Of a stretch of DNA of 43,666 nt, positions 1 through 43,666 are shown one piece after another. The first letter of the stretch is position 1. The number at the start of each line of letters is the position of its first letter. Position numbers and translations under genes: made by a program. Where the stretch lies: IMG/VR virus record IMGVR_UViG_3300045988_028451, positions 1 through 43,666 of that record; one strand, given 5' to 3'. The notes under the pieces are model-generated. The model made no database searches. It had not been told where the DNA came from and saw only the letters and a list, made by a program, of their open reading frames with translations. Source of the DNA: a virus (taxonomy: Duplodnaviria; Heunggongvirae; Uroviricota; Caudoviricetes).

Positions 1-55
1 ATTGATGTGGAAGACGGCAACCGTTTTCTTATAGCCTCAGACTCTGGCTTTCTTG
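1..55. repeat. 55-bp terminal direct repeat; bases 1-55 are identical to 43612-43666 (circular or permuted genome record)
   Basis: Exact identity of the first 55 bases with the last 55 bases, read directly. Confidence 0.9.
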
Positions 56-66
56 TGGCGCATAAC
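1..66 (+). mobile_element. intein, C-terminal splicing segment (continuation of 42781..43666)
   Basis: VYDLIDVEDGNRFLIASDSGFLVAHN followed by Cys matches intein blocks F/G with terminal His-Asn and a +1 Cys. Confidence 0.75.
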
Positions 67-927
67 TGCGAGCTTGGCCTCGGCTACGAGGGCGGCGTTG
101 GAGCGTTCGTTACGTTTGCTAAAAACCTAGGTCTTGACCTTATTGAGATGGCAAAAACAATGGACGGTACATTCCCGGACCATATCTGGTCGGCCACTGC
201 ACGCGGGTACGAGTGGGCGCGTATTCAGGAAGCCAAGCGACCACCGCATCCCGGTGAAAAGGATGACCGACCATCATATATTCTGGACAAGAAAGTGTGG
301 CGCACATGTGATGCAATCAAGCATATGTGGCGCGAGTCACACCCGGAAACAGTAGCGTTCTGGCGCGACCTTAAAGACGGAATTTTAGCCGCTGTTCGTA
401 ATCCTGGTCGTGAATTTTGGGCCGGGGCACACTTGCGCCGGAATGGTGAAAGGGCTATCCGCATATGGCGTACCGTAGAATTTGATTCGTCGGGCAGGAA
501 GGTTCCTGGCTGGTGGTTGTGTATGGAGTTGCCGTCAGGCCGTATCCTCTCGTATCCGGGAATCGGCGTTAGTGTGACAAAGGAAACAGACGAAGATGGA
601 CGGGTAAACACGAATGTGCGAATCAAGTACCAAGGTGAAAACCAGTTAACCCGCCAATGGACTACCCTGTACACACACGGCGGCAAAGCCTGCGAAAACA
701 TTGTTCAGGCGCTGTGCCGTGATTTACTCGCATATGCGATGATTAATGTTGAGGGTGGCGGGTATCCCATCGTGCTTTCGGTACACGATGAACTGGTATG
801 TGAAACTCCAGATACGCCGGATTACACGGTGCCTGAACTGGAAAAATTAATGTGTGCGTTGCCAGAGTGGGCGGGGGGGTTCCCTCTTGTAGCGGAAGGT
901 GCGGAGATGAAGCGCTATGCTAAGTAA
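1..927 (+). CDS. DNA polymerase I (family A), C-terminal part; continuation of the gene starting at 41440
   Basis: Frame is continuous with the 41440 ORF across the junction; after the intein end (HN at 61-66, Cys at 67-69) come ELGLGYEGG (motif B) and VHDELV (motif C); stop at 925-927. Confidence 0.85.
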   Translation: MDVEDGNRFLIASDSGFLVAHNCELGLGYEGGVGAFVTFAKNLGLDLIEMAKTMDGTFPDHIWSATARGYEWARIQEAKRPPHPGEKDDRPSYILDKKVWRTCDAIKHMWRESHPETVAFWRDLKDGILAAVRNPGREFWAGAHLRRNGERAIRIWRTVEFDSSGRKVPGWWLCMELPSGRILSYPGIGVSVTKETDEDGRVNTNVRIKYQGENQLTRQWTTLYTHGGKACENIVQALCRDLLAYAMINVEGGGYPIVLSVHDELVCETPDTPDYTVPELEKLMCALPEWAGGFPLVAEGAEMKRYAK

Positions 928-1048
928 ACTGATTATCGCGGTACTGGCGGGATTCGCCGCCGGTGTCTACTGCCACGAGGGTCAATACGGCATGATGGTC
1001 GCCGTATTGGGTATGTTAGTCGCAATTTATCTGTGGGTGCCGGAATGA
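917..1048 (+). CDS. small hydrophobic protein (43 aa)
   Basis: ATG at 917 overlapping the polymerase stop; product MLSKLIIAVLAGFAAGVYCHEGQYGMMVAVLGMLVAIYLWVPE is mostly hydrophobic. Confidence 0.3.
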   Translation: MLSKLIIAVLAGFAAGVYCHEGQYGMMVAVLGMLVAIYLWVPE

Positions 1049-1143
1049 AAATTTACTGGTTCTACGAAGAAGACTGCCGAATCTGTCCGCGCTGTGGCAT
1101 TGAGCATACAAAACGGGAGGGGTGCGTAGATGAGTACGCCTGA
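1045..1143 (+). CDS. small Cys-rich protein (32 aa), possible zinc ribbon
   Basis: ATG at 1045; CRICPRCG...C pattern; overlaps neighbouring genes; below the ORF-track size cutoff. Confidence 0.2.
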   Translation: MKIYWFYEEDCRICPRCGIEHTKREGCVDEYA

Positions 1144-1417
1144 GGGGCGTGTGCAGAAATACGCAAAAGAGCGATTCGAGGCCCTGGGGGGCCTCGTTCG
1201 TAAACTTTCGTACGAGGGGCGCTCCGGCGCCCCTGACCTGCTGGTAATTCTCCCCGGCGGCATCGTCTGGTTCGTCGAGGTTAAGAAAGACGAAAACACG
1301 AAGCCTGACCCGCACCAGTTACGTGAGCATGAGCGGATGCGTAAACGTGGTGCAAATGTTTTTGTCGTTGGTTCGTTTAAACAGGTTGACGACCTAATAG
1401 CAAACTATTATAGTTAG
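1130..1417 (+). CDS. VRR-NUC domain nuclease
   Basis: GGAGG RBS 9 nt upstream; PD...EVK-type motif (GAPDLLVILPGGIVWFVEVKKD) typical of VRR-NUC/PD-(D/E)XK nucleases. Confidence 0.7.
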   Translation: MSTPEGRVQKYAKERFEALGGLVRKLSYEGRSGAPDLLVILPGGIVWFVEVKKDENTKPDPHQLREHERMRKRGANVFVVGSFKQVDDLIANYYS

Positions 1418-1447
1418 CCATACACCAACAATATAAGGAATTGAGAA

Positions 1448-1642
1448 ATGAAACACGAATATGACCGCAAGCCGGCACGTGACATCGTACCTGGCGACAT
1501 GATTTTCAACGTTAAGACCCGCCAGCCTGTTGCCGTTGATACTGTGTTCGTCGAGTCAAACGGTAAACTGGTTATCGAAGATGTAACAGGCAACGTTACC
1601 GCGTTCGGGCGTAAAGAGCTGGTACTCTACGTTAAGGATTGA
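1448..1642 (+). CDS. hypothetical protein
   Basis: ORF with AGGA RBS, tightly packed in the replication operon. Confidence 0.5.
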   Translation: MKHEYDRKPARDIVPGDMIFNVKTRQPVAVDTVFVESNGKLVIEDVTGNVTAFGRKELVLYVKD

Positions 1643-1644
1643 AC

Positions 1645-3069
1645 ATGTCTAAATTTATCCGTCGAGGGTACCAGAAGCTCATGACTTCGTTCATGCTGCA
1701 ACACCCGCGCTGTAATATCTGGTGCGGAATGGGGGGAGGTAAAACCTCCTCCACTATGTGGGTGCTCAACCGCCTGTTCCGCAACGGGCAGCTTACGGAA
1801 GAGGACCGCGTGTTAATCCTTGCCCCGTTACGTGTTGCGTCCGGTACGTGGCCCGCTGAACAAGAGAAATGGCAATTCCCTTGTCTGCGTGTCGTAGATG
1901 CAACTGGTTCGGAGAAGCGCCGCATCGCGGCGCTGGAGTCAGATGCTAACGTGGTGTGCACTAACTACGAAGTTATCGAGTGGCTAATTGACTACTACGG
2001 CAAAGACGACTGGCCTTTTACGGTTATCGTTGCCGATGAAAGCACGAAGCTTAAATCGTTCCGCAGCCGTTCGGGTGGTAGCAAGCGGGCAAAGGCGCTC
2101 AGCAAGGTTGCGTTCGGAAAGGTTAAGCGTTTCATCAACCTGACAGGCACACCGTCACCAAACGGCCTCAAAGACTTGTGGGGTCAGAACTGGTTTATCG
2201 ACGCTGGCGAGCGCCTCGGCTCTTCGTATACGGCATTCACAGACCGCTGGTTTAACTCGGTACAGAAAGGTAAGTCGGCTATGGTGCGTGAATATCATGC
2301 GCGACCGGGTGCAGATAATGAAATTCATCAGAAGATGAAAGACATCAGCCTGACCATCGACCCTGCCGAGTGGTTCGGTTGTGAAGCGCCGATTATTGTG
2401 CCGGTTGAAATCGACCTGCCGAAGAAAGCGCGTCAGGCGTACATCGATATGGAGGAGAAGTTATTCGCTGAGCTGGAGAGCGGAGAAGTCGAAGCGGCTA
2501 ACGCGGCAGCAAAGACGTCGAAGTGTTTACAGATTGCATCTGGTGCTGTGTATGTATCAGGACCGGACGGCGAAGCAACCAAAGACTGGGAGAAAGTGCA
2601 CGACACGAAACTGGATGCGCTAGAGTCGATTGTGGAGGAGCTACAGGGTGCACCGTTACTAGTGGCCTATCAGTTTAAGCACGAACTTGAGCGTATCCTT
2701 AAGCGATTCCCTCAGGCACAGGCGTTCGCCAAAGGTGCGAAGGGCAATAAGCAGATGGAAGCGTGGAACCGCGGTGAAATCGAAATCTTATGCGTGCACC
2801 CCGCGTCAGCCGGGCATGGTTTGAATTTACAGGATGGAGGGCATCATCTGGCGTTTATAAGTCAGGGGTGGAACCTCGAGCACTATTTGCAGGTTGTCGA
2901 GCGCATAGGCCCTGTTCGTCAGAAACAGGCTGGACACGAGCGCCCGGTGTTCCTCTATCACATCGTCGCTAAAGACACGCTGGATGAGGTTGTTGCCGCG
3001 CGCACCGACGAGAAGAAATCTGTACAGGAAGAATTGCTTAATTACATGAAGAGACGAGGTAAGAAATGA
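1645..3069 (+). CDS. SNF2-family helicase
   Basis: Walker A-like GMGGGKT, DEST box and LTGTPSPN motif characteristic of SNF2/RAD54-type ATPases; ATG at 1645 after AGGA RBS (ORF track lists upstream TTG at 1639). Confidence 0.8.
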   Translation: MSKFIRRGYQKLMTSFMLQHPRCNIWCGMGGGKTSSTMWVLNRLFRNGQLTEEDRVLILAPLRVASGTWPAEQEKWQFPCLRVVDATGSEKRRIAALESDANVVCTNYEVIEWLIDYYGKDDWPFTVIVADESTKLKSFRSRSGGSKRAKALSKVAFGKVKRFINLTGTPSPNGLKDLWGQNWFIDAGERLGSSYTAFTDRWFNSVQKGKSAMVREYHARPGADNEIHQKMKDISLTIDPAEWFGCEAPIIVPVEIDLPKKARQAYIDMEEKLFAELESGEVEAANAAAKTSKCLQIASGAVYVSGPDGEATKDWEKVHDTKLDALESIVEELQGAPLLVAYQFKHELERILKRFPQAQAFAKGAKGNKQMEAWNRGEIEILCVHPASAGHGLNLQDGGHHLAFISQGWNLEHYLQVVERIGPVRQKQAGHERPVFLYHIVAKDTLDEVVAARTDEKKSVQEELLNYMKRRGKK

Positions 3070-3251
3070 AACTTAATGTTGGCGATGAAATATACAGCAT
3101 ACACTCATTCAATACTTTCACCATCGAGTACATATCAAAAGACGGCAACAGCTTTGTTTTGGTAAGCTCGGACGGTAAATACGAAAAGTCACGATGCTAC
3201 ACTCTGCCGGATATAAAGCGCAGTTTCAAGAAAAGCGAAGGTAAGAAATGA
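3066..3251 (+). CDS. hypothetical protein
   Basis: ORF overlapping the helicase stop (ATGA coupling) with GAGG RBS. Confidence 0.45.
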   Translation: MKLNVGDEIYSIHSFNTFTIEYISKDGNSFVLVSSDGKYEKSRCYTLPDIKRSFKKSEGKK

Positions 3252-3386
3252 ACATCATAGCCCCGATTCCAGCATTGCAAAAACGTATCAAGGAACTTGA
3301 AGAAGAGGTTCTACGACTACGGCAGCAAAGAGACGCAGCTAATGCGCAACTGGCGTTTGTTCTGGAGAAGCTATCAGAAGAGTAGA
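3249..3386 (+). CDS. small coiled-coil protein (45 aa)
   Basis: ATG overlapping upstream stop; heptad-like KELEEEVLRLRQQRD; ends just before a terminator hairpin. Confidence 0.35.
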
Positions 3387-3390
3387 GAAA

Positions 3391-3419
3391 AGGCCCCGTT
3401 TGGGGCCTTGTTTATTTAA
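3391..3419. terminator. bidirectional rho-independent terminator between convergent operons
   Basis: GGCCCC-GTTT-GGGGCC hairpin followed by TTGTTTATTT; T-rich on the opposite strand too. Confidence 0.7.
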
Positions 3420-5752
3420 CTGTTTGTCAGGGTAGCCACTAATGTCTCAAGCGCTATAATCCTTTTCTCTAACTGAGCTGCTTTACGTCGCTGTAACGCA
3501 GCCTCTAATATCAATACCTCATCATAACGAATACCATACCGCTCCCCTGCCGCCGTAGCTTTTGTTAATACTTCCCCAGATTCCTCATCAATAATTTCCG
3601 GAGACGCTTCCCACTTATCGTAGCACAGGAAACCGTACTTAGCCGCGTCCAACCCGTGCCGGGTAAACGCCTCAATTGCTCGTTGGGCTACTACTCCAAA
3701 GTGCCACCTAGCTGCATCCTCCCCCTTCTCTGCAACCCTATCCAGGTACTTATATTGAACTAAATTAACTTCAGCCCAAGCGTCTAATATAGCGTCAGTT
3801 AATTCCAGGGGTAGTGTCTTGGTTCTCTCGTCAGACGTAACCGTAAACGCTGTTTGAGTGAATCCGCCGGACAAAGCGCGACTTGCCGACCCGATAGCGA
3901 CGGTGTTTGCCCTGGATGGTGTAATAGCCGTCGGGGCTATTTGAATATACGCCGATGCGTCAGAGGCTAAGCGTAAATTACCCCCAACCAGAGCAATAGT
4001 TCGATAAGTACCATTAGATGTGAGTAATTTTATCTGAGAGGTCGTACCTCCACCAATAGCCAAAGATGTAGCCCCATCGGAAATTAGTCTGAATTTATCA
4101 GCTGTCACAAAAGGCAATGCAGAAGTATTTATATACTTAGTGAACCACTCAAACCTACCGGACATGGACCCTATGTATTGTCCTATAGCGGGGGCGTGTA
4201 CCACGTTACTGGTGGTAGTACCATCAATGCTAGAGACCCCGGTTATAGTAGATAGTGAACTAAGAAGACTGTTCTTGGGTCCAGGGTGCTTTACTTCCAC
4301 AAAGTTACGGGTAGTCCCTGTCTCTAGTGTAACAACCCCGGAAGCACTATACATAGGGAAAACCGATGCGTAGTTATTACTAGCTCTGTCTAAAAACCTA
4401 ATAGAAGTCGCGGTTTGCGTTTGCCCTAAACTATTAGTTCCGCTGCACCCAACCATTAGAATATTATCAGCGGCATTATAGTTGCCTTGTAATGTAACGC
4501 CGTGTGCTTGCGTGGCCTCGGAGGAGGAGTAATCAGCTACAACATTTGTCACCAGATTACCTGAACCCTTGCCGGCGGCCACAGCGGCATACTTAGCGTT
4601 ATTAGCAACAACATTACTGATAATATTACTGCTAGGGGCATTGGTCGTCTCGGTGCCATTATAAACAACGTGCTGACAGCTTTGCCCAATGACGCCACTA
4701 ACAACATTACATTTAGCATCTGTTTTCAACTCAACCGCCCCGAATTGGGGGTAGTTTCGGGCGATAACATCGTTGATTATAGTATTACTTGCGGACTCAA
4801 ACAGCACGCACCCCGCTTTTTTATTTGTAGCATACCCGGAGTAGTCGCCCCGTATGCCGCTTACAATGTATCCAGACGGACCCCCATCACTAGGGTATGC
4901 TATTAAACTAAATCCAGTTCCCTTTGCATTTTTAAAATCAATACCTTTAATAGTAACGTCCCGCCCACCGGCGAAGGAAACCTGCTGACCCTGTGTGGAG
5001 TCCGTTGCCTTATTTCCTACAATACTCAGGGTGCTAAGTAGCCCTCCTGCAGGTTTATCAAAGATTAAGTGGTTTCCAGAATCGTTTGATTGTTTTAAAA
5101 CCCCACCCCCTGTTCCGAATAGAGAGCATGTCGGGTGGGAGAGTAGCGACGTACTATACTCCCCTTGCGGTACAAGCACCCCGTTACTAGCTGTAAGCGC
5201 TCGGTTAAGGGCGTTTGTGTAATCAGGGTCAGTACCTAAATAGAAGTCCAGAACGGAAACTACTTCTCTATTTTTATCGTGTTGCGTCCTGCCGACAGCG
5301 TCGGTAAATGGTTGTCGGACGCCGACCATGGCATCACCTAATGTCGCATTGTCTGTGCTGGATAAATCATTGCGCAAATCCGGGTCAGTCTGCGGCTTCC
5401 AGTTAGCGTTACCAACCGGGTTAAACGATGCGGGGACAACAACCGGCAGAGTCCCGGTATACGAGTACCACGTCTTGCTTACAGGGTCATACACCACTTT
5501 GTCGCGGTCATTAGCGGTTAACGTACCACCAGTGGAAAAGTCCCATGACACCAGAGAAAAACCAGCGTCACGCAACACGGCTGGTAACGTCTTTTGGGTC
5601 TGCCCTGTAACGGCATTTGTCGCGTAATCAATATCGGCGCCACCTGCAACACCGCCGGATTTGCCGGTGATAACCTCGGCTTCGAAAATCTGGTGTTTCT
5701 TGGCGGTCTGTAAATCCGCCAGGCTTAAAACGTCACCGCATCCGCTTGACAT
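3416..5752 (-). CDS. tailspike / tail fibre with beta-helix repeats and C-terminal intramolecular chaperone-like domain
   Basis: 778 aa, last tail gene; Gly/Asn/Thr/Ser-rich repeats typical of parallel beta-helix; C-terminal SDERTK segment resembles Ser-Lys autoproteolytic chaperone domains; AAGAGGA RBS. Confidence 0.75.
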   Translation of the reverse strand: MSSGCGDVLSLADLQTAKKHQIFEAEVITGKSGGVAGGADIDYATNAVTGQTQKTLPAVLRDAGFSLVSWDFSTGGTLTANDRDKVVYDPVSKTWYSYTGTLPVVVPASFNPVGNANWKPQTDPDLRNDLSSTDNATLGDAMVGVRQPFTDAVGRTQHDKNREVVSVLDFYLGTDPDYTNALNRALTASNGVLVPQGEYSTSLLSHPTCSLFGTGGGVLKQSNDSGNHLIFDKPAGGLLSTLSIVGNKATDSTQGQQVSFAGGRDVTIKGIDFKNAKGTGFSLIAYPSDGGPSGYIVSGIRGDYSGYATNKKAGCVLFESASNTIINDVIARNYPQFGAVELKTDAKCNVVSGVIGQSCQHVVYNGTETTNAPSSNIISNVVANNAKYAAVAAGKGSGNLVTNVVADYSSSEATQAHGVTLQGNYNAADNILMVGCSGTNSLGQTQTATSIRFLDRASNNYASVFPMYSASGVVTLETGTTRNFVEVKHPGPKNSLLSSLSTITGVSSIDGTTTSNVVHAPAIGQYIGSMSGRFEWFTKYINTSALPFVTADKFRLISDGATSLAIGGGTTSQIKLLTSNGTYRTIALVGGNLRLASDASAYIQIAPTAITPSRANTVAIGSASRALSGGFTQTAFTVTSDERTKTLPLELTDAILDAWAEVNLVQYKYLDRVAEKGEDAARWHFGVVAQRAIEAFTRHGLDAAKYGFLCYDKWEASPEIIDEESGEVLTKATAAGERYGIRYDEVLILEAALQRRKAAQLEKRIIALETLVATLTNS

Positions 5753-5764
5753 ATAGAGTCCTCT

Positions 5765-8311
5765 TTAATTAAAACCATTGCTGAATCCGTCGGAGAAACC
5801 GCTACCGTATGGAGCGACGCCGTCGTATTTATAGAATCCGTCGTCATAGTTGTAGCCTGTAATCTTGACCGTGCGGTCGTCGCCCGGGTCGATTGAAGAA
5901 ACAACTATCTTCTGTGCATTATGCCTTGCTTCGTTGCCGAATGAAAACTCAGTTTTTAGTGCGCTATTCCCCGTGTATATTGCTTCCTCCGGCGCGGAGA
6001 GCATAATCACTTCGCGGTCGTGGTTTCCTTTGATAACAGAAATACTCTGCACGGAGCCATCGCGCTTCTTGAGGATGATGGAGTGGTCATCGCCGGGGGT
6101 AAACGTAACCGGCTGTGACAGTGTCAGCGTAAGACCATTAACGGCAACAACATAGCCATCCTGCGGCGCGATACGCGAGCCTTTAACGACACTGATTACG
6201 CCGCCCGGTGTAGCGAGTGCCCCCTCTTCGGTAGCTTCGAACTCTACGACAACTTTACTTAACGCATTGCGCTGATAGCGACGCCACGCCAGCCAGTACG
6301 CCTGCTGATAGTTGCGCACGCCTTTCGATTCGTATTCCTCAGTGTTTGCACCGAGTTCTTCCGGGATATAAATAGTTTCCTGTACGTTTGTATCCGGGTC
6401 GATGTACGAGAACGACAGGCTATCGTAGGTAGTAGAATCGTTGAATGTGCGCGTCCATTTCTCTGTACCGGTAGTTTTACTGCGGTGGGTGAACACCATT
6501 TCAGGCCCTGCAACCGGACGGTCGAAACGCAGCATAATGTCTGCACCTTTACGGTACGCAGTACAAAACACGGCTTCGGCTATAGTCTGAACGATGTCCT
6601 GCATCGTGGTGTCGTAGTCGTCGAACGTGTAGCAGAATTGTCCCGCTAATTCGCTGCCAAAATAGGATTCAATCTCTTCCTGCACGGCAAGTAACTTGTC
6701 CATGTTTGCGGTTGTCAGTTCTAAGTTACCTACCGCCGGGTCGCGGGCCAGTCGAATTAGTGATTGCACCGCCTGCGTATTAGGTGTCATTACCGTATCG
6801 AATACCCCATTTCCGAGGTATTTGTAACACATCTCAGTCGCAATCATGCGCAGTTCAGGGTTGTCAATACTAGTGGCCCGCGGTGTCTGTTTACGGGCGC
6901 AATGTACTGTTGTCCGGTTGCCGTAGTGCGGGGTTGTGTCCAGAGACTGCCCGTACAGGTTGATGAATGTTATCTCATCGCTTACGGTACCGTCGTAGTC
7001 CTTATCAAAATTCGTTATACGACGCATACGGGCGCGGAAACGCGATGCAGTAGGCAATTGCCCGTAGATAGACGTGCCAACGTAATCCGTGCTATTACCG
7101 GTAACGGTGCCTTGTACGGTGTGGATATCACCAATCGGGTTACGCTGAGAATCGATCATCTGGTACTGGAGTTCTACGGTTACATTGGCTCGGCTATAAC
7201 CACCGTCGTATTTGTAGAGGCCGTTCTGCCCGGAAACGTTAGCAAGCACCCGGTCAACTTCTCCGCGCACCATGTAATACCAGTCGGTCAGGGATACGTC
7301 GTAGGTGTCTCTCGGACCAATGAAAGTATCAGAACGCTCTGTTAAGGTATACGTCTGCCCACTGGTTAACGCGTCCCAATTAGAAGCACCATTCACCGCC
7401 AGTCTTACTTCGAAGTCATCGACATATAAAACCTCAAACGAGCCGTTAAGGTTAGTGACGCCTGCAACGTCAAAGTTGCTCAGCACCGCGACATCACCGA
7501 CGCTAAGAAACTCAGAAAAAGCGGAGTCACCCGACGGGTCATAGATGTAGCCGGTGTTTGAAATACGTTTCGCGGTGCCATCGGCGCTTGGGTTAGCCCC
7601 GATGTCGTTTGGCGCTTTCAGTACAATACCGTCAACGTCGTCGTTGGAGTATGTCACATAGAGTTTCTGGTCAATGACGTCCCCGATTTGTAGCTGCGGA
7701 GATGTGGTGTTGTTCGGGGAGGTATATGGCGCATACACGGCAACAGAGGAGCCTGTGATGTCACTTATCAGGGTATCGCCCTCTGTGACCCCATCAGCCT
7801 CAATATGTAGATGCCCCCGCCCGGCGTCATAGTACGAGTATTCTAGTAAATTCCCGATATTGTCGAACGCCTTATACGTCTGCATCAGGTCATTAGGGAT
7901 TGTCTGCACAGTCCCGCAGATGTCATAGGAGCGCTCGTAAGGACGCGGCTTGTTGGAGCGGTCAGTAAGGCTGTTATTAGCGGATTTTGCTTGGTTATTT
8001 GTCGCTGTTACCGCCAGATTCGGTTTCTTAGTTAGTAAAACCGTAGCCGCGACGACGACCAACGCAACAAGCGCACCTACTACAAGCGCACCCCCACCAG
8101 CTCCTTCTACTATGTGATACACCGCGTCTTCGTCTTTAAGCGCTTCGAAGTCGTCCGTTACGTCTGTATCATCACCAATTTCGCCGAGGTAGACGCGCAC
8201 AGGCACGCCGTCAGGAATACGGTTAACGACAAACTCCATCGGCATCCCGACGTGTTTTGTGCGGTCGAAAACACCGTTAGCATTTCGCGTGTAGTGCAGG
8301 ATTATCGCCAA
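5765..8311 (-). CDS. large tail tip protein (host-specificity J-like), with N-terminal hydrophobic segment
   Basis: 848 aa ORF downstream of K-like gene in the tail module; GGALVVGALVALVVVAATVLL hydrophobic stretch; TTG start with GGAG RBS. Confidence 0.5.
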   Translation of the reverse strand: MAIILHYTRNANGVFDRTKHVGMPMEFVVNRIPDGVPVRVYLGEIGDDTDVTDDFEALKDEDAVYHIVEGAGGGALVVGALVALVVVAATVLLTKKPNLAVTATNNQAKSANNSLTDRSNKPRPYERSYDICGTVQTIPNDLMQTYKAFDNIGNLLEYSYYDAGRGHLHIEADGVTEGDTLISDITGSSVAVYAPYTSPNNTTSPQLQIGDVIDQKLYVTYSNDDVDGIVLKAPNDIGANPSADGTAKRISNTGYIYDPSGDSAFSEFLSVGDVAVLSNFDVAGVTNLNGSFEVLYVDDFEVRLAVNGASNWDALTSGQTYTLTERSDTFIGPRDTYDVSLTDWYYMVRGEVDRVLANVSGQNGLYKYDGGYSRANVTVELQYQMIDSQRNPIGDIHTVQGTVTGNSTDYVGTSIYGQLPTASRFRARMRRITNFDKDYDGTVSDEITFINLYGQSLDTTPHYGNRTTVHCARKQTPRATSIDNPELRMIATEMCYKYLGNGVFDTVMTPNTQAVQSLIRLARDPAVGNLELTTANMDKLLAVQEEIESYFGSELAGQFCYTFDDYDTTMQDIVQTIAEAVFCTAYRKGADIMLRFDRPVAGPEMVFTHRSKTTGTEKWTRTFNDSTTYDSLSFSYIDPDTNVQETIYIPEELGANTEEYESKGVRNYQQAYWLAWRRYQRNALSKVVVEFEATEEGALATPGGVISVVKGSRIAPQDGYVVAVNGLTLTLSQPVTFTPGDDHSIILKKRDGSVQSISVIKGNHDREVIMLSAPEEAIYTGNSALKTEFSFGNEARHNAQKIVVSSIDPGDDRTVKITGYNYDDGFYKYDGVAPYGSGFSDGFSNGFN

Positions 8312-8667
8312 AATTCAATCTCCGTGTACAGGTCGCTCAGGTCAACAAGCCGGTCTAGCCGTACCTGACGGGAGGCCATCTCGCAATGACTCACCATTCC
8401 GTCAAAGTAGACCCCGGCGTGCCACACGATTCTGCCGCCGCGACGCCTACCCATAAGAACCGCGCACAAGTTCTCAGGCTTATCAATTTTCGTAAGCCCC
8501 TTCGTGTTGCGATGCCCTTCGTCAAACGCGTCGTTAATTGCCGTTGGGCTTGTAGCGTCGAACGCCGGTGTGGCTAACCCGGCATCCGCACGGACAATAC
8601 GCACGTGATGCCAGCAATTGCGTTTGCGAAAGTCGTAAGGAATTCCCGTGTAGTCGTTAATGTTCAT
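8302..8667 (-). CDS. tail assembly protein, NlpC/P60-like (lambda gpK-like)
   Basis: Cys-His-His arrangement (NCWHHV ... HAGVY) and position between minor tail and J-like genes. Confidence 0.45.
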   Translation of the reverse strand: MNINDYTGIPYDFRKRNCWHHVRIVRADAGLATPAFDATSPTAINDAFDEGHRNTKGLTKIDKPENLCAVLMGRRRGGRIVWHAGVYFDGMVSHCEMASRQVRLDRLVDLSDLYTEIEFWR

Positions 8668-9179
8668 GTTATTAACAGGCCGCGTAATAAAGGTATCTCT
8701 TTAGGTGTCATGAGTATACCAGTGCTTCGTTGGTTAAGCATAGGTGTCCCTAAATTAGCGGAGAATCGCCCCTTGTCCTGAGCTATGGTCTGCGCCTCGT
8801 ATGCCACAGGGCCGTCTGCCGGGTAAGACAGGTCGGTGCTGACATAACGGCGAAATATGAACTTCGGCAACTCAGTACTATCCATCGGAATATTATCCAG
8901 TTCATCGTCCAGTAAATTTCCGACGTCAGGAAGTGTAAACGTCGTCGTCTGGTCCATGTCGTTATTGTTAGCGGCTCCCGACGCTTCCATCGGTGTTGGC
9001 TCGAACGTGATTGTTTCGCCTGTCTCCAGTGTTGCCGTAAGTTCCTGTAGCCCTCGAACAAGATAGTACGTCTTCGACAGCAACGGGTGGCTGATTTGCA
9101 ACGTGATGTAGTCCATCTCGCCGTCGGGATTTGAGGCCAGCTTACGGCGATAGGCGGCTTCTACTGATTCCTGGCTCAT
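8664..9179 (-). CDS. minor tail protein (L-like, putative)
   Basis: Position in tail module; ATG at 9179 overlaps upstream stop (ATGA); ORF track lists an upstream TTG at 9194. Confidence 0.4.
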   Translation of the reverse strand: MSQESVEAAYRRKLASNPDGEMDYITLQISHPLLSKTYYLVRGLQELTATLETGETITFEPTPMEASGAANNNDMDQTTTFTLPDVGNLLDDELDNIPMDSTELPKFIFRRYVSTDLSYPADGPVAYEAQTIAQDKGRFSANLGTPMLNQRSTGILMTPKEIPLLRGLLIT

Positions 9180-9676
9180 TGCATCGGGTCCCAAATTCGT
9201 GGAAACGTTGATTGTGCAGTTCCGTAGGCTTTAAGGAAACATCCCAGCCTGTCACCATAGCAGCCATACAAATCAGGCAGATTGTTGACAAGGCACTGGT
9301 TATCCTCATCCTGGAACGGCGATTTCTCAGCGGTTGCCGTGAAAGTAATCGTCCAGTTAATGCCATCTTCTGTGGACTCTGCGATGGTTGACGTGATAGT
9401 TACCTGATAATCCTCAATGCCCATGCCGAAGTCGTGCGCCATCCAGAAACTTGACGCACCGCCGTCTACTTTTTCGAGGAACGACAGAAACGCCTGTCGC
9501 CCCATTGCGGATGTAATGAGGGTTACGCTAACAGGGAACACGTCGTAATACGTGTCACGGCCCTGACGCACCCCGCCACCGGCTAAATCTACACTCCAGA
9601 CGTTGTTACGTCTGGTCATTGAGTAGCCTTTTGATACCACCGGCTTAAGGCTACGTGGAAAGTATAAGTCGCTCAT
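9176..9676 (-). CDS. minor tail protein (M-like, putative)
   Basis: Immediately downstream of the tape measure gene with overlapping stop/start. Confidence 0.4.
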   Translation of the reverse strand: MSDLYFPRSLKPVVSKGYSMTRRNNVWSVDLAGGGVRQGRDTYYDVFPVSVTLITSAMGRQAFLSFLEKVDGGASSFWMAHDFGMGIEDYQVTITSTIAESTEDGINWTITFTATAEKSPFQDEDNQCLVNNLPDLYGCYGDRLGCFLKAYGTAQSTFPRIWDPMQ

Positions 9677-12015
9677 TATTTAAACCCCGGCGCATTTCTT
9701 GTGGCCTTGCGGGCCTTGCTAATCTTACTGTTGCTGTTCTGCAAAGAGGCAGCCACCTGCTCTTCTATGATGATGCGCAAACGGCCTTCGTCATCCTGCT
9801 CGGTAGATACGTTGCCAATCTGACTCGATGTGTTATTTACAATGGTAACATTAGATGGGCCAGAAGAAGACCCATTTTGCCCCATAATTTCTTTCATCTG
9901 CTGCGCAGTTCGTACGCGCGATGCACCAGCAGGCATGATAACTTCTGGTTTACCGCGTTCGGCGATGGTGGAAGCCTGCCCCGCAGATAACTGACCGCCC
10001 TGTTCACGGGCCGAACGAATCTTGCCGATGTTAGCCAGACCTGCTGCTACTGCTGCTGCCGCGGCCACAGGACCAAGCACCCAACCAACAATAGGAATCG
10101 CGGACGCAGATTTATAAGCCTCGATGGCGGATGTGTATGTGGCTATTGTGGCCTGAGCGATAGCGAATGCTTTATACGCGGAGGACGCCTCGCCTAGCGA
10201 TGACTTAATGTTGTCCGCCATCATGCCAAAAGCGTTACCGGTAGCGTTGGCACGTTTCAATGCGTACTGGTCGTTTATCGCGTTAACCGCTGCCTGGTAC
10301 TGCTCCTCGTTAATCAGATTCTGTTCACGGTATCTATCAGCAACGTCCAGTTTTTGTTGTTCCTGAATCTCCAGAAGCTCAAGCTCGGCAGCATTCTGGC
10401 CCATAATCTGAGCCATGAAGTCCTCGCCTTTCTGGTTCTTCTCCTGCCGTTCTTTCTCCCGCTTGGCGAGTTCTTCCTGACGTGCGGTGTCCGCCTCCAG
10501 CATAATTTGAGTTTTGGCGTTCTCGTATTGCTGGTCGCTAAGAAGCTGGTTGCCGTAAAACTCTTGTAGCTTGGTTAACTGTTGCTCCTGATTAGCTTCT
10601 ATTTTCTGGAATACGTCGTCATTGAGATGAATCGACTGGTAGTAGAAATCCTCCGCGGCTTTCTTCTGGCGCTCGAACGCGTCCGCAGCTTTCTTGGCGG
10701 CTTTTGCACCAGCATTATCATCTTCGGACCCGCCACCAGTACCAGTTACCTTAAATTTACTAAGCCCTTCTTCCTTAGCGGCTTCTTTGTCGATGTCATA
10801 TGCCGCGCGTTTAAGCGCGACGATATTTTGCTGAGCCTCCACCTGTTCGCGGAAACTTTTACGGGTCAGGTCCGCAACATCGCGCTGAGTATCCAGTGCC
10901 ATCCCTAGCTGGAAGTTAATGTTTTTTGCTACGTCTACAGATTCCCCTGGTGTGAAGGCCGCTTTCACCAACCGGCCAGCGTCCTGCGCCCCTTTAACCA
11001 TATCTTCAAAGAAGCGCTCCATCGCGGTAAATTCTTCCGCGATGAAATCGAGCGCATCGGCTGCTGATTCCGCGATGGTTGTCGCCGTTTGTTCGCCGCT
11101 GTCGGTGATACTTTTACTGCTAAAATCCCAAAGTTCATTCAGTCCATTTATCGCGTCACCTACAAAACCAAATGCCGCGTCGAACGACATCTCTATCGCG
11201 CTTCCTACTTCCGACGCGATGTCACCCCACATACGCATCTCCGCGGCAAGTTCACCGGATGCAACCTGTGCGTTAAGTTCCTGGATTAAATCATCGATGT
11301 ACCGGATAGGCTCCGCAAGAGCGCCAACATCAAGGCTGGTAGCCAGTGTCATTTTTAACTGCGACCATGAGTCGCTGGCACTGGCGATGGCGCCGTTAAG
11401 TGTGTTGGCCTGGTCCGCCATAGCCCCCGCGAAGTTTACGTTACCAATGTTGAGCAGGTATTGCTCGATGTCGGCAGCGCTCTTCTTAACTACCGTAGTG
11501 GTGCCCTGGAATGTAAATTCAACATCGTCTTTGTTTTGCTTGGCCTTGATGCCGAATTCTTTAAGGCGCTCAAATTCAAATGTACTGGCGTCCGCAACGG
11601 CCTCAATCATCTGATTTAGGTCTTTACCCATAGCAGCGGCAGTGTTGCCATAGGAGCGCAACGCTTCTTCTGATGGTGTAAGACCAAGCGCCACAAGTTT
11701 ACGGAATCCCTCTACTGCCTGTTCAAGACCATACGGAGTGTCGCGCGCGAAGTCTTGCAGGATGCTTAATGCCTGTCTTGCCCCCTGCGTGCTTCCGGTT
11801 AGTGTTTTCAGGCTGGCGGACATCTTGTCCAGTTGCCGTTGGGAGTCTACCAGTTCCTGTGCGGCCTTGTACGCGGTAGCAGCGACGATGGAAGCGAGGC
11901 CCGCTACCGCGGCCCCGGCTACCTTTGCGGACTTGGAAAGGTTATCAAGACGGTCTGAGGTAGCTTTCGCGCCTTGCTCTGATACTTTTACAACTAAACT
12001 AGCTACATCAGCCAT
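9676..12015 (-). CDS. tail tape measure protein
   Basis: 779 aa, Ala/Gln/Glu-rich predicted long alpha-helical protein directly downstream of the chaperone pair. Confidence 0.8.
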   Translation of the reverse strand: MADVASLVVKVSEQGAKATSDRLDNLSKSAKVAGAAVAGLASIVAATAYKAAQELVDSQRQLDKMSASLKTLTGSTQGARQALSILQDFARDTPYGLEQAVEGFRKLVALGLTPSEEALRSYGNTAAAMGKDLNQMIEAVADASTFEFERLKEFGIKAKQNKDDVEFTFQGTTTVVKKSAADIEQYLLNIGNVNFAGAMADQANTLNGAIASASDSWSQLKMTLATSLDVGALAEPIRYIDDLIQELNAQVASGELAAEMRMWGDIASEVGSAIEMSFDAAFGFVGDAINGLNELWDFSSKSITDSGEQTATTIAESAADALDFIAEEFTAMERFFEDMVKGAQDAGRLVKAAFTPGESVDVAKNINFQLGMALDTQRDVADLTRKSFREQVEAQQNIVALKRAAYDIDKEAAKEEGLSKFKVTGTGGGSEDDNAGAKAAKKAADAFERQKKAAEDFYYQSIHLNDDVFQKIEANQEQQLTKLQEFYGNQLLSDQQYENAKTQIMLEADTARQEELAKREKERQEKNQKGEDFMAQIMGQNAAELELLEIQEQQKLDVADRYREQNLINEEQYQAAVNAINDQYALKRANATGNAFGMMADNIKSSLGEASSAYKAFAIAQATIATYTSAIEAYKSASAIPIVGWVLGPVAAAAAVAAGLANIGKIRSAREQGGQLSAGQASTIAERGKPEVIMPAGASRVRTAQQMKEIMGQNGSSSGPSNVTIVNNTSSQIGNVSTEQDDEGRLRIIIEEQVAASLQNSNSKISKARKATRNAPGFK

Positions 12016-12400
12016 CGTTTCTGCCCTCGAAAATAGCGTCTAAGCTCATGATGATGTCAGATTCAAACATGTCTATATTCTGGCCCGAAACGGTGCTGTA
12101 TGCCACTAAATCCGACCATCTTAACTGTTCGCGCGGGTACATCTTGATGCCGTCGTCATCCACTCGGCGGGTAAATTTGATTTCCCGGTACTTCTCGAAG
12201 GTGGTTAATAGCTCAGGGGGGCATTCTGGCCCGGTATCCTGCGTTGCTTCCGGCGCGTCTTGCATAACCCCCATAGCAATTAGCGCGGCTTTATGCCCGT
12301 CGGCGATACTGTCAAACTCCCGCCGTTTGTGGCGGGTTATGAAGTTCCAACGGGCAAACTGGAGCAACGCGTCTACTTTTCCTGCAATTGGTGAAGCTGT
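12008..12400 (-). CDS. tail assembly chaperone, -1 frame extension (GT-like)
   Basis: The -1 frame is open for about 11 codons overlapping the end of the upstream G-like ORF; typical G/GT arrangement upstream of tape measure. Confidence 0.5.
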   Translation of the reverse strand, partial: TASPIAGKVDALLQFARWNFITRHKRREFDSIADGHKAALIAMGVMQDAPEATQDTGPECPPELLTTFEKYREIKFTRRVDDDGIKMYPREQLRWSDLVAYSTVSGQNIDMFESDIIMSLDAIFEGRNDG

Positions 12401-12789
12401 TCATTGTGGAAAACAACAACGTGTTCAGCGAGTCGTTTATATTGTGAGAAAAGAGTATTCAGGTTCTCTTTATTAAATTCATCGTCGAGACTCCAACCGT
12501 TAACCAGTTCAAGCGCTAACTGGCGGTTAAGGTCCGTTGCGGCGTCTTCCATCTTGATGTTGTATTCCGAGAAATCTTTCAGTTCCTCGCATTTATCACG
12601 AAGCGGTTTCAATTTACCTAATGCCGCGCGGTACGCAAGTGTAAACGCCCTCATAGCTTTAACGGCAACGTCTGCCTCCGGTGAAACAACGTTCAGCCAT
12701 TCCCCTGAATCGGTGCCGTCTTTCAGTGGTATCGGCATACGGGCGCCTTTTTCTGCCTCAGCTTCGTAATAAAAATCAGAAAGTTTCAT
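12373..12789 (-). CDS. tail assembly chaperone (G-like)
   Basis: 138 aa ORF immediately upstream of tape measure gene, ends GAA AAG TAG. Confidence 0.55.
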   Translation of the reverse strand: MKLSDFYYEAEAEKGARMPIPLKDGTDSGEWLNVVSPEADVAVKAMRAFTLAYRAALGKLKPLRDKCEELKDFSEYNIKMEDAATDLNRQLALELVNGWSLDDEFNKENLNTLFSQYKRLAEHVVVFHNEQLHQLQEK

Positions 12790-12897
12790 TCTTTAATCCT
12801 TTGGTTAAGAGGTTACAGGTTAATGGTAAATGCGCCAGACGGGAACCACCCGCTTTTCGTGTGCGACACTAGGCGCAAAATTATTCTATCACACTAC

Positions 12898-12929
12898 TTG
12901 CGCACCCCAACATAATAGGATACTATTCA
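12898..12929 (+). promoter_or_regulatory. sigma70-like promoter (TTGCGC-N17-TACTAT) with embedded palindromic operator AATAGGATACTATT
   Basis: -35 at 12898-12903, -10 at 12921-12926, GGAG RBS and ATG at 12968 downstream; same element recurs six more times. Confidence 0.5.
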
Positions 12930-12967
12930 CTTACACCAACAATGTTAACTCAAACAGGAGCTACACC

Positions 12968-13159
12968 ATGACAGGTATTACTATGTTCTTCTTAATCATT
13001 ATCGTTTTAGTTTATTTTATCCCGTTTTTAGTGGCCCATATGCGGGGTCATAAAGCGAAATTAGCGATATTCATGGCCAATCTGTTTCTTGGCTGGGTTC
13101 TGCTGCCGTGGGTATTTATTTTAATCTGGGCTTGCAACTCGAATGTCAAAGAGAAGTGA
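12968..13159 (+). CDS. superinfection immunity-like small membrane protein
   Basis: 63 aa, two hydrophobic helices and FLGW...WxxxLIWA pattern resembling the Imm_superinfect family. Confidence 0.55.
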   Translation: MTGITMFFLIIIVLVYFIPFLVAHMRGHKAKLAIFMANLFLGWVLLPWVFILIWACNSNVKEK

Positions 13160-13198
13160 GCTAGTATAGGACAAATCCTAAACACGAGGAAGTAAAGC

Positions 13199-14329
13199 AT
13201 GGCCCAGATTAAAATAACCGACGAACAGTTACAGGAAGAATTGAACGCCGGAACAAAGATTATCGACATATCCCGTAAATACGGAATCTCAGACCGCGTT
13301 ATCCGTATCCGTAAAGCGAAGCTGGCTAAGAAAGGTGTAGGCCACGGTCGCGACGTTAGTCACCTTGTGCCTGACGGCTACAAGATTAAAGGTACGTCGT
13401 CTCTGGTGGACGAGTTCGGCAACACTAAACTGCAATGGGTTAAGACCGACACTGACGCAGAACGTCAGGTCGAGTTAATGAAGGCCGTAATCGAAGGCAT
13501 GAAGTCGGAGATTACCCCCGTTGCTCCTGTTAAAGCCGTTCGCGCCAAACGCGACGATAAACTACTCAATCTTTACACTGTGTCTGATTTCCATCTCGGC
13601 ATGCTGGCCTGGGCCGACGAGAGCGGCGACGACTGGGATATGAAGATTGCTGAAGACCTGTTTTCTCGCTGGTTCGATGCGGCATTCCAGAAAGCGCCGG
13701 ATGCAGGAACTGGAGTTATTAACCTGCTGGGCGACTTCGCGCACTTCGACAGTCTGGATGCGGTTACCCCCGCAAGTGGTCACGTTCTTGATGCGGACAC
13801 TCGCTATCAGAAACTTGTCCGCTACATGATTCGTATGGTCCGCCGTGTTGTCGGTATGGCGCTGGTTAAGCATAAAAATGTTCGCTTGCTTATCGTGCAA
13901 GGAAACCACGACGAAAGCGGAATGATTTGGTTAGCTGAGATGTTTAGTACGCTGTACGACAATGAGCCTCGTGTGTTCGTCGATACGTCGCCAGATGTTT
14001 ACAAGATGGTGCAACACGGCAAAACGACGCTGTTCTTTCACCACGGGCATAAGGCACGATTCGACGCTATCGAACCGGTTATGATTGCCAAGTTCCGCAA
14101 AGCATTTGGCGAAAGCGTTTACAGCTACGCCCACATAGGCCACCTCCACCATCAGAAGATTGTGGAAAGCCGTAACATGATTGTTGAGCAACACCGCACC
14201 CTGGCGGCTAAAGACGCCTACGCCTCGCGCGGTGGATGGATGTCAGGCCGTAGTGCAAATGTAATTACCTATAGTGCCGAATATGGCGAGGTCGCACGTT
14301 TAACTATTTCACCGGAGATGCTGGGATGA
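13199..14329 (+). CDS. HTH domain + calcineurin-like metallophosphoesterase
   Basis: Metallophosphoesterase motifs DxH (SDFHLG), GDxxxxD (GDFAHFD), GNHDE, HHGH, GHLHH; N-terminal HTH-like IIDISRKYGISDRVI. Confidence 0.7.
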   Translation: MAQIKITDEQLQEELNAGTKIIDISRKYGISDRVIRIRKAKLAKKGVGHGRDVSHLVPDGYKIKGTSSLVDEFGNTKLQWVKTDTDAERQVELMKAVIEGMKSEITPVAPVKAVRAKRDDKLLNLYTVSDFHLGMLAWADESGDDWDMKIAEDLFSRWFDAAFQKAPDAGTGVINLLGDFAHFDSLDAVTPASGHVLDADTRYQKLVRYMIRMVRRVVGMALVKHKNVRLLIVQGNHDESGMIWLAEMFSTLYDNEPRVFVDTSPDVYKMVQHGKTTLFFHHGHKARFDAIEPVMIAKFRKAFGESVYSYAHIGHLHHQKIVESRNMIVEQHRTLAAKDAYASRGGWMSGRSANVITYSAEYGEVARLTISPEMLG

Positions 14330-14526
14330 AAGATATGTATGAATGCACCGATGTGAGTCCGTACGCGGAGAAAAATGGATTCGAAGTAGGCGCTGTATAT
14401 GAAGGGGTAACCCTAGAGAACGGCGACGTAAGAATGTATTCGCCTAAATATCGCAGCTTCTTTGAAATAGGCAGCATTAACGAGTCAGGCATAGCCCGAT
14501 TTAAGAGAGTTAACCGTGACAAATAA
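14326..14526 (+). CDS. hypothetical protein
   Basis: ATGA overlap with upstream stop. Confidence 0.45.
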   Translation: MKDMYECTDVSPYAEKNGFEVGAVYEGVTLENGDVRMYSPKYRSFFEIGSINESGIARFKRVNRDK

Positions 14527-14746
14527 GTACAACCGCACAATGACAAACACCCACGGCAGCACCATGACTGTAGACGTTTATGATGTGCTCCGCGCCTTCG
14601 ATATCCGGGACCCGGCACTACAGCACGCATTAAAGAAACTTTTGTGTATGGGCTTGCGCGGGCACAAAGACACCGGAACAGACTTGGCAGAAGCAATTGA
14701 AAGCCTGGAGAAGTTACGGGAGTACAGGGATAATATTGATGAGTAA
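14516..14746 (+). CDS. hypothetical protein
   Basis: ORF with AAGAGAG RBS before GTG; followed by terminator. Confidence 0.45.
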   Translation: MTNKYNRTMTNTHGSTMTVDVYDVLRAFDIRDPALQHALKKLLCMGLRGHKDTGTDLAEAIESLEKLREYRDNIDE

Positions 14747-14750
14747 AGAA

Positions 14751-14779
14751 AAAGGCCCCGAAAGGGGCCTTAGTTTTAT
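14751..14779. terminator. bidirectional rho-independent terminator
   Basis: GGCCCC-GAAA-GGGGCC hairpin flanked by A-run upstream and TTAGTTTTAT downstream; between convergent genes. Confidence 0.7.
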
Positions 14780-15942
14780 GCGTAGGTGATACGCTGGATA
14801 ACAATAGACGACTGGTACTGGTTGCCTGTGGACTGTCCTTCTATGCTCTGAGTGATTGACTCAGGCCCGCCAATCTCTGGCGTAACTGCGGTCAACTCGG
14901 CACGTTTCAAACTGAAAGACATAGCCCCGTTCACCCCCGCCAGAATAGAGTTAATCTCTACCTGCTGTTCGTTGATAAACTTCTGAATCATAGCCATGTC
15001 GTACAGCTTGCCGGAGATGGAGAAGGTGTTAGCCGCGCGGCTACGCTCCACAAACGCCACATTAGTATTGCCGAGTTCGAACTGTGCTGACGCGCTGTTA
15101 TCGTTGGTAATGGTCAGACTATCGCAACGCAACGGCGTGGAACCGTCGAACACAGAAACGTCAACCGAAGAGAACGGCTCATCAGTGAAAGTCACCTTAG
15201 AGAAATCAGAACCAGACGGCCGCGTGGCGAGAATCTCCTGACTGCGACCGATGAACGGGAAGCTGCCAGTTACCATAGCGTTAACGGCCTGCTCAATAGT
15301 GAAGCCAGAAACTTCCACGCCTTTGGTCAGCGTGTACGCGTCAGCCCCACCACACTGGCCTTTGTACCATGTGAGAATAGAGAACGTCTTACACTGGCTA
15401 CCGGTTTCCAGCTTATCGCCAGTTTTAGCCGCAGTAGTGGCGGTCTCGGTGGTCAGCGTATGTTGGATACCAGCACCGGTGACAACAGTCGCACTTACCT
15501 CGGTTACGATAAACGGTTTGGCGTTATCACCTGTTAAGTCGGTAAACGCAATCAGGTCGCCCACTTCAACGCCGTCGGTAATAAAGCTGCCATCAGCACG
15601 GGTGAACGTCTTTCCCGCCGGGGCGACGGTAATAGACAGCCCGGACAGAGAAACACCGGATTGCCACGTAGAGCCTAAGGCACCAGCCAACCAGTCGTCC
15701 TGACTTTTCGAACTAAGCTCGATGGCGTATTCTCCACTAACCTGTTTGTTACCGGTGCGGATGGACGTAGTTTCACGACTGCCATCCAGTTCGTTGGAGG
15801 TCAGTGTGTCACGGGTAATGGCAGGAACGCCACCCGTGTTACGCAACGGCGACCAGACCGGGTTATCAGGTGTTACGCCCGGGGTCACTTCCGCCACATA
15901 GAATTGCGCTGTATTCGCGCCCTTAAAAGGAGTTGTAGCCAT
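14776..15942 (-). CDS. major tail protein (putative)
   Basis: 388 aa Thr/Ser/Gly-rich protein at the position expected for the tail tube gene. Confidence 0.45.
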   Translation of the reverse strand: MATTPFKGANTAQFYVAEVTPGVTPDNPVWSPLRNTGGVPAITRDTLTSNELDGSRETTSIRTGNKQVSGEYAIELSSKSQDDWLAGALGSTWQSGVSLSGLSITVAPAGKTFTRADGSFITDGVEVGDLIAFTDLTGDNAKPFIVTEVSATVVTGAGIQHTLTTETATTAAKTGDKLETGSQCKTFSILTWYKGQCGGADAYTLTKGVEVSGFTIEQAVNAMVTGSFPFIGRSQEILATRPSGSDFSKVTFTDEPFSSVDVSVFDGSTPLRCDSLTITNDNSASAQFELGNTNVAFVERSRAANTFSISGKLYDMAMIQKFINEQQVEINSILAGVNGAMSFSLKRAELTAVTPEIGGPESITQSIEGQSTGNQYQSSIVIQRITYA

Positions 15943-15944
15943 AT

Positions 15945-16361
15945 TTACAGCCTCTTGGTGAATGCAATAAAGTTAATTGACAATGGTCGTTTGGCCCATC
16001 CGTTTTCTACAATCAGCGGCCCCAGGCTTACCGATTGAACCTCGGCGCAGATGTCGTTACGTGAAAATGACTTACCTGCTTTAAATGCCGTGTTAAGTAA
16101 GTCTGCCATTTTATTGATTGGCGCGCTACCTTTCACCGATGCGTAGTTAATGTCGACCTGATAAACACCTGAGCGTTGTTCTGTGAAGAACAAATCCGCC
16201 TGTTCTGTATCCGCAAGTAACATGTAACTTGCCAGATACGGCGTATCGGTTGACGTCGGCGCGTCGATGTTTTCAAGCGAGACCTTGATGCCGTTGGTTG
16301 TTCCGAAGGCTACCAGCGGCACATCAAATGCTTTGGTTAAGTCCTCAAAGTAGCCCATCAT
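15945..16361 (-). CDS. tail terminator / completion protein (putative)
   Basis: Position between gp10-like gene and major tail gene; overlapping start/stop. Confidence 0.35.
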   Translation of the reverse strand: MMGYFEDLTKAFDVPLVAFGTTNGIKVSLENIDAPTSTDTPYLASYMLLADTEQADLFFTEQRSGVYQVDINYASVKGSAPINKMADLLNTAFKAGKSFSRNDICAEVQSVSLGPLIVENGWAKRPLSINFIAFTKRL

Positions 16362-16753
16362 TTCACCTTGTTGGCTTCTTCGTTAATGAGTTGCTGGAAG
16401 CGGGACACATTCACCCGGACAAATCCTTGTGGCGCTTGCTGCGACCAGCCATACTCCAGCCGTTGTGCATACGGCAGGTTATTTGTCAGCGTGAACTCGC
16501 GCCAGTCGGCGGCTTTCAGTATGAAACTCGTAGCGTTTCCGGTTGCCGTGTTTCCTGATTTATCCGTAGCATCTGTAACCCCGGAAGCAGGAGTACCGCC
16601 AGACGCCATCCAGTTCATACGAAAGCGGCCTGTATCTACCGGACTCGCCTTTATGATAGCGGAAAACAGCTTAATAGACACCTGACGCATCACCTTCTCA
16701 GGATTCTTCTTCGCCTTTTCCACGAACTTAGAGACATCAAGCGCGAAACTCAT
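16358..16753 (-). CDS. HK97 gp10-like tail component protein
   Basis: SPVDTGRFRMNW ... YAQRLEYGW resembles the conserved VDTGRLR/YAxxVEYG signature of the HK97 gp10 family. Confidence 0.5.
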   Translation of the reverse strand: MSFALDVSKFVEKAKKNPEKVMRQVSIKLFSAIIKASPVDTGRFRMNWMASGGTPASGVTDATDKSGNTATGNATSFILKAADWREFTLTNNLPYAQRLEYGWSQQAPQGFVRVNVSRFQQLINEEANKVK

Positions 16754-17109
16754 TTTCTCACCTGAATAAAATACGCCACGACATCATCGTTAACCATCTT
16801 CTTCTCGATACCTACGACAGACCATTGCTCGCCGCCGAATTGTACCTTGTCCTCCATCTTCGGTACGACACTGCAATCCGCTTTAACAATCATGTCGCCT
16901 GCCTGAATCGTCGTACCGTTCACCAGTCCTGCGTTAACAGGAACCGGAACAGCTTTCAACGGCAGCACTTCATCCGCGGACCGGACATACTCACCGAGAA
17001 CTTCATCCCACACTTTCGAGCCAGCGCGAACAAGAGATACCGTGCTACCGAATTTGGTTAGCAGGCGTGTACCGACGCCTTGCATACGTTTACTGAAAGC
17101 GGTGCTCAT
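16750..17109 (-). CDS. head-tail joining protein (putative)
   Basis: ATG at 17109 with AGAGG RBS (ORF track lists an upstream start at 17190); position in the head-tail joining region. Confidence 0.35.
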   Translation of the reverse strand: MSTAFSKRMQGVGTRLLTKFGSTVSLVRAGSKVWDEVLGEYVRSADEVLPLKAVPVPVNAGLVNGTTIQAGDMIVKADCSVVPKMEDKVQFGGEQWSVVGIEKKMVNDDVVAYFIQVRK

Positions 17110-17203
17110 TTTAGCACCTCTTGCAGCGTCAAAAGAACACCGTAACTGTGCAAGGCTACCGCGGTAAGAAAACCAAAAACTACACCACATGTGAACTTAT
17201 TCA

Positions 17204-17818
17204 TCAGGCGGCCTCCAGTCTCGAAATAACCAATAGCGCGGACGGCGCTGTACCCCATGCAGTTACGGTAGCGGCTTGTGGGTATACGCCGCCGAAGTTA
17301 CCCCCGGCGCTATCCCGCATAATCTGAACGGCAAACGTCTGGCCTGCGGTCGGGTTAATAGCAACACGAGACTCAATAGGAATTGTAGTATCCGCGCTTA
17401 CCAGTTTCGTAGCGGCTGGCGAGCCGTATTGTGCGCCATTAACCAGAATACGCGATAGCAAGATAGAGGTTCCGCTAGCACCAGTGCGGCCTGCCTGTAA
17501 CTTGATGCGAACGGCGTAGTTACCCGCGGTGTTGAACGTAACCAGCCCCGCAGCATTAATCATTACCGGGTCAGATGCACTACCCTGAGCAGAGCCGAAC
17601 GATACCTGCAACGCCGTATCTACTGCGGTAGGCGCTTGCGCTACTGTCGACGCAGCGCGGAGAACTTCAACCTCTTTAACACCCGGAGTGGCGTAAATAG
17701 GTGAGTCAGCCATCTGGGTTAATACCCCGCGCAACTTCGCAGGCGTAATAAGTCCGGTCGTGTTGTCCGGTAGCTCGGAACCGATTAGCGTGAATATCTC
17801 TGATTTAGTCTTCGCCAT
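17204..17818 (-). CDS. structural protein, function unknown
   Basis: 204 aa Ala/Thr/Gly-rich ORF in the structural operon. Confidence 0.35.
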   Translation of the reverse strand: MAKTKSEIFTLIGSELPDNTTGLITPAKLRGVLTQMADSPIYATPGVKEVEVLRAASTVAQAPTAVDTALQVSFGSAQGSASDPVMINAAGLVTFNTAGNYAVRIKLQAGRTGASGTSILLSRILVNGAQYGSPAATKLVSADTTIPIESRVAINPTAGQTFAVQIMRDSAGGNFGGVYPQAATVTAWGTAPSALLVISRLEAA

Positions 17819-17820
17819 TT

Positions 17821-18333
17821 TTAACCCCGGTACACGTTAAACGAGAAACCATTGTTAAGACCACCACACAATAACGGGCGTAAAGCGTCGTCAGCAGCGG
17901 TAATCGCGGTCGTAGCGCCACTGTTGCCATTGTTGAAGTAGGTCACTGTTACCGCACCCTCGACACGCTCAGTCTGCACGGCGCGGCCGTCTGAGTTAGC
18001 CCGGACTTCGGTGCCCTCGCCATATGTAGCGGCAGCGATTACCTGCGCAAGAATCACCTGTTTCGGAATGGCGTTGTTGGCCACCGGGAACCCGTTTAAC
18101 GTAACGCCGGTGCGGGGGTATGCAAGAGACTGTTTGGCGGATACTCGACGACCGCACATCTGCGGTTCTGCAAGCCCTACATAAGTAGCACCGTTGCGCA
18201 AGGCCACCTCTGCTGCGGTATCGTCTGCGGGTAGCTCCAGACCATAATTAGCCGCTAACGCGCGGGCGTCAGCCAGACTAATGTAACTGTCAGCGCCAGG
18301 TACTATTGACCCATCTTCCACGATTAGCGGCAT
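17821..18333 (-). CDS. head-tail connector (gp6-like, putative)
   Basis: N-terminal LIVEDGSIVPGADSYISLADA resembles the conserved start of phage head-tail connector proteins; GGAGG RBS. Confidence 0.4.
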   Translation of the reverse strand: MPLIVEDGSIVPGADSYISLADARALAANYGLELPADDTAAEVALRNGATYVGLAEPQMCGRRVSAKQSLAYPRTGVTLNGFPVANNAIPKQVILAQVIAAATYGEGTEVRANSDGRAVQTERVEGAVTVTYFNNGNSGATTAITAADDALRPLLCGGLNNGFSFNVYRG

Positions 18334-18336
18334 GAA

Positions 18337-18516
18337 TTATTCCTCCGACTTACGGCGACGACGCTTAGTACCACCGCCGTTGTTGTGCGCTTCTTCGTTC
18401 TCCGGTTGAGTCGTAACCAGTTCATCAGCTTCTACAACACCGCGAACGGGCATCACCTGACCGTCGACAATATCAACGTGGGTGTACTTTTCGCGGATTA
18501 CATAATTATCTGCCAT
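18337..18516 (-). CDS. small protein with basic C-terminus (59 aa)
   Basis: ATG at 18516; ends with TKRRRRKSEE; not in ORF track (below size cutoff). Confidence 0.3.
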   Translation of the reverse strand: MADNYVIREKYTHVDIVDGQVMPVRGVVEADELVTTQPENEEAHNNGGGTKRRRRKSEE

Positions 18517-18552
18517 GACCTTTCCTTATTACGGCCCCGAAGGGCCGCGGTA

Positions 18553-18895
18553 TTAAGACACAGTTGCTACAGTGCTGCTGGAGATAATATTACCATACAC
18601 ATCGCGAACAACCACTTTATACGTACCGGAATCTGCGGTAGTAGTGGACGCCTTCACATAGGAATCAGCGTTCGCCCCGGCGATAGCGTTGTTGTTCTTG
18701 TACCACTGGTAGGAATACGGCTCCAGACCGCCCGTTACGGTTACCGGTCAGTGTCATGGTTCCACCTGTGGTAACGGAGGTAGTAGCCGCCAGCGCGGAA
18801 GAGAAAGACGCTGGCGAGATATTTGCCATATCGATTTTAGCACCCACGGTATCGGCGGACACACCAGTAATACGACGTTTAATTACATCAACCAT
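18553..18895 (-). CDS. Ig-like domain protein interrupted by a +1 frame change (possible pseudogene, recoding or sequencing error)
   Basis: Frame A (18895 to 18665) ends ...GGTMTLT then runs 26 more codons to a stop; frame B from about 18744 to 18556 encodes VTVTGGLEPYSYQWYKNN...DSGTYKVVVRDVYGNIISS, a clear Ig-like domain; GAGGAG RBS before ATG at 18895. Confidence 0.5.
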
Positions 18896-18906
18896 TTTTA
18901 AGCTCC

Positions 18907-19278
18907 TCAGGATGCGATGATTTTAGCGGCACGAAGTTGTGCCAGTAAGGCGTTAAGTTGAGTGCCTACCGCGTTAACCGCAGTCTGTGCGGACGTAGCA
19001 ACCGCGGCAGCCTCTTCACCCGTAACGGTCTGCGTGCCGACGTCTGTAACCGCAGCACCCTGAACGAACTTATTTCCCGCCATTGCGGTAGTCGAAGTTG
19101 TTCCGATCGCAAGGCTTGACGTACCTGCACCAATAGCGGTACGTGCCGCCTCTTGGGTCGCCCCCGCGGCGATTACCGCCGGTTTACCTGTTACTTCTTC
19201 CCAGCCTACGCTGATATCCGAGTCGCCGAAGTCAACATTCTGAAGGCTGCGCGGCAAGCCTTTTCCGGTCTTAGCCAT
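18907..19278 (-). CDS. hypothetical structural protein (Ala/Thr-rich)
   Basis: ORF immediately downstream of major capsid gene. Confidence 0.45.
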   Translation of the reverse strand: MAKTGKGLPRSLQNVDFGDSDISVGWEEVTGKPAVIAAGATQEAARTAIGAGTSSLAIGTTSTTAMAGNKFVQGAAVTDVGTQTVTGEEAAAVATSAQTAVNAVGTQLNALLAQLRAAKIIAS

Positions 19279-19337
19279 AAATTACCTCTTAGTAAATGAA
19301 AAGAGGGACCGAAGTCCCTCTCGATTATATATTAACC

Positions 19338-20387
19338 TTAAGCACCGACACCAGTTACCAGAAATGCAATCGGTACATGCTTACGATCAACAACACGGTT
19401 CCAGTTGGAGGCGTTCGCCAGGTCCTGCCAGGAGGCAGAACGTGCGACAGTCTCGGTGCCGTTGCCAGTGATTACCGCGCTGGTGAAGCTGTAGCCCAGT
19501 GGGTGCAGCAACCAGGTCTTACGGGTCCACAGGGTTTCTACCCCACCGCCGTTGCCGCGAGACGCTTCGCGCTCGTATTCCAACGGGTTGGACGGAGAAC
19601 CTTCACCGTAACCGATAGCGCCGTTACCGAAGATAATGGAGATGAACTTACGGCTAGAGCCGGTGTTGACTACGGTCATGCTGTCGTCAACAATCACGCG
19701 GTAACCCTGGTAGGTGGCGAACAGTGTGTCGTTGTCGGCGTCTTTGATGAAGTCAATAAGCTGCTGCTTACGGGCCTGCGCATAAACGAAGCTGTGCATC
19801 GCGATAGCACCCAGCACTTCTCCGCCGTTGCCCATCAGCGCATCACCCATAGTCTGGGTGGCGTCGATGAACGCACCTGCGTCGAAGCCCAGAGTAGCAG
19901 ACACGTCTACAACCATGTCATTCTGCTCGTGGTATGCGTCGGTAGCGGCTACGTTGTCATTGTACAGACCGAGCGCGGTAGCGATCAGACGGCGTTGCGC
20001 CTGGCGCTGCCAGAAGTTATCCAGACGGGACGCTACGGATTGCAGCGGGTTCTGGCTGGTCAGTTCGACAGTCAGGTCCGCCTGGCCAAAACCTTCGTTC
20101 AGGTATGCAACGCGCGCCATCATCTCGCCGGTTTGCACGTTACGCGGGGTAGCGATGTCCTGGTATACGTCGTTCGAGTAGTTAGGCTCGATAGAAGTAT
20201 CAATCGCTTTCCAGAAAGGAATGTTAGCGACGTTGGACGGGCCGCGGGCAATCTCGGCGGCGTACGGAGTAGGGGTAAGAATACCGGACTGGAAGAACGC
20301 GGTTTTTTCTACCGGGTCCTCGGTCATATAAGACGCCAGGACCGGGATGTTGCCAGTTACGATATCGCCGATAGTGGTAATTGCCAT
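19338..20387 (-). CDS. major capsid protein (putative)
   Basis: 349 aa ORF directly downstream of scaffold-like gene in portal-MuF-scaffold-capsid order. Confidence 0.65.
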   Translation of the reverse strand: MAITTIGDIVTGNIPVLASYMTEDPVEKTAFFQSGILTPTPYAAEIARGPSNVANIPFWKAIDTSIEPNYSNDVYQDIATPRNVQTGEMMARVAYLNEGFGQADLTVELTSQNPLQSVASRLDNFWQRQAQRRLIATALGLYNDNVAATDAYHEQNDMVVDVSATLGFDAGAFIDATQTMGDALMGNGGEVLGAIAMHSFVYAQARKQQLIDFIKDADNDTLFATYQGYRVIVDDSMTVVNTGSSRKFISIIFGNGAIGYGEGSPSNPLEYEREASRGNGGGVETLWTRKTWLLHPLGYSFTSAVITGNGTETVARSASWQDLANASNWNRVVDRKHVPIAFLVTGVGA

Positions 20388-20389
20388 TA

Positions 20390-21091
20390 TTATTTCCTCA
20401 GGGCTTTAAGTTGCCGTTCAAATTCGGCAGGGTTCGATTTATACAGAGCTAAACGCTCCGCTTCACTCATGTCTTTAAACGCTGGTGCGGCCCCGCCGCC
20501 TTTGCCACCGGAAGCCCCGCCGCCGGAAGCTGCATTTGCTTTAATCAAATGCGAAAACGCTTTGTGTTCGCGCAGGTATTTGCGGAACTGTTCAGGGTCA
20601 GTCGTGATTACACCGCCGTCTGGCCCAACAAACTTAGTAACCACATCATCACCTTCGAACTCAGTCTTAACGAACGGAGCAAGAATGTCTACTGCTTCCG
20701 GGGTAATAAAGTCACCTGCGAAAGAGCCTAACACCGCTTTACGTTCGCTGCCGAGGATGCGCTCAGCCATTTTGGAGATGCGACCATCTTTCTCGGCTAA
20801 CACCGGGTCATACTGGCTACGAATCGTCTTTTCGAACTCGTCCATCTTACCGGCGGCTTTTAGCGCCTCCTGGTGCGCGCGCTGACGTTCCTCTTCGGCC
20901 TCTTTTGCTTTACGGGCGGCTTCTTTCTTCTCCGCCAGCAATGCTTCCTGATTGGCCTTAAGTCCGGCAACTTCTTTCTCAATCAGCGCCTGAACTTCTT
21001 CGGCTGTGAACATTTTTGGAGCGTCGCCACCGCCAGATTTATCTTCTGCCCCAGCTTCTTCCTGGAACGGATAGTGTAAAAAACGATTCAT
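20390..21091 (-). CDS. scaffolding protein (putative)
   Basis: Charged, helix-prone (EAARKAKEAEEERQRAHQEALKAAGK) with Gly-rich tail, immediately upstream of capsid gene; ATG at 21091 (ORF track lists upstream start at 21145). Confidence 0.5.
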   Translation of the reverse strand: MNRFLHYPFQEEAGAEDKSGGGDAPKMFTAEEVQALIEKEVAGLKANQEALLAEKKEAARKAKEAEEERQRAHQEALKAAGKMDEFEKTIRSQYDPVLAEKDGRISKMAERILGSERKAVLGSFAGDFITPEAVDILAPFVKTEFEGDDVVTKFVGPDGGVITTDPEQFRKYLREHKAFSHLIKANAASGGGASGGKGGGAAPAFKDMSEAERLALYKSNPAEFERQLKALRK

Positions 21092-21173
21092 AGTCAGTAT
21101 GTCCCCTGGACGTTGGAATCCGGGCCTCCCGGATTTACATGTCAAGAATAAATTATTCCAACATACAAGGCAA

Positions 21174-21437
21174 CTATTCCAGAATATTCCTCACGTAATC
21201 CTGCAACATGAACACTTTCAGTCTCAGTTGCCGTACACATTCGGCGTTCTGAACGTCGATAGCTAAATCCTCGTCAGCGTCGCTACTTGGCGGTGCCAGT
21301 TTGCACGGCGGCTGCATCATCGTCGTATCCGGGGATGGAATTGGCGTTGGCAACGGCGTGGGACTTGAGCAGGACGCGAGCATCGTCGAAAGTGCACACG
21401 CTGCGGCCAGGCGTTTTAATGTACTTAACGACTTCAC
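21174..21437 (-). CDS. Rz1-like outer-membrane lipoprotein (o-spanin, putative), overlapping the Rz-like gene in another frame
   Basis: Signal peptide with lipobox LASC followed by Pro-rich SSPTPLPTPIPSP; starts inside and extends past the Rz-like ORF. Confidence 0.5.
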   Translation of the reverse strand: MKSLSTLKRLAAACALSTMLASCSSPTPLPTPIPSPDTTMMQPPCKLAPPSSDADEDLAIDVQNAECVRQLRLKVFMLQDYVRNILE

Positions 21438-21669
21438 GGGTAATCACCTCTGATTTCGTCTTGCCTTCGTTGTCAGCGGCGGCGGCCTTTGATTCATCCT
21501 GCTGCTGCCGTTGTGTTTTCTTCGTCAGCTCAGCCTGTGCTTTCTGCTGTTGCTGCGAAACGAGATTAGCACGGCCTTCACCCCAGCCGCTGCGGTATTG
21601 ATAGATGCCGTGTGCGTAGGCTAGGACGACGAAACATGCTCCGGCTACGACAGTTGCTTTAAGATTCAT
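21283..21669 (-). CDS. Rz-like inner-membrane spanin (i-spanin, putative)
   Basis: N-terminal TM helix (ATVVAGACFVVLAYAHGIY) followed by Gln/Ala/Lys/Glu-rich coiled-coil-like region. Confidence 0.5.
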   Translation of the reverse strand: MNLKATVVAGACFVVLAYAHGIYQYRSGWGEGRANLVSQQQQKAQAELTKKTQRQQQDESKAAAADNEGKTKSEVITREVVKYIKTPGRSVCTFDDARVLLKSHAVANANSIPGYDDDAAAVQTGTAK

Positions 21670-21987
21670 GTTTCCCCTTTCTCGATAAGTAAAGCCCCGC
21701 CTTAAAGCGGGGCGCTAGTCCTTATCATTTAAACATAGAAACGGCGTAATCTCAGTAAACCAGTTACTTTTTACACAAGCAATAGAGTATGGCCCTTCCG
21801 AACGCGTCAGCGTAACTACACTCAGGACTTACGTCCAGCTCCGTTACCTGCCGCGCCGCGGTCGCTTGCTCATACTTCACAAGCTCAGGTGGAGCTTATC
21901 ATATTTTTAGTGAAAAGTCAAATATTCGAATAGTTTATTCCAACATTTACAATTGAGTGGAATAACTGGAATACGTAAATAAATAGT

Positions 21988-22019
21988 TTGCGTGCACCAA
22001 CATAATAGGGTACTATTCA
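21988..22019 (+). promoter_or_regulatory. sigma70-like promoter (TTGCGT-N17-TACTAT) with embedded operator AATAGGGTACTATT
   Basis: -35 at 21988-21993, -10 at 22011-22016; GGAG RBS and ATG at 22044 downstream. Confidence 0.5.
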
Positions 22020-22043
22020 GTTAACTTAAACAGGAGATGAGAA

Positions 22044-22565
22044 ATGGTTACTACAGTAATTACTTTCCCTGCGTATGTAGGGGCGAAAATATGCAGGGCT
22101 AAAAATGATGTTCGCTACTATTTGAACGCTTTTTACATAGACCCTGAAGGATTGATAGTGTCTACGGACGGTCATAGATTGTTCTGCGACAATGTGAAGA
22201 CCAACGTTGAGAAAGGGACTCTCATAGACATCAAAGGGAGAGAGCCTTCTAAATTTAACTACGCGGAGGTAAACCACGACAACGGCAGTGTATCTTTCTA
22301 TGACGATAATCGTGCGCTTATATGTACACTTCCGGTAGATGTTGTAGAAGGAAACTTTCCTGACTGGAGACGCGTGGCGCACATCACACCGGGTGTTGTC
22401 GACAGTATAGGGTTCACCCTGCGTTATTTGGCAGACGCGTACAAGATTTCTAAGGCATACAAAAATGAAATTGCTCGTTTTGATTTCCAGGACCAAACCA
22501 GAGGATGCAAAATACAATTTTCAAACACGGCCTTTATGGTGTTAATGCCTGCGCGATTTAAATAA
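22044..22565 (+). CDS. truncated beta sliding clamp (DnaN-like) protein
   Basis: 173 aa with DVRYYLN, TDGHRL, GNFPDWRRV and C-terminal VLMPARF, which I recall as matching conserved beta-clamp segments (DVRYYLNG, ATDGHRLA, GRFPDYRRV, VVMPMRL); own promoter and terminator; opposite strand to neighbours; AT-rich by eye. Confidence 0.6.
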   Translation: MVTTVITFPAYVGAKICRAKNDVRYYLNAFYIDPEGLIVSTDGHRLFCDNVKTNVEKGTLIDIKGREPSKFNYAEVNHDNGSVSFYDDNRALICTLPVDVVEGNFPDWRRVAHITPGVVDSIGFTLRYLADAYKISKAYKNEIARFDFQDQTRGCKIQFSNTAFMVLMPARFK

Positions 22566-22569
22566 AACT

Positions 22570-22593
22570 AAGGCCCCATTATGGGGCCTTTTA
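22570..22593. terminator. bidirectional rho-independent terminator
   Basis: GGCCCC-ATTAT-GGGGCC hairpin followed by TTTTAT; between convergent genes. Confidence 0.7.
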
Positions 22594-23052
22594 TCATCCT
22601 GGTTTAGAGACCTTCGCCGCTTTGCTTACGGCCTCCGCACCATCGGCATCAGTAACTTTAACGAAGTATTCACCAGCCGCATTAACAGTCAGAGACAGAG
22701 CCTCTTCCGGGACGTTCACCACTTCCTTCCCGTCTTTGTACCAGGTCAGTACATACGGCGCTTTACCCGCCTTAACTTCGACAGTGATGGTGGCGCTACC
22801 GTCGACCAGCTCGGTGTCTTTCGGTTGCACAGAGAAATACACATCGCCAGCATCTGCCAGATACGGAATCTCATAAAGCATACCTGCCGCTGGAAGTGCA
22901 ATACCGGTTTTATCTGCAAACGGCATATCATCTACCGGCGTACCCAGTACACTTTCGTCCTCAATAAATACCACGTTCTCACCAGAGCCAAACACGCGGG
23001 CGTACTGGACTACGCGTCGCGACGGTACATCAGTTACTTTGAAAAAGCCCAT
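22594..23052 (-). CDS. Ig-like domain-containing protein (possible head decoration)
   Basis: C-terminal YVLTWYKDGKEV ... GEYFVKVTDADG resembles an Ig-like domain. Confidence 0.5.
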   Translation of the reverse strand: MGFFKVTDVPSRRVVQYARVFGSGENVVFIEDESVLGTPVDDMPFADKTGIALPAAGMLYEIPYLADAGDVYFSVQPKDTELVDGSATITVEVKAGKAPYVLTWYKDGKEVVNVPEEALSLTVNAAGEYFVKVTDADGAEAVSKAAKVSKPG

Positions 23053-23055
23053 AAA

Positions 23056-23679
23056 CTAAACCTCTTTCATTGAGTTAATCTTACGTAAGACGCCTTCGAA
23101 AAGGCGTGGGTCTATGCTATCGCAAAGACCTTTGTATTCATATGCTAATTCAATTTTTCTATGAAACCATGCTACGTGTGCCTCTTGAGCGGTTTCGTAA
23201 GCGCCTATTTGTTCAGATACGCCATCCACGGATACTTGAGCGATGAATCTTTTCTTTTGTTTATGGAAATGTACGCCGAGTGGGTGTTCGCCTCGAAGAG
23301 CGTCGTGGGCTGTTAGGAAAGTATTGAGGGATTTAGGGATGAAAACACAGTTAGAAGCATCGTAAACCTTATTTCCCGGGTTAAGTAAATCCTTATCTAT
23401 CTGCCACCCAGGTACATAAAAATCATCAAACCAGACCTTGAAATTACTGAACACCAACCAATCGTCCGACACGCGGCAACCTATATAAGTTCTGTTTCTT
23501 TGCTGCCATTTCTTGTCGTAGCACCTCTTTAACATGTTCTTCCATACGGCGTAGGACGCTATATGCACCCCTCCGCAACTTATTGGTGAAACATCGTTAA
23601 TACCCACACCAAAAACAATTCCCATATTAAACCCTATAAGAAAACCCCATGAAGATTGGTCGATGCCAGAGATAGGCAT
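23056..23679 (-). CDS. AP2-domain homing-endonuclease-like protein
   Basis: N-terminal SYAVWKNMLKRC motif shared with phage HNH-type endonucleases plus AP2-like GVHFHKQKKRFIAQVSVDG...AYETAQEAHVAW; gene is visibly more AT-rich than flanking genes. Confidence 0.55.
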   Translation of the reverse strand: MPISGIDQSSWGFLIGFNMGIVFGVGINDVSPISCGGVHIASYAVWKNMLKRCYDKKWQQRNRTYIGCRVSDDWLVFSNFKVWFDDFYVPGWQIDKDLLNPGNKVYDASNCVFIPKSLNTFLTAHDALRGEHPLGVHFHKQKKRFIAQVSVDGVSEQIGAYETAQEAHVAWFHRKIELAYEYKGLCDSIDPRLFEGVLRKINSMKEV

Positions 23680-23749
23680 ACCTTCATGGGGTTATATTCT
23701 TTCTCTATTTTTAGTAGTTCACCGACCAAAGCTAGCTACTAGATATACT

Positions 23750-24826
23750 TTATACCGACCTAAGATATTCAGCAACCCTGTTATCTAACGCCGCCATCTC
23801 CTTCAAGGTTAAAGGTCTACCAAAAGCGTCGACGGATATTACCCGGAATTCCTCTGGGGATATCCCACTATTCCTGAATATAGCACCGCGGGTAGGTCCG
23901 AGTGCTTCATCCACGAACCATGCCGGTTGCTGTTTCAGGAACTCGTAATAGGTGGTGTCCGCGCTTACCTGCATACCGCCGTCCGCACCCTTAGCCGCGC
24001 GTTTTGCGCCTTTATCGAGGAAGTCGAACTCCGAACTGATTACAGGCGCGGTGGTGCTTCGGCAATTAGGATGCGCTGGTGGCATCGGCCCTTTACCAAT
24101 TTCCCACGTCATTCCGTCTCTGGCCCTGCAAATCGTGCTGGTGCGGCTGTCCAGCGTTGACACCCACTCGTATTTCTCGATGATGTCGTCGTTCCGGCGG
24201 TACGTCTCGTTACGGGCTTCATTGGATACGTGAGACAGCGCGGTGCGGATTACGGTAGCCGCGTTACGTTCAGAGATGTCAGCCAGTCCGCCAGCGCCTA
24301 CGACATTCTTAACAATCTGTCGTGTTGTCTGACCTTGTACGAACCCCATCTTAACGCCGGTTACGAGACGTGCTACTTCGGTTTCACCCCATCCCGACAT
24401 CAGCTTAGTGAAATCAACAGGCTTGTCGCTTAATGATAAGGGTTGAAACTCGGCAGCGGACCACACCTGTTCGGCGGTAGGCGTAACAAATTCCGCATCT
24501 ACGTTGGTGGTCAGTGTCTTTACATTCCACTCGGCCTCATACGCCGCCAGTTCCATAAGGTCTTCTGTCAGCTTTGTTTGCCAATCGCCGGTAAGTCCGG
24601 TTAGCGCTTCTTCAAGGTCGAGTAACAGTTTATTCAGTCGCGCAGTGCTCCGCCCGTCGTCACCGAATAACAGCACCCGCCGTTTTATTTCGTCCCGCAT
24701 CTCCTTAATGAACGGCGCGAGGTCTTTCACCTCACCGGATGCAGTGCGTTGCAGCCATATCTGGTGGCTGATTAGAGATGTAAGTAAGCTCATAGATAAA
24801 CCCTGTGACGCTAAAGTTAATAGCAT
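23750..24826 (-). CDS. head morphogenesis protein (Mu F-like / SPP1 gp7-like)
   Basis: Conserved HPNCRST-type motif (PPAHPNCRSTTAPV) and position directly downstream of portal gene. Confidence 0.75.
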   Translation of the reverse strand: MLLTLASQGLSMSLLTSLISHQIWLQRTASGEVKDLAPFIKEMRDEIKRRVLLFGDDGRSTARLNKLLLDLEEALTGLTGDWQTKLTEDLMELAAYEAEWNVKTLTTNVDAEFVTPTAEQVWSAAEFQPLSLSDKPVDFTKLMSGWGETEVARLVTGVKMGFVQGQTTRQIVKNVVGAGGLADISERNAATVIRTALSHVSNEARNETYRRNDDIIEKYEWVSTLDSRTSTICRARDGMTWEIGKGPMPPAHPNCRSTTAPVISSEFDFLDKGAKRAAKGADGGMQVSADTTYYEFLKQQPAWFVDEALGPTRGAIFRNSGISPEEFRVISVDAFGRPLTLKEMAALDNRVAEYLRSV

Positions 24827-24834
24827 ACTATAAG

Positions 24835-24854
24835 AAAGCCCCTTTCGGGGCTAT
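24835..24854 (-). terminator. hairpin between portal and MuF-like genes (possible partial terminator or RNA stability element)
   Basis: AGCCCC-TTTC-GGGGCT hairpin, T-rich downstream on minus strand. Confidence 0.35.
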
Positions 24855-24862
24855 ATGTGAAC

Positions 24863-26344
24863 TTACTGCTGAGTGACATCTTGTTGCCGCGCCGACTGCG
24901 GAATCTCTCCTGCCACCTGAGTAACAGCACCTAACGGCAGAGGCGCATCCTCGATAGCGTTCTGAATGTCCTCGTCGGTCCAGTCAGTTACACCCGCTTT
25001 ACGCAATGCTGCGTAGTATGCGGTCGCTGGTAACAGGCCCGCGTTAATGTCCGCCATCCACTGCGCTCGGTCCTGCGCGGTCATCGGTTGCAGGAAGAAC
25101 TCCATGTTTAGCTTGAACTCAATTTCTGTGTCATCACGCAACCCAAGCATGGCAGCCGCCCAGCGCAACGCATCGGTATACGCCATGCTTACGTTACACG
25201 CGATTGTCGCCATAACGGACGTATCGGCGCTGCGTTGTAGACGGGCTGATTCCGCAGTGATTTGCTGCGTCGGGGTGATAAGCTGCGCACCAATCCGGAT
25301 GGCCTGATTCTCTTTATCCAGCATGTTCTGCTTGGCCAGGTTATTCTCTCCGGCCTGGACCAGAAACGCATTGCCGCCGTAGCCGATGTTATGACCTGAA
25401 CGCGACCCCATGCGCACACCGTGTGGGTTAGCCTCTTTCCACTGTTCCATGCTCATGTTCTCACCCGGGGCGATGAACAGAGTTGGCTGACCTACAACGA
25501 AGCTGGATTCCTCATTGTCTGCGCTGTTGCGGAAATGCCCGATATTAAGCTCGGCCAACGGCAGCAAAGGCGCATCGTCAATGGTCGCGTCGTTATTGCT
25601 TGCGCCAATAAACGTGAACGGGATTTTGCCGCGCAACTGTTCGCCAAGTTCCGGGAATATTTCGATTACTTCATCCTGAGCGCCACCTTCGGCATCGAAG
25701 CGGTAAATGCGCTGGCGGTAGCGCCCATCAATCAGGTCAAGGACGCGGTATTGCTCGCCGAACTTTGTTTCGAACTCTGCACCAGGTTCTGAGTATTCCC
25801 ATATCTCACGTAATACAACCATCGTCACGCGGTTCACTGAACCGACGCGGGTCAGTCTCCAGTTGATGATGTTCTCCGCGGTGTAGAATGCGATGACCGG
25901 GTTTAATAATCCTGCGTTCTGCTCGGCTGCCGTTGCTGCAGCTGTCTCAGGGGCATCCACCAGCAACCCGCCGCGGCCCACCGAATCAATCTCCATTAGC
26001 GTATCCTGCGCGTGCTGCCATAGCCCGACACCTGAACCGTCAGCGTTGCGTAACAGGTACTCAAGTTCAGGCGGGATAATCTGCTCAGGGTCTTTACGCA
26101 TAACACTGCCGACCATCCCCGCCAGGGTACGTTTAGTGAAGTTGTAGCAGATAGCGCCGTTCTCGTATTCTTCCTGGCGCTGTGCCGCATAGGTCGGGTC
26201 AGGCTCGTTCTTCCCGACATTGCGCAGGTAACGGATGAGGTCGCCTTCCAGCGCGTGGCGCACCTTCTGCCATTTATTGAAGTGATGCAGCCATTCCCGG
26301 TGTTTTGTCTTAACACCCTGATTCTGACCGTTCATAGTTAACAT
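24863..26344 (-). CDS. portal protein
   Basis: 493 aa ORF immediately downstream of terminase large subunit, upstream of MuF-like gene. Confidence 0.7.
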   Translation of the reverse strand: MLTMNGQNQGVKTKHREWLHHFNKWQKVRHALEGDLIRYLRNVGKNEPDPTYAAQRQEEYENGAICYNFTKRTLAGMVGSVMRKDPEQIIPPELEYLLRNADGSGVGLWQHAQDTLMEIDSVGRGGLLVDAPETAAATAAEQNAGLLNPVIAFYTAENIINWRLTRVGSVNRVTMVVLREIWEYSEPGAEFETKFGEQYRVLDLIDGRYRQRIYRFDAEGGAQDEVIEIFPELGEQLRGKIPFTFIGASNNDATIDDAPLLPLAELNIGHFRNSADNEESSFVVGQPTLFIAPGENMSMEQWKEANPHGVRMGSRSGHNIGYGGNAFLVQAGENNLAKQNMLDKENQAIRIGAQLITPTQQITAESARLQRSADTSVMATIACNVSMAYTDALRWAAAMLGLRDDTEIEFKLNMEFFLQPMTAQDRAQWMADINAGLLPATAYYAALRKAGVTDWTDEDIQNAIEDAPLPLGAVTQVAGEIPQSARQQDVTQQ

Positions 26345-26356
26345 TGAATAATCCTC

Positions 26357-27607
26357 TTAAAGTGCGAAAGTCACCGGGATGTTGATTACTGGCTTAACCA
26401 CCGGCATCTCATAAACTACAGGATAGCCGAGAGCATCCGCCATATGGTCAATGACGCCGTCTTTAGCAGGCTCTCCGTTATCATCATATGCCTGCTGCTC
26501 CAGTGTCTTCGCTATCTCAGGGCATAAGTGGTCGTTAACCCACAGCTTACCTTTTTCCAGCGCGGTATTCACGGCTAAAACACGGTCTTTAACCGGTGGG
26601 TTGGCGGATTTAGCGCGAACATCAAAACCGGCCTGCTGTAGTAAGGCGATATCGGAGATTGACGCCGAGTTGGTTTTGCGGTTCTTGCCGCTGGCGTCCG
26701 GGTAAACGACGATGCGGTGGCCTTGCGACTTCCACTTCTCGGTAATCACACGCACGGTATCTGGCGTATCGAACAGGCCCTTCAGTTCTGCTACCGCGTG
26801 CCAGCCGTCTTTACGTTGCACATACACGGCGCTGGCGTTCTTCGTAACGTTGAAGTCCTGCCCGATGTACAGCGTGTCGCCCGGTTGGATTGTCTCTTTG
26901 CTGCGATGCTTACGTCGGTCGTAGGCGTAGTAGACGCTGCCGGATGTCAGGTTAACGAACTCCCCATTCAGGTACGCGTTAATCAGTTGCGCTGGGTAAG
27001 TCTCGGTCAGCGAGCTAATGTAGTCAGGCGGCAGGAATCGCGCGTTCTCGTGGGTGGAAGCCTGCACCATTGAGTAACTCGGTGTCGGGTTCTCTTTGAA
27101 CTTGGCGTAGACGAACTTGAACCCTTCCGGCGTCGTGGTGACGGAGATGTGGTTGGTTACACCAGGGATAACCAGACGCATACGGGCGACGATTTTGTTC
27201 CATGCCAGTTCAGCTTTTTCTCGGCTCAGTACGTCCAGTTCATCCACGACCGCCGCGGCTATTTTGAAACCGACGATAGAGCCTGGGTTATCCATCGAAC
27301 GGCAGATTACTGTACCGATTACTGTCTTACCTCTCGCAACGACGACCTCTTTGTCTCCGGATTTAACCAGCACATCAAGGCCGAGCAGGTTAGCCGCTTC
27401 CTCGAATGTCGGGTAGAAGATGTCACGGATGGCGGGATAGGTAGGGCCGAAGTAGCCCAGGCGTGTACCAGGGTGCTTGAGCATAAACGTAAGCAGGTCA
27501 AGGCAGCCGACAAACGTCTTGCCACTACCGAAGCCGCCTACGTAGGCCTTGTATTTGTTGTCACAATTCAGGAACAGTGCCTGCGGCGCGGATAGCTGAA
27601 TACTCAT
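26357..27607 (-). CDS. terminase large subunit
   Basis: Walker A GGFGSGKT near N-terminus, Walker B-like AAAVVDELD, C-terminal nuclease-like acidic motifs; stop/start overlap with upstream small subunit gene. Confidence 0.85.
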   Translation of the reverse strand: MSIQLSAPQALFLNCDNKYKAYVGGFGSGKTFVGCLDLLTFMLKHPGTRLGYFGPTYPAIRDIFYPTFEEAANLLGLDVLVKSGDKEVVVARGKTVIGTVICRSMDNPGSIVGFKIAAAVVDELDVLSREKAELAWNKIVARMRLVIPGVTNHISVTTTPEGFKFVYAKFKENPTPSYSMVQASTHENARFLPPDYISSLTETYPAQLINAYLNGEFVNLTSGSVYYAYDRRKHRSKETIQPGDTLYIGQDFNVTKNASAVYVQRKDGWHAVAELKGLFDTPDTVRVITEKWKSQGHRIVVYPDASGKNRKTNSASISDIALLQQAGFDVRAKSANPPVKDRVLAVNTALEKGKLWVNDHLCPEIAKTLEQQAYDDNGEPAKDGVIDHMADALGYPVVYEMPVVKPVINIPVTFAL

Positions 27608-28149
27608 TCCTCTACCTCACCCATGTTCGTTGTTACAATTTTACCTACAGGCTCCGCAACACTGAAAATAATCTCAGTCGGTGCCGTTTCTTCGGCGGAT
27701 TCAACTGGTTTCTCTTTGCCAAGGCCAAGTTTCGCAGCGGCAAACGTAGCAGAGATACCTGCAGCCCCTGTCTCAGTGAAGTATGCCTCTTCCAATGCCT
27801 GTGCTGTCTCATAGGCTTCGGCAAATGCGGGAATCTCACGCAGCCACAGCTTAATAATCGGGATAGTGACGCCGATGTGTAGGGCGAAGCGGGCCAGTGA
27901 CGGTGGCTTATCCTGAATCAGCGGGCGTTCGTCACCCTTAGACGTGGGCGCAAGTTCCCATGACGTGCGGTCGAAGAACTCGATTAACGCGTCGCAATAG
28001 TCCGGGTCCCACAACGCGGCGGAATTACGGGACGATTGATAAAGGCTCTGTTTACCGCGCGGTCGTTTACGGCGACGGTTTGCGCTAACAGCTTCTTCAT
28101 GTGCAGCTTGCACCACCTCTGGCGATGGCTGCTTGAGTTTCAGCTTCAT
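27604..28149 (-). CDS. terminase small subunit (putative)
   Basis: Immediately upstream of and overlapping the large subunit gene; HTH-like segment; ATG at 28149 with AAGGGG RBS (ORF track lists upstream ATG at 28188). Confidence 0.5.
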   Translation of the reverse strand: MKLKLKQPSPEVVQAAHEEAVSANRRRKRPRGKQSLYQSSRNSAALWDPDYCDALIEFFDRTSWELAPTSKGDERPLIQDKPPSLARFALHIGVTIPIIKLWLREIPAFAEAYETAQALEEAYFTETGAAGISATFAAAKLGLGKEKPVESAEETAPTEIIFSVAEPVGKIVTTNMGEVEE

Positions 28150-28166
28150 AGAATCCCCTTGCGTAT

Positions 28167-28208
28167 GCGTCTGACCATCAGAGCGCATCAGACGCGCCCT
28201 ACGCGTCT
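28167..28208. repeat. overlapping inverted repeats (GCGTCTGA / TCAGACGC and AGACGCG / CGCGTCT) at the 5-prime end of the terminase small subunit gene
   Basis: GCGTCTGA 28167-28174, TCAGACGC 28188-28195, AGACGCG 28190-28196, CGCGTCT 28202-28208; two mutually exclusive stems share the middle arm. Confidence 0.5.
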
Positions 28209-28248
28209 AAAGGGATTATATAAGGGATTGGGTGGGATGTACAGAAAA

Positions 28249-28264
28249 GCCCTCCGTAGAGGGC
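28249..28264 (-). terminator. putative rho-independent terminator upstream of terminase genes
   Basis: GCCCTC-CGTA-GAGGGC hairpin followed on minus strand by TTTTCTGT. Confidence 0.45.
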
Positions 28265-28358
28265 TTGTATCAGTTATACAGGCCGTGTCGTGGTGCTCTT
28301 TTACCATCGCCGCCGTAATGGTTGTTAGCTACAGCGATAGCCCAGACGATAGGGATGA

Positions 28359-28625
28359 TTAGTAGCCGCATTCGTTCTCCTCTTTAGCAATACGTTGCTC
28401 GGTTTTAGTGATACCGCGGCGCGTGAATAATACCGGGCTTGTCTTAACGTGCGTCATTAGACGGTTGTTATAGATTACGTGGCGCTCACATTTCACGTCT
28501 TTGCTGTACTTAGCAATCGTCATTTCGTTGAGGCCAGTTTGTCGGCATGTCTCCGCCATCGTGCCGAATTCTTTAATCAGGTTAGGAATGCTGGTAATCA
28601 TCCTAAGAAATTCCTCGTTGACCAC
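28359..28625 (-). CDS. hypothetical protein
   Basis: ORF with GTG start (internal ATG at 28601 possible). Confidence 0.4.
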   Translation of the reverse strand: MVNEEFLRMITSIPNLIKEFGTMAETCRQTGLNEMTIAKYSKDVKCERHVIYNNRLMTHVKTSPVLFTRRGITKTEQRIAKEENECGY

Positions 28626-28770
28626 ATCGCATTCGGATATTTGTTATCCCGGTCCTGCACTACGGCAATCATGTTACCGCGTTGCACGAGGCAAAAGTGC
28701 CGCTGTTGCTCGCCGTTATAGCGCCGCCATATTGCTTCTTCGATTGCTGCGTTGATGTCACTGAACATAA

Positions 28771-29037
28771 TCACCCCACTACCTCATCGCCAAGCCACGC
28801 CGTTTCTCGTATATCATCGACCACACAAGCGGCGTGCTCACGGCTAATTGCAAAAATGTAGAAGCTAAACTTCTTCCCGTCGGCGTCGATGTGGTTAACC
28901 GAGTAGGGTTTCCACAGGACGCCATCAATTACTACTGGCTTAGGCGACTCCATACGCTTCACCACATTTAATGCACGTGGCTCGATGTAACCCGCCAACC
29001 ACATGTAAGTAGTAGTCATGCGCACAAGGCTTTTCAC
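28771..29037 (-). CDS. hypothetical protein
   Basis: ORF; true start may be internal ATG at 28953 to limit overlap with upstream gene. Confidence 0.35.
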   Translation of the reverse strand: MKSLVRMTTTYMWLAGYIEPRALNVVKRMESPKPVVIDGVLWKPYSVNHIDADGKKFSFYIFAISREHAACVVDDIRETAWLGDEVVG

Positions 29038-29179
29038 CCTCTTTCAACTTATCAAGCAACAACTTAAATGCCTCCAGTTGAAACTCACCGTTAATCGACA
29101 GTTGCCTGCTTAACGTCTGTTTCTCCGACTCAAGCACCAGAATACGGCGCTCGAGTGACGCGATTGTGATTTTAGGCAT
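28940..29179 (-). CDS. hypothetical protein with C-terminal Cys/His cluster
   Basis: ORF; C-terminal CAHDYYLH...CIKCG suggests metal binding. Confidence 0.4.
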   Translation of the reverse strand: MPKITIASLERRILVLESEKQTLSRQLSINGEFQLEAFKLLLDKLKEGEKPCAHDYYLHVVGGLHRATCIKCGEAYGVA

Positions 29180-29415
29180 TATTCGGCCCCCTCATAAAAA
29201 TCTCCATTTCGGTAATCCCCATCGAAATCGTCAGAAATAGCGCACCCCTTGTTCAGGTTGAAGCGGTTAATCAGTTCACGGCGAGTCTCGTAAAGCGACT
29301 CTACCATTTGCTCCGCTACTGCGATTTTAGTATTCAGAACGTGCATCACGTGGCTTACGTCTACGCCGCCGTTAACGGCCTCTACCATCATCTTTTCGTA
29401 TTCACGGTCAGTCAT
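29179..29415 (-). CDS. hypothetical protein
   Basis: ORF; ATGA overlap with upstream gene. Confidence 0.4.
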   Translation of the reverse strand: MTDREYEKMMVEAVNGGVDVSHVMHVLNTKIAVAEQMVESLYETRRELINRFNLNKGCAISDDFDGDYRNGDFYEGAE

Positions 29416-29570
29416 TCTTTACGCTCTCCCCACATGCGATTGAGATACTTGTTCTTGTCCGGCCCCGGGAAACTGTTTCGTTTCATCAGTTCCTCGCGTG
29501 TCGGGAACGGGGTGTGACTGACTTTACGGCCTACCCGTAATGGCTGGCTTACTGGACCTTGTTCGCTCAT
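29412..29570 (-). CDS. hypothetical small protein (52 aa)
   Basis: ATG at 29570 overlapping upstream stop (ATGA); not in ORF track (below size cutoff). Confidence 0.35.
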   Translation of the reverse strand: MSEQGPVSQPLRVGRKVSHTPFPTREELMKRNSFPGPDKNKYLNRMWGERKE

Positions 29571-29764
29571 TTTACAATCTCCCATTTAACGCCGTGGAAG
29601 CCATCACCTTCATCGTTACCAAAGTCTATGAAAATATCGCAGTCGTCGTCGGAGACTATATAACCGAAACCAGTAGCTGTCGGGTTGTATACATCATACA
29701 CTTTACCCTCTGTCACATAGTCAAGGGCGGCTAACCAGAGAATTTTAGCGGCTTTAACTTTCAT
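29567..29764 (-). CDS. hypothetical protein
   Basis: ORF; ATGA overlap at both ends. Confidence 0.4.
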   Translation of the reverse strand: MKVKAAKILWLAALDYVTEGKVYDVYNPTATGFGYIVSDDDCDIFIDFGNDEGDGFHGVKWEIVK

Positions 29765-29910
29765 TTCTTCTCTCCTGCATAGGCTGCTTTCAGTGTCTGC
29801 ATAGCGGCGAACCAGAACGCGTCCGCCTGGATGCTGTTGCTCAGGTTACTGACAGCGATATGTGCCATCAATTGTGCGTCTTTGAATGCTTCGATATCTG
29901 TGATTTTCAT
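29761..29910 (-). CDS. hypothetical small protein (49 aa)
   Basis: ATG at 29910, stop at 29761-29763, ATGA coupling; below ORF-track cutoff. Confidence 0.35.
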   Translation of the reverse strand: MKITDIEAFKDAQLMAHIAVSNLSNSIQADAFWFAAMQTLKAAYAGEKK

Positions 29911-30095
29911 TTATCATCTCCGTAAAAAGCCGCCACTTGTCCAACAATGATAATAAAATCATCCATACTCACGTTAACACTAACTGATTCGTCGCTAGCA
30001 CCGTCGGTACAAGTTATAGATAATGTCCCGTCCCGGCACTTCTCTATCTCCATGTAATCCCCCCAGTTATCTGTATGCTTAATCTTAGTCATCAT
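29907..30095 (-). CDS. hypothetical protein
   Basis: First gene after a minus-strand promoter; ATGA overlap with next gene. Confidence 0.4.
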   Translation of the reverse strand: MMTKIKHTDNWGDYMEIEKCRDGTLSITCTDGASDESVSVNVSMDDFIIIVGQVAAFYGDDK

Positions 30096-30129
30096 TTCTC
30101 TCTACTCCGTTCTCGTTGTTGATGGAGTA

Positions 30130-30158
30130 AATATAATAGGGTCTAGGATAATAGTCAA
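30130..30158 (-). promoter_or_regulatory. sigma70-like promoter (TTGACT-N17-TATATT) for the small-gene operon
   Basis: On minus strand -35 TTGACT (30158 to 30153) and -10 TATATT (30135 to 30130), 17-nt spacer; gene start at 30095 downstream. Confidence 0.4.
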
Positions 30159-30180
30159 CTAGTCATTACGGAAAATAGAT

Positions 30181-30214
30181 AAAAAAAAAAATCCCGGCTG
30201 GGTCAGGGCCGGGA
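30181..30214 (-). terminator. rho-independent terminator downstream of the endolysin gene
   Basis: On minus strand TCCCGGC ... GCCGGGA stem followed by a run of 10-11 T. Confidence 0.7.
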
Positions 30215-30279
30215 TAAAACTGGAGAGTAGAGGGATGAAGCAGGAGGTGATTTAAGTATCGTAGGATTAGTCTCAGGTG

Positions 30280-30765
30280 TCAACCTTTCACCGCGCGCCC
30301 GATAGCCTCCGCCTCCTGCCACGGCTTACCGTCGAACAGCGCAAGACGCCCGGCGGTACGGCGACGCAGACCGAGTAATGGTTTGCCGTTCTGGTTGATG
30401 AACAGCGCCAGCTTAGCCCGCAGTGTCGCAATATCACCAGAACGCAGAGCCTTACCGGTTCCGGTAGTAGCCGCAATCACACCGGCACCCGCGTTATAGA
30501 CCAGGTCACACACAGCGTCGAACTGCGCCTGTGTCAGGGAGTGGTGTGCTGCCGCATCAACCGCAGCTACGGCCTTAGCCATATCGCGATTCAGTAACAG
30601 GAGGCCTTGGCCAGGGGTGATGGTCTTACCTTCATACACATGAGGGCCATAGCTTCCGTAGCCTATGGTTAAGTATTTTTCCGAAGGTGTCGCGCGGTAG
30701 GCGGTCCCGCGGAAATCTTCCCAAGCCGCAGTAAACTTGAGGCCGTTGTCACTCATCGAGCGCAT
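30280..30765 (-). CDS. endolysin, GH24 lysozyme-like
   Basis: WEDFRGTAYR...TIGYG and LTQAQFDAVCDLVYNAG ... GLRRRTAGRLALF resemble lysozyme motifs (as in P22 gp19 / T4 e); AAGGAG RBS. Confidence 0.75.
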   Translation of the reverse strand: MRSMSDNGLKFTAAWEDFRGTAYRATPSEKYLTIGYGSYGPHVYEGKTITPGQGLLLLNRDMAKAVAAVDAAAHHSLTQAQFDAVCDLVYNAGAGVIAATTGTGKALRSGDIATLRAKLALFINQNGKPLLGLRRRTAGRLALFDGKPWQEAEAIGRAVKG

Positions 30766-31318
30766 AAAGAGAACTCCTTGTGGTATTTATCTCGGGCTTC
30801 GCTAGCTACTAACTCAGCGAACTCAAGGTCATCGAAGTAACCGAAAAACTTGCGCACACCTTTTTGCAAACGGATTCTCACCATCCATTTCCCTTGCTGT
30901 CTATGGACGCCTGATACTCCGCTGGTGTTGTTGCGCGATAACCCACGGTTGCGGTTGTTGTCCTGCGAGTCACATTCTCTCAGGTTACAAAACCTATTAT
31001 CGTCTCTTACCCCGTTCCTGTGGTCTATCTGCCCGCTGGGCCACTCTCCTGTTATATAGAACCATGCAAGCCTGTGTTGCCGTAGGTATTTACCTTTGAG
31101 CATGATTACTTTATACCTGTCCGGGTCTCTCCCGTCTGGCACAGTCCTTTAGGGGCTTTTGAACTAACCGTCTTAAGCCACGTGAATAACCCCGTGTCAG
31201 GGTTGTAATCTAAAACGCTACGAACATAGTCACGGCTAAGTTCATTATCTGAAATGTTTCGAGACACGCTTATGTCCTCCGTATGACAGCCACGCCTGTC
31301 GAATCTGACGCAGCGCAA
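30753..31318 (-). CDS. HNH-AP2 homing endonuclease gene disrupted by a -1 frame change (two ORFs 31106..31318 and 30753..31142)
   Basis: N-terminal piece has DYNPDTGLFTWLK...KAPKG; second piece in the -1 frame has KGKYLRQHRLAWFYITGEWPSGQIDHRNGVRDDNRFCNLRECDSQDNNRN (HNH) and an AP2-like domain; homologous intact proteins are contiguous. Confidence 0.55.
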
Positions 31319-31517
31319 CTAATGTGATTAATGTCTCAGGCAACGTGGGCGACATGCTGCCCTGTAACAGGTGAATGCCCCCGGCAGCGCAGACAATAGC
31401 GGTCAGGATATAGAACACCCGACCAAATAGCCCGTCGTCAACGCTGGGGTGATACACATTAAACAGCGATGTGCCTCCGATTGCCAGCATACCGCCGAAC
31501 CAGAATAACTCATTCAT
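31245..31517 (-). CDS. membrane protein with two TM helices (holin partner / antiholin candidate)
   Basis: ATG at 31517 overlapping holin stop (ATGAATGA) with GAGGAG RBS; two hydrophobic helices. Confidence 0.4.
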   Translation of the reverse strand: MNELFWFGGMLAIGGTSLFNVYHPSVDDGLFGRVFYILTAIVCAAGGIHLLQGSMSPTLPETLITLVALRQIRQAWLSYGGHKRVSKHFR

Positions 31518-31818
31518 CCGGGCCTCCTCGACGTGCGATGTATTCTCCGGCGACGATGCCAGAAAGGCGGGAATAGATAGGCATCCAGAGAATGGCAATG
31601 ATGAATCCGAGGCCAGCTATCTCGCTCTCGCCGGTAATGCCGAACCATTGAGCCGCGAGAGGTGCGCCAAATACGGCGCAAGTGAAGCCGGTAGCGATAA
31701 AGCAGAAGCCATCGATGGGGCCAGAAATAACGGACTTATGTTGCCTTAGTCCGATTACCCCTCCGGCTAGCGCGGCAGCGAGAAGCCAGCCTGTCACTGT
31801 TTCAGTAAATTTATCCAA
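31510..31818 (-). CDS. holin (putative, three TM segments)
   Basis: 102 aa with three hydrophobic segments and charged C-terminus; TTG start after GGAGGA RBS; upstream of endolysin. Confidence 0.5.
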   Translation of the reverse strand: MDKFTETVTGWLLAAALAGGVIGLRQHKSVISGPIDGFCFIATGFTCAVFGAPLAAQWFGITGESEIAGLGFIIAILWMPIYSRLSGIVAGEYIARRGGPDE

Positions 31819-31893
31819 GATGAATCCTCCAGGTGCGTATTAAGTATGCAGTAACTGGAGGATACCACGGGTAGGAATTATCTTAATAACGGT

Positions 31894-32232
31894 TTATTTG
31901 TGTCTCCAGATGTATTGTCGTCTCTGTGGCTTCGTCGGAATATCATCGTACCCCAGCGATTTCCAGTAATTAAATAACCTATTTGCGATTGCTGCGCGTT
32001 CCTGTGTTTTAAACTCACCCAGGTTAACGGCCTTCCCGTTCTGGAACCCGCAGGCGCGGACTGCTTTGCGTCTGGCTTGAATCTCAGGGTACAGCGCGTT
32101 ACGGCGGCGCTTGTATATTCGGGTGTTCGTTCTCGGTGACAGCGGCGCAAGGCCGCTTCGTTTCAGGATGTCAGTTGCAAGGCTCATATTCCGAGAATCT
32201 CGCGGGCCATTTCTTCTGTAACTTTCGAACAA
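31894..32232 (-). CDS. hypothetical protein
   Basis: ORF; probable start at internal ATG 32187. Confidence 0.4.
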   Translation of the reverse strand: MFESYRRNGPRDSRNMSLATDILKRSGLAPLSPRTNTRIYKRRRNALYPEIQARRKAVRACGFQNGKAVNLGEFKTQERAAIANRLFNYWKSLGYDDIPTKPQRRQYIWRHK

Positions 32233-32423
32233 GGTTCGTACATTACCTGTTCAGCGAATTCACGTAACTTTGCTTCCAGTTTAAGATAAGCGTCGTATTC
32301 TACATAATCGCCGTATGCGTACTCAGCCATCTCAGGCTCTGGCAGGCCCCACGCTTTTACCTCATACCTCTGTACCATCACTCCACCCCTTCCAAATGTG
32401 TAACTGACCCACAGTTCGCGCAC
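32184..32423 (-). CDS. hypothetical protein
   Basis: ORF in minus-strand operon. Confidence 0.4.
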   Translation of the reverse strand: MRELWVSYTFGRGGVMVQRYEVKAWGLPEPEMAEYAYGDYVEYDAYLKLEAKLREFAEQVMYEPCSKVTEEMAREILGI

Positions 32424-32587
32424 TCGACGTAATCAGGGAACTGGTCTTTGTATTTCTGTAACTCGGCTTCAACTTCCAACAGCTTGTGGTCAAGATTCTG
32501 GTAGTCCTCAAACTTAACCCACGCCCCGTGACGGTCCCCGAAATGGTTGTCAGACCCATACTTAGAGTATCTCTGTACCATAATCAC
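32378..32587 (-). CDS. hypothetical protein (Cys-containing)
   Basis: ORF; CANCGSVTH motif. Confidence 0.4.
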   Translation of the reverse strand: MIMVQRYSKYGSDNHFGDRHGAWVKFEDYQNLDHKLLEVEAELQKYKDQFPDYVECANCGSVTHLEGVE

Positions 32588-32802
32588 TTCTCCTGTTTAC
32601 CAAGTCGCTTAGGTGAGCAGATAGCGCGTACCTCTGAGTCGTTGGGCTTGTCACCCTGAAACAGAAAGTGCGCGTTCTCTGCGGCGCGTGCCGCTGACTG
32701 GCACGCCTCCATCGAATAAAACGTTTCTGATGCCGCTAGCTGCATCTGGCCTGCGGACAATACCCAGATAAATAATATGCTGGTCATTTGATCACCCCGC
32801 AT
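32584..32802 (-). CDS. hypothetical protein with N-terminal signal-peptide-like segment
   Basis: N-terminal hydrophobic MTSILFIWVLSAGQMQLAAS. Confidence 0.4.
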   Translation of the reverse strand: MRGDQMTSILFIWVLSAGQMQLAASETFYSMEACQSAARAAENAHFLFQGDKPNDSEVRAICSPKRLGKQEK

Positions 32803-33302
32803 TTAGAGCACTGCTGTAAGTCGCTACACCACAGAACCAAACGATAGTCATGTTCACATTCCTGTGTGTCAATCTTGTATTCCACTATGTCTGCGTATGT
32901 TCCATCCCAAATCCACGACCGCTTTTCTGCTGCTACACTGTGTTTCGGCTCCTCCCCGTTGCGATACCGGATAAATACCATAGTCCCATCCGGCACAGGT
33001 TGTCGTGCACCATAATGCGGCCTCCAGGCGTTGTACTGAGTATCTTCCTTACGGCAACCAGATTGCTCTGCTGCTATATAAGCGCCTACGTCACCTGTAG
33101 CTGTAGCCAACGCCTTATGCAACCCCTTAATATGTTCTGACGCATCACGTAACTGATTCTTGAGTGACAACACCTCGTGCGCCAGGTCTTCGCACTGTTG
33201 CTTGTACGGGTTGCTATTTACCTGCTGCCGTAGTTGGTCAATCAGCCACTCGAATACTTCGTTTTTGTTACTCATCTTCTGTCTCTCCTCTCGCTTATTC
33301 AA
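32784..33302 (-). CDS. hypothetical protein with C-terminal Cys cluster
   Basis: 172 aa ORF; CEHDY...C...CSKCG. Confidence 0.45.
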   Translation of the reverse strand: MNKREERQKMSNKNEVFEWLIDQLRQQVNSNPYKQQCEDLAHEVLSLKNQLRDASEHIKGLHKALATATGDVGAYIAAEQSGCRKEDTQYNAWRPHYGARQPVPDGTMVFIRYRNGEEPKHSVAAEKRSWIWDGTYADIVEYKIDTQECEHDYRLVLWCSDLQQCSKCGVIK

Positions 33303-33573
33303 CAGCGCCTGTTATTGCGATAAGCCCGGTGTTATCGCGGCGACGATACTTACGAATCACCGTTTTAAGTTCTTCATTACTACTCTGATGCCCGAACGTG
33401 ATCGGCAGCTCTTCTCCTCCTGACATCCCGAACTCAGTGTCCGTCGGTTTGTTCCTCCACCCCTGAATAAACCCATTATTATCGCGCGTTATGTACCGGT
33501 AGTTGTTAGGGAGGGGCAACTCCAGCCCCTCAAAATCAACGGTCACGGTGTAGCTGTTAAAATTCATAGTCAA
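33295..33573 (-). CDS. hypothetical protein
   Basis: ORF; probable ATG at 33567. Confidence 0.4.
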   Translation of the reverse strand: MTMNFNSYTVTVDFEGLELPLPNNYRYITRDNNGFIQGWRNKPTDTEFGMSGGEELPITFGHQSSNEELKTVIRKYRRRDNTGLIAITGAVE

Positions 33574-33706
33574 TTACCCCAAACTCATTAATGATTTGAG
33601 CCTTGTAGAAGTTGCCGTGTTTAGCCAGGTGGTACGCCTGCGCCATAGTCATCTCGCGGTAAGTTGCAGCGCTGTTTTCGAACTCCATAATCATCAAAGT
33701 AACCAT
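33557..33706 (-). CDS. hypothetical small protein (49 aa)
   Basis: ATG at 33706 preceded by GAGGAGAGG RBS, first gene after promoter at 33733-33766. Confidence 0.35.
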   Translation of the reverse strand: MVTLMIMEFENSAATYREMTMAQAYHLAKHGNFYKAQIINEFGVIDYEF

Positions 33707-33732
33707 ATTCTGCCTCTCCTCTCGTTTGTGTA

Positions 33733-33766
33733 AATGAATGGTATCCTATTCTCCCCCAGTGTGCAA
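33733..33766 (-). promoter_or_regulatory. sigma70-like promoter (TTGCAC-N17-TACCAT) with degenerate operator copy
   Basis: Minus-strand -35 at 33766 to 33761, -10 at 33743 to 33738; operator AATGGTATCCTATT. Confidence 0.4.
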
Positions 33767-33913
33767 GTAAATTTTATTGGTGTTTGTATTGTTGCATCTC
33801 CTGCAATAGTCGCTTCGATTGTTGCGTTTGGTGAAATAGAACAAAAATGAGAAAAATGATACGCTGCTGTGTAGCAGCGTAAGTCACTCAGTAAAATCCC
33901 AAACTATCGAACA

Positions 33914-34114
33914 TCACACTTCCGGCGGCTCGGGTAACGGCATCCAGTGGGTAACAAACTTATCGTAGTGATTCCAGAAAGGCTTTCTCACATCATCAGG
34001 GACGATGTAATAATCGTGCTGCACTGCGTTATTCAACGTTTCATACACCAGGAACTCCTTATCCGTATACCCATTGCCCGGCAGCATCCCACTACACTTA
34101 ATCCACTTACCCAT
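33914..34114 (-). CDS. hypothetical protein
   Basis: ORF. Confidence 0.4.
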   Translation of the reverse strand: MGKWIKCSGMLPGNGYTDKEFLVYETLNNAVQHDYYIVPDDVRKPFWNHYDKFVTHWMPLPEPPEV

Positions 34115-34117
34115 ATC

Positions 34118-34261
34118 TCACCTCGGATTCGCAACAGACAACACACCAGCTTTCCACGCCCGCCACGCGAGACGCGTCTTAACGTTCAGGTACTCTTTCT
34201 TCGAACCCTTATTAACGGGCAGACCCTCGACGACGGCCCACCGTTCGAATGCTTCTCTCAT
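34118..34261 (-). CDS. hypothetical small protein (47 aa)
   Basis: ATG at 34261 preceded by GGAGG RBS; below ORF-track cutoff. Confidence 0.35.
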   Translation of the reverse strand: MREAFERWAVVEGLPVNKGSKKEYLNVKTRLAWRAWKAGVLSVANPR

Positions 34262-34264
34262 AAC

Positions 34265-34456
34265 TTAGTCCTCCAGAACTTCGCATTCAGAATTACGGAC
34301 GAACAAATTCTCGCCGCGATGATTTACAACAAACCCATATTCGCAACTAATCCCTACGTCGAACTCATCACCAACAGAGACGCCAAAGTACGCAAGGCTA
34401 ACGTCCTGGTATTCCTCAGGGCATGTTTGTTCAACATCAGTTATACGAATTCTCAT
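34265..34456 (-). CDS. hypothetical protein
   Basis: ORF. Confidence 0.4.
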   Translation of the reverse strand: MRIRITDVEQTCPEEYQDVSLAYFGVSVGDEFDVGISCEYGFVVNHRGENLFVRNSECEVLED

Positions 34457-34467
34457 TTACGGCAACC

Positions 34468-34734
34468 TCACTCAGAGTCGTCGGCACAAGCATCATGATT
34501 CGATGCCGTTGTGAATGAGGCTTTCAGTCCGCCATCGAATACCCCTTTGAATTTAAAATTGTTGCCAATTAATTCCAGATTATCGCGTAAGGCGAACCCG
34601 GGTTTCTTTCTTACCAGGCCCCATACGTCGACTATATTATCCTCGTCATACTTGTTCTCATCCTGCAACACTATTACGTACTGCCCACCGCGTTTCGTTT
34701 TCACCAACTGACCCTTCCTAAACATAACCCTCAC
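34468..34734 (-). CDS. hypothetical protein
   Basis: First gene downstream of the promoter at 34756-34788; GAGG-type RBS. Confidence 0.45.
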   Translation of the reverse strand: MRVMFRKGQLVKTKRGGQYVIVLQDENKYDEDNIVDVWGLVRKKPGFALRDNLELIGNNFKFKGVFDGGLKASFTTASNHDACADDSE

Positions 34735-34755
34735 TCATCTGTCTCGTTCCGATAA

Positions 34756-34788
34756 GTGAATAGTATCCTATTATATTGGGGTGTGCAA
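34756..34788 (-). promoter_or_regulatory. sigma70-like promoter (TTGCAC-N17-TACTAT) with embedded operator AATAGTATCCTATT
   Basis: Minus-strand -35 at 34788 to 34783, -10 at 34765 to 34760; block near-identical to the 12898-12929 element in opposite orientation. Confidence 0.5.
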
Positions 34789-35036
34789 GAGAATAGTTAC
34801 GTTGCCGTTGTGATTCTTCGGGGAAGGTTGTGCCTTTATTCTTATTACTTGGTAACTAAAGGGCAGGCCTTAAGCCTGCCCACTAATCGTTACATTTTTA
34901 CGGTTGCGAATCTACGGCACATTAAGAAAATCAGATACTTAAGAGATATGCCGCCGATGAGAATATAGCTTGCCCAGGGCAACCGGAGATACTTAGGAAG
35001 GAAAGTTACGATAATTCTAATGTTCAGTAAGCCTGT

Positions 35037-35068
35037 GTTTAACCCTTTGCTTGACGCACGGGTTAAAC
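35037..35068. promoter_or_regulatory. perfect 9-bp inverted repeat GTTTAACCC-N14-GGGTTAAAC enclosing a TTGACG hexamer
   Basis: Arms at 35037-35045 and 35060-35068, read directly; upstream of HTH gene at 35220. Confidence 0.4.
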
Positions 35069-35219
35069 ATTCTTACAAGGTGAACAAGAATAAAAGTAAC
35101 TAAGATATAGAAGCACCTTAAACGAAGATTTCCATAATGTCAATAGGTGCGATTATGTTTGATTTCCCATTATTCGCAATGTATACTTGGTTTCGTTGAC
35201 TGATAATGAGGGTTTGAGA

Positions 35220-35390
35220 ATGACACAGAATGAGGTAGCTGAGCGTATTGGGGTTACTCGCCGCACGCTTAATAACTGGTTAAAGAGTGGGAAGTTCCCG
35301 GATTGTTGTATCCGCATTATGGGCCGCCGCCAGCCCGGTACGTTTGACCCAGAGAAAGTGGAAGCGTGGATTAAGGAGAACGTTAAATGA
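35220..35390 (+). CDS. small HTH DNA-binding protein (AlpA/excisionase-like fold, putative regulator)
   Basis: MTQNEVAERIGVTRRTLNNWLKSGKFP is a helix-turn-helix signature; GAGGG RBS (ORF track lists upstream start at 35187). Confidence 0.5.
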   Translation: MTQNEVAERIGVTRRTLNNWLKSGKFPDCCIRIMGRRQPGTFDPEKVEAWIKENVK

Positions 35391-35620
35391 CCGAGTTCCA
35401 GTCACGCGTATTTACGGCGGTCGTTTCGTTAACCCGCAAAAAAGGGTCGTGCAGCGTTATGGACTTGCGCCGTAGTTATTTTAAGTACTATAGTTCCGCC
35501 ATTATTGAAGGGTCGTTGAAGGTACTGGTTAAATCGGGTGTCGTGAAAAACGTTGGTGGGAAATATGGTGCTGTTGCTGAAGTTCGCGGAATGGCTGCTA
35601 CTTTAGAAGACCTGGAATAA
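35387..35620 (+). CDS. hypothetical protein
   Basis: ATGA overlap with upstream gene. Confidence 0.45.
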   Translation: MTEFQSRVFTAVVSLTRKKGSCSVMDLRRSYFKYYSSAIIEGSLKVLVKSGVVKNVGGKYGAVAEVRGMAATLEDLE

Positions 35621-35678
35621 AAGAAAGCCCCGACGCGGTGAACGCCGAGGCCAAATTACTTGCTGAAGGAAATACAAC

Positions 35679-37919
35679 ATGTCCGATGTAATTTTATCCT
35701 ACTCGTGGTCCCGTCGCAACGCGCGGGCGGAGAAAAAGGATATAAACGTCAGAACCACACATACGGCAACACTGGACGACCTGAAAGAGTTAATCCAGCC
35801 GCTTGATGTCGTTCGCGATGGGATTAACCCTAAGACCGCGCCCGGGTATATCACCGCTGCGTGCGACTCTACACACAGCACCGTAAAAGACCCGGAAACC
35901 GGTGACTTTAAGCAAGCGCGTAAAGGCTTCTTCTATCGCTGTGACGCGTCTGTAAGCAAATCGTCGCTGGCGTACCTGGACTTCGACAGCGCAACACCGG
36001 AAGAGTATCAGGAAGCTGTGCGCCTGGTTAAGCGCAGCCGCCTGGCTATGTGCCTCTACACCACGGCATCCCATACCGATGAGTCACCACGCTTTCGCGT
36101 CGTCATGCCGCTGGGCCGCCCGGTTGAAGGTGGAGACATCATCCGTGTTCGCCATGGATTGCTGGAACACTTCTTCAAAGGCATGGGCGCGGACCGCAGC
36201 GGTTTCACTCTGTCGCAGCCTATGTACCTGCCGCCGGTTGGCTCTACCGTTATCTGGTCGCGCCGAAACGACCTGATTGACCCGGAAGAGTTACTGGAAG
36301 GCATCCCGGATTACGAGGTGAGCAGCGCATCTGACTACCAGATACCAGAAGAACTGCGTACCGCGTTTACTGATGCGTTTGAGGCGCTGGCGTTTGAGTA
36401 CGGCGGTGTTATGACGCCCCGCGGCCTTAAGATGCCAGCTACGCCGGAACATGCAGAAAATTACAGCGACCCTACGCCGCGCCCGGACGACTTCCTGCTG
36501 TGCTTCCCGCGCGAGGGCTACGAAGCGCCGAACGTAACCATGATCCACGACACTGACATTACGGCAACCGAAGGCATGTCGCCGAAAGAGGTGTGGAAAT
36601 ATGCGTGTGATGCGACTGGTCTCCCGTTCAGTGAAGTCGCTGAGGCTATCGGCTGGGGCGCACGTGAATCTGTTTCATGCAGCCTCGACGACCTGGAAGA
36701 CGACGAGGACCCCGAGGAGGACGAGCTACCGGAACCGGTAAAGGCTGATTTCGTCGTAGAAGGGTATATGCCGTCAGATTGCATCTGGGATATTGTCGGG
36801 GAATCCGGCACGTACAAATCATTCTATACGCTGGGGATGATGTACCTGAGCGCCGCCGGATACCGGTTCGCCGGGGCGGACACCCAGCGTTGCCATCACT
36901 TCTATATCGACGGTGAGGGTGGCGCGGCTACACGCACACGTATTGACGCACTAGCGGCTAAATATGGTGAGGAAGGTAAAGATTATGTACATGTCATCGA
37001 CATGGGTGAAGTCGGAAAACTTAAAAACCTGATTAAGTTGATGCGTGAAACTGCGGGTGACGAACCCATCGGCATGGTTGCCTTCGACACCCTAAACCAG
37101 ACCCTGGCTTTGACGATTGATAAGTTCGACGAGAACAGTTCATCGACGGCAATCGGCATGGGTAAAGTCATTGCCATCCTGAAAGAAGTACGTGACGTGA
37201 CTAAAGCCGCAGTAGGCGTTGTCCATCATACGCCGAAGGGTGGGAAGAAAGCCCGCGGCAGTGGTGCGCTGTATGCTGGCGTCGACGTGGAACTGACAAT
37301 TGAACGCGCGACCGACCGTCAGATAAACGTATACCACTCTAAATTTAAGCACGGGCCCCAACAGAAAACGGTTGGCATGGTGCTGGAGTCGGTACAGTTC
37401 CGCGAAGCGCCACCGCCGAAAGAGTACCGTGCTGTTGAGTTCCTGGGTAGCACAGAGGAATACGGCACAATCGTAAACCTCGACCTGCCAGAACCACATA
37501 AGGCACTTGTGCTGATGCCGTGGGGCTTCGAGCCGTTCAAAACTGACGAGGAGAAAGAGCGGGAAGAAGGGCTGACGAAAGAAGGTAAAGAAAACGTAAA
37601 GAATGCTGTAAAACGCGGGAAGGATGAAGGGCGTAAGGAATCAATACTCGCCGCGCTGGAAGACCTGCAGCAGGCCGACGACACCGGACGCGGTTTTACC
37701 CAACGGCAGATAGTGGCGAACTCTGGCGACCACGCTATCACCAACCACCATCTCGAGAAGATGCTGAAAGACGGTGAGTTGATGCTTGGATGTGATGTTA
37801 ACGGTGAAGTTATACCGGGCACATACAGGATACCGGAAAAGATGGGCGACAGATTAAGACCGAAGACAATATACGAACCGAATGAAATGCTGGTGGTGAC
37901 AGAGGAGGATTTGGAGTAG
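35679..37919 (+). CDS. DNA primase/helicase (N-terminal primase-like domain, C-terminal RecA-like NTPase)
   Basis: 746 aa; Walker A GESGTYKS and RecA/DnaB-like NTPase core in the C-terminal half; acidic linker. Confidence 0.65.
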   Translation: MSDVILSYSWSRRNARAEKKDINVRTTHTATLDDLKELIQPLDVVRDGINPKTAPGYITAACDSTHSTVKDPETGDFKQARKGFFYRCDASVSKSSLAYLDFDSATPEEYQEAVRLVKRSRLAMCLYTTASHTDESPRFRVVMPLGRPVEGGDIIRVRHGLLEHFFKGMGADRSGFTLSQPMYLPPVGSTVIWSRRNDLIDPEELLEGIPDYEVSSASDYQIPEELRTAFTDAFEALAFEYGGVMTPRGLKMPATPEHAENYSDPTPRPDDFLLCFPREGYEAPNVTMIHDTDITATEGMSPKEVWKYACDATGLPFSEVAEAIGWGARESVSCSLDDLEDDEDPEEDELPEPVKADFVVEGYMPSDCIWDIVGESGTYKSFYTLGMMYLSAAGYRFAGADTQRCHHFYIDGEGGAATRTRIDALAAKYGEEGKDYVHVIDMGEVGKLKNLIKLMRETAGDEPIGMVAFDTLNQTLALTIDKFDENSSSTAIGMGKVIAILKEVRDVTKAAVGVVHHTPKGGKKARGSGALYAGVDVELTIERATDRQINVYHSKFKHGPQQKTVGMVLESVQFREAPPPKEYRAVEFLGSTEEYGTIVNLDLPEPHKALVLMPWGFEPFKTDEEKEREEGLTKEGKENVKNAVKRGKDEGRKESILAALEDLQQADDTGRGFTQRQIVANSGDHAITNHHLEKMLKDGELMLGCDVNGEVIPGTYRIPEKMGDRLRPKTIYEPNEMLVVTEEDLE

Positions 37920-37928
37920 GTAAAAAGA

Positions 37929-37947
37929 AAGGGGCATTAAGCCCCTT
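37929..37947. terminator. bidirectional terminator hairpin between convergent primase and HTH genes
   Basis: GGGGC-ATTAA-GCCCC; T-rich tract (TTTCTTTTTT) on minus strand. Confidence 0.5.
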
Positions 37948-38152
37948 CACCTAGCGCCAGCCACTTGGCGTCTACCTCCAGCACTTCCGCCAGTTTAAAC
38001 AGCGTTGCCGGGCGGACGTCCTGGGTTACCCCAAGTGCCAGCTGGTTAATTGCGCCCTGGGAAACCCCGGTCAGCACCGCCAGACGGCGCTGGGAGATGC
38101 CGAGTTCTTTACGGCGTTTTTCTACACGGATGCCTAGTTCAGATGGTTGCAT
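37937..38152 (-). CDS. XRE-family HTH regulator (Cro/CI-like)
   Basis: 71 aa with LGISQRRLAVLTGVSQGAINQLALG helix-turn-helix; divergent from operator-containing early promoters. Confidence 0.7.
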   Translation of the reverse strand: MQPSELGIRVEKRRKELGISQRRLAVLTGVSQGAINQLALGVTQDVRPATLFKLAEVLEVDAKWLALGEGA

Positions 38153-38172
38153 GACAATTACTCCTTAGTTAG

Positions 38173-38245
38173 TTGATATGTGAATAGTATCATATTAATT
38201 ATTTTAGAAAAGCCCATTGACATGTGAATAGTTCACTATTATAGT
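38173..38245 (+). promoter_or_regulatory. early promoter region with two operator copies (TTGATA... AATAGTATCATATT; TTGACA-N17-TATAGT with AATAGTTCACTATT)
   Basis: -35 TTGACA 38217-38222, -10 TATAGT 38240-38245, operator in spacer; second operator-like copy at 38183-38196; GAGAGGAGAG RBS and ATG at 38277. Confidence 0.5.
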
Positions 38246-38276
38246 TAGCCCATACCAAACGAGAGGAGAGAAACAA

Positions 38277-38777
38277 ATGTTAGAGAAATTCTTAGTATTA
38301 CTGGAACGTTTCGTAGTTGCACATGAACTGATTGCTGCGAATAGTGCGAAACAGTTCGCGCCAACTACTGCCAAAGAGGCTGCCGCAGTAGCCGCTCATA
38401 AAATTGAGCAGTTCTCTGAAAGTATTAAAGAAGAAACAAAAGAAATCCCGGTTGAAGGTGAAGACATCGTCGACACTAAACCGGCAGAAGAAGAGAAGCC
38501 AAAACGTAAGCCGCGTAAAGCTAAAGTAGAGGAACCGACGCCAGAGCCGGAGGAAGAGAAAGAAGAAGTCGATTACCAGTCTCTTCGTGACCATATTCAG
38601 GCTATCGACGATGCAATTAACGAAGGTCCGAGCGATGCCGCGTGCGACGATTCTGATGAACTGCTGGAAGAGTTCACCGGTAAGAAGATGAAGATTGCCG
38701 CGATTAAAGACGAAGACCTGGCTGAGTACCTGGAGCGCCTGACAGCAATCAAGAACAAGTATTTCGAAGAAGAATAA
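38277..38777 (+). CDS. highly acidic early protein
   Basis: 166 aa with long Glu/Asp-rich segments (EPTPEPEEEKEEVDY, DDSDELLEEF); first gene of the operator-controlled operon. Confidence 0.5.
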   Translation: MLEKFLVLLERFVVAHELIAANSAKQFAPTTAKEAAAVAAHKIEQFSESIKEETKEIPVEGEDIVDTKPAEEEKPKRKPRKAKVEEPTPEPEEEKEEVDYQSLRDHIQAIDDAINEGPSDAACDDSDELLEEFTGKKMKIAAIKDEDLAEYLERLTAIKNKYFEEE

Positions 38778-38784
38778 TTATCTC

Positions 38785-38803
38785 GCGGCCTTCGGGCCGC
38801 TTT
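38785..38803 (+). terminator. hairpin (possible partial terminator)
   Basis: GCGGCC-TTCG-GGCCGC followed by TTTAACT. Confidence 0.35.
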
Positions 38804-38820
38804 AACTGAGGGTCGTAATT

Positions 38821-39093
38821 ATGATTTACCAACTCTACCGCGCCGTTGACAGGCGGGATAACACAGAGGCGTTGTGGCTGTTGCGTGCGCCGTCAGGTGC
38901 GCACCAGATGGAAGAGATGGCGTACTTAGGCAAAGTACCGCGGGCTAAAGATATAGGCCGTCATGTGTCGCAGATTAAGCGCACGACTTTTGCCAAGCCT
39001 GACTTTTATGTCTTCGAGTCGATGTATGGATGGGCCATGCATTGCCAGCACCAGACCAGACATTTAATTGACCAGTGGGAGAGCAGGGTATGA
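38821..39093 (+). CDS. hypothetical protein
   Basis: ORF. Confidence 0.45.
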   Translation: MIYQLYRAVDRRDNTEALWLLRAPSGAHQMEEMAYLGKVPRAKDIGRHVSQIKRTTFAKPDFYVFESMYGWAMHCQHQTRHLIDQWESRV

Positions 39094-39222
39094 CGGATAA
39101 ATGGTGGCTTAATTTGCGCAGCGGTGACAAGGTTTACACCGTCGGTGACCGCAGAAAGAACAGCGGCGTAGCTACTCGGCAAAAAGTACATCCACATTGC
39201 GCATGAAGCCCGGGCGCTCCGC

Positions 39223-39426
39223 GTGAATAAATCTTCTGGTAGGCTTGAGGATTACCCGAAAACATTAATATACAAAAGTGAAAAGCATCACATGGCCGCT
39301 GTTGACGCAAGACGTCAGTTCGCAGGAATGTTGCAACAGTTAAGCGACTTACATCGCGATGATTCTTTCACCCCCTCAGAAGAACAGCTACAGGCATTAA
39401 ACTTGTATTTGGAGAGTTTACGATGA
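39223..39426 (+). CDS. hypothetical protein
   Basis: ORF; ATGA overlap with the following nuclease gene. Confidence 0.4.
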   Translation: MNKSSGRLEDYPKTLIYKSEKHHMAAVDARRQFAGMLQQLSDLHRDDSFTPSEEQLQALNLYLESLR

Positions 39427-40664
39427 TTCTAAAAGAACGCGGCGGCAATAACGATGTTCACGCCTTACTTTCGCCGTCAGGTGCTAAAAAATGGCTGTCA
39501 TGCGCTGCATCACTGGCCTGTGAAAAAGATATTCCTAACACGTCGGGTAAATCCGCCGTTACGGGGACAGCGTGCCACACCATAGCTGAAGTCCATCTCA
39601 ACGCCTATATCCGCGGCACTGCGTTGCCGTTAGAGCGTGAAGTTGGCGCTTACGTGCTGGATGAGGGTAAAGGCCAGATTAAGGCGCTAATCAGCCCGAT
39701 GAAAGGCGCGGTACTGATTACGGCGGACATGATTGAGCAGGTGCGAAAGTACACCGACTACTGCAAAGCGATTATAGACGTAGCGACTTATGCCAAGCTC
39801 GAGATGCGGGTAAATCTTACTGAGGTGTTGCATCCTGGTTACGAAGGCGTTGAGACGTTCGGAACCGCTGACCTTGTTGCCGTTCAGGAACTGGCTAACA
39901 CCGACGAGCACATGCTGATTATTGGCGACCTGAAAACCGGGCGGCATCGTGTAGAAGCGAAAGAAAACAAGCAGCTTATGCTCTACGCTCTAGGTGTTTA
40001 TCGCCGACTCAAGAGACGTTATAACATAACAACCGTTCGTCTGGTCATCTTTCAGCCATACGCTGGCGGCGCGTCGGAGTGGGACATCTCGGTTGAAGGT
40101 CTGGAACTGTTCGCTAAGTTTGCGCAGAAACGGGCGCTGTTAGCTCTTGATGCGTATTTCCGTGGTAAAAAGAACCTGAAAGCGTCGGACTTCAGGCCGT
40201 CTGTCGACGGTTGCCAATGGTGCCGTTTCTCAGAGCAGTGCGCCGCGCGTACAAAAACCGTCAACGCGGTGCTGGCGGAAGAACTGGAGGACGACTTTGC
40301 GCTGGAACTTACGCCGGAGGAACTCGTAGCTGAGTACGAGAAGTTGCCGTTGTTGCGCCAGCACATCGACAAGGTTGAGAAAGCTATGGCTGCCGCGTTG
40401 CATTCCGGTAAGAAAGTTCCTGGGTACAAGCTGGTTGAAGGTAAGATGGGCAATCGTGCGTGGAAAGACGCGGAGAAAGTAACAGAACTCTACGGCGACA
40501 AGCTGACTAAAGAAGTGCTCATGACGCCGACCGAAGCGGTTAAAGTTGTGCCGGAAGAAGAACTGAAAGACTTCATCACACGTAAACCAGGTGCCCCATG
40601 CATCACAACGGCAGACGACAAACGGCCTGAGTGGAATCAGGTTAGTGAAGAAGATTTGGAATAA
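39423..40664 (+). CDS. PD-(D/E)XK nuclease with C-terminal Cys cluster (Cas4/RecB-like exonuclease)
   Basis: GTADLVAV ... IGDLKTG nuclease core and C-terminal CQWCRFSEQC cluster. Confidence 0.7.
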   Translation: MILKERGGNNDVHALLSPSGAKKWLSCAASLACEKDIPNTSGKSAVTGTACHTIAEVHLNAYIRGTALPLEREVGAYVLDEGKGQIKALISPMKGAVLITADMIEQVRKYTDYCKAIIDVATYAKLEMRVNLTEVLHPGYEGVETFGTADLVAVQELANTDEHMLIIGDLKTGRHRVEAKENKQLMLYALGVYRRLKRRYNITTVRLVIFQPYAGGASEWDISVEGLELFAKFAQKRALLALDAYFRGKKNLKASDFRPSVDGCQWCRFSEQCAARTKTVNAVLAEELEDDFALELTPEELVAEYEKLPLLRQHIDKVEKAMAAALHSGKKVPGYKLVEGKMGNRAWKDAEKVTELYGDKLTKEVLMTPTEAVKVVPEEELKDFITRKPGAPCITTADDKRPEWNQVSEEDLE

Positions 40665-40668
40665 AGTG

Positions 40669-40697
40669 TTGACACCTGAATAGTTGGCTATTATAGT
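40669..40697 (+). promoter_or_regulatory. sigma70-like promoter (TTGACA-N17-TATAGT) with operator AATAGTTGGCTATT in the spacer
   Basis: -35 40669-40674, -10 40692-40697; GAGGA RBS and ATG at 40754 downstream. Confidence 0.55.
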
Positions 40698-40753
40698 TCT
40701 AATCACTGGCCGGGCAGCTTCCCGGAGTAAACTAAAAACTGAGGAATCGAGAT

Positions 40754-41380
40754 ATGGGTATTAAGCTGAATCTGCGTAAAGTAAACACTGCCTGGGTTAA
40801 CGTATTCGAACGCGAAAAAGACCGTGAAAACGACGATGGCTCCATCACTAAAGGCCAGTACAGCGCGACTATAATCCTGCCGTCTGACCATGCTCAAATC
40901 GATGCGCTATACGATACTGTTTACGCTGTGGTTGAAGAAGCGTTAGGTGCAGCCGCTGCCGAGAAGTGGATGAAGTCAAACTACGGCGAAGGTAAGCACA
41001 TGGATAAATGCGCGATTAAAGACATTGCCGAGCGAGACAATCCATTTGAAGACTTCCCGGAAGGCTTCTACTTCAAAGCGAAAGCACAAAAACAGCCGCT
41101 GATTGTAACCTCTAAAAAAGGCGAAACTCAGGTAGAGCAGGACTTCAATGTAGACGGCGAACAGATTGAAGGTGAACAGGTTTACAGTGGCTGCGTTGCT
41201 AACGTAAGCGTAGAAATCTGGTTCAGCCAGAAATATAAAGTCCTCGGTGTTAACCTGCTGGCAATTAAATACGTCGGCGAAGGTAAAGCGTTTGGTGGTT
41301 CTAAAGTTGCTGCAAGTGTTAGTGACCTGGAAGACGACGAAGAAGATGAAGCACCGCGCCGCGAACGTCGTCGCCGTTAA
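40754..41380 (+). CDS. single-stranded DNA-binding protein-like (acidic C-terminal tail)
   Basis: 208 aa with acidic C-terminal tail SDLEDDEEDEAPRRERRRR; immediately upstream of DNA polymerase. Confidence 0.5.
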   Translation: MGIKLNLRKVNTAWVNVFEREKDRENDDGSITKGQYSATIILPSDHAQIDALYDTVYAVVEEALGAAAAEKWMKSNYGEGKHMDKCAIKDIAERDNPFEDFPEGFYFKAKAQKQPLIVTSKKGETQVEQDFNVDGEQIEGEQVYSGCVANVSVEIWFSQKYKVLGVNLLAIKYVGEGKAFGGSKVAASVSDLEDDEEDEAPRRERRRR

Positions 41381-41400
41381 TCTCTGAATCAATTTAACTA

Positions 41401-41425
41401 AGGCCCTTCATTGGGCCTTTTTACT
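41401..41425 (+). terminator. hairpin between SSB-like and polymerase genes (possible attenuator)
   Basis: AGGCCC-TTCATT-GGGCCT followed by TTTTACT. Confidence 0.4.
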
Positions 41426-41439
41426 AAGGGTCGAAAATA

Positions 41440-43666
41440 ATGAGTTACCTGTTCTTAGACTTTGAAACATTCTCCGAAGCCGATTTAAAGAAAGTCGGCT
41501 CCTACGCTTACGCCGAGCATCCAACTACCGAAGTGCTTATCTGTACATACGCTTTTGACGACGAGCCTGTGCAGGTGTGGGATTGCACCGACGGCAGTGA
41601 CATGCCGGGCGATTTGCACCGCGCGTTACGTCGTCTGGTTAAGCCTAACAGTCGCATTAAGATGGTGTGGCACAACGGCTCAATGTTCGACAGGCTCATA
41701 ATGAAGCACTGCTGGGGCTTTGATATTCCGGTACGCAACACCATTGATACGATGATTTGGGCGTTTCGTCATGCATTGCCGGGTTCACTTGACTCATTGT
41801 GCGAAGTGCTGGGCGTGTCTGCTGACAATGCGAAGGATAAGCGTGGCAAGGCGCTGATTCAGCGTTTCTCTAAACCGACACCGAAGAACTACAAAATCAG
41901 ACGCTACACCGCCGAGACGCACCCTGATGAATGGGCGTTGTTCATCAAGTACGCCGTGAGCGATATTACCGCGATGCGTGAGGTATTCCATAAGCTGCCA
42001 CGTTGGGGTAACTCGGAGTTCGAGGACCGTGTACTGGAACTGGACCAGTTAATCAACGACCGCGGGTTTAAGGTTGACGTGGCACTGGCAGAAGCCGCGA
42101 TTGAAGCCGTGGAGAAACACAAAGCGCAGTTACAGGAAGAGGCCCAACGCAAATACGGCGGCTCGCTTACTGGTAAAGACTTTCTGCCGATTCTGCGCGA
42201 ACTTGCCCCTGCGCACCGAATCCACAACGTGCAGAAGTCAACGCTGAATGACCTGCTGGCCGACGATGATTTACCGGACGACGCACGCACGATTATCGAA
42301 ATGCGCCTCGGGGCCGCGTCCACGGCGTCCACGAAATATAACCCGCTGCTGCGGGGCCGCTCTTCGGACGACCGCCGTCGCGGTTGCTTGCAGTACGGTG
42401 GGGCAAAACGTACTCTGCGATGGGCAGGTAAAGGCTTCCAGCCGCAGAACCTGGCACGCGGTTACTATCATGATGATGAGCTGGATAAAGGCATTTCAGC
42501 GTTACTTAAGGGCCGCGCCCATCGCCGTTTTGATGTAGCCAAACTAACGGCATCTACTGTGCGTAGCTGCATAATACCGGAAGCCGGGCATAAGTTTGTC
42601 GTCGCCGATTACTCTAACGTTGAAGGCCGCGGGCTTGCGTGGCTGGCAGGTGAAGAAACCGCGCTCGATACGTTCCGCGCCGGACTGGATATTTACTGTG
42701 TAACCGCAGGCAAGATGTTCGGTATGGACCCTGATGACATTAAGAAAGAACGTAAAGACTTGCGCCAGATTGGTAAAGCGTGCCTTCACCGTCATACCCA
42801 GGTTTTGACCGATGGCGGATTTAAGGATATTATGGCGGTTACATCAACAGATAAAGTATGGAGCGGTGAAAAATGGGTGAATACAAAAGGCGCGCACCTT
42901 ATGGGGTGGAAACCGGTAATAAATGTGGACGGGGTGCTAATGACCGAAGATCACAAAATCTTGGCGCATTCCTGGAAGCAGGCAAAGCAACTCGCTTCAA
43001 ACAGATATATGATGGGCCTAGCCCTGGAGAGAGGTATGGACGCTTGGTTATCCTGCGCGAGTTGCCAAAACGACAAGGCCAAAGACAACTACTCGTCCAA
43101 TGTGATTGCGGAGAGATGCCGGGGCGGGTCTATTATGACAACGTCAGAGCGGGTAAAACCACTCAATGCAACCGCTGCGCCCTTGAAGCAACAAAAAAAT
43201 ATCGTAAACAGTATTTCTGCTACGAAGACGCAATGCCGGATGATGCACACAGAACGCGATTACTCAACCGGCTGTCAGCGGCGATCACGCGAACAACAAG
43301 CCCCAGGGATAAGGGTTATAAAAACTATGGGGCAAGAGGCATCACGGTATTCGACCAGTGGAGGACTGATAAAAGGTCTTTTCTTAGATATGTTCAAACT
43401 CTGGAAGGCTGGGATGACCCGAACCTCGAAATGGATAGAATCGACACAGACGGTAACTACGAACCTGGAAACATTCGGTTTGTCAGCCGTTCTGAAAACT
43501 GCCGAAACAGACGGCAAATACCCGAGCTTCAACGAAAGTATGATGCAGCCGTTGCCCGCATTGCTGAACTTGAGCGGGAAATTAACCTACTGCGAGCCGG
43601 TGTACGACCTGATTGATGTGGAAGACGGCAACCGTTTTCTTATAGCCTCAGACTCTGGCTTTCTTG
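41440..43666 (+). CDS. DNA polymerase I (family A) with 3-prime to 5-prime exonuclease domain, N-terminal part plus intein; continues at 1..927
   Basis: Exo motif LFLDFETFS; Pol A motif A ADYSNVEGR; frame stays open to the window end and continues across the junction (1033 codons including intein). Confidence 0.85.
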   Translation, partial: MSYLFLDFETFSEADLKKVGSYAYAEHPTTEVLICTYAFDDEPVQVWDCTDGSDMPGDLHRALRRLVKPNSRIKMVWHNGSMFDRLIMKHCWGFDIPVRNTIDTMIWAFRHALPGSLDSLCEVLGVSADNAKDKRGKALIQRFSKPTPKNYKIRRYTAETHPDEWALFIKYAVSDITAMREVFHKLPRWGNSEFEDRVLELDQLINDRGFKVDVALAEAAIEAVEKHKAQLQEEAQRKYGGSLTGKDFLPILRELAPAHRIHNVQKSTLNDLLADDDLPDDARTIIEMRLGAASTASTKYNPLLRGRSSDDRRRGCLQYGGAKRTLRWAGKGFQPQNLARGYYHDDELDKGISALLKGRAHRRFDVAKLTASTVRSCIIPEAGHKFVVADYSNVEGRGLAWLAGEETALDTFRAGLDIYCVTAGKMFGMDPDDIKKERKDLRQIGKACLHRHTQVLTDGGFKDIMAVTSTDKVWSGEKWVNTKGAHLMGWKPVINVDGVLMTEDHKILAHSWKQAKQLASNRYMMGLALERGMDAWLSCASCQNDKAKDNYSSNVIAERCRGGSIMTTSERVKPLNATAAPLKQQKNIVNSISATKTQCRMMHTERDYSTGCQRRSREQQAPGIRVIKTMGQEASRYSTSGGLIKGLFLDMFKLWKAGMTRTSKWIESTQTVTTNLETFGLSAVLKTAETDGKYPSFNESMMQPLPALLNLSGKLTYCEPVYDLIDVEDGNRFLIASDSGFL
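42781..43666 (+). mobile_element. intein inserted in polymerase motif B (O-helix), N-terminal and central part (ends at base 66 after the junction)
   Basis: N-extein ...RQIGKA; insert starts CLHRHTQVLTDGG (block A-like), has TEDH (block B-like) and ends ...VAHN + Cys; 299 codons in total. Confidence 0.75.
42873..43616 (+). CDS. HNH endonuclease encoded in an alternate frame inside the intein
   Basis: In-frame stop at 42867-42869, GGAG RBS then ATG at 42873; product has YGRLVILRE, CDCG...CNRC and YKNYGARGITVFDQW...DRIDTDGNYEPGNIRFVSRSENCRNRR, typical of phage HNH endonucleases. Confidence 0.7.
   Translation: MGEYKRRAPYGVETGNKCGRGANDRRSQNLGAFLEAGKATRFKQIYDGPSPGERYGRLVILRELPKRQGQRQLLVQCDCGEMPGRVYYDNVRAGKTTQCNRCALEATKKYRKQYFCYEDAMPDDAHRTRLLNRLSAAITRTTSPRDKGYKNYGARGITVFDQWRTDKRSFLRYVQTLEGWDDPNLEMDRIDTDGNYEPGNIRFVSRSENCRNRRQIPELQRKYDAAVARIAELEREINLLRAGVRPD

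Follow-up and report, generated by a model that had tools for sequence, protein, structure and literature searches.

Recurrence and form of the palindrome

The locus at positions 12898–12929 of the window (the whole 43,666-nt stretch of DNA analysed, IMG/VR record IMGVR_UViG_3300045988_028451) carries the palindrome AATAG-N4-CTATT, and raises the question of whether this element is an operator through which one DNA-binding protein acts on many promoters, as the original prediction proposed. The window belongs to Kagunavirus (Guernseyvirinae), and represents a lytic siphophage of E. coli. Several hundred phages of the Guernseyvirinae (Kagunavirus, Jerseyvirus and relatives) have been sequenced and they are widely proposed for use against E. 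coli and Salmonella, in therapy and in food biocontrol; how their genes are regulated has hardly been studied. The motif itself has already been published, in a description of phage fBC-Eco01 that reported it as a PHIRE 'phage promoter' and ascribed it to a phage RNA polymerase (Arch Virol 2023, PMC9825357; GenBank OM272052). New here, relative to prior records, is the reading as sigma70 promoters with a shared operator, together with the link to an HTH protein.

The recurrence of the palindrome was found to be real. Six exact matches to AATAGNNNNCTATT occur in the window (at 1396, 12914, 22004, 34759, 38227 and 40679), whereas 0.01 would be expected on the basis of 100 shuffles, so that the possibility of a palindrome no commoner than base composition predicts can be dismissed. 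Allowing one mismatch gave 10 matches against 1.02 expected, with added sites at 24819, 30150, 33737 and 38183. In an unbiased scan of the window AATAG-N4-CTATT ranked first among all 5+5 dyads with spacers of 0–10, and the dyads ranked below it were terminator hairpins. Likewise, the palindrome family provided the top results of an independent repeat search, as the direct-repeat families D1 (1386, 34749, 38173, 38217 and 40669) and D5 (12898 and 21988) and the inverted repeats I1 and I8. The former inverted repeat pairs 12897–12933 with 34753–34789 (37 nt, 95% complementary), thereby confirming the 34-nt block that copies of one promoter class were predicted to share. The arms AATAG and CTATT are invariant and the two central bases variable, and the element is best written (G/T)AATAG-N4-CTATT(A/C), dyad-symmetric and 14–16 bp long. 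An Rfam scan of the whole window at gathering thresholds returned no match to known RNA families, and a search for repeats in the non-coding region 34790–35219 gave nothing convincing except one 10-bp inverted repeat.

Promoter context of the individual copies

Every copy except one overlaps a sigma70-type core promoter facing an operon; the near-match at 24819, which is without promoter context and overlaps a start codon, was left out of the count. The palindrome thus sits inside at least nine predicted host-type promoters of this phage. Overlap with the -35, the spacer or the -10 is seen for each of the nine counted copies, and a start codon with its ribosome-binding site follows 25–56 nt downstream, in agreement with the placement originally described.

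In class A the palindrome lies between the hexamers. At 38217–38245 (plus strand) the -35 TTGACA (38217–38222) is followed by AATAGTTCACTATT (38227–38240) and the -10 TATAGT (38240–38245); this promoter is divergent from the gene of an XRE-type HTH protein and heads the ORFs from 38277–38777 through a DUF2800/Cas4-like nuclease (39423–40664). The second promoter, at 40669–40697 (plus strand; TTGACA 40669–40674, AATAGTTGGCTATT 40679–40692, TATAGT 40692–40697), heads a Gp2.5-like ssDNA-binding protein (40754–41380) and the DNA polymerase. Both sets of hexamer coordinates had been placed correctly, and with 11/12 positions each (TTGACA-17-TATAGT) these are the two best sigma70-like matches in the 28–43.7 kb region. 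A third class A promoter was found at 1386–1414 (plus strand; TTGACG 1386–1391, AATAGCAAACTATT 1396–1409, TATAGT 1409–1414), within the 3' end of a VRR-NUC gene, where it heads a 64-aa ORF (1448–1642) and a SNF2-type helicase (1639–3069). It is the top sigma70-like match in 1–15 kb (10/12 to consensus), and orthologous copies are present in fPoEco01, LM02P1, fBC-Eco01, Jersey and SETP3. The class A copies, with 11, 11 and 10 of 12 consensus positions and a 17-bp spacer, came out on top in the promoter scans and are the genome's best sigma70 matches.

In class B the palindrome covers the -10. The copy at 12898–12927 (plus strand) comprises TTGCGC (12898–12903), AATAGGATACTATT (12914–12927) and TACTAT (12921–12926), and heads a gene island on the opposite strand, embedded in the tail gene block, that consists of an Imm-like gene (12968–13159), a metallophosphoesterase/exonuclease gene (13199–14329) and two small ORFs. 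This had been termed an immunity island; the product of 12968–13159 is a T4 Imm-like superinfection-exclusion protein (Pfam Imm_superinfect, 8.7e-14), and lysogenic immunity is not what the island encodes. The orthologous site is annotated as 'phage promoter 3' in fBC-Eco01 and as a BPROM promoter in SETP3. The copy at 21988–22017 (plus strand; TTGCGT 21988–21993, AATAGGGTACTATT 22004–22017, TACTAT 22011–22016) heads a 173-aa ORF (22044–22565) with weak beta-clamp-like and PHROG 3007 matches. On the minus strand, 33737–33766 (TTGCAC 33766–33761, the one-mismatch AATAGGATACCATT 33750–33737, TACCAT 33743–33738) heads a 49-aa ORF (33706–33557) and small genes beyond, and its orthologues in fPoEco01, LM02P1 and fBC-Eco01 carry the exact palindrome. 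Finally, 34759–34788 (minus strand; TTGCAC 34788–34783, AATAGGATACTATT 34772–34759, TACTAT 34765–34760) heads a leftward small-gene operon whose first ORF is 34734–34468. The predicted locations of the class B hexamers (12898–12926, 21988–22016, 33766–33738 and 34788–34760) were thus correct. Class B (TTGCRC-17-TACTAT) reaches 7/12 to the sigma70 consensus, below the scan threshold, and the promoter status of these copies consequently rests on position and conservation: hexamers, spacing and pre-operon position are conserved in six genomes.

Two further copies fall outside these classes. At 30130–30163 (minus strand) the one-mismatch ACTAGTTGACTATT (30163–30150) lies over the -35 of a promoter with 10/12 consensus hexamer positions (TTGACT 30158–30153, 17 nt, TATATT 30135–30130), which is located 3' of a terminator and heads small ORFs followed by terminase and structural genes. 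The single mismatch at 30150 is kept in four Kagunavirus and two Jerseyvirus genomes. The imperfect copy AATATGATACTATT at 38183–38196 (minus strand) covers the XRE gene's own promoter, with the -10 TACTAT at 38189–38184 and TG at 38192–38191. Its one mismatch, which is conserved, gives rise to the TG of the extended -10 (TGATACTAT); the copy is invariant in 26 Kagunavirus variants, and 'phage promoter 5' is annotated there in fBC-Eco01. What had been described as a weaker class A copy at 38173–38201 is therefore better read on the minus strand, as this extended -10 promoter. Of the two architectures originally proposed, both are present; the copy count fell short, missing 1386–1414 and 30130–30163, and the registers number four.

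Operator or promoter element

Across these registers, the palindrome lies between the two hexamers in class A, over the -10 in class B and over the -35 in the 30150 type; an intermediate placement, 3 bp from the class A or class B position, was observed in the Jerseyvirus Imm-island promoter. The -35-to-palindrome offset is accordingly 4, 7 or 10 nt, except where the two overlap. With the register so variable, the conserved palindrome bases cannot be polymerase contacts. The promoters that carry the palindrome also include those of replication and recombination operons, the XRE gene's own promoter and a packaging/late-side promoter, a set that is wider than originally stated.

The published ascription to a phage RNA polymerase starts from the seven 'phage promoters' that PHIRE reported, with the consensus tgAATAGTa-ccTATTat-T, and was carried into the GenBank annotation. 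However, PHIRE detects repeated motifs only and assigns no polymerase. The annotations of five relatives, among them fPoEco01, fBC-Eco01, SETP3 and VSiA, list no RNA polymerase gene, the window ORFs above 700 aa are all tail, tape-measure, helicase-primase or DNA polymerase genes, and the palindrome is embedded in near-consensus sigma70 promoters. The gene content rules this reading out, its probability being practically nil, and the assignment in fBC-Eco01 is wrong; the sigma70 and operator reading corrects a misannotation that has been propagated through GenBank. The PHIRE promoters of fBC-Eco01 and the BPROM promoters of Salmonella phage SETP3 (NC_009232) belong to the same sequence family, at orthologous positions, and the PHIRE consensus equals the motif described here. 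Neither record separates operator from hexamers, notes the several registers or makes a link to an HTH protein, and the SETP3 entries treat the motif as plain host promoters.

A second possibility is that no dedicated factor exists, and that a promoter cassette has spread by duplication and inversion, its symmetry arising from overlapping -10-like hexamers (TACTAT, TATAGT, TATTAT and complements), possibly in bidirectional promoters. The half-site ACTAT(T) resembles a -10, class A holds a third half-site copy (ACTAT-T-ATAGT), and an antisense TTAACA-17-TAGTAT (9/12) overlaps the palindrome at 12914, whereas antisense promoters are not consistent at the other copies. Leader blocks beyond the palindrome that are common to copies (D1, D5, D14, I1 and I16) likewise suggest cassette duplication. 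Against this, sigma70 contacts no specific bases in the spacer, and yet the left half-site of class A, which is located there, is invariant, unlike the linker next to it and the dyad centre. The existence of four registers also argues against a polymerase-defined element, and concerted lineage-specific changes in all copies need a trans-acting factor or repeated gene conversion. We therefore regard a factor-free cassette as unlikely.

The operator reading was examined further in the region upstream of the XRE gene, for which 26 unique Kagunavirus versions are available. Apart from one base in a single genome, neither the half-sites nor the TG flank show any change. Variation is seen at the central two bases, with 5 and 6 variants, and in the -35 linker, with between 5 and over 9 variants, among them a 1-nt indel. 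Changes confined mostly to the dyad centre and the -35 linker fit a dimer-bound operator rather than RNA polymerase contact, in a comparison whose power is limited by the high background conservation of intergenic sequence within Kagunavirus.

Conservation and candidate binding factors

Four Kagunavirus and two Jerseyvirus genomes each carry 4–8 exact palindromes, at promoters orthologous to those described above. Conversely, the exact AATAG-N4-CTATT has no occurrence in VSiA, PSDA-2 and the Klebsiella phage. VSiA and PSDA-2 (Cornellvirus-type) instead carry a related element, ATTAG-N4-GTAWT, at orthologous promoters. This element was defined after the fact and is partly dyad-symmetric; with up to one mismatch it gave 10 matches against 3.9 expected, a weak enrichment, as 3 of 100 shuffles reach 10 matches.

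An identical core motif in phages of two host genera with differing XRE proteins would also be obtained if the palindrome were bound by a host transcription factor common to E. coli and Salmonella, or by a small unannotated phage protein (e.g. of the ribbon-helix-helix type). About 30 small ORFs are without a Pfam match, and the operator of the host repressor TrpR has an ACTAG-N4-CTAGT-like layout, the same as that of the palindrome, which would favour a host factor. On the other hand, the genus-wide concerted flank difference described below and the variant particular to the Cornellvirus lineage indicate a factor evolving together with the phage and not a conserved host protein. AATAG-N4-CTATT is not known as the consensus of any E. 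coli factor, and no particular ORFan is positively indicated. A host or ORFan binder is accordingly considered improbable.

The operator reading thus leads to the HTH proteins encoded in the window, two of which had been named as candidates. A Pfam search of 28 further ORFs revealed no other recognisable DNA-binding domain save a sub-threshold NinH match. The first candidate is the 71-aa XRE/HTH_3 protein (37937–38152, minus strand; Pfam HTH_3, 2.5e-12), whose gene is back-to-back with the strongest class A promoter. Its best PDB matches are 434 Cro (2.2e-6) and the 434 repressor (1.5e-5) over residues 6–68 of 71, and the homology to 434 Cro, also 71 aa, is near full-length. 434 Cro binds as a dimer to 14-bp dyad operators. 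The helix-3 glutamine of the XRE protein is invariant across lineages. The flanks of the palindrome track the XRE recognition helix: with the helix SQGAINQ (or SQSAINQ) at least one G flank is present in 87 of 95 exact palindrome sites, and with SQSLITH both flanks are T in all 22 sites, a correlation that rests on only two clades and is therefore confounded by phylogeny. The AlpA-like helix of the second candidate is not tracked in this manner.

Some observations count against the XRE protein as binder. The Kagunavirus and Jerseyvirus proteins are ~48% identical and differ at four recognition-helix positions, yet the AATAG/CTATT core is identical. The Jerseyvirus helix resembles that of Cornellvirus, whose element differs; this helix–element pairing is the reverse of what a simple recognition code would predict. 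Furthermore, the Jerseyvirus XRE promoter carries only a half-site, so that autoregulation would not be general. In favour of the XRE protein, a homologue of it is kept in VSiA, PSDA-2 and the Klebsiella phage.

The second candidate is a 56-aa HTH_17 (excisionase/AlpA-type) protein (35220–35390, plus strand) encoded by the first gene of the helicase-primase operon. The corresponding reading is that this protein, made early from a palindrome-free promoter, binds the palindrome and acts on all promoters that carry it. The gene's promoter (TTGATT-17-TATACT, 35159–35187) indeed lacks the palindrome, and Kagunavirus and Jerseyvirus, the two genera with the exact core in common, show 85–91% identity in this protein, as compared with ~48% for XRE. 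By local tblastn the gene is absent from VSiA and the Klebsiella phage, and it is un-annotated upstream of the PSDA-2 helicase-primase, all three phages being without the exact palindrome. In phage K1B4 an HTH gene, probably the HTH_17 counterpart as judged from gene order, is among the four earliest-peaking genes; that dataset, the only Kagunavirus RNA-seq study, sampled 5–120 min and resolved three gene-level time classes, which is too coarse for use here.

However, several HTH_17 recognition helices (VTRRTLNNW, VTRQTINNW, VSPMTLNRW and VSTMTLNRW) are present in Kagunaviruses whose palindrome and flanks do not differ, and an identical helix is found with both flank classes. Proteins consisting of a lone HTH_17 domain generally contact asymmetric sites or direct repeats as monomers, a mode that is ill-suited to a 14-bp dyad. 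The protein has no significant solved homologue, Cornellvirus-type phages keep the related promoter element without it, and the location of its gene beside a 430-bp non-coding region, ahead of the helicase-primase, would suit a role at an origin or in replication equally well. Binding of the palindrome by the HTH_17 protein is hence considered distinctly improbable. Two modes of action related to such proteins were also rejected. Loading of an antiterminator between the -35 and -10, as by AlpA of P. aeruginosa, was set aside since that AlpA is larger, has an N-terminal ring domain and uses a 6-bp asymmetric element. MerR-type activation, which operates at spacers of 19–20 bp, was ruled out by the 17-bp spacer and by the candidate being a 56-aa HTH_17-only protein.

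In combination, the homology to 434 Cro, flank tracking and the comparison of relatives lead us to favour the XRE protein over the AlpA-like protein as the candidate binder. The action of one DNA-binding protein on many promoters through a shared operator fits the computed evidence, namely the symmetry, placement and registers of the copies; binding, the binder, the sign of regulation and its timing are what we infer from it. The specific proposal, that the palindrome is the operator of a dimeric phage-encoded repressor inside host sigma70 core promoters, with the 434-Cro-like XRE protein as most likely binder, is given about an even chance of being correct.

Proposed regulatory circuit and relation to known systems

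According to this proposal, host polymerase would fire the palindrome promoters on phage entry, and the accumulating XRE protein would then turn down the replication, recombination, small-gene and island operons with perfect sites, a repressor bound in any register being expected to block RNA polymerase. The protein may throttle itself and the other imperfect-site promoters less strongly, and early expression would be shut off in the manner of Cro, in a phage without a lysogeny module.

The closest parallel is provided by the OR/OL operators of 434 Cro and CI. In both cases a 71-aa single-domain HTH_3 protein of the 434 Cro family is associated with a 14-bp dyad of variable centre that overlaps the -35 or -10 of sigma70 promoters, and the regulator gene is found in a divergent promoter region, here with two palindrome copies 44 bp apart. 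Of the hallmarks of a Cro/CI-type system, the HTH fold, the dyad form of the operator and the overlap with core promoters were found, the latter including the putative operator at the Kagunavirus XRE promoter. Unlike 434, the present phage belongs to a lytic group and is without a CI partner, integrase or lysogeny module, the putative operators occur singly, spread around the genome at nine or more promoters, instead of forming triplets at two sites, and the half-site is unrelated to ACAA. No integrase, second repressor or clustered operator triplet was found in the window or the annotated relatives, which sets the system apart from lambdoid immunity.

The P1 C1 repressor and the mycobacteriophage L5 gp71 'stoperators' are known cases in which one regulator controls several operons together through many dispersed sites, as would the single candidate regulator here. 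Their sites are, however, asymmetric, temperate and immunity-linked, and those of L5 occur also inside transcribed regions, while the sites described here are dyad-symmetric and confined to promoter cores in a lytic phage. MerR-type activators offer a likeness in the class A dyad between the -35 and -10 and in the MerR-superfamily HTH of the HTH_17 candidate; they differ in that their promoters have 19–20-bp spacers, as compared with the optimal 17 bp and near-consensus hexamers here, and in that the 56-aa protein is without dimerisation and effector parts.

As one more Cro-type circuit, the proposed mechanism is fairly ordinary and leaves current concepts unchanged. Nonetheless, the operator reading would provide a testable function for the 'DicA-like repressor' gene, a worry in safety assessments of these lytic phages. 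It would also supply compact, strong and probably repressible promoter–operator parts, with a 71-aa candidate regulator.

A more far-reaching interpretation, to which we assign a low but appreciable likelihood, is that a strictly lytic subfamily may time its whole transcription programme by a single Cro-like protein and graded operators. Perfect dyads would then serve in the strong early and replication promoters, and the conserved imperfect copies at the regulator's extended -10 promoter and over the packaging/late-side -35. Ordered expression would in that case require no sigma factor, RNA polymerase or anti-sigma of the phage's own, and the G flank of Kagunavirus, the T flank of Jerseyvirus and the ATTAG/GTAWT of Cornellvirus would constitute a natural altered-specificity series arising via helix–operator co-evolution.

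Distribution of the elements

A scan of IMG/VR with the class A pattern returned 50 stretches, 46 on contigs of 24–45 kb and 4 on fragments of 5–8 kb. All matches are on contigs compatible with this phage group and thus give no sign of the pattern outside it; the XRE gene is present in half of them. In the Klebsiella relative VLCpiS11a a search for a multi-copy dyad returned none. A single perfect ATACTATAGTAT dyad adjoins the XRE gene of this phage, and its promoters share a different block, TGTTGGTTGCAA.

Palindrome-bearing promoters and the genes they precede

The palindrome AATAG-N4-CTATT is found six times as an exact copy in the window against 0.01 copies expected, and ten times against 1.0 expected when up to one mismatch is allowed, confirming the prediction that it is commoner than chance. 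It ranks first in a blind count of all 5+5 dyads with spacers of 0–10, the dyads ranked next being terminator hairpins. Likewise, the promoter copies make up the largest direct repeat family and the best inverted pair (D1, D5, I1 and I8) in the repeat search. The coordinates in the original prediction are correct, and the two class A promoters at 38217–38245 and 40669–40697 (TTGACA-17-TATAGT, palindrome in the spacer) as well as the four class B copies read as described. These two class A copies are the two best sigma70-like matches (11/12). The predicted list missed a third class A copy at 1386–1414 (10/12), within the end of the VRR-NUC gene, and a promoter at 30158–30130 (TTGACT-17-TATATT), in which a conserved one-mismatch palindrome, the 30150 copy, overlaps the −35. 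The putative class B promoters, TTGC(G/A)(C/T)-17-TAC(T/C)AT, in which the −10 is covered by the palindrome, match sigma70 at only 7/12 positions and were missed by the promoter scan. The copy at 38183, previously placed in class A, is most plausibly a minus-strand element, the extended −10 promoter (TG-A-TACTAT) of the gene for the XRE protein, a 71-aa HTH_3 protein (37937–38152, minus strand), its lone conserved mismatch being exactly the base that makes the TG. Promoter context is absent from the near-match at 24819. The recurrence of the palindrome is thus confirmed, and the set of copies extended.

This sequence family has been described before. For fBC-Eco01, seven PHIRE "phage promoters" (consensus tgAATAGTa-ccTATTat-T) were reported and ascribed to a phage-encoded RNA polymerase (PMC9825357), an attribution that the gene content contradicts. 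The GenBank record of fBC-Eco01 annotates PHIRE promoters at matching orthologous positions, three of these positions carry BPROM promoter features in SETP3 (Jerseyvirus), and the Golestan paper lists seven PHIRE promoters too. New with respect to these sources is the splitting of the operator from the hexamers and its tie to HTH genes.

The class A copies precede the replication and recombination operons, i.e. that from 38277 through the DUF2800 nuclease, that of the Gp2.5-like ssDNA-binding protein and DNA polymerase, and that of the SNF2 helicase. The class B copies precede the leftward small-gene operons starting at 33706 and 34734 and two islands on the opposite strand in the structural block, one encoding an Imm-like protein and a metallophosphoesterase and the other a clamp-like 173-aa protein. 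Downstream of the 30150 copy lie small ORFs, then the terminase and structural genes. The operon of the HTH_17 protein (AlpA-like; 35220–35390, plus strand) and the helicase-primase has its own sigma70-like promoter at 35159–35187, which is palindrome-free.

Another element of the 30150 type was observed at 21913–21926, where a TTGACT −35 (21921–21916, minus strand) is overlapped by a degenerate palindrome reading AATATTTGACTTTT in the window and AATAGTTGACTTTT in the orthologues of fPoEco01, LM02P1 and fBC-Eco01; facing the spanin, scaffold and capsid genes, it may be a late-side promoter with a half operator. An antisense sigma70-like match (TTAACA-17-TAGTAT, 9/12) at 12948–12920 on the minus strand places its −10 within the 12914 palindrome and faces the tail chaperone and tape-measure genes. 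Together with the 12914 class B promoter it may form a face-to-face pair with one common operator; at other class B copies such a match was seen inconsistently.

Just 3′ of the 40669 promoter, the 5′ leader of the gene for the Gp2.5-like ssDNA-binding protein contains a hairpin, CCGGG-CAGCTT-CCCGG (40707–40727), with orthologues at loci L003, L013, L004, L006 and L005. Jerseyvirus and Cornellvirus relatives have a nearly unchanged hairpin here, and the Klebsiella relative (L005) forms a similar stem from a different sequence. Possible roles are those of a translational operator or a stability element. A leader/ribosome-binding-site block, AAACGAGAGGAGAG(A/G)CAGAA, is repeated 5′ of several first-in-operon genes (33277–33296, 33704–33727 and 38257–38276), a pattern suggesting that promoter and leader were duplicated together as one cassette. 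Another block, CACCAAC(A)/CCAACAT, is found repeatedly in the spacers of class B promoters and in leader regions that follow promoters of both classes (12904–12913, 12934–12944, 1421–1431 and 21995–22003), and at least five promoters of the Klebsiella relative share TGTTGGTTGCAA around a palindromic TTGCAA −35; these blocks may represent a second conserved promoter-associated element.

The palindrome as a proposed operator

The palindrome looks like an operator rather than a promoter part, because its register is variable, its orthologous copies are conserved and its variation is patterned. The palindrome is set off from the −35 by 4 nt in class A, by 10 nt in class B and by 7 nt in the Imm-island promoter of Jerseyvirus (TTGCAT-N7-AATAG..C[TATTAT]), and in the 30150 type the palindrome covers the −35 itself; its location inside the polymerase footprint is constant across these registers. 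Four Kagunavirus and two Jerseyvirus genomes keep the palindrome at orthologous promoters, with 4–8 exact copies per genome. The region upstream of XRE was compared in 26 distinct Kagunavirus versions: its half-sites and TG flank do not vary, save one base in one genome, and variation centres on the two middle bases of the dyad and on the linker to the −35, whose length also changes, an argument weakened by the high background conservation of this region. Invariant half-sites with a variable centre and linker are the classic signature of a dimer that binds in the major groove.

Candidate DNA-binding proteins

The prediction that one DNA-binding protein acts on many promoters is plausible and partly supported, with the binder itself standing as a candidate. 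Only two clear DNA-binding proteins, XRE and HTH_17, were identified by Pfam. The best solved relatives of XRE are 434 Cro (E 2.2e-6; also 71 aa) and then the 434 repressor, both of which act as dimers on 14-bp dyads, while no significant solved relative was found for the 56-aa HTH_17 protein. The XRE gene lies back-to-back with the 38217 promoter, and an imperfect palindrome covers the gene's own promoter. Among 117 exact sites, drawn from 28 loci, the class of operator flank goes with the recognition helix of XRE: G is present on at least one flank in 87 of 95 sites with the helix SQGAINQ (or SQSAINQ), and T on both flanks in all 22 sites with SQSLITH.

VSiA (L004) and PSDA-2 (L006), both Cornellvirus-type phages, encode an XRE homologue, lack the HTH_17 gene and carry a related element in orthologous promoters, ATTAG-N4-GTAWT, with four exact copies in VSiA (7555, 34246, 37323 and 37939) and three in PSDA-2 (3090, 3791 and 7107), a pattern defined after the fact and only partially symmetric. 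The symmetric form TATTA-N6-TAATA is present in three of the Cornellvirus-type cases. ATTAG-N4-GTA(A/T)T is the form of the element specific to this lineage. The recognition helices speak against a simple XRE model, since that of Jerseyvirus is closer to that of Cornellvirus than to that of Kagunavirus, whereas the operator cores group oppositely. Binding by HTH_17 instead of XRE would agree with the 85–91% identity of HTH_17 between the two palindrome-sharing genera, Kagunavirus and Jerseyvirus (~48% for XRE), and with its distribution, as it was not found in VSiA or the Klebsiella phage by local tblastn, or in the PSDA-2 annotation, and the exact palindrome is absent from all three. Still, this alternative is less favoured: at least three variants of the HTH_17 recognition helix occur alongside an unchanged operator, an identical helix is found with both flank classes, and the related promoter element is retained in VSiA and PSDA-2 without the gene. 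The comparative tests thus cut both ways, and XRE is the preferred candidate binder, at odds that we place near even.

In VSiA (34354–37005) and the Klebsiella relative (5298–7900), both without HTH_17, the helicase-primase gene is directly 3′ of XRE on the same strand; in Kagunavirus and Jerseyvirus the two genes converge, and the HTH_17 gene and a 77-aa ORF come ahead of the helicase-primase (35220–38152 in the window). Judged by gene order, the replication-regulation module is rearranged between lineages.

Proposed regulatory circuit

Upon DNA entry, host RNA polymerase would fire the palindrome-bearing promoters, and XRE would then build up and occlude the perfect operators, lowering expression of the replication, small-gene and island operons. 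Imperfect copies, such as those at XRE's own promoter and the 30150-type promoter, would be less affected, and the outcome would be a Cro-like early shut-off without lysogeny. In its components, such a circuit is similar to 434 and lambda Cro control, and in its dispersed sites to the P1 C1 and L5 gp71 systems. It differs from a lambdoid immunity region because CI, integrase and clustered operators are all lacking.

Genome identity and layout

Megablast assigned the window to Kagunavirus (Guernseyvirinae), with ~92–94% identity to Escherichia phages Snoke, fPoEco01 and fBC-Eco01, and returned related Salmonella Jerseyvirus records in the hundreds. Annotated relatives have a lytic siphophage layout without integrase or RNA polymerase. 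A repeat search showed that positions 1–55 and 43612–43666 are an exact 55-nt direct repeat, and the assembly is therefore circularly closed at ~43.6 kb. The repeat is where the assembled ends overlap in a genome that is circular or circularly permuted and has a true length of ~43,611 bp, and the DNA polymerase gene is absent from the ORF list because it crosses the end junction. Near-identical bidirectional terminator hairpins, AAGGCCCC-loop-GGGGCCTT, are located where oppositely oriented gene blocks meet (3388–3409, 14750–14771, 22565–22590 and 41396–41422). About 430 bp of non-coding DNA (34790–35219) separate the HTH_17 gene from the leftward class B promoter and contain a terminator-like hairpin (34861–34881), a perfect 10-bp inverted repeat (35036–35045/35060–35069) and the palindrome-free sigma70-like promoter at 35159–35187; adjoining the helicase-primase operon, this stretch may be a replication origin or have a regulatory role.

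Follow-up and report, generated by a model that had tools for sequence, protein, structure and literature searches.

Positions 12898 to 14779 of the window (the whole stretch of DNA that was analysed, 43,666 nucleotides) hold a plus-strand transcription unit that lies antisense to its neighbors, with the tail tube gene on one side and the tail chaperone genes on the other. We propose, with a probability of about 0.6, that it is an early or middle rightward unit set antisense in the leftward late tail operon, that it is under Cro-type control, that its Imm protein would act in exclusion, and that its HTH-metallophosphoesterase (MPE) would be a DNA nuclease. The source genome is that of a virulent Kagunavirus (Guernseyvirinae), a coliphage group, and over the island it was 94–96% identical to the GenBank phages Ivi, SHAK7693, and Snoke. 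The island genes are already annotated in these three phages and in hundreds of related phages and are, to that extent, largely known. The features of the unit, its flanks, and a candidate regulator gene are collected in Table 1.

Table 1. Features of the imm-MPE unit, its flanking tail genes, and a candidate regulator gene, in window positions.
Feature	Position	Strand	Remarks
Chaperone partner gene (left flank)	12008-12367	-	PF23812 E 4.6e-19
Tail assembly chaperone (left flank)	12373-12789	-	PF08748 E 2.5e-8
Predicted sigma-70-type promoter	12899-12927	+	-35 TTGCGC 12899-12904, 17-nt spacer, -10 TACTAT 12922-12927
Operator-like dyad AATAGGATACTATT (AATAG-N4-CTATT)	12914-12927	.	overlaps the -10 hexamer
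imm, 63 aa	12968-13159	+	PF14373, phrog_1039; predicted inner-membrane protein
HTH-metallophosphoesterase (MPE), 376 aa	13199-14329	+	phrog_704 E 4e-164
ORF3, 66 aa, orphan	14326-14526	+	ATG overlaps MPE stop codon (ATGA)
ORF4, 76 aa, GTG start	14516-14746	+	phrog_2452 E 8e-37, C-terminal third of profile only
Bidirectional intrinsic terminator	14752-14771	.	between convergent ORF4 and tail tube genes
Tail tube (major tail) gene (right flank)	14776-15942	-	PF18906 E 7e-38
XRE/Cro-like regulator gene, outside island	37940-38152	-	HTH_3 E 2.5e-12

The initial annotation had described a self-contained plus-strand operon inside the tail module, with two small proteins beside Imm and the MPE and with minus-strand major tail and tail chaperone genes as its flanks. 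Each feature was found where it had been placed or within a few bases of it, the small proteins being ORF3 and ORF4, and the identities of the flanking genes were confirmed by their Pfam matches; phrog_15027 spans both chaperone halves. The MPE portion resembles the remainder of the genome in G+C, and a PD-(D/E)XK nuclease (DUF2800) is already encoded in this genome, which weighs against the nuclease reading of the MPE.

The unit appears to have both a promoter and a terminator of its own. Host RNA polymerase would start at the sigma-70-type promoter TTGCGC-17-TACTAT, which sits within an element of about 36 nt kept at three places in the genome; the three sites align, and the 20-mer 12908–12927 occurred three times in the window when none was expected. 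The −35/17 nt/−10 geometry is kept in Jerseyvirus with a different spacer sequence, and in fBC-Eco01 a promoter was predicted by PHIRE at the equivalent place. A consensus scan of the region gave no enrichment of promoter-like sites over shuffled sequence, and the scanner chose another weak pair nearby. At the other end, the terminator hairpin has an 8-bp stem with 6 G-C pairs and T-runs on both strands, and its folding energy was −17.4 kcal/mol (z −4.1). Terminators are annotated at the equivalent place in Snoke, fBC-Eco01, and PVP-SE2. Transcription of the unit would end at this hairpin, which would also terminate the convergent tail tube message. An operator-bearing promoter and a terminator belonging to the unit itself had both been claimed before, and at the level of sequence both claims stand, the first on the three copies of the 20-mer and the six copies of the dyad described below, the second on the hairpin and its T-runs.

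The operator-like dyad AATAG-N4-CTATT was present in six copies in the window relative to 0.01 expected, all of them within promoter-like sequences. Three copies lie in consensus TTGACA/TATAGT promoters, before the SNF2 helicase unit, a 166-aa gene, and the SSB gene, and the other three form the promoter class of imm-MPE, a clamp-like gene, and a leftward cluster of small genes. Snoke has seven copies, and the same sites as in the window are conserved there. Because the genes downstream of the other copies are replication and early genes, the imm-MPE unit probably belongs to the early regulon; since the same dyad sits in the five promoters of those genes, the unit would be turned on together with them. 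A published Kagunavirus transcriptome, which is coarse and has an unusual time scale, grouped imm with DNA polymerase and methylases and not with the structural genes (PMC12645636). The candidate for binding the dyad is the XRE/Cro-like protein, which shares 98.6% identity with the Snoke "transcriptional regulator Cro" and whose gene is divergent from a dyad-bearing promoter at 38227; as a Cro-like repressor it would probably shut the unit off.

The 63-aa product of imm had been read as a two-helix, superinfection-immunity-like protein, and profile and pairwise searches agreed. It matched PF14373 at 51.6 bits (cut-off 27.9; E 8.7e-14) across the full model, 1–42, and phrog_1039 at E 1.4e-23, and BLASTP against T4 Imm gave 30% identity over 54 aa (E 2e-12); T4 Imm scored 58.2 bits with PF14373, likewise over its full length. 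The ORF table gives a longer form of the imm ORF that starts at 12830; AGGAG lies 8 nt upstream of the imm ATG. As read from the translation, hydrophobic stretches at about residues 5–22 and 31–54 are separated by a short basic loop, HMRGHKAK. Judged by these sequence comparisons, the protein and T4 Imm are true homologues. Each is a small inner-membrane protein of a virulent phage in which a short basic loop joins two hydrophobic helices; the T4 protein, however, has 83 aa and belongs to a T-even myovirus, whereas the one described here has 63 aa and belongs to a siphovirus. The mechanism has been described as unknown (PMC8425127). By extrapolation from myovirus to siphovirus, Imm in the inner membrane most probably blocks DNA entry by superinfecting phages. 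In a third of the relatives (15/45), imm is replaced by unrelated small secreted proteins with signal peptides that fill its slot, as would be expected of an exchangeable exclusion function.

The predicted model of the MPE was confident and consisted of a three-helix HTH (about residues 8–44), a β-hairpin (61–85), a helix (87–104), and a dinuclear MPE core (119–370) with the β-sandwich phosphoesterase fold. All five MPE motifs (DxH, GD, GNH[DE], H, and GHxH) are present, and residues D130, H132, G178, D179, N236, H237, H282, G314, and H317 were invariant in 41 diverse homologues (32–49% identity), which came from a representative search, a plain protein search having given near-identical sequences only. 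The earlier description of an HTH-like N-terminus joined to a complete calcineurin-like motif set is thus upheld, and profile searches supported it through phrog_704. Scores with the Pfam models Metallophos (21.7; gathering 27) and Metallophos_2 (18.9; gathering 21.5) were both below threshold because the family is too divergent for those models, and an NCBIfam search with the MPE gave no match. Full-length members of the family, HTH included, were 41–76% identical in the records examined. The N-terminus gave weak profile matches to LuxR/GerE-type HTH domains.

The solved folds nearest to the model were those of the DNA nucleases PolD-DP1, SbcD, and Mre11, at a TM of about 0.4, which is likeness at the superfamily level only; Rv0805 and MJ0936 were also among the structural matches, and a BFVD fold search returned only uncharacterised members of the protein's own family. 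By eye, motif I (SDFHLG) and motif III (GNHDE) are like SDWHLG and GNHDS of Escherichia coli SbcD. In a phmmer search of the PDB there was no match, and a profile search of the PDB gave only matches with E>0.1, those to Mre11/SbcD at E 2–3; when hhalign was run against the single E. coli SbcD sequence, motif III only was aligned. In contrast to Mre11/SbcD and PolD DP1, the MPE lacks an OB fold, a capping domain (nothing follows the MPE core in the model, which stops at residue 376), and a partner gene of the Rad50/SbcC or DP2 kind; no Rad50/SbcC gene is annotated in the close, fully annotated Snoke genome, and the island contains no such ORF. The N-terminal HTH and β-hairpin take the place of the extra domains of Mre11, SbcD, and DP1. 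Of the two roles, that of a DNA nuclease independent of Rad50 is the most likely for the MPE, ahead of that of an anti-defence enzyme that degrades signals. It has an intact dinuclear metal site and most probably functions as a metal-dependent DNA phosphodiesterase or nuclease that its own HTH would tether to DNA, so that no Rad50-type partner would be needed.

A calcineurin-like Ser/Thr phosphatase is encoded by lambda, and one could suppose that the MPE is a protein phosphatase of this kind, like lambda PP (NinI), directed at host phosphoproteins, or that it is mainly an HTH transcription regulator and possibly the dyad binder. The regulator version would fit the LuxR/GerE-type matches and the names of some homologues, "transcriptional regulator" or "sigma-70 region 4 domain-containing protein"; other homologue records are named metallophosphoesterase or "DNA repair exonuclease", a name that is itself a prediction. 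Motifs of PPP phosphatases are GDxHG, GDxVDRG, and GNHE, and SDFHLG, GDFAHFD, and GNHDE of the MPE are nearer to those of SbcD; hhalign of the MPE with lambda NinI gave a probability of 0.6%. As for the dyad, it is unlikely to be the MPE's own target, because Dhillonvirus SECphi18 has an MPE 75% identical to this one and no copy of AATAG-N4-CTATT. We regard both versions as very improbable.

The distribution of the family bears on a second alternative. The initial annotation had taken the MPE for exclusion or anti-defence cargo, and it might indeed be an enzyme that destroys nucleotide second messengers (cyclic oligo- or mononucleotides or ADP-ribose derivatives), making the unit an island of exclusion together with counter-defence. 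The superfamily includes cyclic-nucleotide phosphodiesterases, which would accommodate the structural matches to Rv0805 and MJ0936; the MPE has an exclusion gene as its neighbor, and their slot behaves like a hot spot of cassette exchange; and the MPE allele of some Jerseyviruses shares only 55% identity with this one. The family is, however, core rather than patchy, with 2039 phage records and persistence in 508 of 522 Drexlerviridae (PMC13164509). Moreover, the MPE carries an HTH of the DNA-binding type and a nuclease-like fold, it has a promoter and operator type in common with replication genes, its neighbors are nucleotide or nucleic-acid enzymes, and none of the four island proteins matched a PADLOC model, that library being one of defence and not of anti-defence proteins. 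Cargo of this sort is quite unlikely, and the earlier claim is not sustained for the MPE.

The company that the MPE keeps is relevant to a third alternative, in which it would be an end-healing 2',3'-cyclic phosphodiesterase/3'-phosphatase acting on broken RNA or DNA ends with a PNK-type kinase and phosphatase, for example in the repair of tRNAs cut by host anticodon nucleases. In Clostridium thermocellum Pnkp, a bacterial RNA repair protein, end healing is carried out by a metallophosphoesterase domain. Immediately after the MPE, 16 of the 45 related islands encode a PNKP-type HAD phosphatase (PF25109 E 8.5e-21; phrog_415 "polynucleotide kinase") and a dNMP-kinase-like P-loop protein (phrog_139), and the genes found most often after the MPE in Drexlerviridae are those for polynucleotide kinase and dNMP kinase (PMC13164509). 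In this window, however, ORF3 and ORF4 occupy the kinase/HAD phosphatase slot and neither enzyme is encoded, the annotation of the closely related Snoke genome contains no ligase, the best structural matches of the MPE are DNA nucleases, and the match of the P-loop protein to dNMP kinase fits nucleotide salvage equally well. We therefore hold end healing to be unlikely and retain the DNA nuclease as the preferred reading, in which the MPE would likely serve in breakdown of the host chromosome or in processing of DNA ends during replication or recombination, together with nucleotide salvage.

Our search of the literature found no published experiments on any member of the HTH-MPE family. As a working model for the enzyme we used Gp48 of mycobacteriophage A10ZJ24, a phage MPE with all five motifs that is an early phosphodiesterase/DNase and degrades host DNA (PMC12287305). 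The two are alike at the superfamily level. Gp48 is apparently the smaller protein, its motif I being at residue 10 with no reported N-terminal extension, and it comes from another host and another lineage. A bioRxiv paper on PUA-Cal-HAD was considered as a parallel and set aside as not relevant to the HTH-MPE; it concerns a host defence MPE and T2 denA.

The two small proteins downstream differed in their distribution. ORF3 had no match in Pfam, PHROG, NCBIfam, or PADLOC; it was present in only 26 phage records, all of Kagunavirus, and in 6 of the 45 surveyed islands. ORF4, in contrast, is a small conserved domain with the motif VDVYDVL..F....PA.QHALKKLLC.GLRGHKD and a family of 774 phage records, and its GTG start is supported by a conserved N-terminal NKY motif shared by its homologues. 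Motif resemblance had suggested a DUF3310/SaV-like or DUF5664/MazG-associated domain for ORF4; this was rejected, as none of 17 family members matched a Pfam model even at E 10, and a DUF5664 protein of a Vibrio phage was matched by BLASTP at no better than E 0.088. Longer fusion proteins of the ORF4 type in Alteromonas and Acinetobacter phages likewise gave no Pfam match. Ksap1, a 74-aa Dhillonvirus protein that triggers KpAvs2, adjoins a "phosphatase" (PMC11564622) and was considered as a possible counterpart of ORF4 or ORF3. The idea was rejected: it has no similarity to ORF3 or ORF4, and in SECphi18 it is gp51 and adjoins a HAD phosphatase, not the HTH-MPE.

Relatives of the island were located with single proteins as queries. 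The 45 loci surveyed had 18 architectures, in which the genes flanking the MPE swap as cassettes; by contrast, the MPE was present in 36 of 36 tube-seeded loci of the Kagunavirus/Jerseyvirus type with a long island. At the tube-chaperone junction of 26 more distant relatives the MPE was absent, and the junction was either empty or held only a small envelope-protein gene, with a gap as short as 94 bp; the unit is thus an insertion in the tail module. Two of the distant relatives were examined, and in both the MPE is retained at another antisense position, a second slot. The same family, at full length, is a core gene of Drexlerviridae, Dhillonvirus, and Guernseyvirinae. In Drexlerviridae it precedes the lysis cassette and in Dhillonvirus it has the lysis genes on one side and terS on the other, whereas here it is antisense at the tube-chaperone junction. 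The island genes are not structural, and so the island is not a set of core structural genes common to all relatives. Of the "accessory island" proposed earlier, the insertion and the variable flanking genes are borne out, but the accessory status of the MPE is not, given its presence in all 36 loci and in the 2039 records; truly accessory are only the genes around it, that is, imm or its substitutes, ORF3, ORF4, and others. The island resembles a phage moron in having its own promoter and terminator, in being inserted between late genes at a natural terminator, and in a content that varies among relatives, some of which have an empty junction. It differs from a moron in that its central gene, the MPE, is a core gene that moves between slots and not optional cargo, and in that its promoter belongs to the phage's own operator regulon.

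A broader proposal, which we offer tentatively and consider possible rather than probable, is that the HTH-MPEs form a very large family of stand-alone phage DNA nucleases in which the protein's own DNA-binding domain replaces the Rad50 partner, and which is core in several lineages of virulent siphoviruses. In Guernseyvirinae the MPE would be the fixed anchor of antisense "early islands" that move between two slots in late operons and gather exchangeable cassettes for exclusion and nucleotide metabolism.

What the analysis of this window yields is chiefly a clean annotation: the lineage conserves the unit, and public records already carry labels for it. The HTH-MPE nevertheless occurs in more than 2000 sequenced phages, including many that are candidates for therapy against E. 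coli, Salmonella, and Klebsiella. Its role, whether in host-DNA degradation, in processing of replication ends, or in end healing, would account for a core step by which T1-like, Dhillon-like, and Jersey/K1G-like phages complete their life cycle. From the six copies of the operator dyad follows a directly testable model of early-gene timing in these phages, and candidate superinfection-exclusion proteins can readily be drawn from the exchangeable imm slot.

Four plus-strand ORFs were found where the initial annotation had placed them, antisense between the tail tube gene and the tail-assembly-chaperone ORFs, and its list of parts and its description of a self-contained operon with its own promoter and terminator proved correct. 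As read from the sequence, every ORF either overlaps the stop codon before it or is preceded by a plausible ribosome-binding site. The terminator hairpin, with T-runs on both strands and a folding energy of -17.4 kcal/mol (z -4.1), sits precisely where ORF4 and the tube gene converge, flanked by their two stop codons. The G+C content was 0.41-0.45 for imm and 0.49-0.54 for the gene of the helix-turn-helix metallophosphoesterase (HTH-MPE or MPE), the latter similar to that of neighbouring genes, and the GC skew flips sign along with the coding strand. The two chaperone ORFs match halves 1-138 and 143-259 of a single PHROG profile, phrog_15027 (259 positions); this split suggests a programmed frameshift product of the G/GT type, as the Snoke annotation also remarks.

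Positions of features in the window and, where a locus handle is given, in surveyed related loci
Feature	Position	Strand	Details
imm	12968-13159	+	63 aa
imm, extended form	12830-13159	+	109 aa
HTH-MPE	13199-14329	+	376 aa
ORF3	14326-14526	+	66 aa
ORF4	14516-14746	+	76 aa
Terminator hairpin	14752-14771		
Tail tube gene	14776-15942	-	PF18906, E 7e-38
Tail-assembly-chaperone ORFs	12373-12789 and 12008-12367	-	PF08748, PF23812
Dyad copies	1396, 12914, 22004, 34759, 38227, 40679		
XRE/Cro-like gene	37940-38152	-	HTH_3 E 2.5e-12
Second island	21998-22565	+	
Clamp-like gene	22044-22565	+	173 aa
Decoration gene	22594-23052	-	
Spanin genes	21283-21669	-	
DNA polymerase gene	41434-43666 and 1-927	+	spans window ends
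ORF between polymerase parts	42873-43616		247 aa
Fifth small ORF, locus L001	5039-5215		absent from window at 14746-14752
imm substitutes	L008 2109-2438, L044 1752-2114, L045 3593-3916		107-120 aa
Divergent MPE allele, locus L008	2501-3655		Salmonella phage GRNsp50

Over 2.2 kb around the island, nucleotide identity was 93-96% to Escherichia phages Ivi, vB_EcoM_SHAK7693, Snoke, KMB36, and fBC-Eco01; the matches fell in two pieces because the window lacks a fifth small ORF, which Ivi (58 aa), Snoke, and fBC-Eco01 (52-57 aa in these two) have between ORF4 and the terminator. A search with the island region matched 321 phage records, nearly all from Escherichia Kagunavirus and Salmonella phages, the latter being Jerseyvirus wherever taxonomy was checked. 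Judged by comparison with the annotated Snoke genome, the whole of a Kagunavirus genome is present in the window, in circularly permuted form; many public genomes already carry an annotation of the island. The family-A DNA polymerase gene matches in two parts that share polymerase residues 459-518, with some 0.8 kb between them containing a further ORF. An inserted element (intein, intron, or homing endonuclease) or divergence of this segment could account for the interruption.

A simple consensus scan for promoters gave weak 9-of-12 matches alone, not above those in shuffled sequence. The 20-mer at 12908-12927, however, also occurs at 21998 (+) and 34759 (-), with zero occurrences expected, and the three sites can be aligned over about 36 nt (cTTGCgcaCcCCAAyATAATAGGrTACTATTCAsTTA), read as a -35 hexamer TTGCGC, 17 nt, and a -10 hexamer TACTAT. 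Jerseyviruses have the identical -35/17/-10 geometry, although the spacer differs, and the fBC-Eco01 record carries a PHIRE promoter annotation at this spot. By sequence comparison, then, the island promoter is better supported than the consensus scan alone implies. Within the element lies the dyad AATAG-N4-CTATT, present six times in the window versus 0.01 expected and likewise found in Snoke, with zero copies in one Dhillonvirus genome. The dyads occur in two promoter geometries: three overlap the -10 hexamer of promoters for imm-MPE, the clamp-like gene, and a leftward small-gene cluster from 34734. Each of the remaining three is contained in the spacer of a near-consensus promoter (TTGACA-N4-dyad-TATAGT), and the promoters concerned precede an SNF2-helicase unit, a 166-aa gene, and the SSB gene. 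One of the dyad promoters is divergent from an XRE/Cro-like gene, which together with the six dyads looks like the early-gene operator system of the phage. The recurrent 20-mer, the dyads, and the conserved geometry uphold the operator-bearing promoter proposed at the outset, and the presence of dyad promoters at replication and early genes ties the island to that regulon, with an inferred expression timing and an inferred dyad-binding protein. In the only Kagunavirus transcriptome found, which has a coarse time scale, imm grouped with DNA polymerase and methylases, not with structural genes (PMC12645636). The clamp-like gene, alone between the decoration and spanin genes and antisense to them, makes up a second island of the structural module, with the identical 36-nt promoter. 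Its half-size beta-clamp-like product matches phrog_3007 and phrog_947, with Pfam DNA_pol3_beta_2 below threshold, and is labelled 'DNA polymerase III sliding clamp' in Snoke.

Imm matched the full PF14373 model at 51.6 bits (cut-off 27.9), as well as phrog_1039, and is built of two hydrophobic helices plus a basic loop. T4 Imm also matches PF14373 and is 30% identical to the 63-aa protein over 54 residues (E 2e-12). The extended form, annotated as immunity protein in Snoke and some other records, starts upstream of the promoter; since its frame contains the promoter, and the ribosome-binding site belongs to the 63-aa form, the longer start was probably mis-called. Similarity to T4 Imm has been published for this phage group (PMC6763661), and Jerseyviruses have been noted to carry imm for reasons not known (PMC8425127).

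A survey seeded with MPE yielded 45 Guernseyvirinae-type loci, all in the order chaperone (-), island (+), tube (-), with 18 architectures. The slot upstream of MPE held imm in 29 of them; in 15 it was taken by a small signal-peptide protein, of which three unrelated kinds occur. One of these substitutes is phrog_14165 and the others are without family, and all are candidate periplasmic exclusion proteins. Downstream of MPE, ORF4 was present in 27 loci, by itself or accompanied by ORF3, ORF5, an HNH endonuclease, a Rha-antirepressor, or a 77-aa membrane protein; 16 instead had a PNKP-type HAD phosphatase and a dNMP-kinase-like protein (PF25109, E 8.5e-21; phrog_415; phrog_139). Given such PNK-type neighbours, one main rival reading is that MPE acts with them in end healing. 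The window's order, imm-MPE-ORF3-ORF4, was a minority form. ORF3 gave no family match in profile searches and was found in 26 records only, all Kagunavirus. ORF4 is a widespread small domain with a strongly conserved motif (774 records), found by itself or as the N- or C-terminal part of fused phage proteins of roughly 200 aa, with no Pfam match even for the fusions.

A second survey was seeded with the tube protein, avoiding the circularity of an MPE-based search. Among the 62 loci that extended 3.5 kb or more past the tube gene, the MPE island was present in 36. At the junction of the other 26, which are more distant relatives (tube 65-78% identical), MPE was not detectable. Over all loci having both flanks, the tube-chaperone gap was 1.8-3.1 kb where an island with MPE was present; gaps lacking MPE mostly measured between 94 bp and about 1.6 kb, apart from two longer outliers, and were empty of the tested genes or contained nothing but imm, a signal-peptide protein, or in one case an HNH gene. 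In two of these MPE-free contigs at the junction, MPE (83-85% identical) was found in the other antisense slot, the one flanked by the decoration and i-spanin genes, which in the window is occupied by the clamp-like gene. The tail-module island is therefore a lineage-specific arrangement. The earlier label 'accessory' fits the small surrounding genes, which are exchangeable, but not MPE, which these comparisons indicate is a core gene that has moved.

The full-length family, HTH included, occurs in several phage groups at differing genome positions: between the lysis genes and terS in Dhillonvirus (76% identity), upstream of the lysis cassette in Drexlerviridae (about 45-68%), and also in Vibrio, Campylobacter, and roseobacter phages. 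A Drexlerviridae pangenome study found it persistent, in 508 of 522 genomes (PMC13164509). Some Jerseyviruses, such as GRNsp50, carry an MPE allele 55-56% identical rather than the usual 82-89%, next to an ORF4 still 91% identical, which indicates allelic replacement inside the island.

From its sequence, MPE gave Pfam matches below threshold and no detectable solved structure; it matched phrog_704 over its full length (E 4e-164). A tblastn search with it gave 2039 phage records, and its homologues formed 4589 clusters at 50% identity. Among 41 diverse aligned members, D130, H132, G134, G178, D179, N236, H237, H282, G314, and H317 were invariant and H182, D184, G235, D238, H284, and H315 nearly so. 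The confident AlphaFold model (pLDDT 91.4) has a three-helix N-terminal domain, weakly matching GerE/LuxR-type HTH domains (E 0.15-1), a beta-hairpin, a long helix, and a phosphoesterase core. Foldseek ranked Mre11 top (E 2e-8, TM 0.41-0.46), and motifs I (SDFHLG) and III (GNHDE) resemble SDWHLG and GNHDS of E. coli SbcD. The model lacks a capping domain, however, the Snoke annotation has no Rad50/SbcC gene, and profile comparison placed MPE neither in the Mre11/SbcD family nor near lambda phosphatase; on these grounds we regard it as a separate family of the superfamily that has a predicted nuclease-like fold. A role as protein phosphatase or regulator is another main rival.

In the most likely mechanism, the island would be transcribed alongside replication genes from its operator-controlled promoter, stopping at the shared terminator; Imm, by analogy with T4, would exclude superinfecting phage at the inner membrane; and HTH-MPE, tethered through its HTH, would act on DNA as a metal-dependent phosphodiesterase or nuclease, serving in host-DNA breakdown and salvage or in DNA-end processing. 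Host DNA is degraded by T1, a capacity that is defective in some mutants. The fold ranking, motifs, HTH, co-regulation, and nucleotide-enzyme neighbours favour this mechanism, as does a partial precedent, the early MPE Gp48 of mycobacteriophage A10ZJ24, which degrades host DNA (PMC12287305). The remaining main rival is a signal-degrading anti-defence enzyme; the initial proposal of the phosphoesterase as exclusion or anti-defence cargo is probably wrong, since MPE appears to be a core gene with a nuclease-like fold in the replication and early regulon. The value of follow-up lies in the function of this very common core phage enzyme and in the operator regulon.

Follow-up and report, generated by a model that had tools for sequence, protein, structure and literature searches.

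A frame-disrupted Hoc-like head decoration gene in a Kagunavirus-type phage sequence from the human gut

The split gene and its surroundings

The gene considered here lies on the minus strand in the head module of a phage sequence of 43,666 nucleotides (IMG/VR record IMGVR_UViG_3300045988_028451), and this whole stretch of DNA is called the window below. The window comes from a short-read assembly of a human gut metagenome, where it corresponds to the ENA contig ZELL14-1_SAMEA2467013_METAG-scaffold_569. Its best DNA matches are Escherichia coli phages of Kagunavirus and the Guernseyvirinae, and the complete genome of Escherichia phage vB_Eco_ORH_001 (hereafter ORH_001) is collinear with it nearly end to end. 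Judged by these matches, the window phage is an E. coli siphophage of the Kagunavirus type (Guernseyvirinae). The genes of its head module are arranged in the order major capsid protein, 123-amino-acid head-fibre-like protein, split gene, 59-amino-acid protein and head-tail adaptor, and the same order is found in the phages ORH_001, fFiEco02, fEg-Eco19, EcoPhCCP1 and phiWAO78-1.

The split gene is preceded by a GAGGAG ribosome binding site (RBS; 18903-18908) that is located 7 nucleotides upstream of the ATG start codon at 18895. This RBS overlaps the TGA stop codon (18909-18907) of the upstream head-fibre-like gene and is identical in the relatives aligned at the DNA level. Codons 1 to 50 (18746-18895) read MVDVIKRR...TTGGTMTLT and end with the ACC at 18748-18746; they encode an N-terminal segment and the first part of an Ig-like domain. 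From there the zero frame continues into an out-of-frame tail of 26 codons, GNRNGRSGAVFLPVVQEQQRYRRGER, which terminates at a TGA at 18667-18665 (tail and stop codon together 18665-18745) and completes an encoded ORF of 76 amino acids at 18665-18895. The remainder of the Ig-like domain, codons 51 to 113 with their TAA, is found in the +1 frame at 18553-18744, where 63 codons extend from GTA at 18744-18742 through the TAA at 18555-18553 and read VTVTGGLEPYSYQWYKNN...TVATVS. The frame is broken between codon 50 (ACC) and codon 51 (GTA) by the dinucleotide GG at 18744-18745, which is a single G in every intact relative. The local context of this insertion is a tandem hexamer, ACCG[G]TA-ACCGTA-AC, at 18734-18748.

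The initial annotation of this DNA had described the same RBS and start codon, 50 codons to ...GGTMTLT followed by 26 more, and a +1 frame entered at about 18744-18748 and ending at 18553. All of these elements read as it stated, and translation and the list of ORFs confirm the frames and coordinates. The same division is seen when the ORH_001 protein is aligned to the window by tblastn: its residues 1-41 match 18895-18773, and its residues 51-113 match 18744-18556 with 95% identity in a frame that differs from that of the N-terminal part.

Directly 3′ of the TAA of the gene is a GC-rich hairpin with a UUCG loop, CGGCCC-TTCG-GGGCCG (18532-18547), which is conserved in relatives and is annotated as 'Terminator' in the records of phages Snoke, Schulenburg and fBC-Eco01. 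A terminator scan of 18300-19400 did not call this hairpin because it lacks a run of T residues. There was nothing relevant to the frame break among the promoters and terminators sought in that interval, and the same scan gave a terminator-like hairpin after the capsid gene at 19322-19301.

Identity of the joined protein and position of the break

When its two frames are joined, the gene encodes a 113-amino-acid protein that matches, with its residues 1-113, positions 1-116 of the 116 positions of the PHROG 4069 profile 'Hoc-like head decoration' (E = 1.6e-47). The joined protein is 96-97% identical to the top protein clusters, and it scores above the Pfam cut-offs for Ig_3 and Ig_2. Among the solved structures that it matches are the Ig domain of T5 pb10 (5lxk, E = 6.6e-12) and, with E = 7.7e-13, a 164-amino-acid chain (8zvi) labelled 'Decoration protein', which is taken to be T5 pb10 from that label and its length. 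On the strength of these profile and structure matches, the split gene is a representative of family PHROG 4069, whose product is a Hoc-like capsid decoration protein with a single Ig domain.

Members of this family such as QNO11572.1 of fFiEco02 and XVB94908.1 of ORH_001 have 82-97% protein identity to the joined window protein and share the locus, RBS, start codon, stop codon and downstream hairpin of the window gene. However, these members are single ORFs of 111-121 codons, whereas the window copy carries an extra G and yields a truncated product of 76 amino acids. This encoded product has no significant family match in a profile search. The window copy is not a single uninterrupted ORF, since it reaches a stop after 76 codons and its Ig domain is distributed over two frames, and it is thus a disrupted allele of the PHROG 4069 gene.

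A decoration role at the capsid surface is predicted from the annotation of the family and from the similarity to T5 pb10. The pb10 protein likewise consists of an N-terminal capsid-binding part and one exposed C-terminal Ig-like domain (5LXK, PMC5292684), and by this analogy the conserved N-terminal segment of the Kagunavirus protein is presumed to be its capsid anchor. The resemblance is limited, however, in that the N-terminal domain of pb10 is a folded alpha-helical structure of about 70 residues, whereas the non-Ig part of the Kagunavirus protein comprises about 30 residues, is predicted with low confidence and has only a putative capsid-binding function. T4 Hoc is comparable in being an accessory, dispensable capsid decoration protein with Ig domains, but it has three Ig-like domains at its N terminus and its capsid-binding part at the C terminus, and so the order is reversed (PMC5292684). 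No close sequence relationship was found between T4 Hoc and the Kagunavirus protein, for which 'Hoc-like' is an annotation label.

Among GTDB genomes, the Ig domain has its nearest non-phage relatives in the repeats of large Bacteroidota proteins (Flavobacterium, Chitinophagaceae and others; our loci L088-L118). This kinship agrees with a sub-threshold match to the Pfam family 'SprB repeat' at residues 48-68 of the joined protein. The scan of these genomes also gave one Guernseyvirinae-like contaminant contig; the remainder of its matches are Ig repeats of Bacteroidota surface proteins and have no bearing on the frame break.

The break had been placed by the initial annotation right where the Ig domain begins, and this placement is not borne out. 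The Pfam profiles Ig_3, Ig_2 and I-set align from residue 37 or 38 of the joined protein, where they are already at profile positions 8-10, and the spans are 38-108 for Ig_2 and 37-106 for I-set. The alignment with the Ig domain of T5 pb10 (5lxk) covers residues 31-108. In an AlphaFold model of modest confidence (mean pLDDT 64.9, with residues 1-39 mostly below 50), a homologue with 97% identity has strands at residues 46-49, 61-66, 79-82, 90-97 and 103-112. As located by these alignments and this model, the Ig domain starts near residue 30, the break after residue 50 is some 13-20 residues inside it, and the insertion severs the predicted first strand or strands of the Ig sandwich from the rest. 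Because the break is inside the domain, neither frame alone could give a foldable Ig module of the kind expected for a recoded add-on, and the premise of a domain boundary, from which recoding drew its appeal, is wrong.

The extra G and the question of recoding

There is only one length difference between the window gene and its nearest relatives, and this is the extra G. DNA alignment gives CTGACC-GG-TAACC in the window, CTGACC-G-TAACC in the relatives and CTGACT-G-TAACC in ORH_001. The nearest intact copy (IMG/VR UViG_3300045988_012343) is 99.1% identical over the gene, and the sole indel in the pairwise alignment is at reference nucleotide 151, which belongs to codon 51. Each of the five nearest cultured relatives has the gene as one CDS of 336-345 nucleotides.

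This contiguity extends through all of the collections searched. The joined protein was compared by tblastn with 50,697 cultured-phage records, 480 of which matched, and all 60 of the matches listed are in a single piece with 100% coverage. There are 62 Guernseyvirinae-type loci in IMG/VR that were recovered by peptide patterns able to catch frameshifted copies as well; 61 of these are intact with 113-117 codons, and the remaining one carries an amber codon. The best 120 protein clusters from a collection of 5.8 billion proteins, mostly from metagenomes, are all 111-121 amino acids in length. An exact pattern for the allele with the additional G, ACACTGACCGGTAACCGTAACGG, had no match in IMG/VR. 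The gap-tolerant pattern CCATGACACTGACN{1,4}TAACCGTAACGG recovered single-G alleles only from IMG/VR (three contigs), and its one match in the JGI metagenomes has the length of the single-G allele.

One reading of the split gene is that programmed +1 frameshifting takes place at ACC-G-GUA, such that both the 76-amino-acid protein and the 113-amino-acid decoration protein bearing the Ig domain are made. The two frames joined do give a perfect family match, and there is precedent for C-terminal Ig-like extensions produced by -1 or +1 frameshifting in other phages, namely in the capsid protein of T3, in Lactobacillus phage A2 and in Listeria phages A118, A500 and PSA (PMC5009743). The likeness to these systems is that Ig-like sequence is out of frame with the part of a phage structural gene that precedes it. 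However, the out-of-frame extension in those phages is a whole Ig module that is reached through a defined shift site and results in two products, whereas the break in the window falls within the domain rather than between modules, occurs in one strain only and is unaccompanied by a shift signal. The frame arrangement is also not conserved, being present in none of the 60 cultured-phage matches listed, none of the 62 IMG/VR loci and none of the best 120 clusters, and a relative with 99% identity is in frame. We therefore see next to no prospect that both proteins are made in this way.

The sequence at the junction likewise offers little to a shifting ribosome. The +1 frame is open only from 18746, owing to the UGA in C-UGA-CC, and because this UGA closes the frame just upstream, the junction is confined to ACC-G-GUA. 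The only possible junction (context CUG ACC G GUA) would have ACC as the P-site codon and GGU as the A-site codon. GGU is a common codon, and known +1 sites are exemplified by the CUU-UGA of prfB. Reasoning from the sequence and from general knowledge of +1 sites, we consider that the tRNA decoding ACC cannot re-pair on CCG. The junction contains neither a slippery site nor a hungry, rare or stop codon, and the RNA fold predicted for the surrounding 131 nucleotides is no better than that of shuffled sequences (z = +0.76), which indicates no stimulatory structure. The remark in the initial annotation that no obvious slippery or stalling signal is present was thus well founded. A nearby GGUGG is ordinary coding sequence that also occurs in the in-frame relatives, and the 26-residue tail of the zero frame proved unrelated to anything in the profile search.

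The initial annotation had left the choice between recoding and an indel or assembly error, and had proposed a comparison with homologues in which contiguous genes without evidence of recoding would speak against the former. The homologues are of exactly this kind, and recoding is therefore unsupported, while the suggestion of an indel or error stands. Programmed recoding is very unlikely and is effectively refuted by the contiguous homologues.

Null alleles, the origin of the insertion and other features of the window

There are nine independent lesions of the decoration gene that were verified at the DNA level, with the window included. In addition to the G gained at codon 51 in the window, these comprise the loss of G at the window's base (18744-18745) in a different strain (ENA ERZ27227884 k141_7779, 3137-3162; hereafter L008), which creates ACC-TAA and a 50-amino-acid product; the loss of a T at codon 27 (L077); the loss of a C from a CCCC run at codon 27 (L078 and L079); a 5-nucleotide deletion at codon 45 (L080 and L081); and a change of CAG to the amber codon TAG at codon 47 (IMGVR_UViG_3300045988_026856; hereafter L048, the one IMG/VR locus with an amber codon noted above). 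Three further lesions are found in named phages: a change of GAG to amber TAG at codon 40 of phage M01, with a frameshift just downstream; a 16-nucleotide deletion in Ec1-ASingh, whose record is marked UNVERIFIED; and an in-frame deletion of about 114 nucleotides in phage fBC-Eco01 that removes the Ig core. A query with the N-terminal 50 residues alone recovered 19 short products; beyond the nine verified lesions, about ten truncated products are known at the protein level only. As read from these lesions, the decoration gene has been broken many times over, in independent events, in Kagunaviruses both wild and cultured.

The Gln codon located just upstream of TMTLT has apparently turned into a stop codon in several strains. 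The change is verified in the DNA of L048, and the same conversion is suggested for protein clusters P0129, P0130 and P0133 by products that end just before this Gln. An amber codon at this position would be read as the wild-type Gln in supE (glnV) suppressor hosts.

Phage fBC-Eco01 is a plaque former with a burst size of 175 (PMC9825357). Because this phage grows without the Ig core, lytic growth does not depend on the Ig domain. T4 Hoc affects capsid stability little or not at all, and T4 particles that lack Hoc have been studied (PMC7602432, PMC5292684); the title of Ishii & Yanagida (1977), as cited in those two papers, calls Soc and Hoc 'dispensable'. Natural loss of the Ig core is in keeping with T4 Hoc, an accessory protein without a stabilising role, and with the status of capsid decoration proteins in general (PMC5292684, PMC7602432). 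Taken together, the natural null alleles and the examples of T4 Hoc and T5 pb10 suggest that the decoration gene is accessory and dispensable. The recurrent knockouts provide natural evidence of this dispensability, which is useful for hypotheses on phage display or mucus adherence.

The most likely explanation for the window, to which we assign a probability of roughly 0.65, is a real null allele in the phage DNA, with an insertion of biological origin. A one-base insertion between codons 50 and 51, by which the G at 18744/18745 becomes GG, would shift the reading frame, and ribosomes that initiate at 18895 would make 76 residues consisting of the N-terminal segment, the first strand or strands of the Ig domain and 26 nonsense residues. 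The 63 codons that encode the rest of the Ig domain would go untranslated. The result would be a loss-of-function allele of an accessory gene, in which recoding plays no part.

Alternatively, the phage in the sample has a single G and an intact gene of 113 codons, and the extra G is an artefact of consensus building for the contig. This is possible but, in our estimation, somewhat unlikely. The source is a short-read metagenome assembly, and the nearest intact copy is 99% identical, which means that the change is very recent at best. There are also three 1-nucleotide differences in G runs that set the window apart from all relatives, all of them on one strand (GG for G at 18744/5, and GG for GGG at both 21851 and 31146/7), and same-strand changes of this type could also point to a systematic consensus error. 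However, the wild-type site of the insertion is a single G rather than a homopolymer, and the identical 76-amino-acid product is called on 5-6 contigs from two sources (ENA and JGI/IMG) that represent either independent samples or re-assemblies of the same reads. Unrelated null lesions of the decoration gene in other independent assemblies and in cultured isolates further imply that real knockouts of this gene are common.

The distribution of damage in the window also bears on this choice. There are 50 other genes, amounting to about 27.3 kb, that are full-length and in frame relative to ORH_001, and the only other frame-split gene found in the window encodes an HNH homing endonuclease. Such endonuclease genes are of a dispensable type. 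Errors introduced at random into the consensus should fall mostly in essential genes, which form a far larger set. The restriction of both coding-sequence indels to dispensable gene types is instead the pattern that selection would be expected to leave, and it favours real mutation over random error. A generally error-ridden assembly was considered and rejected, as uncompensated frame-breaking indels relative to ORH_001 are limited to the decoration gene. The other indels whose length is not a multiple of three are either artefacts of alignment that occur in pairs where the sequences have diverged, or fall outside conserved genes, in intergenic DNA or at or inside small ORFs that are not conserved. 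Overall, an already known decoration gene has most likely been knocked out here by an ordinary frameshift mutation, although an assembly error is possible. Its correct annotation is a disrupted (frameshifted) Hoc-like decoration gene rather than two genes or a recoding site, and beyond this correction the finding is of little importance.

The gain and the loss of a G at the same base, in different strains and different assemblies, raise the idea that the G of codon 51 is prone to both events, and that gut phage populations turn off display of the Ig domain time and again, and perhaps restore it. The site is part of the tandem hexamer (ACCGTA twice) from which fFiEco02 has lost 6 nucleotides (GTAACC) in frame, and this repeat and loss make some local instability possible; moreover, the GG creates the palindrome ACCGGT. 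However, L008 was found through a protein cluster restricted to products truncated near residue 50, and this look-up is biased because such a cluster can hold only truncations in that vicinity. Null alleles of independent origin, about 17 besides these, are distributed along codons 26-56, and so a chance coincidence with the site of the window is not improbable (some 15-20% by our own rough estimate). A single G is also not a run prone to slippage, and an indel at the codon-51 site is found in none of the 62 IMG/VR loci. A switch of this kind is accordingly improbable in our view. That one strain has gained and another has lost this G is weak evidence, and may reflect either a local context prone to indels or coincidence. 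We give similarly little credence to a scheme in which the Ig gene of gut Kagunaviruses is recurrently turned off under selection (for instance through antibody escape or altered mucus adherence) with codon 51 as a favoured site for the gain or loss of one base, and in which a trace of corrective +1 shifting, perhaps at the downstream GGG-CGG, where CGG is a rare Arg codon, might still yield some full-length protein.

Several other features of the window were noted. The HNH homing endonuclease gene is located between the holin and endolysin genes (30753-31318, minus strand) and is split into ORFs of 70 and 129 amino acids by a 1-nucleotide deletion, GGG to GG, at 31146-31147. The gene is one CDS of 516 nucleotides in SHAK7858 and DUEC01, with 94-95% identity. 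On the plus strand, an ORF of 529 codons (19296-20885) is antisense to the major capsid and scaffold genes. The equivalent antisense ORF of ORH_001 (22885-24540 in PV656001.1) is annotated as a hypothetical protein in a record without annotated CDSs for the major capsid and scaffold proteins, which looks like an annotation error.

The region 21700-21990 (minus strand) contains a sigma-70-like promoter (TTGACT...TATGAT/GATAAG) followed by a leader that lacks a consistently conserved ORF. Short ORFs in this region fall in differing frames between strains, and the region is therefore probably non-coding. At 21851 the window has GG where GGG is present in L008, in two other related loci (L010 and L012) and in ORH_001. 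Finally, there are two segments, 21973-22570 and 23052-23763, that have no counterpart in ORH_001 and that are, by this comparison, mosaic insertions located within the head module or next to it. The second of these includes an HNH-like match (23065-23616) with 39% identity to an HNH endonuclease that is sited elsewhere in ORH_001.

What the first reader, a model, noticed from the sequence alone, without database searches (positions are those of the whole stretch)
21988..22593. Stand-alone truncated beta sliding clamp (DnaN-like) gene inserted as a moron in the head gene region
The 173-aa product (22044-22565) contains DVRYYLN, STDGHRLF, GNFPDWRRV and a C-terminal VLMPARF. As far as I recall these match conserved segments of bacterial DnaN domains II-III (DVRYYLNG, ATDGHRLA, GRFPDYRRV, VVMPMRL), but it is less than half the length of a full clamp. 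The gene is on the opposite strand to the surrounding structural genes, has its own operator-bearing promoter and terminator, and is AT-rich by eye. A clamp fragment could poison or hijack the host clamp, or act in superinfection exclusion; that is speculation.
Basis: partly seen in the sequence, partly recalled or inferred. Interest (0 to 1): 0.7.

Follow-up and report, generated by a model that had tools for sequence, protein, structure and literature searches.

The report
Phage mini-clamp keeping only the binding pocket
This E. coli phage carries a small, self-contained gene for half of a bacterial DNA sliding clamp: it keeps the pocket where clamp partners dock but has lost the parts that close the ring, so it more likely captures host replication and repair proteins than acts as a clamp.

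Summary

Overall identity to E. coli beta is 27%, yet 15 of the 18 residues that line beta's clamp-binding-motif pocket are identical. Twelve of the 22 near-invariant family columns are pocket residues.

The gene sits in a 620-bp AT-rich cassette (21973-22592) with a promoter-like element, RBS and bidirectional terminator-like hairpin. It lies antisense inside the head genes of a Kagunavirus. It occurs in about a quarter of E. coli Kagunavirus records and at two alternative sites. dN/dS is 0.15-0.18.

It belongs to a large family of stand-alone phage mini-clamps. GenBank labels them sliding clamp, Pol III beta or, wrongly, RusA-like resolvase. I found no functional study.

Best reading (inferred, not shown): a loader-independent pocket module that captures host clamp-binding proteins. 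This is a new variant of a known kind, of moderate interest.

The parts
21973..22592 (+). Mobile accessory cassette: promoter-like element, RBS, mini-clamp ORF and terminator-like hairpin
   Evidence: blastn against fBC-Eco01: window 21973-22592 matches the unit between portal and MuF genes at 96.6%. The left flank up to 22019 and the right flank from 22552 match the other slot of that phage. GC is 0.423 against 0.508 for the window.
21988..22016 (+). Sigma-70-type promoter-like element: -35 TTGCGT (21988-21993), 17-nt spacer, -10 TACTAT (22011-22016)
   Evidence: Read from the sequence. It lies within a motif conserved at four sites in the window and at both fBC-Eco01 slots. Activity not tested.
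21999..22019 (+). Conserved 21-nt phage promoter motif AACATAATAGGGTACTATTCA, containing the inverted repeat AATAG-N4-CTATT (22004-22017); possible operator
   Evidence: 4 matches in the window (12909+, 21999+, 34757-, 38225-) against 0.00 expected in shuffles; alignment A2.
22032..22036 (+). Ribosome-binding site AGGAG, 7 nt upstream of the ATG
   Evidence: Sequence; annotated as an RBS in phage Snoke.
22044..22565 (+). Mini-clamp CDS, 173 aa, 19.7 kDa, pI 8.3: beta-clamp domain II plus the C-terminal half of domain III
   Evidence: dN/dS is 0.15-0.18 against Snoke and XY2.
22113..22127 (+). R24-Y-Y-L-N28, equivalent to beta R152-N156 (pocket subsite I)
   Evidence: Mapping and family conservation.
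22164..22181 (+). T41-D-G-H-R-L46, equivalent to beta T172-L177 (pocket subsite I, with H175 bridging the subsites)
   Evidence: T, D, G and R are invariant and H is in 49 of 50 family members.
22356..22376 (+). F105-P-D-W-R-R-V111, equivalent to beta F241-V247 (P242, R246 and V247 of subsite I; the domain II-III connector)
   Evidence: P, W and R109 are invariant.
22410..22427 (+). G123-F-T-L-R-Y128, equivalent to beta G318-Y323 (N320 and Y323 of subsite II)
   Evidence: Y128 is in 48 of 50 members; N320 is replaced by T here.
22539..22556 (+). V166-L-M-P-A-R171, equivalent to beta V360-R365 (the C-terminal strand that closes the pocket)
   Evidence: M 46/50, P 48/50, R 48/50.
22570..22590 (.). 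GC-rich hairpin AAGGCCCCAT-TAT-GGGGCCTT, an intrinsic-terminator-like site readable on both strands. It would end the mini-clamp transcript and the converging Hoc-like/head transcript
   Evidence: Terminator scan; RNA fold -15.9 kcal/mol, z -2.5; annotated as a bidirectional terminator in Snoke and fBC-Eco01.

Best explanation
The cassette encodes a non-ring 'pocket-only' paralogue of the bacterial beta sliding clamp. In ring order the protein is three of the six beta-alpha-beta-beta-beta units of a beta protomer: both halves of domain II, plus the half of domain III that abuts domain II. Together with the II-III connector these form the hydrophobic pocket where clamp-binding motifs (QL[SD]LF-type) of host proteins dock.

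Domain I and the interface-bearing half of domain III are gone. The protein therefore cannot form the beta2 ring by the canonical interface, which makes the canonical loader-mediated ring loading unlikely, although loading was not tested.

I infer that host RNA polymerase transcribes it early, from a promoter type shared with the phage's early genes. I further infer that it binds clamp-binding motifs of host proteins away from the host clamp. Candidate ligands are the delta 'wrench' of the clamp loader, Pol III alpha/epsilon, Hda, Pol II/IV/V, MutS/MutL and ligase. This would divert them from beta2 and depress host replication and repair, while the phage's own replisome continues: a family-A polymerase, a gp4-like primase-helicase and a gp2.5-like SSB, with no annotated clamp or loader.

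Shown: homology, fold, architecture, pocket conservation, cassette structure, accessory distribution and purifying selection.
Inferred: early expression, peptide binding, the identity of the ligands and the physiological effect.
For: Architecture.
- Residues 16-116 align to beta 144-252 and residues 117-171 to beta 312-365.
- I272/L273, whose mutation makes beta monomeric (review PMC11139829), lie in the missing segment.

Pocket.
- 15 of the 18 residues the review lists for subsites I and II are identical to E. coli beta, although overall identity is 40/146.
- Of 22 family columns conserved at 90% or more, 12 are pocket residues and most of the rest adjoin them in sequence (K134 is the exception) (Fisher p 6e-8).
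- A pocket held identical to the host's suggests host-type ligands.

No phage partner.
- No canonical clamp-binding motif lies at a terminus or in a replication protein of the window.
- The gene moves alone and stands alone in Dhillonvirus, Cornellvirus and Naesvirus.

Dispensable accessory.
- 23 records against 94 Escherichia/Kagunavirus capsid-gene records, at two alternative sites.
- It is interchangeable with unrelated cargo but under purifying selection, dN/dS 0.15-0.18.

Independence from Pol III.
- Every phage checked encodes its own family-A polymerase.
- No clamp loader is annotated in the close relative Snoke.

Early or counter-defence neighbourhoods elsewhere.
- ParB-like plus methyltransferase.
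- Dam/Dcm methyltransferases.
- DUF932 at the head of a long operon of small ORFs.

Shared promoter. The same motif drives an Imm-type cassette and early-region genes.

Monomer affinity. Delta binds monomeric beta about 50 times more tightly than the dimer.

Lost helix. The channel-lining helix alpha2 of domain II is absent from this short-form clade but present in long-form relatives.
Against: - No binding, expression or phenotype data exist. I found no functional study.
- Micromolar motif affinities would require high protein levels for a sponge to work.
- The protein is basic (pI 8.3). It keeps conserved lysines on the last helix (K134, K137, K140) and K64, so DNA binding and on-DNA recruitment remain possible.
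- The same motifs are the most conserved in beta generally, so part of their retention could be structural.
- The oligomeric state is unknown. The exposed half-domain might pair with another copy.
- The co-occurrence with phage family-A polymerases could equally mean that it serves that polymerase.
Confidence: 0.4

Rival explanations
1. DNA-bound, non-ring docking platform. The mini-clamp binds DNA directly through a basic concave face, like herpesvirus UL42. It uses its pocket to recruit proteins to phage DNA. Candidates are host ligase or Pol I for Okazaki maturation on a clamp-less replisome, or the phage polymerase itself.
For: - pI 8.3, with conserved K64, K134, K137 and K140.
- Every checked phage with a mini-clamp has its own family-A polymerase, and no ligase is annotated in the relative Snoke.
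- Ligase is listed among beta partners in the review; that Pol I also binds beta is my own recollection.
Against: - The gene is missing from about three quarters of closely related Kagunaviruses that share the same polymerase, so it cannot be a core replisome part.
- No canonical clamp-binding motif is found in phage replication proteins.
- The short-form clade has lost one of the channel-lining helices.
Confidence: 0.25
2. Alternative ring. Four protomers of three units each rebuild a 12-unit ring. The half-domains pair across a two-fold axis and the domain II edges pair with each other. This would give a true sliding clamp with pockets on both faces, loaded by the host clamp loader.
For: - The geometry is possible in principle, because beta's units are related by in-plane pseudo-two-folds (my own reasoning from the known fold).
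- The half-domain would otherwise expose a surface that is normally buried.
- The host beta* fragment (domains II-III) is reported to act as a clamp in another oligomeric form (my own recollection of Skaliter, Paz-Elizur and Livneh 1996, not checked here).
Against: - No conserved columns lie outside the pocket that could mark two new interfaces.
- Helix alpha2 of domain II is deleted in this clade, so 4 of 12 channel helices would be missing.
- AlphaFold2 models a confident monomer.
Confidence: 0.12
3. Poison subunit. The fragment co-assembles with host beta monomers and blocks ring closure.
For: Phages do target beta, for example Twort Gp168 (PMC8565349, listed).
Against: Both halves of the beta dimer interface are absent: domain I, and the domain III half that carries I272/L273. 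Conservation is concentrated on the ligand pocket, not on any interface.
Confidence: 0.05
4. The database labels are right: it is either a conventional Pol III beta processivity clamp or a RusA-like Holliday junction resolvase.
For: GenBank product names; the fBC-Eco01 paper describes it as a processivity clamp; the PHROG 3007 label.
Against: - TIGR00663 scores 20.3 bits against a cut-off of 137.65.
- Only 47% of the length is present, with no domain I and no interface.
- No clamp loader is annotated in the close relative Snoke.
- Pfam RusA does not hit even at E 10.
- Bcep43 carries a separate real Rus gene.
- The fold is that of a beta clamp.
Confidence: 0.02
5. A decaying remnant of a captured dnaN gene, with no function.
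For: It is truncated, AT-rich and dispensable.
Against: - dN/dS is 0.15-0.18, and the copy in fBC-Eco01 differs only by synonymous changes.
- 191 cluster representatives score E <= 1e-30; the best 150, all 141-265 aa long, nearly all cover the whole profile.
- The pocket residues are invariant.
- It has an intact promoter-like element, RBS and terminator-like hairpin.
Confidence: 0.03

Closest known systems
Bacterial beta sliding clamp DnaN (Pfam PF00712/PF02767/PF02768; TIGR00663), e.g. E. coli beta, PDB 1MMI
   Different: No domain I. No first half of domain III, and so no I272/L273 interface. 173 aa against 366 aa. Basic rather than acidic (the acidity of beta is my own recollection). One channel helix is deleted. 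It cannot form the beta2 ring.
Stand-alone phage mini-clamps (PHROG 3007; Bcep43 gp15 'DNA Pol III b subunit fragment'; Snoke gp006; TheodorHerzl gp07; BFVD models of 163-215 aa)
   Same: The same family: PHROG E 3.6e-36 and TM 0.81-0.87 to BFVD models. It is often a lone antisense gene within the head module.
   Different: The window protein belongs to the minimal short form. It lacks helix alpha2 of domain II and lacks the C-terminal P-x-W ... AA tail carried by most long-form members. I found no experimentally characterised member.
E. coli beta* (UV-inducible 26-kDa C-terminal two-thirds of beta; recalled from Skaliter, Paz-Elizur and Livneh 1996, not verified here)
   Same: A naturally produced beta lacking domain I that keeps the pocket.
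   Different: beta* keeps the whole of domain III and is host-encoded from an internal start in dnaN. The phage protein also lacks half of domain III.
Herpesvirus non-ring processivity factors UL42 and UL44
   Different: They have two complete domains, are eukaryotic-virus proteins, share no sequence similarity and are essential replisome subunits.
Phage inhibitors of the host clamp, e.g. Staphylococcus phage Twort Gp168 (PMC8565349)
   Same: They act on the same host hub, the beta-clamp interaction network, during takeover.
   Different: Gp168 is an unrelated small protein that plugs the DNA channel of beta. The mini-clamp would instead compete for beta's ligands.

Membership tests
Beta sliding clamp (DnaN, TIGR00663 equivalog) | Three tandem clamp domains (N-terminal, central, C-terminal), about 366 aa | tested here: not met
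   Only beta 144-252 and 312-365 are represented. TIGR00663 scores 20.3 bits against a cut-off of 137.65. Pfam reports only the central domain, at 17.2 bits and below the gathering score of 27.
Beta sliding clamp (DnaN, TIGR00663 equivalog) | Head-to-tail dimer interface (domain I with the domain III helix carrying I272/L273) that closes a ring | tested here: not met
   Both partner segments are absent from the alignment. The role of I272/L273 is taken from review PMC11139829.
Beta sliding clamp (DnaN, TIGR00663 equivalog) | Clamp fold (beta-alpha-beta-beta-beta units) | tested here: met
Beta sliding clamp (DnaN, TIGR00663 equivalog) | Hydrophobic clamp-binding-motif pocket (subsites I and II) | tested here: met
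   15 of 18 listed residues are identical, and 12 of the 22 near-invariant family columns are pocket residues. Ligand binding itself cannot be tested with these tools.
Beta sliding clamp (DnaN, TIGR00663 equivalog) | Loaded on DNA by a clamp loader and confers processivity | not testable with these tools
   No clamp loader gene is annotated in the close relative Snoke. A biochemical assay is needed.
Phage stand-alone mini-clamp family (PHROG 3007) | Full-length match to the family profile; length about 170-220 aa; single PF02767-type region | tested here: met
   phrog_3007 E 3.6e-36 over aa 13-172. 72 homologues were found. Nearly all of the best 150 representatives cover the whole profile.
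RusA Holliday junction resolvase (the label attached to PHROG 3007) | RusA fold and Pfam PF05866 signature | tested here: not met
   No RusA hit at E <= 10. The fold is that of a beta clamp. Bcep43 has a separate Rus gene.
Moron / accessory cassette | Autonomous promoter and terminator, deviant base composition, presence/absence polymorphism among close relatives | tested here: met
   Transcription itself was not measured.
Known anti-phage defence or candidate systems (PADLOC) | Match to a PADLOC model | tested here: not met
   0 families at E <= 1.

The most novel reading that the evidence does not exclude
Stand-alone mini-clamps are a widespread and so far unstudied phage strategy. They would be a loader-independent copy of the host clamp's ligand pocket that acts as a sponge for host clamp-binding proteins. 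The tightest ligand would probably be the delta wrench of the clamp loader, which prefers monomeric beta. This would switch off host replication, repair or clamp-dependent defence without touching the clamp itself. In long-form relatives a C-terminal P-x-W ... AA tail might act as a built-in pseudo-ligand and degron that times this activity.
Probability: 0.3. Interest if true: 0.75.

Novelty: new variant of a known kind. Interest (0 to 1): 0.55.

Why it matters
The beta clamp is the central hub of bacterial replication and repair, and a drug target through exactly this pocket. A natural, minimised, monomer-sized pocket module would be three things:
- a new type of phage host-takeover or counter-defence protein, acting by ligand capture instead of clamp blockade;
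- a ready-made tool for probing or titrating the clamp interactome in vivo;
- a compact scaffold for screening pocket inhibitors.

It would also correct annotation that is spreading through phage genomes ('sliding clamp/processivity factor' and 'RusA-like resolvase'). It gives a clean example of module exchange mediated by shared promoter and terminator sequences within a structural operon.

Tried and rejected
- Literature. Seven full-text searches found no functional study. They covered Kagunavirus with sliding clamp; truncated clamp or clamp-binding motif in phage; Bcep781/Bcep43; decoy or host takeover; DnaN with anti-phage defence; 'truncated/fragment/DnaN-like' phrases; and polyvalent proteins with DUF932. 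The only paper that mentions the gene treats it as a normal processivity clamp.
- PADLOC gave no hit.
- Plasmids. The tblastn hit whose context I examined was a full-length (425-aa) plasmid clamp next to dinG, dam and rdgC, and most other full-coverage hits carry the same 'DNA polymerase III subunit beta' label. I therefore dropped the idea of a plasmid leading-region link.
- Phage-encoded partner. A regex scan of all ORFs for Q-phi-x-[LM]-(x)-[FL] found only internal matches in tail proteins and none in replication proteins. Inspection of protein termini found no such motif either.
- Domain fusions. Ten longer relatives show only PF02767.
- Oligomer test.
I could therefore not map surface hydrophobicity, or find where the tail docks in the long-form model.
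- A first residue mapping made with mafft --keeplength was wrong because insertions were dropped. It was redone correctly.
- The antisense 163-aa ORF at 22026-22517 was treated as a shadow ORF of the conserved + strand gene.

Full report
**What is there**

The window is a circularly permuted genome of an Escherichia Kagunavirus (Guernseyvirinae). The region around the finding is about 98% identical to phages vB_EcoS_fPoEco01 and fFiEco02. The ORF at 22044-22565 (+) encodes 173 aa and is preceded by AGGAG 7 nt upstream. Everything around it is on the minus strand: spanins, scaffold, major capsid, a Hoc-like decoration protein, an HNH endonuclease, a MuF-like head morphogenesis protein and the portal.

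**Is the DnaN similarity real?**

Yes. The evidence is:
- phmmer against PDB sequences finds E. coli beta first, at E 3.7e-5. Residues 16-116 align to beta 144-252 and residues 117-171 to beta 312-365.
- An HMM of 50 family members hits E. coli DnaN at E 1.9e-33.
- AlphaFold2 on that alignment gives pLDDT 95.1 and pTM 0.91.
- Curated full-length models are not met. TIGR00663 scores 20.3 bits against a cut-off of 137.65. The Pfam central domain scores 17.2 bits against 27.

**Architecture**

By my reading of the known clamp fold, that half abuts domain II, and with it forms the ligand pocket. Domain I is missing, and so is residues 254-311, which carry I272/L273. Mutation of those residues makes beta monomeric (review PMC11139829). 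A canonical beta2 ring is therefore excluded.

In addition, helix alpha2 of domain II is replaced by a short loop here (aa 64-72). This helix is one of the channel-lining helices. It is present in a long-form relative, as helix 74-82 of P0044.

**What is conserved**

I used the pocket definition from the review:
- Subsite I: R152, L155, T172, G174, H175, R176, L177, P242, R246, V247, V360, M362.
- Subsite II: H175, N320, Y323, V344, M362, P363, M364, R365.

Of these 18 residues, 15 are identical in the window protein. The exceptions are N320 to T, M364 to A, and V344, which is not reliably aligned. Overall identity is only 40/146.

Across 50 family members, 22 columns are conserved at 90% or more. 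Twelve of them are pocket residues. Nine of the other ten lie within the same pocket motifs, next to a pocket residue or one position away (Y153, Y154, N156, D173, D238, G239, D243, Y244W, R245); the tenth is K134, on the last helix (Fisher p 6e-8). Outside these motifs almost nothing is conserved, apart from a few basic positions: K64, K134, K137 and K140. The protein is basic, with pI 8.3.

**The gene is functional and belongs to a large family**

- dN/dS is 0.15-0.18 against Snoke and XY2. The fBC-Eco01 copy differs only synonymously.
- A profile search of 1.84 billion cluster representatives returns 191 at E <= 1e-30. The best 150 are all 141-265 aa long, and nearly all match end to end.
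- BFVD holds many viral models of 163-215 aa at TM 0.8-0.87.
- tblastn finds the protein in 223 phage records from Salmonella, Escherichia, Klebsiella, Proteus, Burkholderia, Vibrio and other phages.
- GenBank names it 'DNA polymerase III sliding clamp/beta subunit', 'beta clamp domain-containing protein', 'DNA Pol III b subunit fragment' (Bcep43 gp15) or 'RusA-like Holliday junction resolvase'.
- The RusA label comes from PHROG 3007 and is wrong. There is no RusA Pfam hit, the fold is that of a clamp, and Bcep43 has a separate Rus gene.

**The cassette**

blastn against fBC-Eco01 splits the locus cleanly:

| Window segment | Match in fBC-Eco01 |
|---|---|
| 21400-22019 | Left flank and promoter of that phage's spanin/Hoc slot |
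| 21973-22592 | 96.6% match to a promoter-clamp-terminator unit between its portal and MuF genes |
| 22552-23052 | Terminator and right flank of the spanin/Hoc slot |

In fBC-Eco01 the spanin/Hoc slot holds the same promoter and terminator around two small membrane or lipoprotein genes. The unit therefore moves as promoter plus ORF plus terminator. The shared 40-47-bp regulatory ends overlap the breakpoints and are a plausible substrate for recombination.

Distribution:
- The gene is present in 23 records, all E. coli Kagunaviruses, at 89-99% nt identity.
- The capsid gene is found in 369 Guernseyvirinae records, of which 94 are Escherichia or Kagunavirus.
- From record coordinates, at least five records appear to use the portal/MuF site. 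This is an inference from positions, and I checked it only for fBC-Eco01.

Composition and signals:
- Cassette GC is 0.423 against 0.508 for the window, in the lowest 1.5% of windows.
- The promoter-like element has -35 TTGCGT, a 17-nt spacer and -10 TACTAT. It lies in a 21-nt motif with four copies in the window (0 expected) and carries the inverted repeat AATAG-N4-CTATT.
- The other copies precede three other units. One is an antisense cassette in the tail module, with an Imm-type superinfection-immunity gene and a metallophosphoesterase. One is a run of small early-region genes. One is the 71-aa ORF at 37937-38152, probably the counterpart of Snoke's Cro-like regulator by position.
- The hairpin at 22570-22590 is terminator-like on both strands.
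- None of these signals was tested functionally.

**Context elsewhere**

| Phage or contig | Position of the mini-clamp gene |
|---|---|
| Cornellvirus, Dhillonvirus (TheodorHerzl), Burkholderia myovirus Bcep43 | Lone antisense gene within the head module |
| Bas79 and Klebsiella phage 6991 | Ends an operon; in Bas79 the operon includes a ParB-like protein and a DNA methyltransferase |
| Skarpretter | Between Dam and Dcm methyltransferases |
| Two groups of 43-kb metagenomic phages | Follows DUF932 at the head of a long run of small ORFs |
| Another metagenomic contig | Near a family-A polymerase |

Every isolate I checked encodes its own family-A polymerase and helicases. No clamp loader is annotated in the close relative Snoke.

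**Mechanism**

The best-supported inference is this. Selection has preserved a host-type clamp-binding-motif pocket on a scaffold that cannot be a ring, and the gene works alone in unrelated phages. I found no canonical motif in the phage's own replication proteins, so host ligands are the most economical partners. A soluble pocket would compete with beta2 for the delta wrench, Pol III alpha/epsilon, Hda, the translesion polymerases, MutS/L and ligase (partner list from the review). The review notes that delta binds monomeric beta about 50 times more tightly than the dimer. Since the phage brings its own clamp-independent replisome, depressing host clamp loading or repair would cost it nothing.

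I give this ligand-capture model 0.40. The rivals are:
- A DNA-bound, UL42-like docking platform that recruits proteins to phage DNA: 0.25. It is supported by the basic pI, the conserved lysines and the co-occurrence with a family-A polymerase. It is weakened by the accessory distribution.
- A four-protomer ring: 0.12. It is geometrically conceivable, but no conserved interfaces are visible and a channel helix is missing.
- A poison subunit: 0.05. The interfaces are absent.
- The database labels: 0.02.
- A dead remnant: 0.03.

**Comparison with what is known, and novelty**

The protein is a member of the beta-clamp superfamily by fold and pocket. It fails the defining features of DnaN itself, namely three domains and a ring interface. 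It is a clear member of the unstudied stand-alone mini-clamp family (PHROG 3007). Within that family it represents a minimal short form, without helix alpha2 and without the C-terminal tail.

The existence of a 'beta fragment' gene in phages is already recorded in GenBank annotation. Four points appear to be new:
- the precise architecture;
- the pocket-only conservation;
- the demonstration that it cannot be the processivity clamp it is annotated as;
- the definition of the mobile cassette.

I therefore rate it a new variant of a known kind, with interest 0.55. The function remains a hypothesis that simple experiments could settle.

Noticed in passing
Relatives P0040-P0211 (long-form mini-clamps); model m4a641b2c58cf of P0044: 101 of 186 relatives carry a tail of at least 8 aa after the MPxR motif. 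69 of these 101 have a Trp within 22 aa, often as [LAI]-P-x-W-[VIL], for example QLPTWAF. 46 of 101 end in -AA (about 3% expected), which resembles the ssrA/ClpX degron end. In the AlphaFold2 model the tail has pLDDT 75-82 with a short helix at the P-x-W, so it probably packs on the body. It might act as a pseudo-ligand of the protein's own pocket. The window protein has no tail.
   Followed up: partly
window 23056-23679 (-): A 207-aa HNH homing endonuclease (phrog_953, E 3e-79; no Pfam hit). It is AT-rich (GC 0.426) and lies between the Hoc-like gene and the MuF-like head morphogenesis gene. The relative Snoke lacks it but has an intein in the MuF gene, so this head region collects selfish or accessory insertions.
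   Followed up: partly
window 12909-14746 (+): A second antisense cassette inside the tail module, driven by the same promoter motif. It holds an Imm_superinfect protein (12968-13159, PF14373, E 9e-14), a 376-aa metallophosphoesterase (13199-14329) and two small ORFs.
   Followed up: partly
window 12909-12929 (+), 21999-22019 (+), 34757-34777 (-), 38225-38245 (-): Four copies of a 21-nt promoter motif (consensus AAYATAATAGGRTACTATTCA, preceded by TTGCRC) that contains the palindrome AATAG-N4-CTATT. It is probably a common early promoter and operator. The copy at 38225 is tandem with a second partial copy, upstream of the 71-aa ORF at 37937-38152 (probably the counterpart of Snoke's Cro-like regulator, judged by position).
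   Followed up: partly
window 35679-37919 (+) and 39423-40664 (+): The gp4-like primase-helicase and the PD-(D/E)XK exonuclease (phrog_69) both end in ...EEDLE. This shared acidic C-terminal tail recalls the T7 gp4 and gp2.5 tails that dock on the polymerase.
   Followed up: no
GenBank records H8, H9, H31, H39, H41-H48, H62: The wrong product name 'RusA-like Holliday junction resolvase' (from PHROG 3007) is attached to this beta-clamp-fold protein in many phage records in the collection.
   Followed up: yes
L002 (fBC-Eco01) 1813-2400: In the same slot, behind the same promoter and before a similar terminator, fBC-Eco01 carries a 33-aa membrane peptide and a 114-aa protein with a lipoprotein-like signal (MKYIKLAVAGVVAVCLSGC). 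This alternative cargo looks like a candidate superinfection-exclusion factor.
   Followed up: no
BFVD hit A0A6J7W9M3_1: A weak structural match (E 1.4e-5, TMq 0.54) of the mini-clamp model to part of a 1394-aa 'large polyvalent protein-associated domain' protein of an uncultured phage. It hints that a clamp-like module may also occur in injected polyvalent proteins.
   Followed up: no
L015 (Klebsiella plasmid p33Kpn22-2) 8482-9759: Large MOBH conjugative plasmids encode their own full-length (425-aa) beta clamp, next to dinG, a Dam methyltransferase and rdgC.
   Followed up: no

Follow-up and report, generated by a model that had tools for sequence, protein, structure and literature searches.

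Does the AT-rich, endonuclease-like gene that separates two structural genes of this phage belong to a set of homing-type elements that entered the same genome repeatedly, or is it an ordinary accessory gene of the head module? The original prediction held that the window (here, the whole 43,666-nt stretch of viral DNA analysed, IMGVR_UViG_3300045988_028451) carries three HNH/AP2-type endonuclease-like genes, at 23056-23679 (gene 1), 30753-31318 (gene 2) and 42873-43616 (gene 3), each interrupting an otherwise conserved gene order in a manner consistent with repeated invasion. As its first and last 55 nt are identical and form an exact direct terminal repeat (1-55 = 43612-43666), the window is a complete, circularly assembled genome, which megablast places among the Kagunavirus (Guernseyvirinae) coliphages with Escherichia phage fPoEco01 as the closest record (~96% identity over the shared parts). 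Its gene order is that of fPoEco01, with terminase, portal, MuF, decoration, capsid and tail genes followed by helicase, polymerase and primase genes and then by early genes, holins and endolysin, the polymerase gene and its intein spanning the window ends.

All three predicted genes exist, and because a tblastn search of the window with the three proteins (E≤10) found no extra paralogues or remnants, and hence no fourth copy, three is the right count for such proteins. The reading frames proposed for genes 1 and 3 hold, whereas gene 2 does not exist as the single ORF 30753-31318. Synteny comparison with insert-free relatives uncovered empty alleles at sites 1, 2 and 3, and each of the three junctions is uninterrupted in most relatives, so that the claim of interrupted gene orders is borne out; rather than recurring in all related genomes at the same positions and with native composition, the genes are sporadic at sites 1 and 2 and present in some relatives and absent from others at site 3. 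Base composition sets only one of them apart: the GC content is 0.426 for gene 1, 0.486 for gene 2 and 0.496 for gene 3, against 0.508 for the genome, which places gene 1 in the 2nd percentile among 624-nt windows of the genome and leaves genes 2 and 3 near native.

Gene 1 at the junction of the MuF-like and decoration genes

The longest ORF of gene 1 (23056..23679, minus strand, 207 codons) is free-standing and lies, visibly AT-rich and as predicted, between a MuF-like gene (23750-24826; Phage_Mu_F, Pfam E=5e-13) and an Ig/Hoc-like decoration gene (22594-23052). Translation probably begins further in, at the ATG at 23625, for a product of 189 aa: this codon is favoured because most of 39 homologues begin there, because residues 1-16 of the longer form are disordered in AF2 and because the short form is annotated in two GenBank records. 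The protein has no match in Pfam, even at E≤0.1, and a single-sequence search of the PDB returned nothing meaningful and no sequence-level match to solved nucleases, while PHROG 953 ('HNH endonuclease') was matched with E=3e-79. The gene 1 family profile matched AP2/ERF proteins (E=1e-4), and this similarity, together with a fold of three-stranded sheet plus helix, identifies an AP2 DNA-binding domain (PF00847) in gene 1. The predicted AP2 domain is thus seen directly in gene 1, and among the three genes in gene 1 only. The position of the canonical catalytic His is taken by a Lys, within a D95-K96-D97 triplet that is invariant in 39 sequences. Homologues of gene 1 occur in unrelated contexts in T4-like and other phages.

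Among the related phage records that match the flanks, gene 1 is present in 7 of 170. At the empty site the MuF stop overlaps the start of the decoration gene, and the insert consists of a 70-nt AT-rich spacer that extends from the MuF stop to gene 1 (23680..23749, minus strand; absent from empty-site genomes in the junction alignment), of gene 1 itself and of a 3' end that recreates the ribosome-binding site of the decoration gene. No sigma-70-like promoter above shuffled expectation was found ahead of gene 1 in the spacer. The adjoining 3' end of the MuF-like head-morphogenesis gene (23750..23900, minus strand, extent approximate) is recoded and travels with gene 1: in pairwise binned comparisons the last ~150 nt of MuF were 30-68% identical to gene-less phages, as opposed to 84-99% further upstream, and the block 23000-23900 was 100% identical to phages 536P11 and K1ind3, with other flanks at 80-93%. 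At site 1, as at site 2 below, the element and its adjacent tract are more alike between carriers than is the rest of the genome, which is the signature of co-conversion, and presence is sporadic at one fixed site among close relatives. Judged from the sequence, the pattern at site 1 is the footprint that would be expected of a free-standing homing endonuclease gene moving with a putatively cleavage-resistant version of its target.

The same junction is occupied in Salmonella phage pink by a homologue 52% identical to gene 1, and tblastn aligns all 207 gene 1 residues to it in one piece. This locus (1801-2421 of phage pink) is annotated as a 75-aa hypothetical protein only, and the homologue is probably under-annotated or has a different start. 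On the other side of the decoration gene, which is closed by a strong predicted hairpin-T-run terminator (22570-22590, minus strand), lies an AT-rich ORF on the opposite strand (22044-22565, plus strand, GC 0.431) that encodes a truncated sliding-clamp-like protein (PHROG 3007/947). The spanin gene flanks it on the side away from the decoration gene. Phages 536P11, K1ind3 and K1H lack this ORF, SHAK7693 has the same gene between portal and MuF instead, and it looks like a mobile 'moron'.

Gene 2 at the holin-endolysin junction

Of the HNH-AP2 gene predicted between holin and endolysin, the HNH part stands and the extent does not. Gene 2 (30753..31267, minus strand) is an HNH_3-type endonuclease gene (Pfam HNH_3, PF13392, E=8.6e-13; PHROG 99, E=9e-51) with a canonical motif (IDH / DH...N...N) that includes the catalytic His, and is the only one of the three to match a curated HNH model. 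The interval 30753-31318 is divided between ORFs 31106-31318 and 30753-31142, which differ in frame, and tblastn likewise splits the region into two pieces in different frames; the N-terminal piece stops at 31106, and the HNH and C-terminal module reside in ORF 30753-31142. Alignment to the intact reference gene, that of the 171-aa protein of phage SHAK7858, puts the homologous start at the GTG at 31267 and not at 31318, and shows that the break is a 1-bp loss, the window being without one G of the GGG run at 31146..31148 (minus strand; CCTAAAGGGACTG in relatives, CCTAAAGGACTG here).

In most related records the holin directly overlaps the endolysin, and the entire holin-HNH-endolysin query is covered by 2 of 173 records. 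The endolysin of the empty site starts with ...VSRNISDNGL-HFTAAFEGFRG; in carriers it is the HNH gene that opens with VSRNISDNGL..., and the endolysin restarts with MRSMSDNGLKFTAAWEDFRG, written in different codons. The takeover of VSRNISDNGL by the HNH gene places the insertion within the first endolysin codons, and the recoded 5' end of the endolysin with its new start MRSMSDNGLKF (30620..30765, minus strand) is carried with gene 2. The element has taken the initiation region of the endolysin and supplies a recoded replacement. The HNH gene and ~130 nt of endolysin are 88-100% identical to those of Salmonella phage dunkel (Jerseyvirus), compared to 32-83% elsewhere and 32-60% for the holins, and the same ~130-nt tract is 62-68% identical to the empty allele of fPoEco01, the gene-less closest relative.

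Other insertions have used this place as well. The holin-endolysin junction (30750-31270) is an insertion hotspot in Guernseyvirinae, a second HNH family (~50% identical) being found there in SETP13, AG11, pink and ZCEC5, and an HslV-like protease gene in other Guernseyvirinae. Elsewhere in the window, an ORF at 31894-32232 (minus strand, 112 aa; PHROG 9632, E=2e-55) contains a segment, GFQNGKAVNLGEFKTQERAAIANRLF, that resembles an AP2-type strand-strand-helix, by eye alone.

Gene 3 and the intein of the DNA polymerase

The ORF of the PolA-type DNA polymerase runs from 41440 to 43666 and continues to 927, encoding 1032 aa that include a 299-residue insert. The N-extein (41440..42780, plus strand) comprises the 3'-5' exonuclease and the first part of the PolA domain, and the C-extein occupies 67..927 (plus strand). 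Between them lies the intein of 299 codons (42781..43666 then 56-66, plus strand; junctions RQIGKA|CLHRHT ... VAHN|CELGLGY), whose last 11 nt fall at 56-66 because positions 1-55 repeat 43612-43666. The insert sits between RQIGKA and CELGLGYEGG, opens with CLHRHTQVLTDGG..., includes LMTEDH and closes with ...FLVAHN followed by Cys, and the Pfam DNA_pol_A match breaks off at residue 447. Relatives without the intein, whose polymerases reach 98.3% identity, lack precisely 897 nt (1200 nt versus 2097 nt in intein-bearing alleles), the insertion being in frame, within a conserved host motif and absent from close homologues. Residues C1, T55..H58, H-N299 and C+1 are invariant in six diverged sequences, with the exception of one SN for HN. 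With the single intein sequence, Pfam did not detect the Hint model and the PDB search returned nothing meaningful; a splicing-block profile made from the six diverged sequences had inteins only as its top matches (NEQ068, E=4e-5; PI-MtuI, E=0.009; RecA mini-intein, E=0.016). The polymerase is presumed to be spliced at the protein level. Some GenBank records carry the label 'intein-containing DNA polymerase precursor'. A group I intron was considered as the polymerase insert and rejected in view of the continuous reading frame and the intein junction residues. Phages with exteins at 76-92% identity share inteins at 97-99%.

Gene 3 is an HNH-like ORF of 247 codons (42873..43616, plus strand) that is nested in this intein, as had been proposed, and is moreover in the -1 frame relative to the polymerase and intein. 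A GGAG lies 9 nt upstream of its ATG. The A of this start codon is the final base of a Lys codon, and its TG opens the invariant Trp codon of the intein motif W.GE.WV; the same ATG, or a GTG, is present in 9 of the 10 -1-frame loci examined. The hexamer (A/G)TGGGT over the invariant Trp-Val is read as ATG/GTG GGT, giving the conserved N-terminal 'MG' of the HNH ORF family, and purine-rich motif codons upstream of the start resemble a Shine-Dalgarno sequence (42860-42875 in the window; likewise at loci L004, L009, L011, L015, L016 and L031-L033). A start built from W.GE.WV is absent in L034 and in the +1-frame loci. Gene 3 would be translated independently of the polymerase.

Codon-position analysis of the polymerase and intein in 11 sequences shows which frame is constrained where. 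Variable sites of the exteins, and of the splicing blocks at both ends of the intein, fall at third codon positions of the polymerase, whereas across HNH residues 56-220 they fall at HNH third positions, equivalent to polymerase second positions, at 77 of 127 sites, and the statistics change frame exactly at the splicing-block borders. Given this variation at HNH third positions, it is the HNH frame that is under protein-level selection, the polymerase frame there being simply kept open. Across the gene 3 ORF the polymerase frame contains no stops and the third frame contains 27, and 0.1% of synonymous HNH recodings leave the polymerase frame open (P=0.001).

The gene 3 protein has no match in Pfam, even at E≤0.1, and matches PHROG 374 (labelled HNH) with E=1e-46. 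Its structural model (pLDDT 81.5, residues 1-26 disordered) comprises a small beta-barrel, a Cys4 zinc ribbon, a helical region and the motif region. The PDB yielded nothing meaningful in a single-sequence search with gene 3, and a profile search with its family gave nothing beyond a weak similarity to COX5B in the Cys4 zinc ribbon. Genes 1 and 3 are homologous in their core (profile-profile E=0.007), and as their motifs, identified by eye, are clear derivatives of HNH_3 (IDKD..GN..C.F.P..LN in gene 1; MDRID..GNYEPGNIRFVSRSEN in gene 3), both likely belong to the HNH superfamily. At the position of the canonical catalytic His, which gene 2 retains, gene 3 has D188 followed by R189, invariant in 44 sequences. 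Since neither gene 1 nor gene 3 has this His, we regard them as putative nucleases, and speak of DNA cleavage and target sites of the elements in this conditional sense.

How general is the nested arrangement? An out-of-frame HNH ORF at the same intein site of a PolA-type polymerase was present in 20 of 20 related loci (about 10-11 Guernseyvirinae/SO-1-like, 5 distant IMG/VR and 4 from other assemblies), down to 32% identity, and in the distant loci (32-37% identical) it is in the +1 rather than the -1 frame. The gene 3 ORF occurs at ≥80% identity in about 163 GenBank phage records. Among the matches listed (40 GenBank records), none annotates a separate endonuclease gene and 39 annotate the polymerase only; an HNH gene is entered for the ORF in the records of Sodalis phage SO-1 and phage SS3e. 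Metagenome gene callers kept the HNH ORF and left the intein-bearing polymerase uncalled or fragmented (L031-L034). Three of these four contigs end ≤350 nt from the HNH ORF, which suggests assembly breaks caused by presence/absence polymorphism of the intein. A literature search found no description of an out-of-frame gene in the polymerase intein of Jerseyvirus or Kagunavirus. We tentatively entertain, at somewhat less than even odds, a broader reading: rather than being a rare accident, the PolA intein and its -1-frame HNH-like gene may form an obligate mobile unit of two genes, old and widespread in proteobacterial and metagenomic phages, whose endonuclease would always be translated separately, often from a start within W.GE.WV preceded by a Shine-Dalgarno-like sequence. 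Genes 3 and 1 would then represent a His-less (Lys/Arg) branch of HNH proteins with an unexplored catalytic mechanism, and the unit would be largely invisible in annotation.

Origin and significance of the three elements

We consider it probable (roughly 0.8) that this genome was invaded three separate times by homing-type selfish elements. Site occupancy and the identity of element versus flank support the original prediction of repeated invasion at all three sites, and elements that are far more conserved than their flanks bear the signature of horizontal spread into divergent backbones. Elements 1 and 2 would be free-standing homing genes at tight gene junctions, each with about 130-150 nt of recoded neighbour. 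On co-infection, the endonuclease would cut the unoccupied allele at or near the junction, and repair templated by the occupied genome would then bring in the gene along with the recoded tract, the carrier itself being immune because its site is recoded or interrupted. Gene 2 would later have been disabled by its frameshift, unless this is a homopolymer sequencing error. At site 3, the polymerase would be translated straight through the intein, with a splicing domain made of ~90 N-terminal and ~40 C-terminal residues; the ~170 codons between the splicing blocks would serve as an unconstrained, stop-free linker, and the homing endonuclease would be a separate translation product, initiated at a start codon of its own in the linker's -1 frame.

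As these phages are highly mosaic, ordinary recombination could contribute to the block patterns, and the three genes might be ordinary accessory 'morons', inherited vertically with many losses or shuffled by general recombination, with genes 1 and 3 being DNA-binding proteins devoid of catalysis and with no endonuclease-driven mobility. The Lys or Arg that replaces the canonical His in genes 1 and 3, their weak structural resemblance to nucleases, the pervasive mosaicism of the backbone and the presence next door of an unrelated, also sporadic AT-rich moron on the opposite strand (22044-22565) can all be explained in this way; however, the 97-100% identity of the elements within flanks of 76-93% at three separate sites cannot easily be, nor can insertion points that are exact and recur in two genera, a recoded segment of the neighbouring gene that is always attached, the invariance of the K/R residue and the purifying selection on the HNH frame of gene 3, and we hold this explanation to be unlikely. 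Less likely still is that gene 1 acts as a packaging or morphogenesis helper, and hence as a functional part of the head module and not as a selfish gene. HNH proteins do assist terminases in HK97-like phages, and gene 1, part of the late head operon, is the third gene after the terminase, co-oriented and apparently co-transcribed, with no promoter of its own and a terminator only past the decoration gene. Yet it is missing from about 96% of the relatives that share this head module, is AT-rich, possesses an AP2 DNA-binding domain typical of homing endonucleases and has homologues outside any such context in T4-like and other phages, which makes a helper role improbable.

Two further doubts concern single genes within the homing interpretation. 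The disruption of gene 2 reflects either decay after fixation or a homopolymer error of sequencing or assembly, in which case the gene would be intact and active in the real phage, and we rate such an error at only slightly below an even chance: the lesion is a single G in a GGG run, copies of gene 2 at ≥90% identity in 16 database records are all single-piece and intact, so that the window copy is the only disrupted one, and the remainder of the gene is 93-95% identical to intact copies and free of other lesions. On the other hand, decay of homing endonuclease genes is expected from the homing cycle, and no recognisable slippery heptamer exists at the shift site, the reason for which programmed frameshifting was rejected as well. 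Gene 3, in turn, might really be an in-frame endonuclease domain of the intein, its frame difference being an artefact, but this idea draws solely on the general expectation for intein endonucleases and is scarcely credible: it needs two compensating frameshifts, the frames are the same in 11 independent sequences from Guernseyvirinae and at 9 distant loci, metagenomic or genomic, and both the ORF's recurrence at ≥80% identity in GenBank and the frame change of the codon statistics at the splicing-block borders speak against it. An in-frame endonuclease obscured by sequencing errors was therefore rejected, the same frames recurring across related loci.

Phages commonly carry free-standing HNH/AP2 homing genes, and Guernseyvirinae are known to vary in theirs. 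Akin to the free-standing genes of intronless homing (T4 seg/mob, I-HmuI-type HNH, HNH-AP2 fusions), genes 1 and 2 are small ORFs between conserved genes, are sporadic in close relatives, move with a short neighbouring tract unlike that of the empty allele and join an AP2-type module (seen directly for gene 1 only) to a core of HNH type. Unlike those enzymes, gene 1 has a Lys at the position of the general-base His and fails the Pfam HNH models, and gene 2 sits inside the endolysin ORF, whose start it took and for which it supplies a replacement, and is frameshifted here. Homing-type elements of relatives that are absent from the window include an HNH-like gene after the tail-tube gene (fPoEco01, 12559-13191), an HNH gene within the spanin region (fEg-Eco19, 1520-2026) and, also noted in PMC11162368, an intein of ~900 bp in the minor head protein (MuF-like) of fEg-Eco06/KMB36; almost every genome of the group has a different complement of such elements.

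Genes 1 and 2 are thus ordinary for this phage group, whereas the intein with an out-of-frame endonuclease is a little-described arrangement. Out-of-frame homing endonucleases were reported in 2025 in inteins of actinobacteriophages, where they are endonuclease VII-like, reside in other host genes and are described as rare (Gosselin, Arsenault & Gogarten, bioRxiv 10.1101/2025.01.02.630785), and the same group has described an HNH hidden out of frame within a phage methylase (PMC11855218). As in those cases, gene 3 is on the same strand, between the splicing blocks and in another frame, the host frame is free of stops and the distribution suggests ongoing transfer. As opposed to those cases, the host is a PolA-type polymerase of proteobacterial phages (Jerseyvirus, Kagunavirus, Sodalis phage SO-1 and metagenomic phages), the protein is HNH_3-like with a 'DRID' motif and a Cys4 zinc ribbon and apparently not endonuclease VII-like, the nested arrangement is present at every locus examined rather than rare, and in many copies of the PolA intein the start codon is placed on the invariant Trp codon. 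Canonical inteins with in-frame LAGLIDADG or HNH domains share with this one the Cys1, the T..H block, the terminal HN and the +1 Cys, the insertion into a conserved catalytic motif of a replication protein (here PolA) and the presence/absence polymorphism; in contrast to them, gene 3 is no domain of the intein polypeptide, of which the in-frame middle is unconstrained filler. In 'fractured genes', a free-standing endonuclease gene lies between the halves of a split intein (Dassa et al., 2009; PMC2677866). There, as here, an intein and a separately translated endonuclease gene make up one mobile unit, but here the host gene is unsplit and the polymerase frame reads through the endonuclease gene.

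For annotation, these results mean that gene 2 should be flagged as disrupted, that gene 1 should probably be called from 23625, and that the polymerase should be entered as an intein-containing precursor overlapped by a separately read endonuclease gene. Homing elements at these loci explain some of the mosaicism of the group and some of the trouble encountered there in assembly and gene calling. One 43.6-kb genome displays three stages or styles of homing elements, and its polymerase intein extends a known architecture to experimentally tractable phages. As this out-of-frame architecture is also present in well-studied Salmonella and E. coli therapy phages, which can be crossed and engineered, the translation of the endonuclease, the homing of intein and endonuclease as a unit, and the cutting of DNA by a His-less HNH protein have now become testable.

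Follow-up and report, generated by a model that had tools for sequence, protein, structure and literature searches.

Genes and signals at the head of the late operon

The stretch of DNA analyzed here, a 43,666-nt phage sequence that we call the window, is a Kagunavirus genome (K1G-like, Guernseyvirinae), and the genes near the repeats described below are carried on its minus strand. Dozens of Escherichia phages match the 1.1 kb around these repeats at 90 to 99% identity. On the minus strand, a gene for an 88-aa NinH-like protein ends at 28359 and is followed by an intergenic region, after which come the gene for the terminase small subunit (terS; 27604 to 28149, 181 aa), the gene for the large subunit (TerL; 26357 to 27607) directly downstream, and then the portal gene. 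The Shine-Dalgarno (SD) sequence of terS, AAGGGGA, occupies positions 28154 to 28160 of the minus strand, and a purine-rich SD lies at the same place in all lineages. Judging from the sequence, the true terS start is ATG 28149, because this SD accompanies it and because the alignment to PHROG 3064 (“terminase”; E = 9e-73) runs from residue 1. The repeats had been described as lying at or just upstream of the terS start; they are upstream, and with this start codon no part of the cluster falls inside the gene.

An N-terminal extension of TerS that would begin at ATG 28188 (MRSDGQTHTQGDS) was rejected as an artifact: its frame is not kept across lineages. A stop codon interrupts it in PhiSTP2 (L054) and in contig L115 (AUG UAG), the AUG is absent from contig L113 and phage eiAU, the frame is not that of terS in Dhillonvirus, and most Kagunavirus genomes have GUG in place of the extension start at 28188. 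The frame is open, with lengths of 39, 42, and 45 nt, in Kagunavirus, Jerseyvirus, phiEap-2, and Cornellvirus. The resulting annotation error is widespread, and many records have a terS that is at least 13 codons too long and a genome linearized inside the leader that we describe here. GenBank records that begin at this locus open with an annotated ATG or with TATAAT, a starting point that seems to have been chosen by convention and not from mapped ends.

The terminator-like hairpin previously noticed near terS is real, with arms AAGCCCTC/GAGGGCTT at 28247 to 28254 and 28259 to 28266, followed by UUUUCUGU on the minus strand. It belongs to the intrinsic terminator of the NinH-like gene (28240 to 28266, minus strand; stem AAGCCCUC/GAGGGCUU, loop UACG, −11.7 kcal/mol), the stem of which covaries among relatives (GCCCUC/GAGGGC versus GCCCGC/GCGGGC). 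The terminator U-tract overlaps a −35 element.

That element is the −35-like hexamer TGTACA (28238 to 28243, minus strand), which is kept in Kagunavirus and Jerseyvirus. It is paired with a −10 hexamer, TATAAT (28215 to 28220, minus strand), that is followed by an invariant C. With its 17-nt spacer, TGTACA-17-TATAAT matches the sigma-70 consensus at 10 of 12 positions. The −10 hexamer is invariant over five genera, the sole exception being TACAAT in Jerseyvirus, while the −35 solution differs by lineage: Cornellvirus has TTGCCT in place of TGTACA, and Dhillonvirus relies on an extended −10 (TGTTATAAT). A sigma-70 promoter is expected to have its hexamers 16 to 18 bp apart and conserved in relatives, and this promoter agrees with that.

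From the geometry of this promoter, we infer that transcription starts at about 28208; the predicted start is A 28208 on the minus strand, which is 7 nt after the −10 hexamer and is the first paired base of the first of two hairpins, HP1. In all lineages the distance from the −10 hexamer to the first loop is 12 to 15 nt, and the predicted +1 lies ~2 to 3 nt or less from the HP1 base. The discriminator, the 6 to 8 nt after the −10 hexamer, is the most variable stretch of the region, as a transcript beginning at the HP1 base would lead one to expect. The minus-strand order is therefore terminator (28266 to 28240), TGTACA-17 nt-TATAAT (28243 to 28215), CCCTTT, and then a leader from A28208 that reads AGACGCGUAGGGCGCGUCU-G-AUGCGCUCUGAUGGUCAGACGCAU-ACGC-AAGGGGA-UUCU-AUG.

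An outer inverted repeat (I1; 28148 to 28221, minus strand) flanks this arrangement, in that the −10 hexamer and discriminator (28209 to 28221) are complementary to the SD/ATG region (28148 to 28160). Roughly half of the lineages show strong complementarity here and the rest only weak complementarity, so that the outer repeat is a tentative element; transcripts that read through from upstream, and no others, would have their terS SD occluded by it.

Two hairpins and their conservation

The original prediction described two inverted repeats that share an arm. Both are present as described on the plus strand: GCGTCTGA (28167 to 28174) pairs with TCAGACGC (28188 to 28195) over 8 bp, 13 nt apart (I3), AGACGCG (28190 to 28196) pairs with CGCGTCT (28202 to 28208) over 7 bp, 5 nt apart (I6), and the middle arm is common to the two. 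The three-arm arrangement is not significant on its own, because although the window has only one such locus, one or more loci of this kind appeared in 36 of 100 dinucleotide-preserving shuffles (mean, 0.46). The words concerned (GCGTCT, the 7-mer AGACGCG, and the 8-mer TCAGACGC) are not enriched across the window. The element owes its significance wholly to its conservation and covariation among relatives.

Relatives point to a different pairing for one of the arms. On the minus strand, the AGACGCG/CGCGTCT repeat is HP1 (28190 to 28208), AGACGCG(U)-AGG-(G)CGCGUCU, a 7-bp stem with a U·G closing pair and an AGG triloop at 28198 to 28200, and this stem covaries in relatives. The conserved partner of the 28167 to 28174 arm is a short-range one that had been overlooked, in which TCTGA (28170 to 28174) and TCAGA (28178 to 28182), together with CGCAT/ATGCG, make up a second hairpin, HP2 (28165 to 28188, minus strand). 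As RNA, HP2 has a lower stem AUGCG/CGCAU (28184 to 28188 and 28165 to 28169), a bulged C at 28183, an upper stem UCUGA/UCAGA (28178 to 28182 and 28170 to 28174), and a UGG triloop (28175 to 28177).

In the window, the minimum-free-energy fold of the leader consists of the two hairpins (z = −2.9). In a transcript from 28208, pair probabilities are 0.85 to 0.99 for HP1 and 0.74 to 0.99 for HP1 and HP2 together. The same two-hairpin fold is the minimum-free-energy structure in 15 of 15 lineage representatives, in every one of which the sense strand is more stable than the antisense strand. The hairpins lie 15 to 22 nt upstream of the terS AUG; HP2 ends 4 to 9 nt before the SD, a distance that varies among lineages, and never includes it. 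The locus encodes two tandem RNA hairpins side by side at the predicted start of the late mRNA.

A small upstream open reading frame from the AUG in the HP2 loop was also considered and rejected, given an early stop in Jerseyvirus and phiEap-2 and the lack of the AUG in L115. In Kagunavirus and Cornellvirus, the terminal AUGA of this frame overlaps the terS start.

Absence of the repeats from relatives had been named as an outcome that would count against the original prediction, and the leader is kept across several genera. It hardly varies among 49 Kagunavirus and Jerseyvirus loci from IMG/VR, and a blastn search with the 151-nt leader found 458 phage records, including phiEap-2 and Cornellvirus. 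In the latter two, the leader is ~76 to 80% identical, with the similarity confined to the segment from the −10 hexamer to the ATG, while TerS is 30 to 37% identical. The same architecture occurs in the divergent IMG/VR contigs L113 and L115, Edwardsiella phage eiAU (Eiauvirus), and Dhillonvirus, in all of which the stem sequences are quite different. It consists of TATAAT(C), 12 to 15 nt, HP1 with a Y-NGG-G apex, HP2 with a GA-NGG-UC apex, the SD, and the terS AUG.

The NGG triloops and their closing pairs are nearly invariant, the loop-to-loop spacing is constant at 24 nt (25 in eiAU), and the position of the HP2 bulge is conserved while the stems change freely. The HP1 arm is found as AGACGCG, AGGCGCG, AGAUGCG, GAGGUGCG, GGGGCGGGC, AGAUGG, and AGGUGG, each of which pairs with its own 3′ arm. 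The upper stem of HP2 occurs as UCUGA/UCAGA, UAUGA/UCAUA, ACCGA/UCGGU, GUGUGA/UCACAC, UGGA/UCCA, and GCCGA/UCGGC, and the lower stem as AUGCG/CGCAU, AUGCU/GGCAU, CCAG/CUGG, CAUG/CGUG, GCG/CGC, and UAUGU/GCAUA; the lower-stem sequences are lineage specific, yet all of them pair.

We counted covariation on an ungapped, loop-anchored alignment of 22 rows that was not fitted to any structure (A4). The two-hairpin model has 93.2% of cells paired on this alignment, with a covariation score of 0.29 and double-sided changes at nine pairs. None of 500 shuffles reached these values, and slid controls were 16 to 60% paired. RNAalifold independently recovered HP1 and the upper stem of HP2. MAFFT alignments (A1 to A3) shift HP1 of Dhillonvirus one base out of register and were not used; in their place we relied on A4, a covariance model (R1, A5), and loop-anchored counts. 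The covariance model leaves the HP2 lower stem of Cornellvirus and phiEap-2 unregistered (a 2-nt offset), so that lower-stem percentages understate pairing, and in per-lineage folds the lower stem does form in both.

Pairs were also counted outward from the loops over 24 distinct sequences. The first six HP1 pairs (k = 0 to 5) comprise 114 Watson-Crick, 29 G·U, 0 A·C, and 1 other. In the five pairs of the HP2 upper stem, 119 of 120 cells are Watson-Crick, with several pair types at positions 3 to 5. Metagenomic variants likewise exchange U·G for U-A or U-A for U·G. This pattern indicates that the constraint acts on the sense-strand RNA, not on duplex DNA or an antisense transcript, because G·U pairs are present without A·C.

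Searched with the covariance model (R1), the window yields a single copy of the element (73.8 bits), the next match having an E value of 0.5; a model trained without Dhillonvirus recovers the Dhillonvirus leaders. For wider scans, we used the strict pattern TATAATC...YAGGGS...GATGGTC. Among viral contigs it gave 57 matches, all in these phage groups or in contigs of ~40 to 47 kb; none looked like chance, and the individual check covered one new locus, L143, only. In metagenomes, the pattern matched 73 contigs, of which 55 fit the model, and terS follows in those examined. The 14 matches in bacterial and archaeal genomes came from unrelated taxa, and none fit the model, which points to chance; this pattern scan found no prophage or host copies. 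A weak HP1-like match in a Dhillonvirus portal gene (L152, 37554 to 37587; E = 0.013) was also taken as chance. Rfam 15 gave no matches at E ≤ 10 over 27900 to 28500 on either strand, and the literature that we searched on these genera contained no description of the element and no mapped transcription start site. The leader is thus a previously undescribed structured RNA at the head of the late operon of Guernseyvirinae, Dhillonvirus, and Eiauvirus, well supported by the comparisons above.

The longer repeat fares differently. On the minus strand, it would form a long-range stem (28167 to 28195) between GCGUCUGA (28188 to 28195) and UCAGACGC (28167 to 28174), and the original prediction had the two stems compete as mutually exclusive structures. 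When the minus-strand transcript was folded, as had been proposed, two hairpins formed and not competing stems; the long-range stem has a probability of 0.004 and costs 3.6 kcal/mol (−26.1 versus −29.7). It is broken in every sequence outside Kagunavirus, where one to four of its eight pairs are lost (two to four in most lineages), and no compensating changes are seen in relatives. On A4 it is 80% paired only because half of the rows are Kagunavirus. At the pair between columns 20 and 40, for example, CG occurs in 11 of 22 rows and the pair is broken in the other 11, while column 40 covaries perfectly with column 30 of HP2 (CG, 11; AU, 10; GC, 1; unpaired, 0). In the HP2 upper stem of Jerseyvirus, UCUGA/UCAGA becomes UAUGA/UCAUA, a compensatory change from C-G to A-U that preserves HP2 but breaks the long-range stem. 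The long-range stem is a Kagunavirus-specific coincidence of the 3′ arms of HP1 and HP2.

Possible roles of the leader

The repeats are probably best regarded as reflecting, at the DNA level, a structured 5′ leader RNA that the late transcript carries and that is conserved. The operon behind the leader extends from 28149 to ~3416, or ~25 kb (terS-terL-portal-head-tail). Compact intrinsic terminators lie within it on the coding strand at 24837, 22567, 19302, and 14753, and the final terminator is at 3391. No other promoter matching at 10 or more of 12 positions was found on the coding strand between 3.4 and 28.1 kb, and weaker candidates (9/12 or extended −10-like) are located inside the operon at ~21181, 18863, 17137, 12912, and 8742. 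The layout is the same in Dhillonvirus welsh, where the one strong promoter on the plus strand is that at the leader.

The terminator closes the upstream early/middle unit, and the conserved sigma-70-type promoter lies directly after it. With HP1 at the 5′ end and two or fewer unpaired nucleotides before it, the mRNA would be shielded from 5′-end-dependent decay, while the invariant loops, held at fixed geometry, may form a docking platform for a slowly evolving partner that contacts both hairpins. A specific partner is suggested because the triloops, closing pairs, bulge, and spacing are invariant while the stems drift and TerS is only ~30% identical. A BLAST comparison of the proteins common to Kagunavirus, Dhillonvirus, and Eiauvirus revealed no obvious regulator; the shared set comprises replication, lysis, and structural proteins and one unknown 90-aa protein (38821 to 39093). 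Since no shared phage regulator was found, a host machine is the more likely partner of the leader than a phage protein.

We tentatively favor the hypothesis that the leader, while still nascent, binds to host RNA polymerase during elongation or to an elongation factor carried by it. The bound polymerase could then resist the four internal intrinsic terminators of the ~25-kb operon in the manner of put or nut sites, and the 5′ end would incidentally be protected by the same structure. This put/nut-like licensing of the elongation complex is preferred because it would account together for a 5′-terminal helix, for invariant loops and spacing, and for a terminator-rich operon with a single strong promoter. 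Several considerations weigh against it. The start site, the transcription of the leader, and the effect on termination are all predicted, and the binding partner is putative. Internal terminators that tune stoichiometry are common in siphoviruses; those of this operon may do merely that, in which case antitermination is not required. The weaker promoter candidates inside the operon are a further point against it, as are the differences from put in length, stem form, sequence, and copy number that are set out below. We speculate, with a good deal less assurance, that the NGG-triloop hairpins could represent a second antiterminator class, one that acts as nascent RNA, has no structural relation to put, and directly binds host RNA polymerase or a host elongation factor.

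The location of HP1 exactly at the predicted +1 is better explained by 5′-end protection than by antitermination, and an alternative hypothesis is that the leader is purely a 5′-terminal stabilizer or insulator, in which the hairpins sequester the 5′ end of the late mRNA from RppH and RNase E without any specific partner and leave the terS ribosome-binding site unobstructed by structure upstream of it. In E. coli, a helix at the mRNA 5′ end, with two or fewer unpaired nucleotides, protects the transcript from 5′-end-dependent decay by RppH and RNase E, and mRNAs stabilized by a 5′-terminal stem-loop are well established. HP1 begins within ~2 to 3 nt of the predicted +1 in every lineage, even though its stem ranges from 5 to 9 bp, and the gap between HP2 and the SD also fits this hypothesis. 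One hairpin would suffice for such a role, however, and it leaves unexplained the near-invariant NGG triloops and closing pairs, the 24-nt spacing, and the position of the HP2 bulge. We consider a pure stabilizer possible but somewhat doubtful.

A translational operator for terS, in which a phage or host protein on the two loops represses or activates 30S binding and holds the TerS dose low, seems unlikely to us. It would agree with a single copy per genome that is always directly upstream of terS, with the location of HP2 15 to 22 nt from the AUG, at the edge of the 30S footprint, and with conserved loops that suggest a partner and include SD-like GG triplets. The hairpins never overlap the SD or the AUG, however, and the distance from HP2 to the SD is variable. 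TerS itself, at ~30% identity, is too divergent to be the conserved partner, and our screen found no conserved RNA-binding phage protein.

Readings at the level of double-stranded DNA are much harder to reconcile with the substitutions. HP1 (7-5-7) and upper HP2 (5-3-5) are palindromic and overlap the start site, so a dimeric repressor or activator that sits at +1 to +45 of the late promoter could recognize them as half-sites, and a near-consensus promoter before late genes would seem to need a brake. But here the half-sites vary freely and the spacers, which form the loops, are invariant, the reverse of what DNA operators show; all but one of the non-Watson-Crick cells in the first six HP1 pairs are G·U on the sense strand and none is A·C, and the antisense strand is always less stable. 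A DNA operator is very improbable on these grounds. Direct GCGTCT repeats, proposed originally as a protein binding site, and CATCAGA direct repeats, considered as protein boxes, are not supported, because the repeats lose their identity in Jerseyvirus while the pairing is kept.

Pac sites often lie in or beside terS, and the original prediction also suggested part of a packaging initiation site; the leader could be a pac or TerS-binding site at the 5′ edge of the gene, as SPP1 pacL is. The position is typical, CATCAGA is present twice (D5), 10 bp apart, and packaging in these phages is of the headful type, from a preferred pac site that has not been mapped (PMC10783031, PMC9409062, PMC13348001). 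Our literature search on these genera found no mapped pac site or packaged DNA ends. A pac role is nevertheless disfavored, and we rate it as even less probable than the DNA operator, because the covariation is of the RNA type and strand specific and because the leader is ~79% identical where TerS is ~30% identical, with no double-stranded DNA constraint coevolving with TerS. The direct repeats are also not conserved.

That the leader is a switch between the two stems is scarcely credible: both perfect stems are present in the window with one arm in common, but the alternative is not conserved, has a predicted occupancy of 0.4%, and costs 3.6 kcal/mol. HP1 is also transcribed first, and an expression platform is absent, because neither alternative touches the SD (28154 to 28160) and no U-tract follows either stem. 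Of the late-gene regulatory switch first proposed, the regulatory leader between terminator and terS stands and the switch does not.

Hundreds of phages that have been sequenced from Kagunavirus, Jerseyvirus, Cornellvirus, and Dhillonvirus have the element in front of the one late operon that they possess, and phage therapy or biocontrol is a prospective use for many of these phages. Compact (45 nt), clearly covarying, and invariant in its loops, the motif offers a testable handle on late gene expression. If a second antiterminator class did exist here, one constitutive promoter would drive a ~25-kb operon through at least four intrinsic terminators, and virulent siphoviruses of Enterobacterales (Guernseyvirinae, Dhillonvirus, and Eiauvirus) would need no phage-encoded antiterminator protein. 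If the leader binds RNA polymerase or another host machine, it could be a new natural module for antitermination or mRNA protection that would be useful in synthetic biology.

Comparison with known systems

SPP1 pacL, P22 pac, and P1 pac resemble the leader in lying at the 5′ edge of terS in headful-packaging phages. They are double-stranded DNA sites that are read by TerS, whereas the constraint on the leader appears to be RNA pairing that outlives the divergence of TerS.

In T4 gene e (lysozyme), soc, and gene 49, a promoter lies within a hairpin, and the outer repeat of the leader is similar in that it would hide the terS SD in read-through but not in internal-promoter transcripts. This likeness concerns the flanks and not the repeats that were originally noted, and it is limited by the roughly half of lineages in which the outer repeat is strong.

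Stabilizing stem-loops of the ompA type in E. coli start at the 5′ end of a long mRNA or within ~2 nt of it, as is predicted for HP1. They need no particular loop and no second hairpin, whereas the leader conserves its loops, spacing, and bulge.

The lambda and P22 nut sites are like the leader in that a promoter-proximal RNA hairpin with a fixed loop sequence is displayed on the nascent transcript, and the window has a boxA-like CGCUCU. The boxB loop is a GNRA-like pentaloop, in contrast to the NGG triloops here, which are YAGGG (an AGG triloop closed by C-G or U·G) and UGG. The boxA-like CGCUCU is part of the HP2 stem and reads CGCUAU or CGUUAU in relatives, and no N-like protein was identified in the BLAST screen of proteins common to the three phage groups.

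HK022 makes put RNA (putL and putR), a factor-independent RNA antiterminator whose read-through of downstream terminators acts in cis and depends on the β′ zinc-binding domain. Put RNA consists of two stem-loops, and putL begins at +3 of a sigma-70 transcript; put is ~70 nt long, with long bulged stems and a triple helix (PMC9378689). Here, too, two predicted stem-loops lie just downstream of a promoter for host RNA polymerase, given the predicted start site. The likeness extends to two adjacent stem-loops, a sigma-70 transcript, and a position in front of a long operon that has terminators downstream. The leader has no sequence or Rfam similarity to put (Rfam E ≤ 10) and is set apart from it by the published description (PMC9378689), being ~45 nt long with short regular stems and NGG triloops in place of ~70 nt, long bulged stems, and a triplex. 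Put and nut sites occur in two copies per genome and the leader element in one, and whereas put serves the early operons of a temperate lambdoid phage, the leader stands at the head of the late operon of virulent siphoviruses.

Transcription signals of the late operon

The spacer of the terS promoter (28221-28237 in the window) contains a C-run that is 1 nt shorter than that of most relatives, AATCCCTTA versus AATCCCCTTA, and because of this single-nucleotide deletion the window has a spacer of 17 nt rather than 18 nt. A second promoter-like site on the minus strand, TGTACA-18-GATAAT (9/12), was detected at 8330 within the tail gene region; its -35 hexamer is the unusual TGTACA that is also used by the terS promoter.

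Compact GC-rich hairpins followed by U-tracts, all on the minus strand, occur both inside the late structural operon and at its end, at 24837, 22567, 19302, 14753, and 3391. Three of the late-operon terminator hairpins have near-identical GGCCCC...GGGGCC stems, and three of the terminators are bidirectional, their plus-strand counterparts lying at 22589, 14774, and 3408. Downstream of the five minus-strand hairpins, no promoter scoring at least 10/12 was found.

Record starts and HP1-like sequences

Many GenBank and IMG records call terS from an upstream in-frame ATG at 28188, which adds 13 codons, and many are also linearized at this ATG; the first base of four Dhillonvirus records is exactly the T of the leader's TATAAT (loci cited for annotation and record starts: L026, L036, L043, L046, and L047; L119, L125, L127, and L128). 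Such linearization divides the leader element between the two record ends. Starts at ATG 28188 or at TATAAT look like convention, not mapped ends.

An HP1-like hairpin, GAUGGCG-CAGGG-CGUCAUC, was identified at 37554-37587 in Dhillonvirus welsh, within the portal gene at its 3' end; it received a covariance-model score of 17 bits (E = 0.013) and is probably a chance occurrence. In the window, an isolated, perfect 10-bp palindrome made from the HP1-arm heptamer, AGACGCGTCT, lies at 34170-34179.

A candidate protein partner

A 90-aa protein of PHROG 4965 (function unknown), encoded at 38821-39093 on the plus strand, is the sole small uncharacterized protein for which BLAST detects homologues in all three of Kagunavirus, Dhillonvirus, and Eiauvirus. 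On the basis of this shared distribution, we consider it a possible partner of the leader. It gives weak matches to Dhillonvirus and Eiauvirus, with E values of about 1e-5 to 3e-6, and the eiAU match spans only 27 residues.

An outer inverted repeat flanking the leader

The leader is flanked by a 13-nt inverted repeat (28148-28160 and 28209-28221; 85% complementary), whose complementary arms are the promoter -10/discriminator region, AUAUAAUCCCUUU, and the terS SD/start region, AAGGGGAUUCUAU. For this duplex, many of the sequences from Kagunavirus, Jerseyvirus, phiEap-2, L115, and PSDA-2 give energies of -10 to -15 kcal/mol, and those of Cornellvirus, Dhillonvirus, eiAU, L113, and several discriminator variants of Kagunavirus reach just -3 to -7 kcal/mol. 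This pairing would hide the SD in transcripts that read through the upstream terminator and leave it free in transcripts initiated at 28208. Masking of the terS SD by the outer repeat in read-through transcripts only would resemble the arrangement of T4 gene e.
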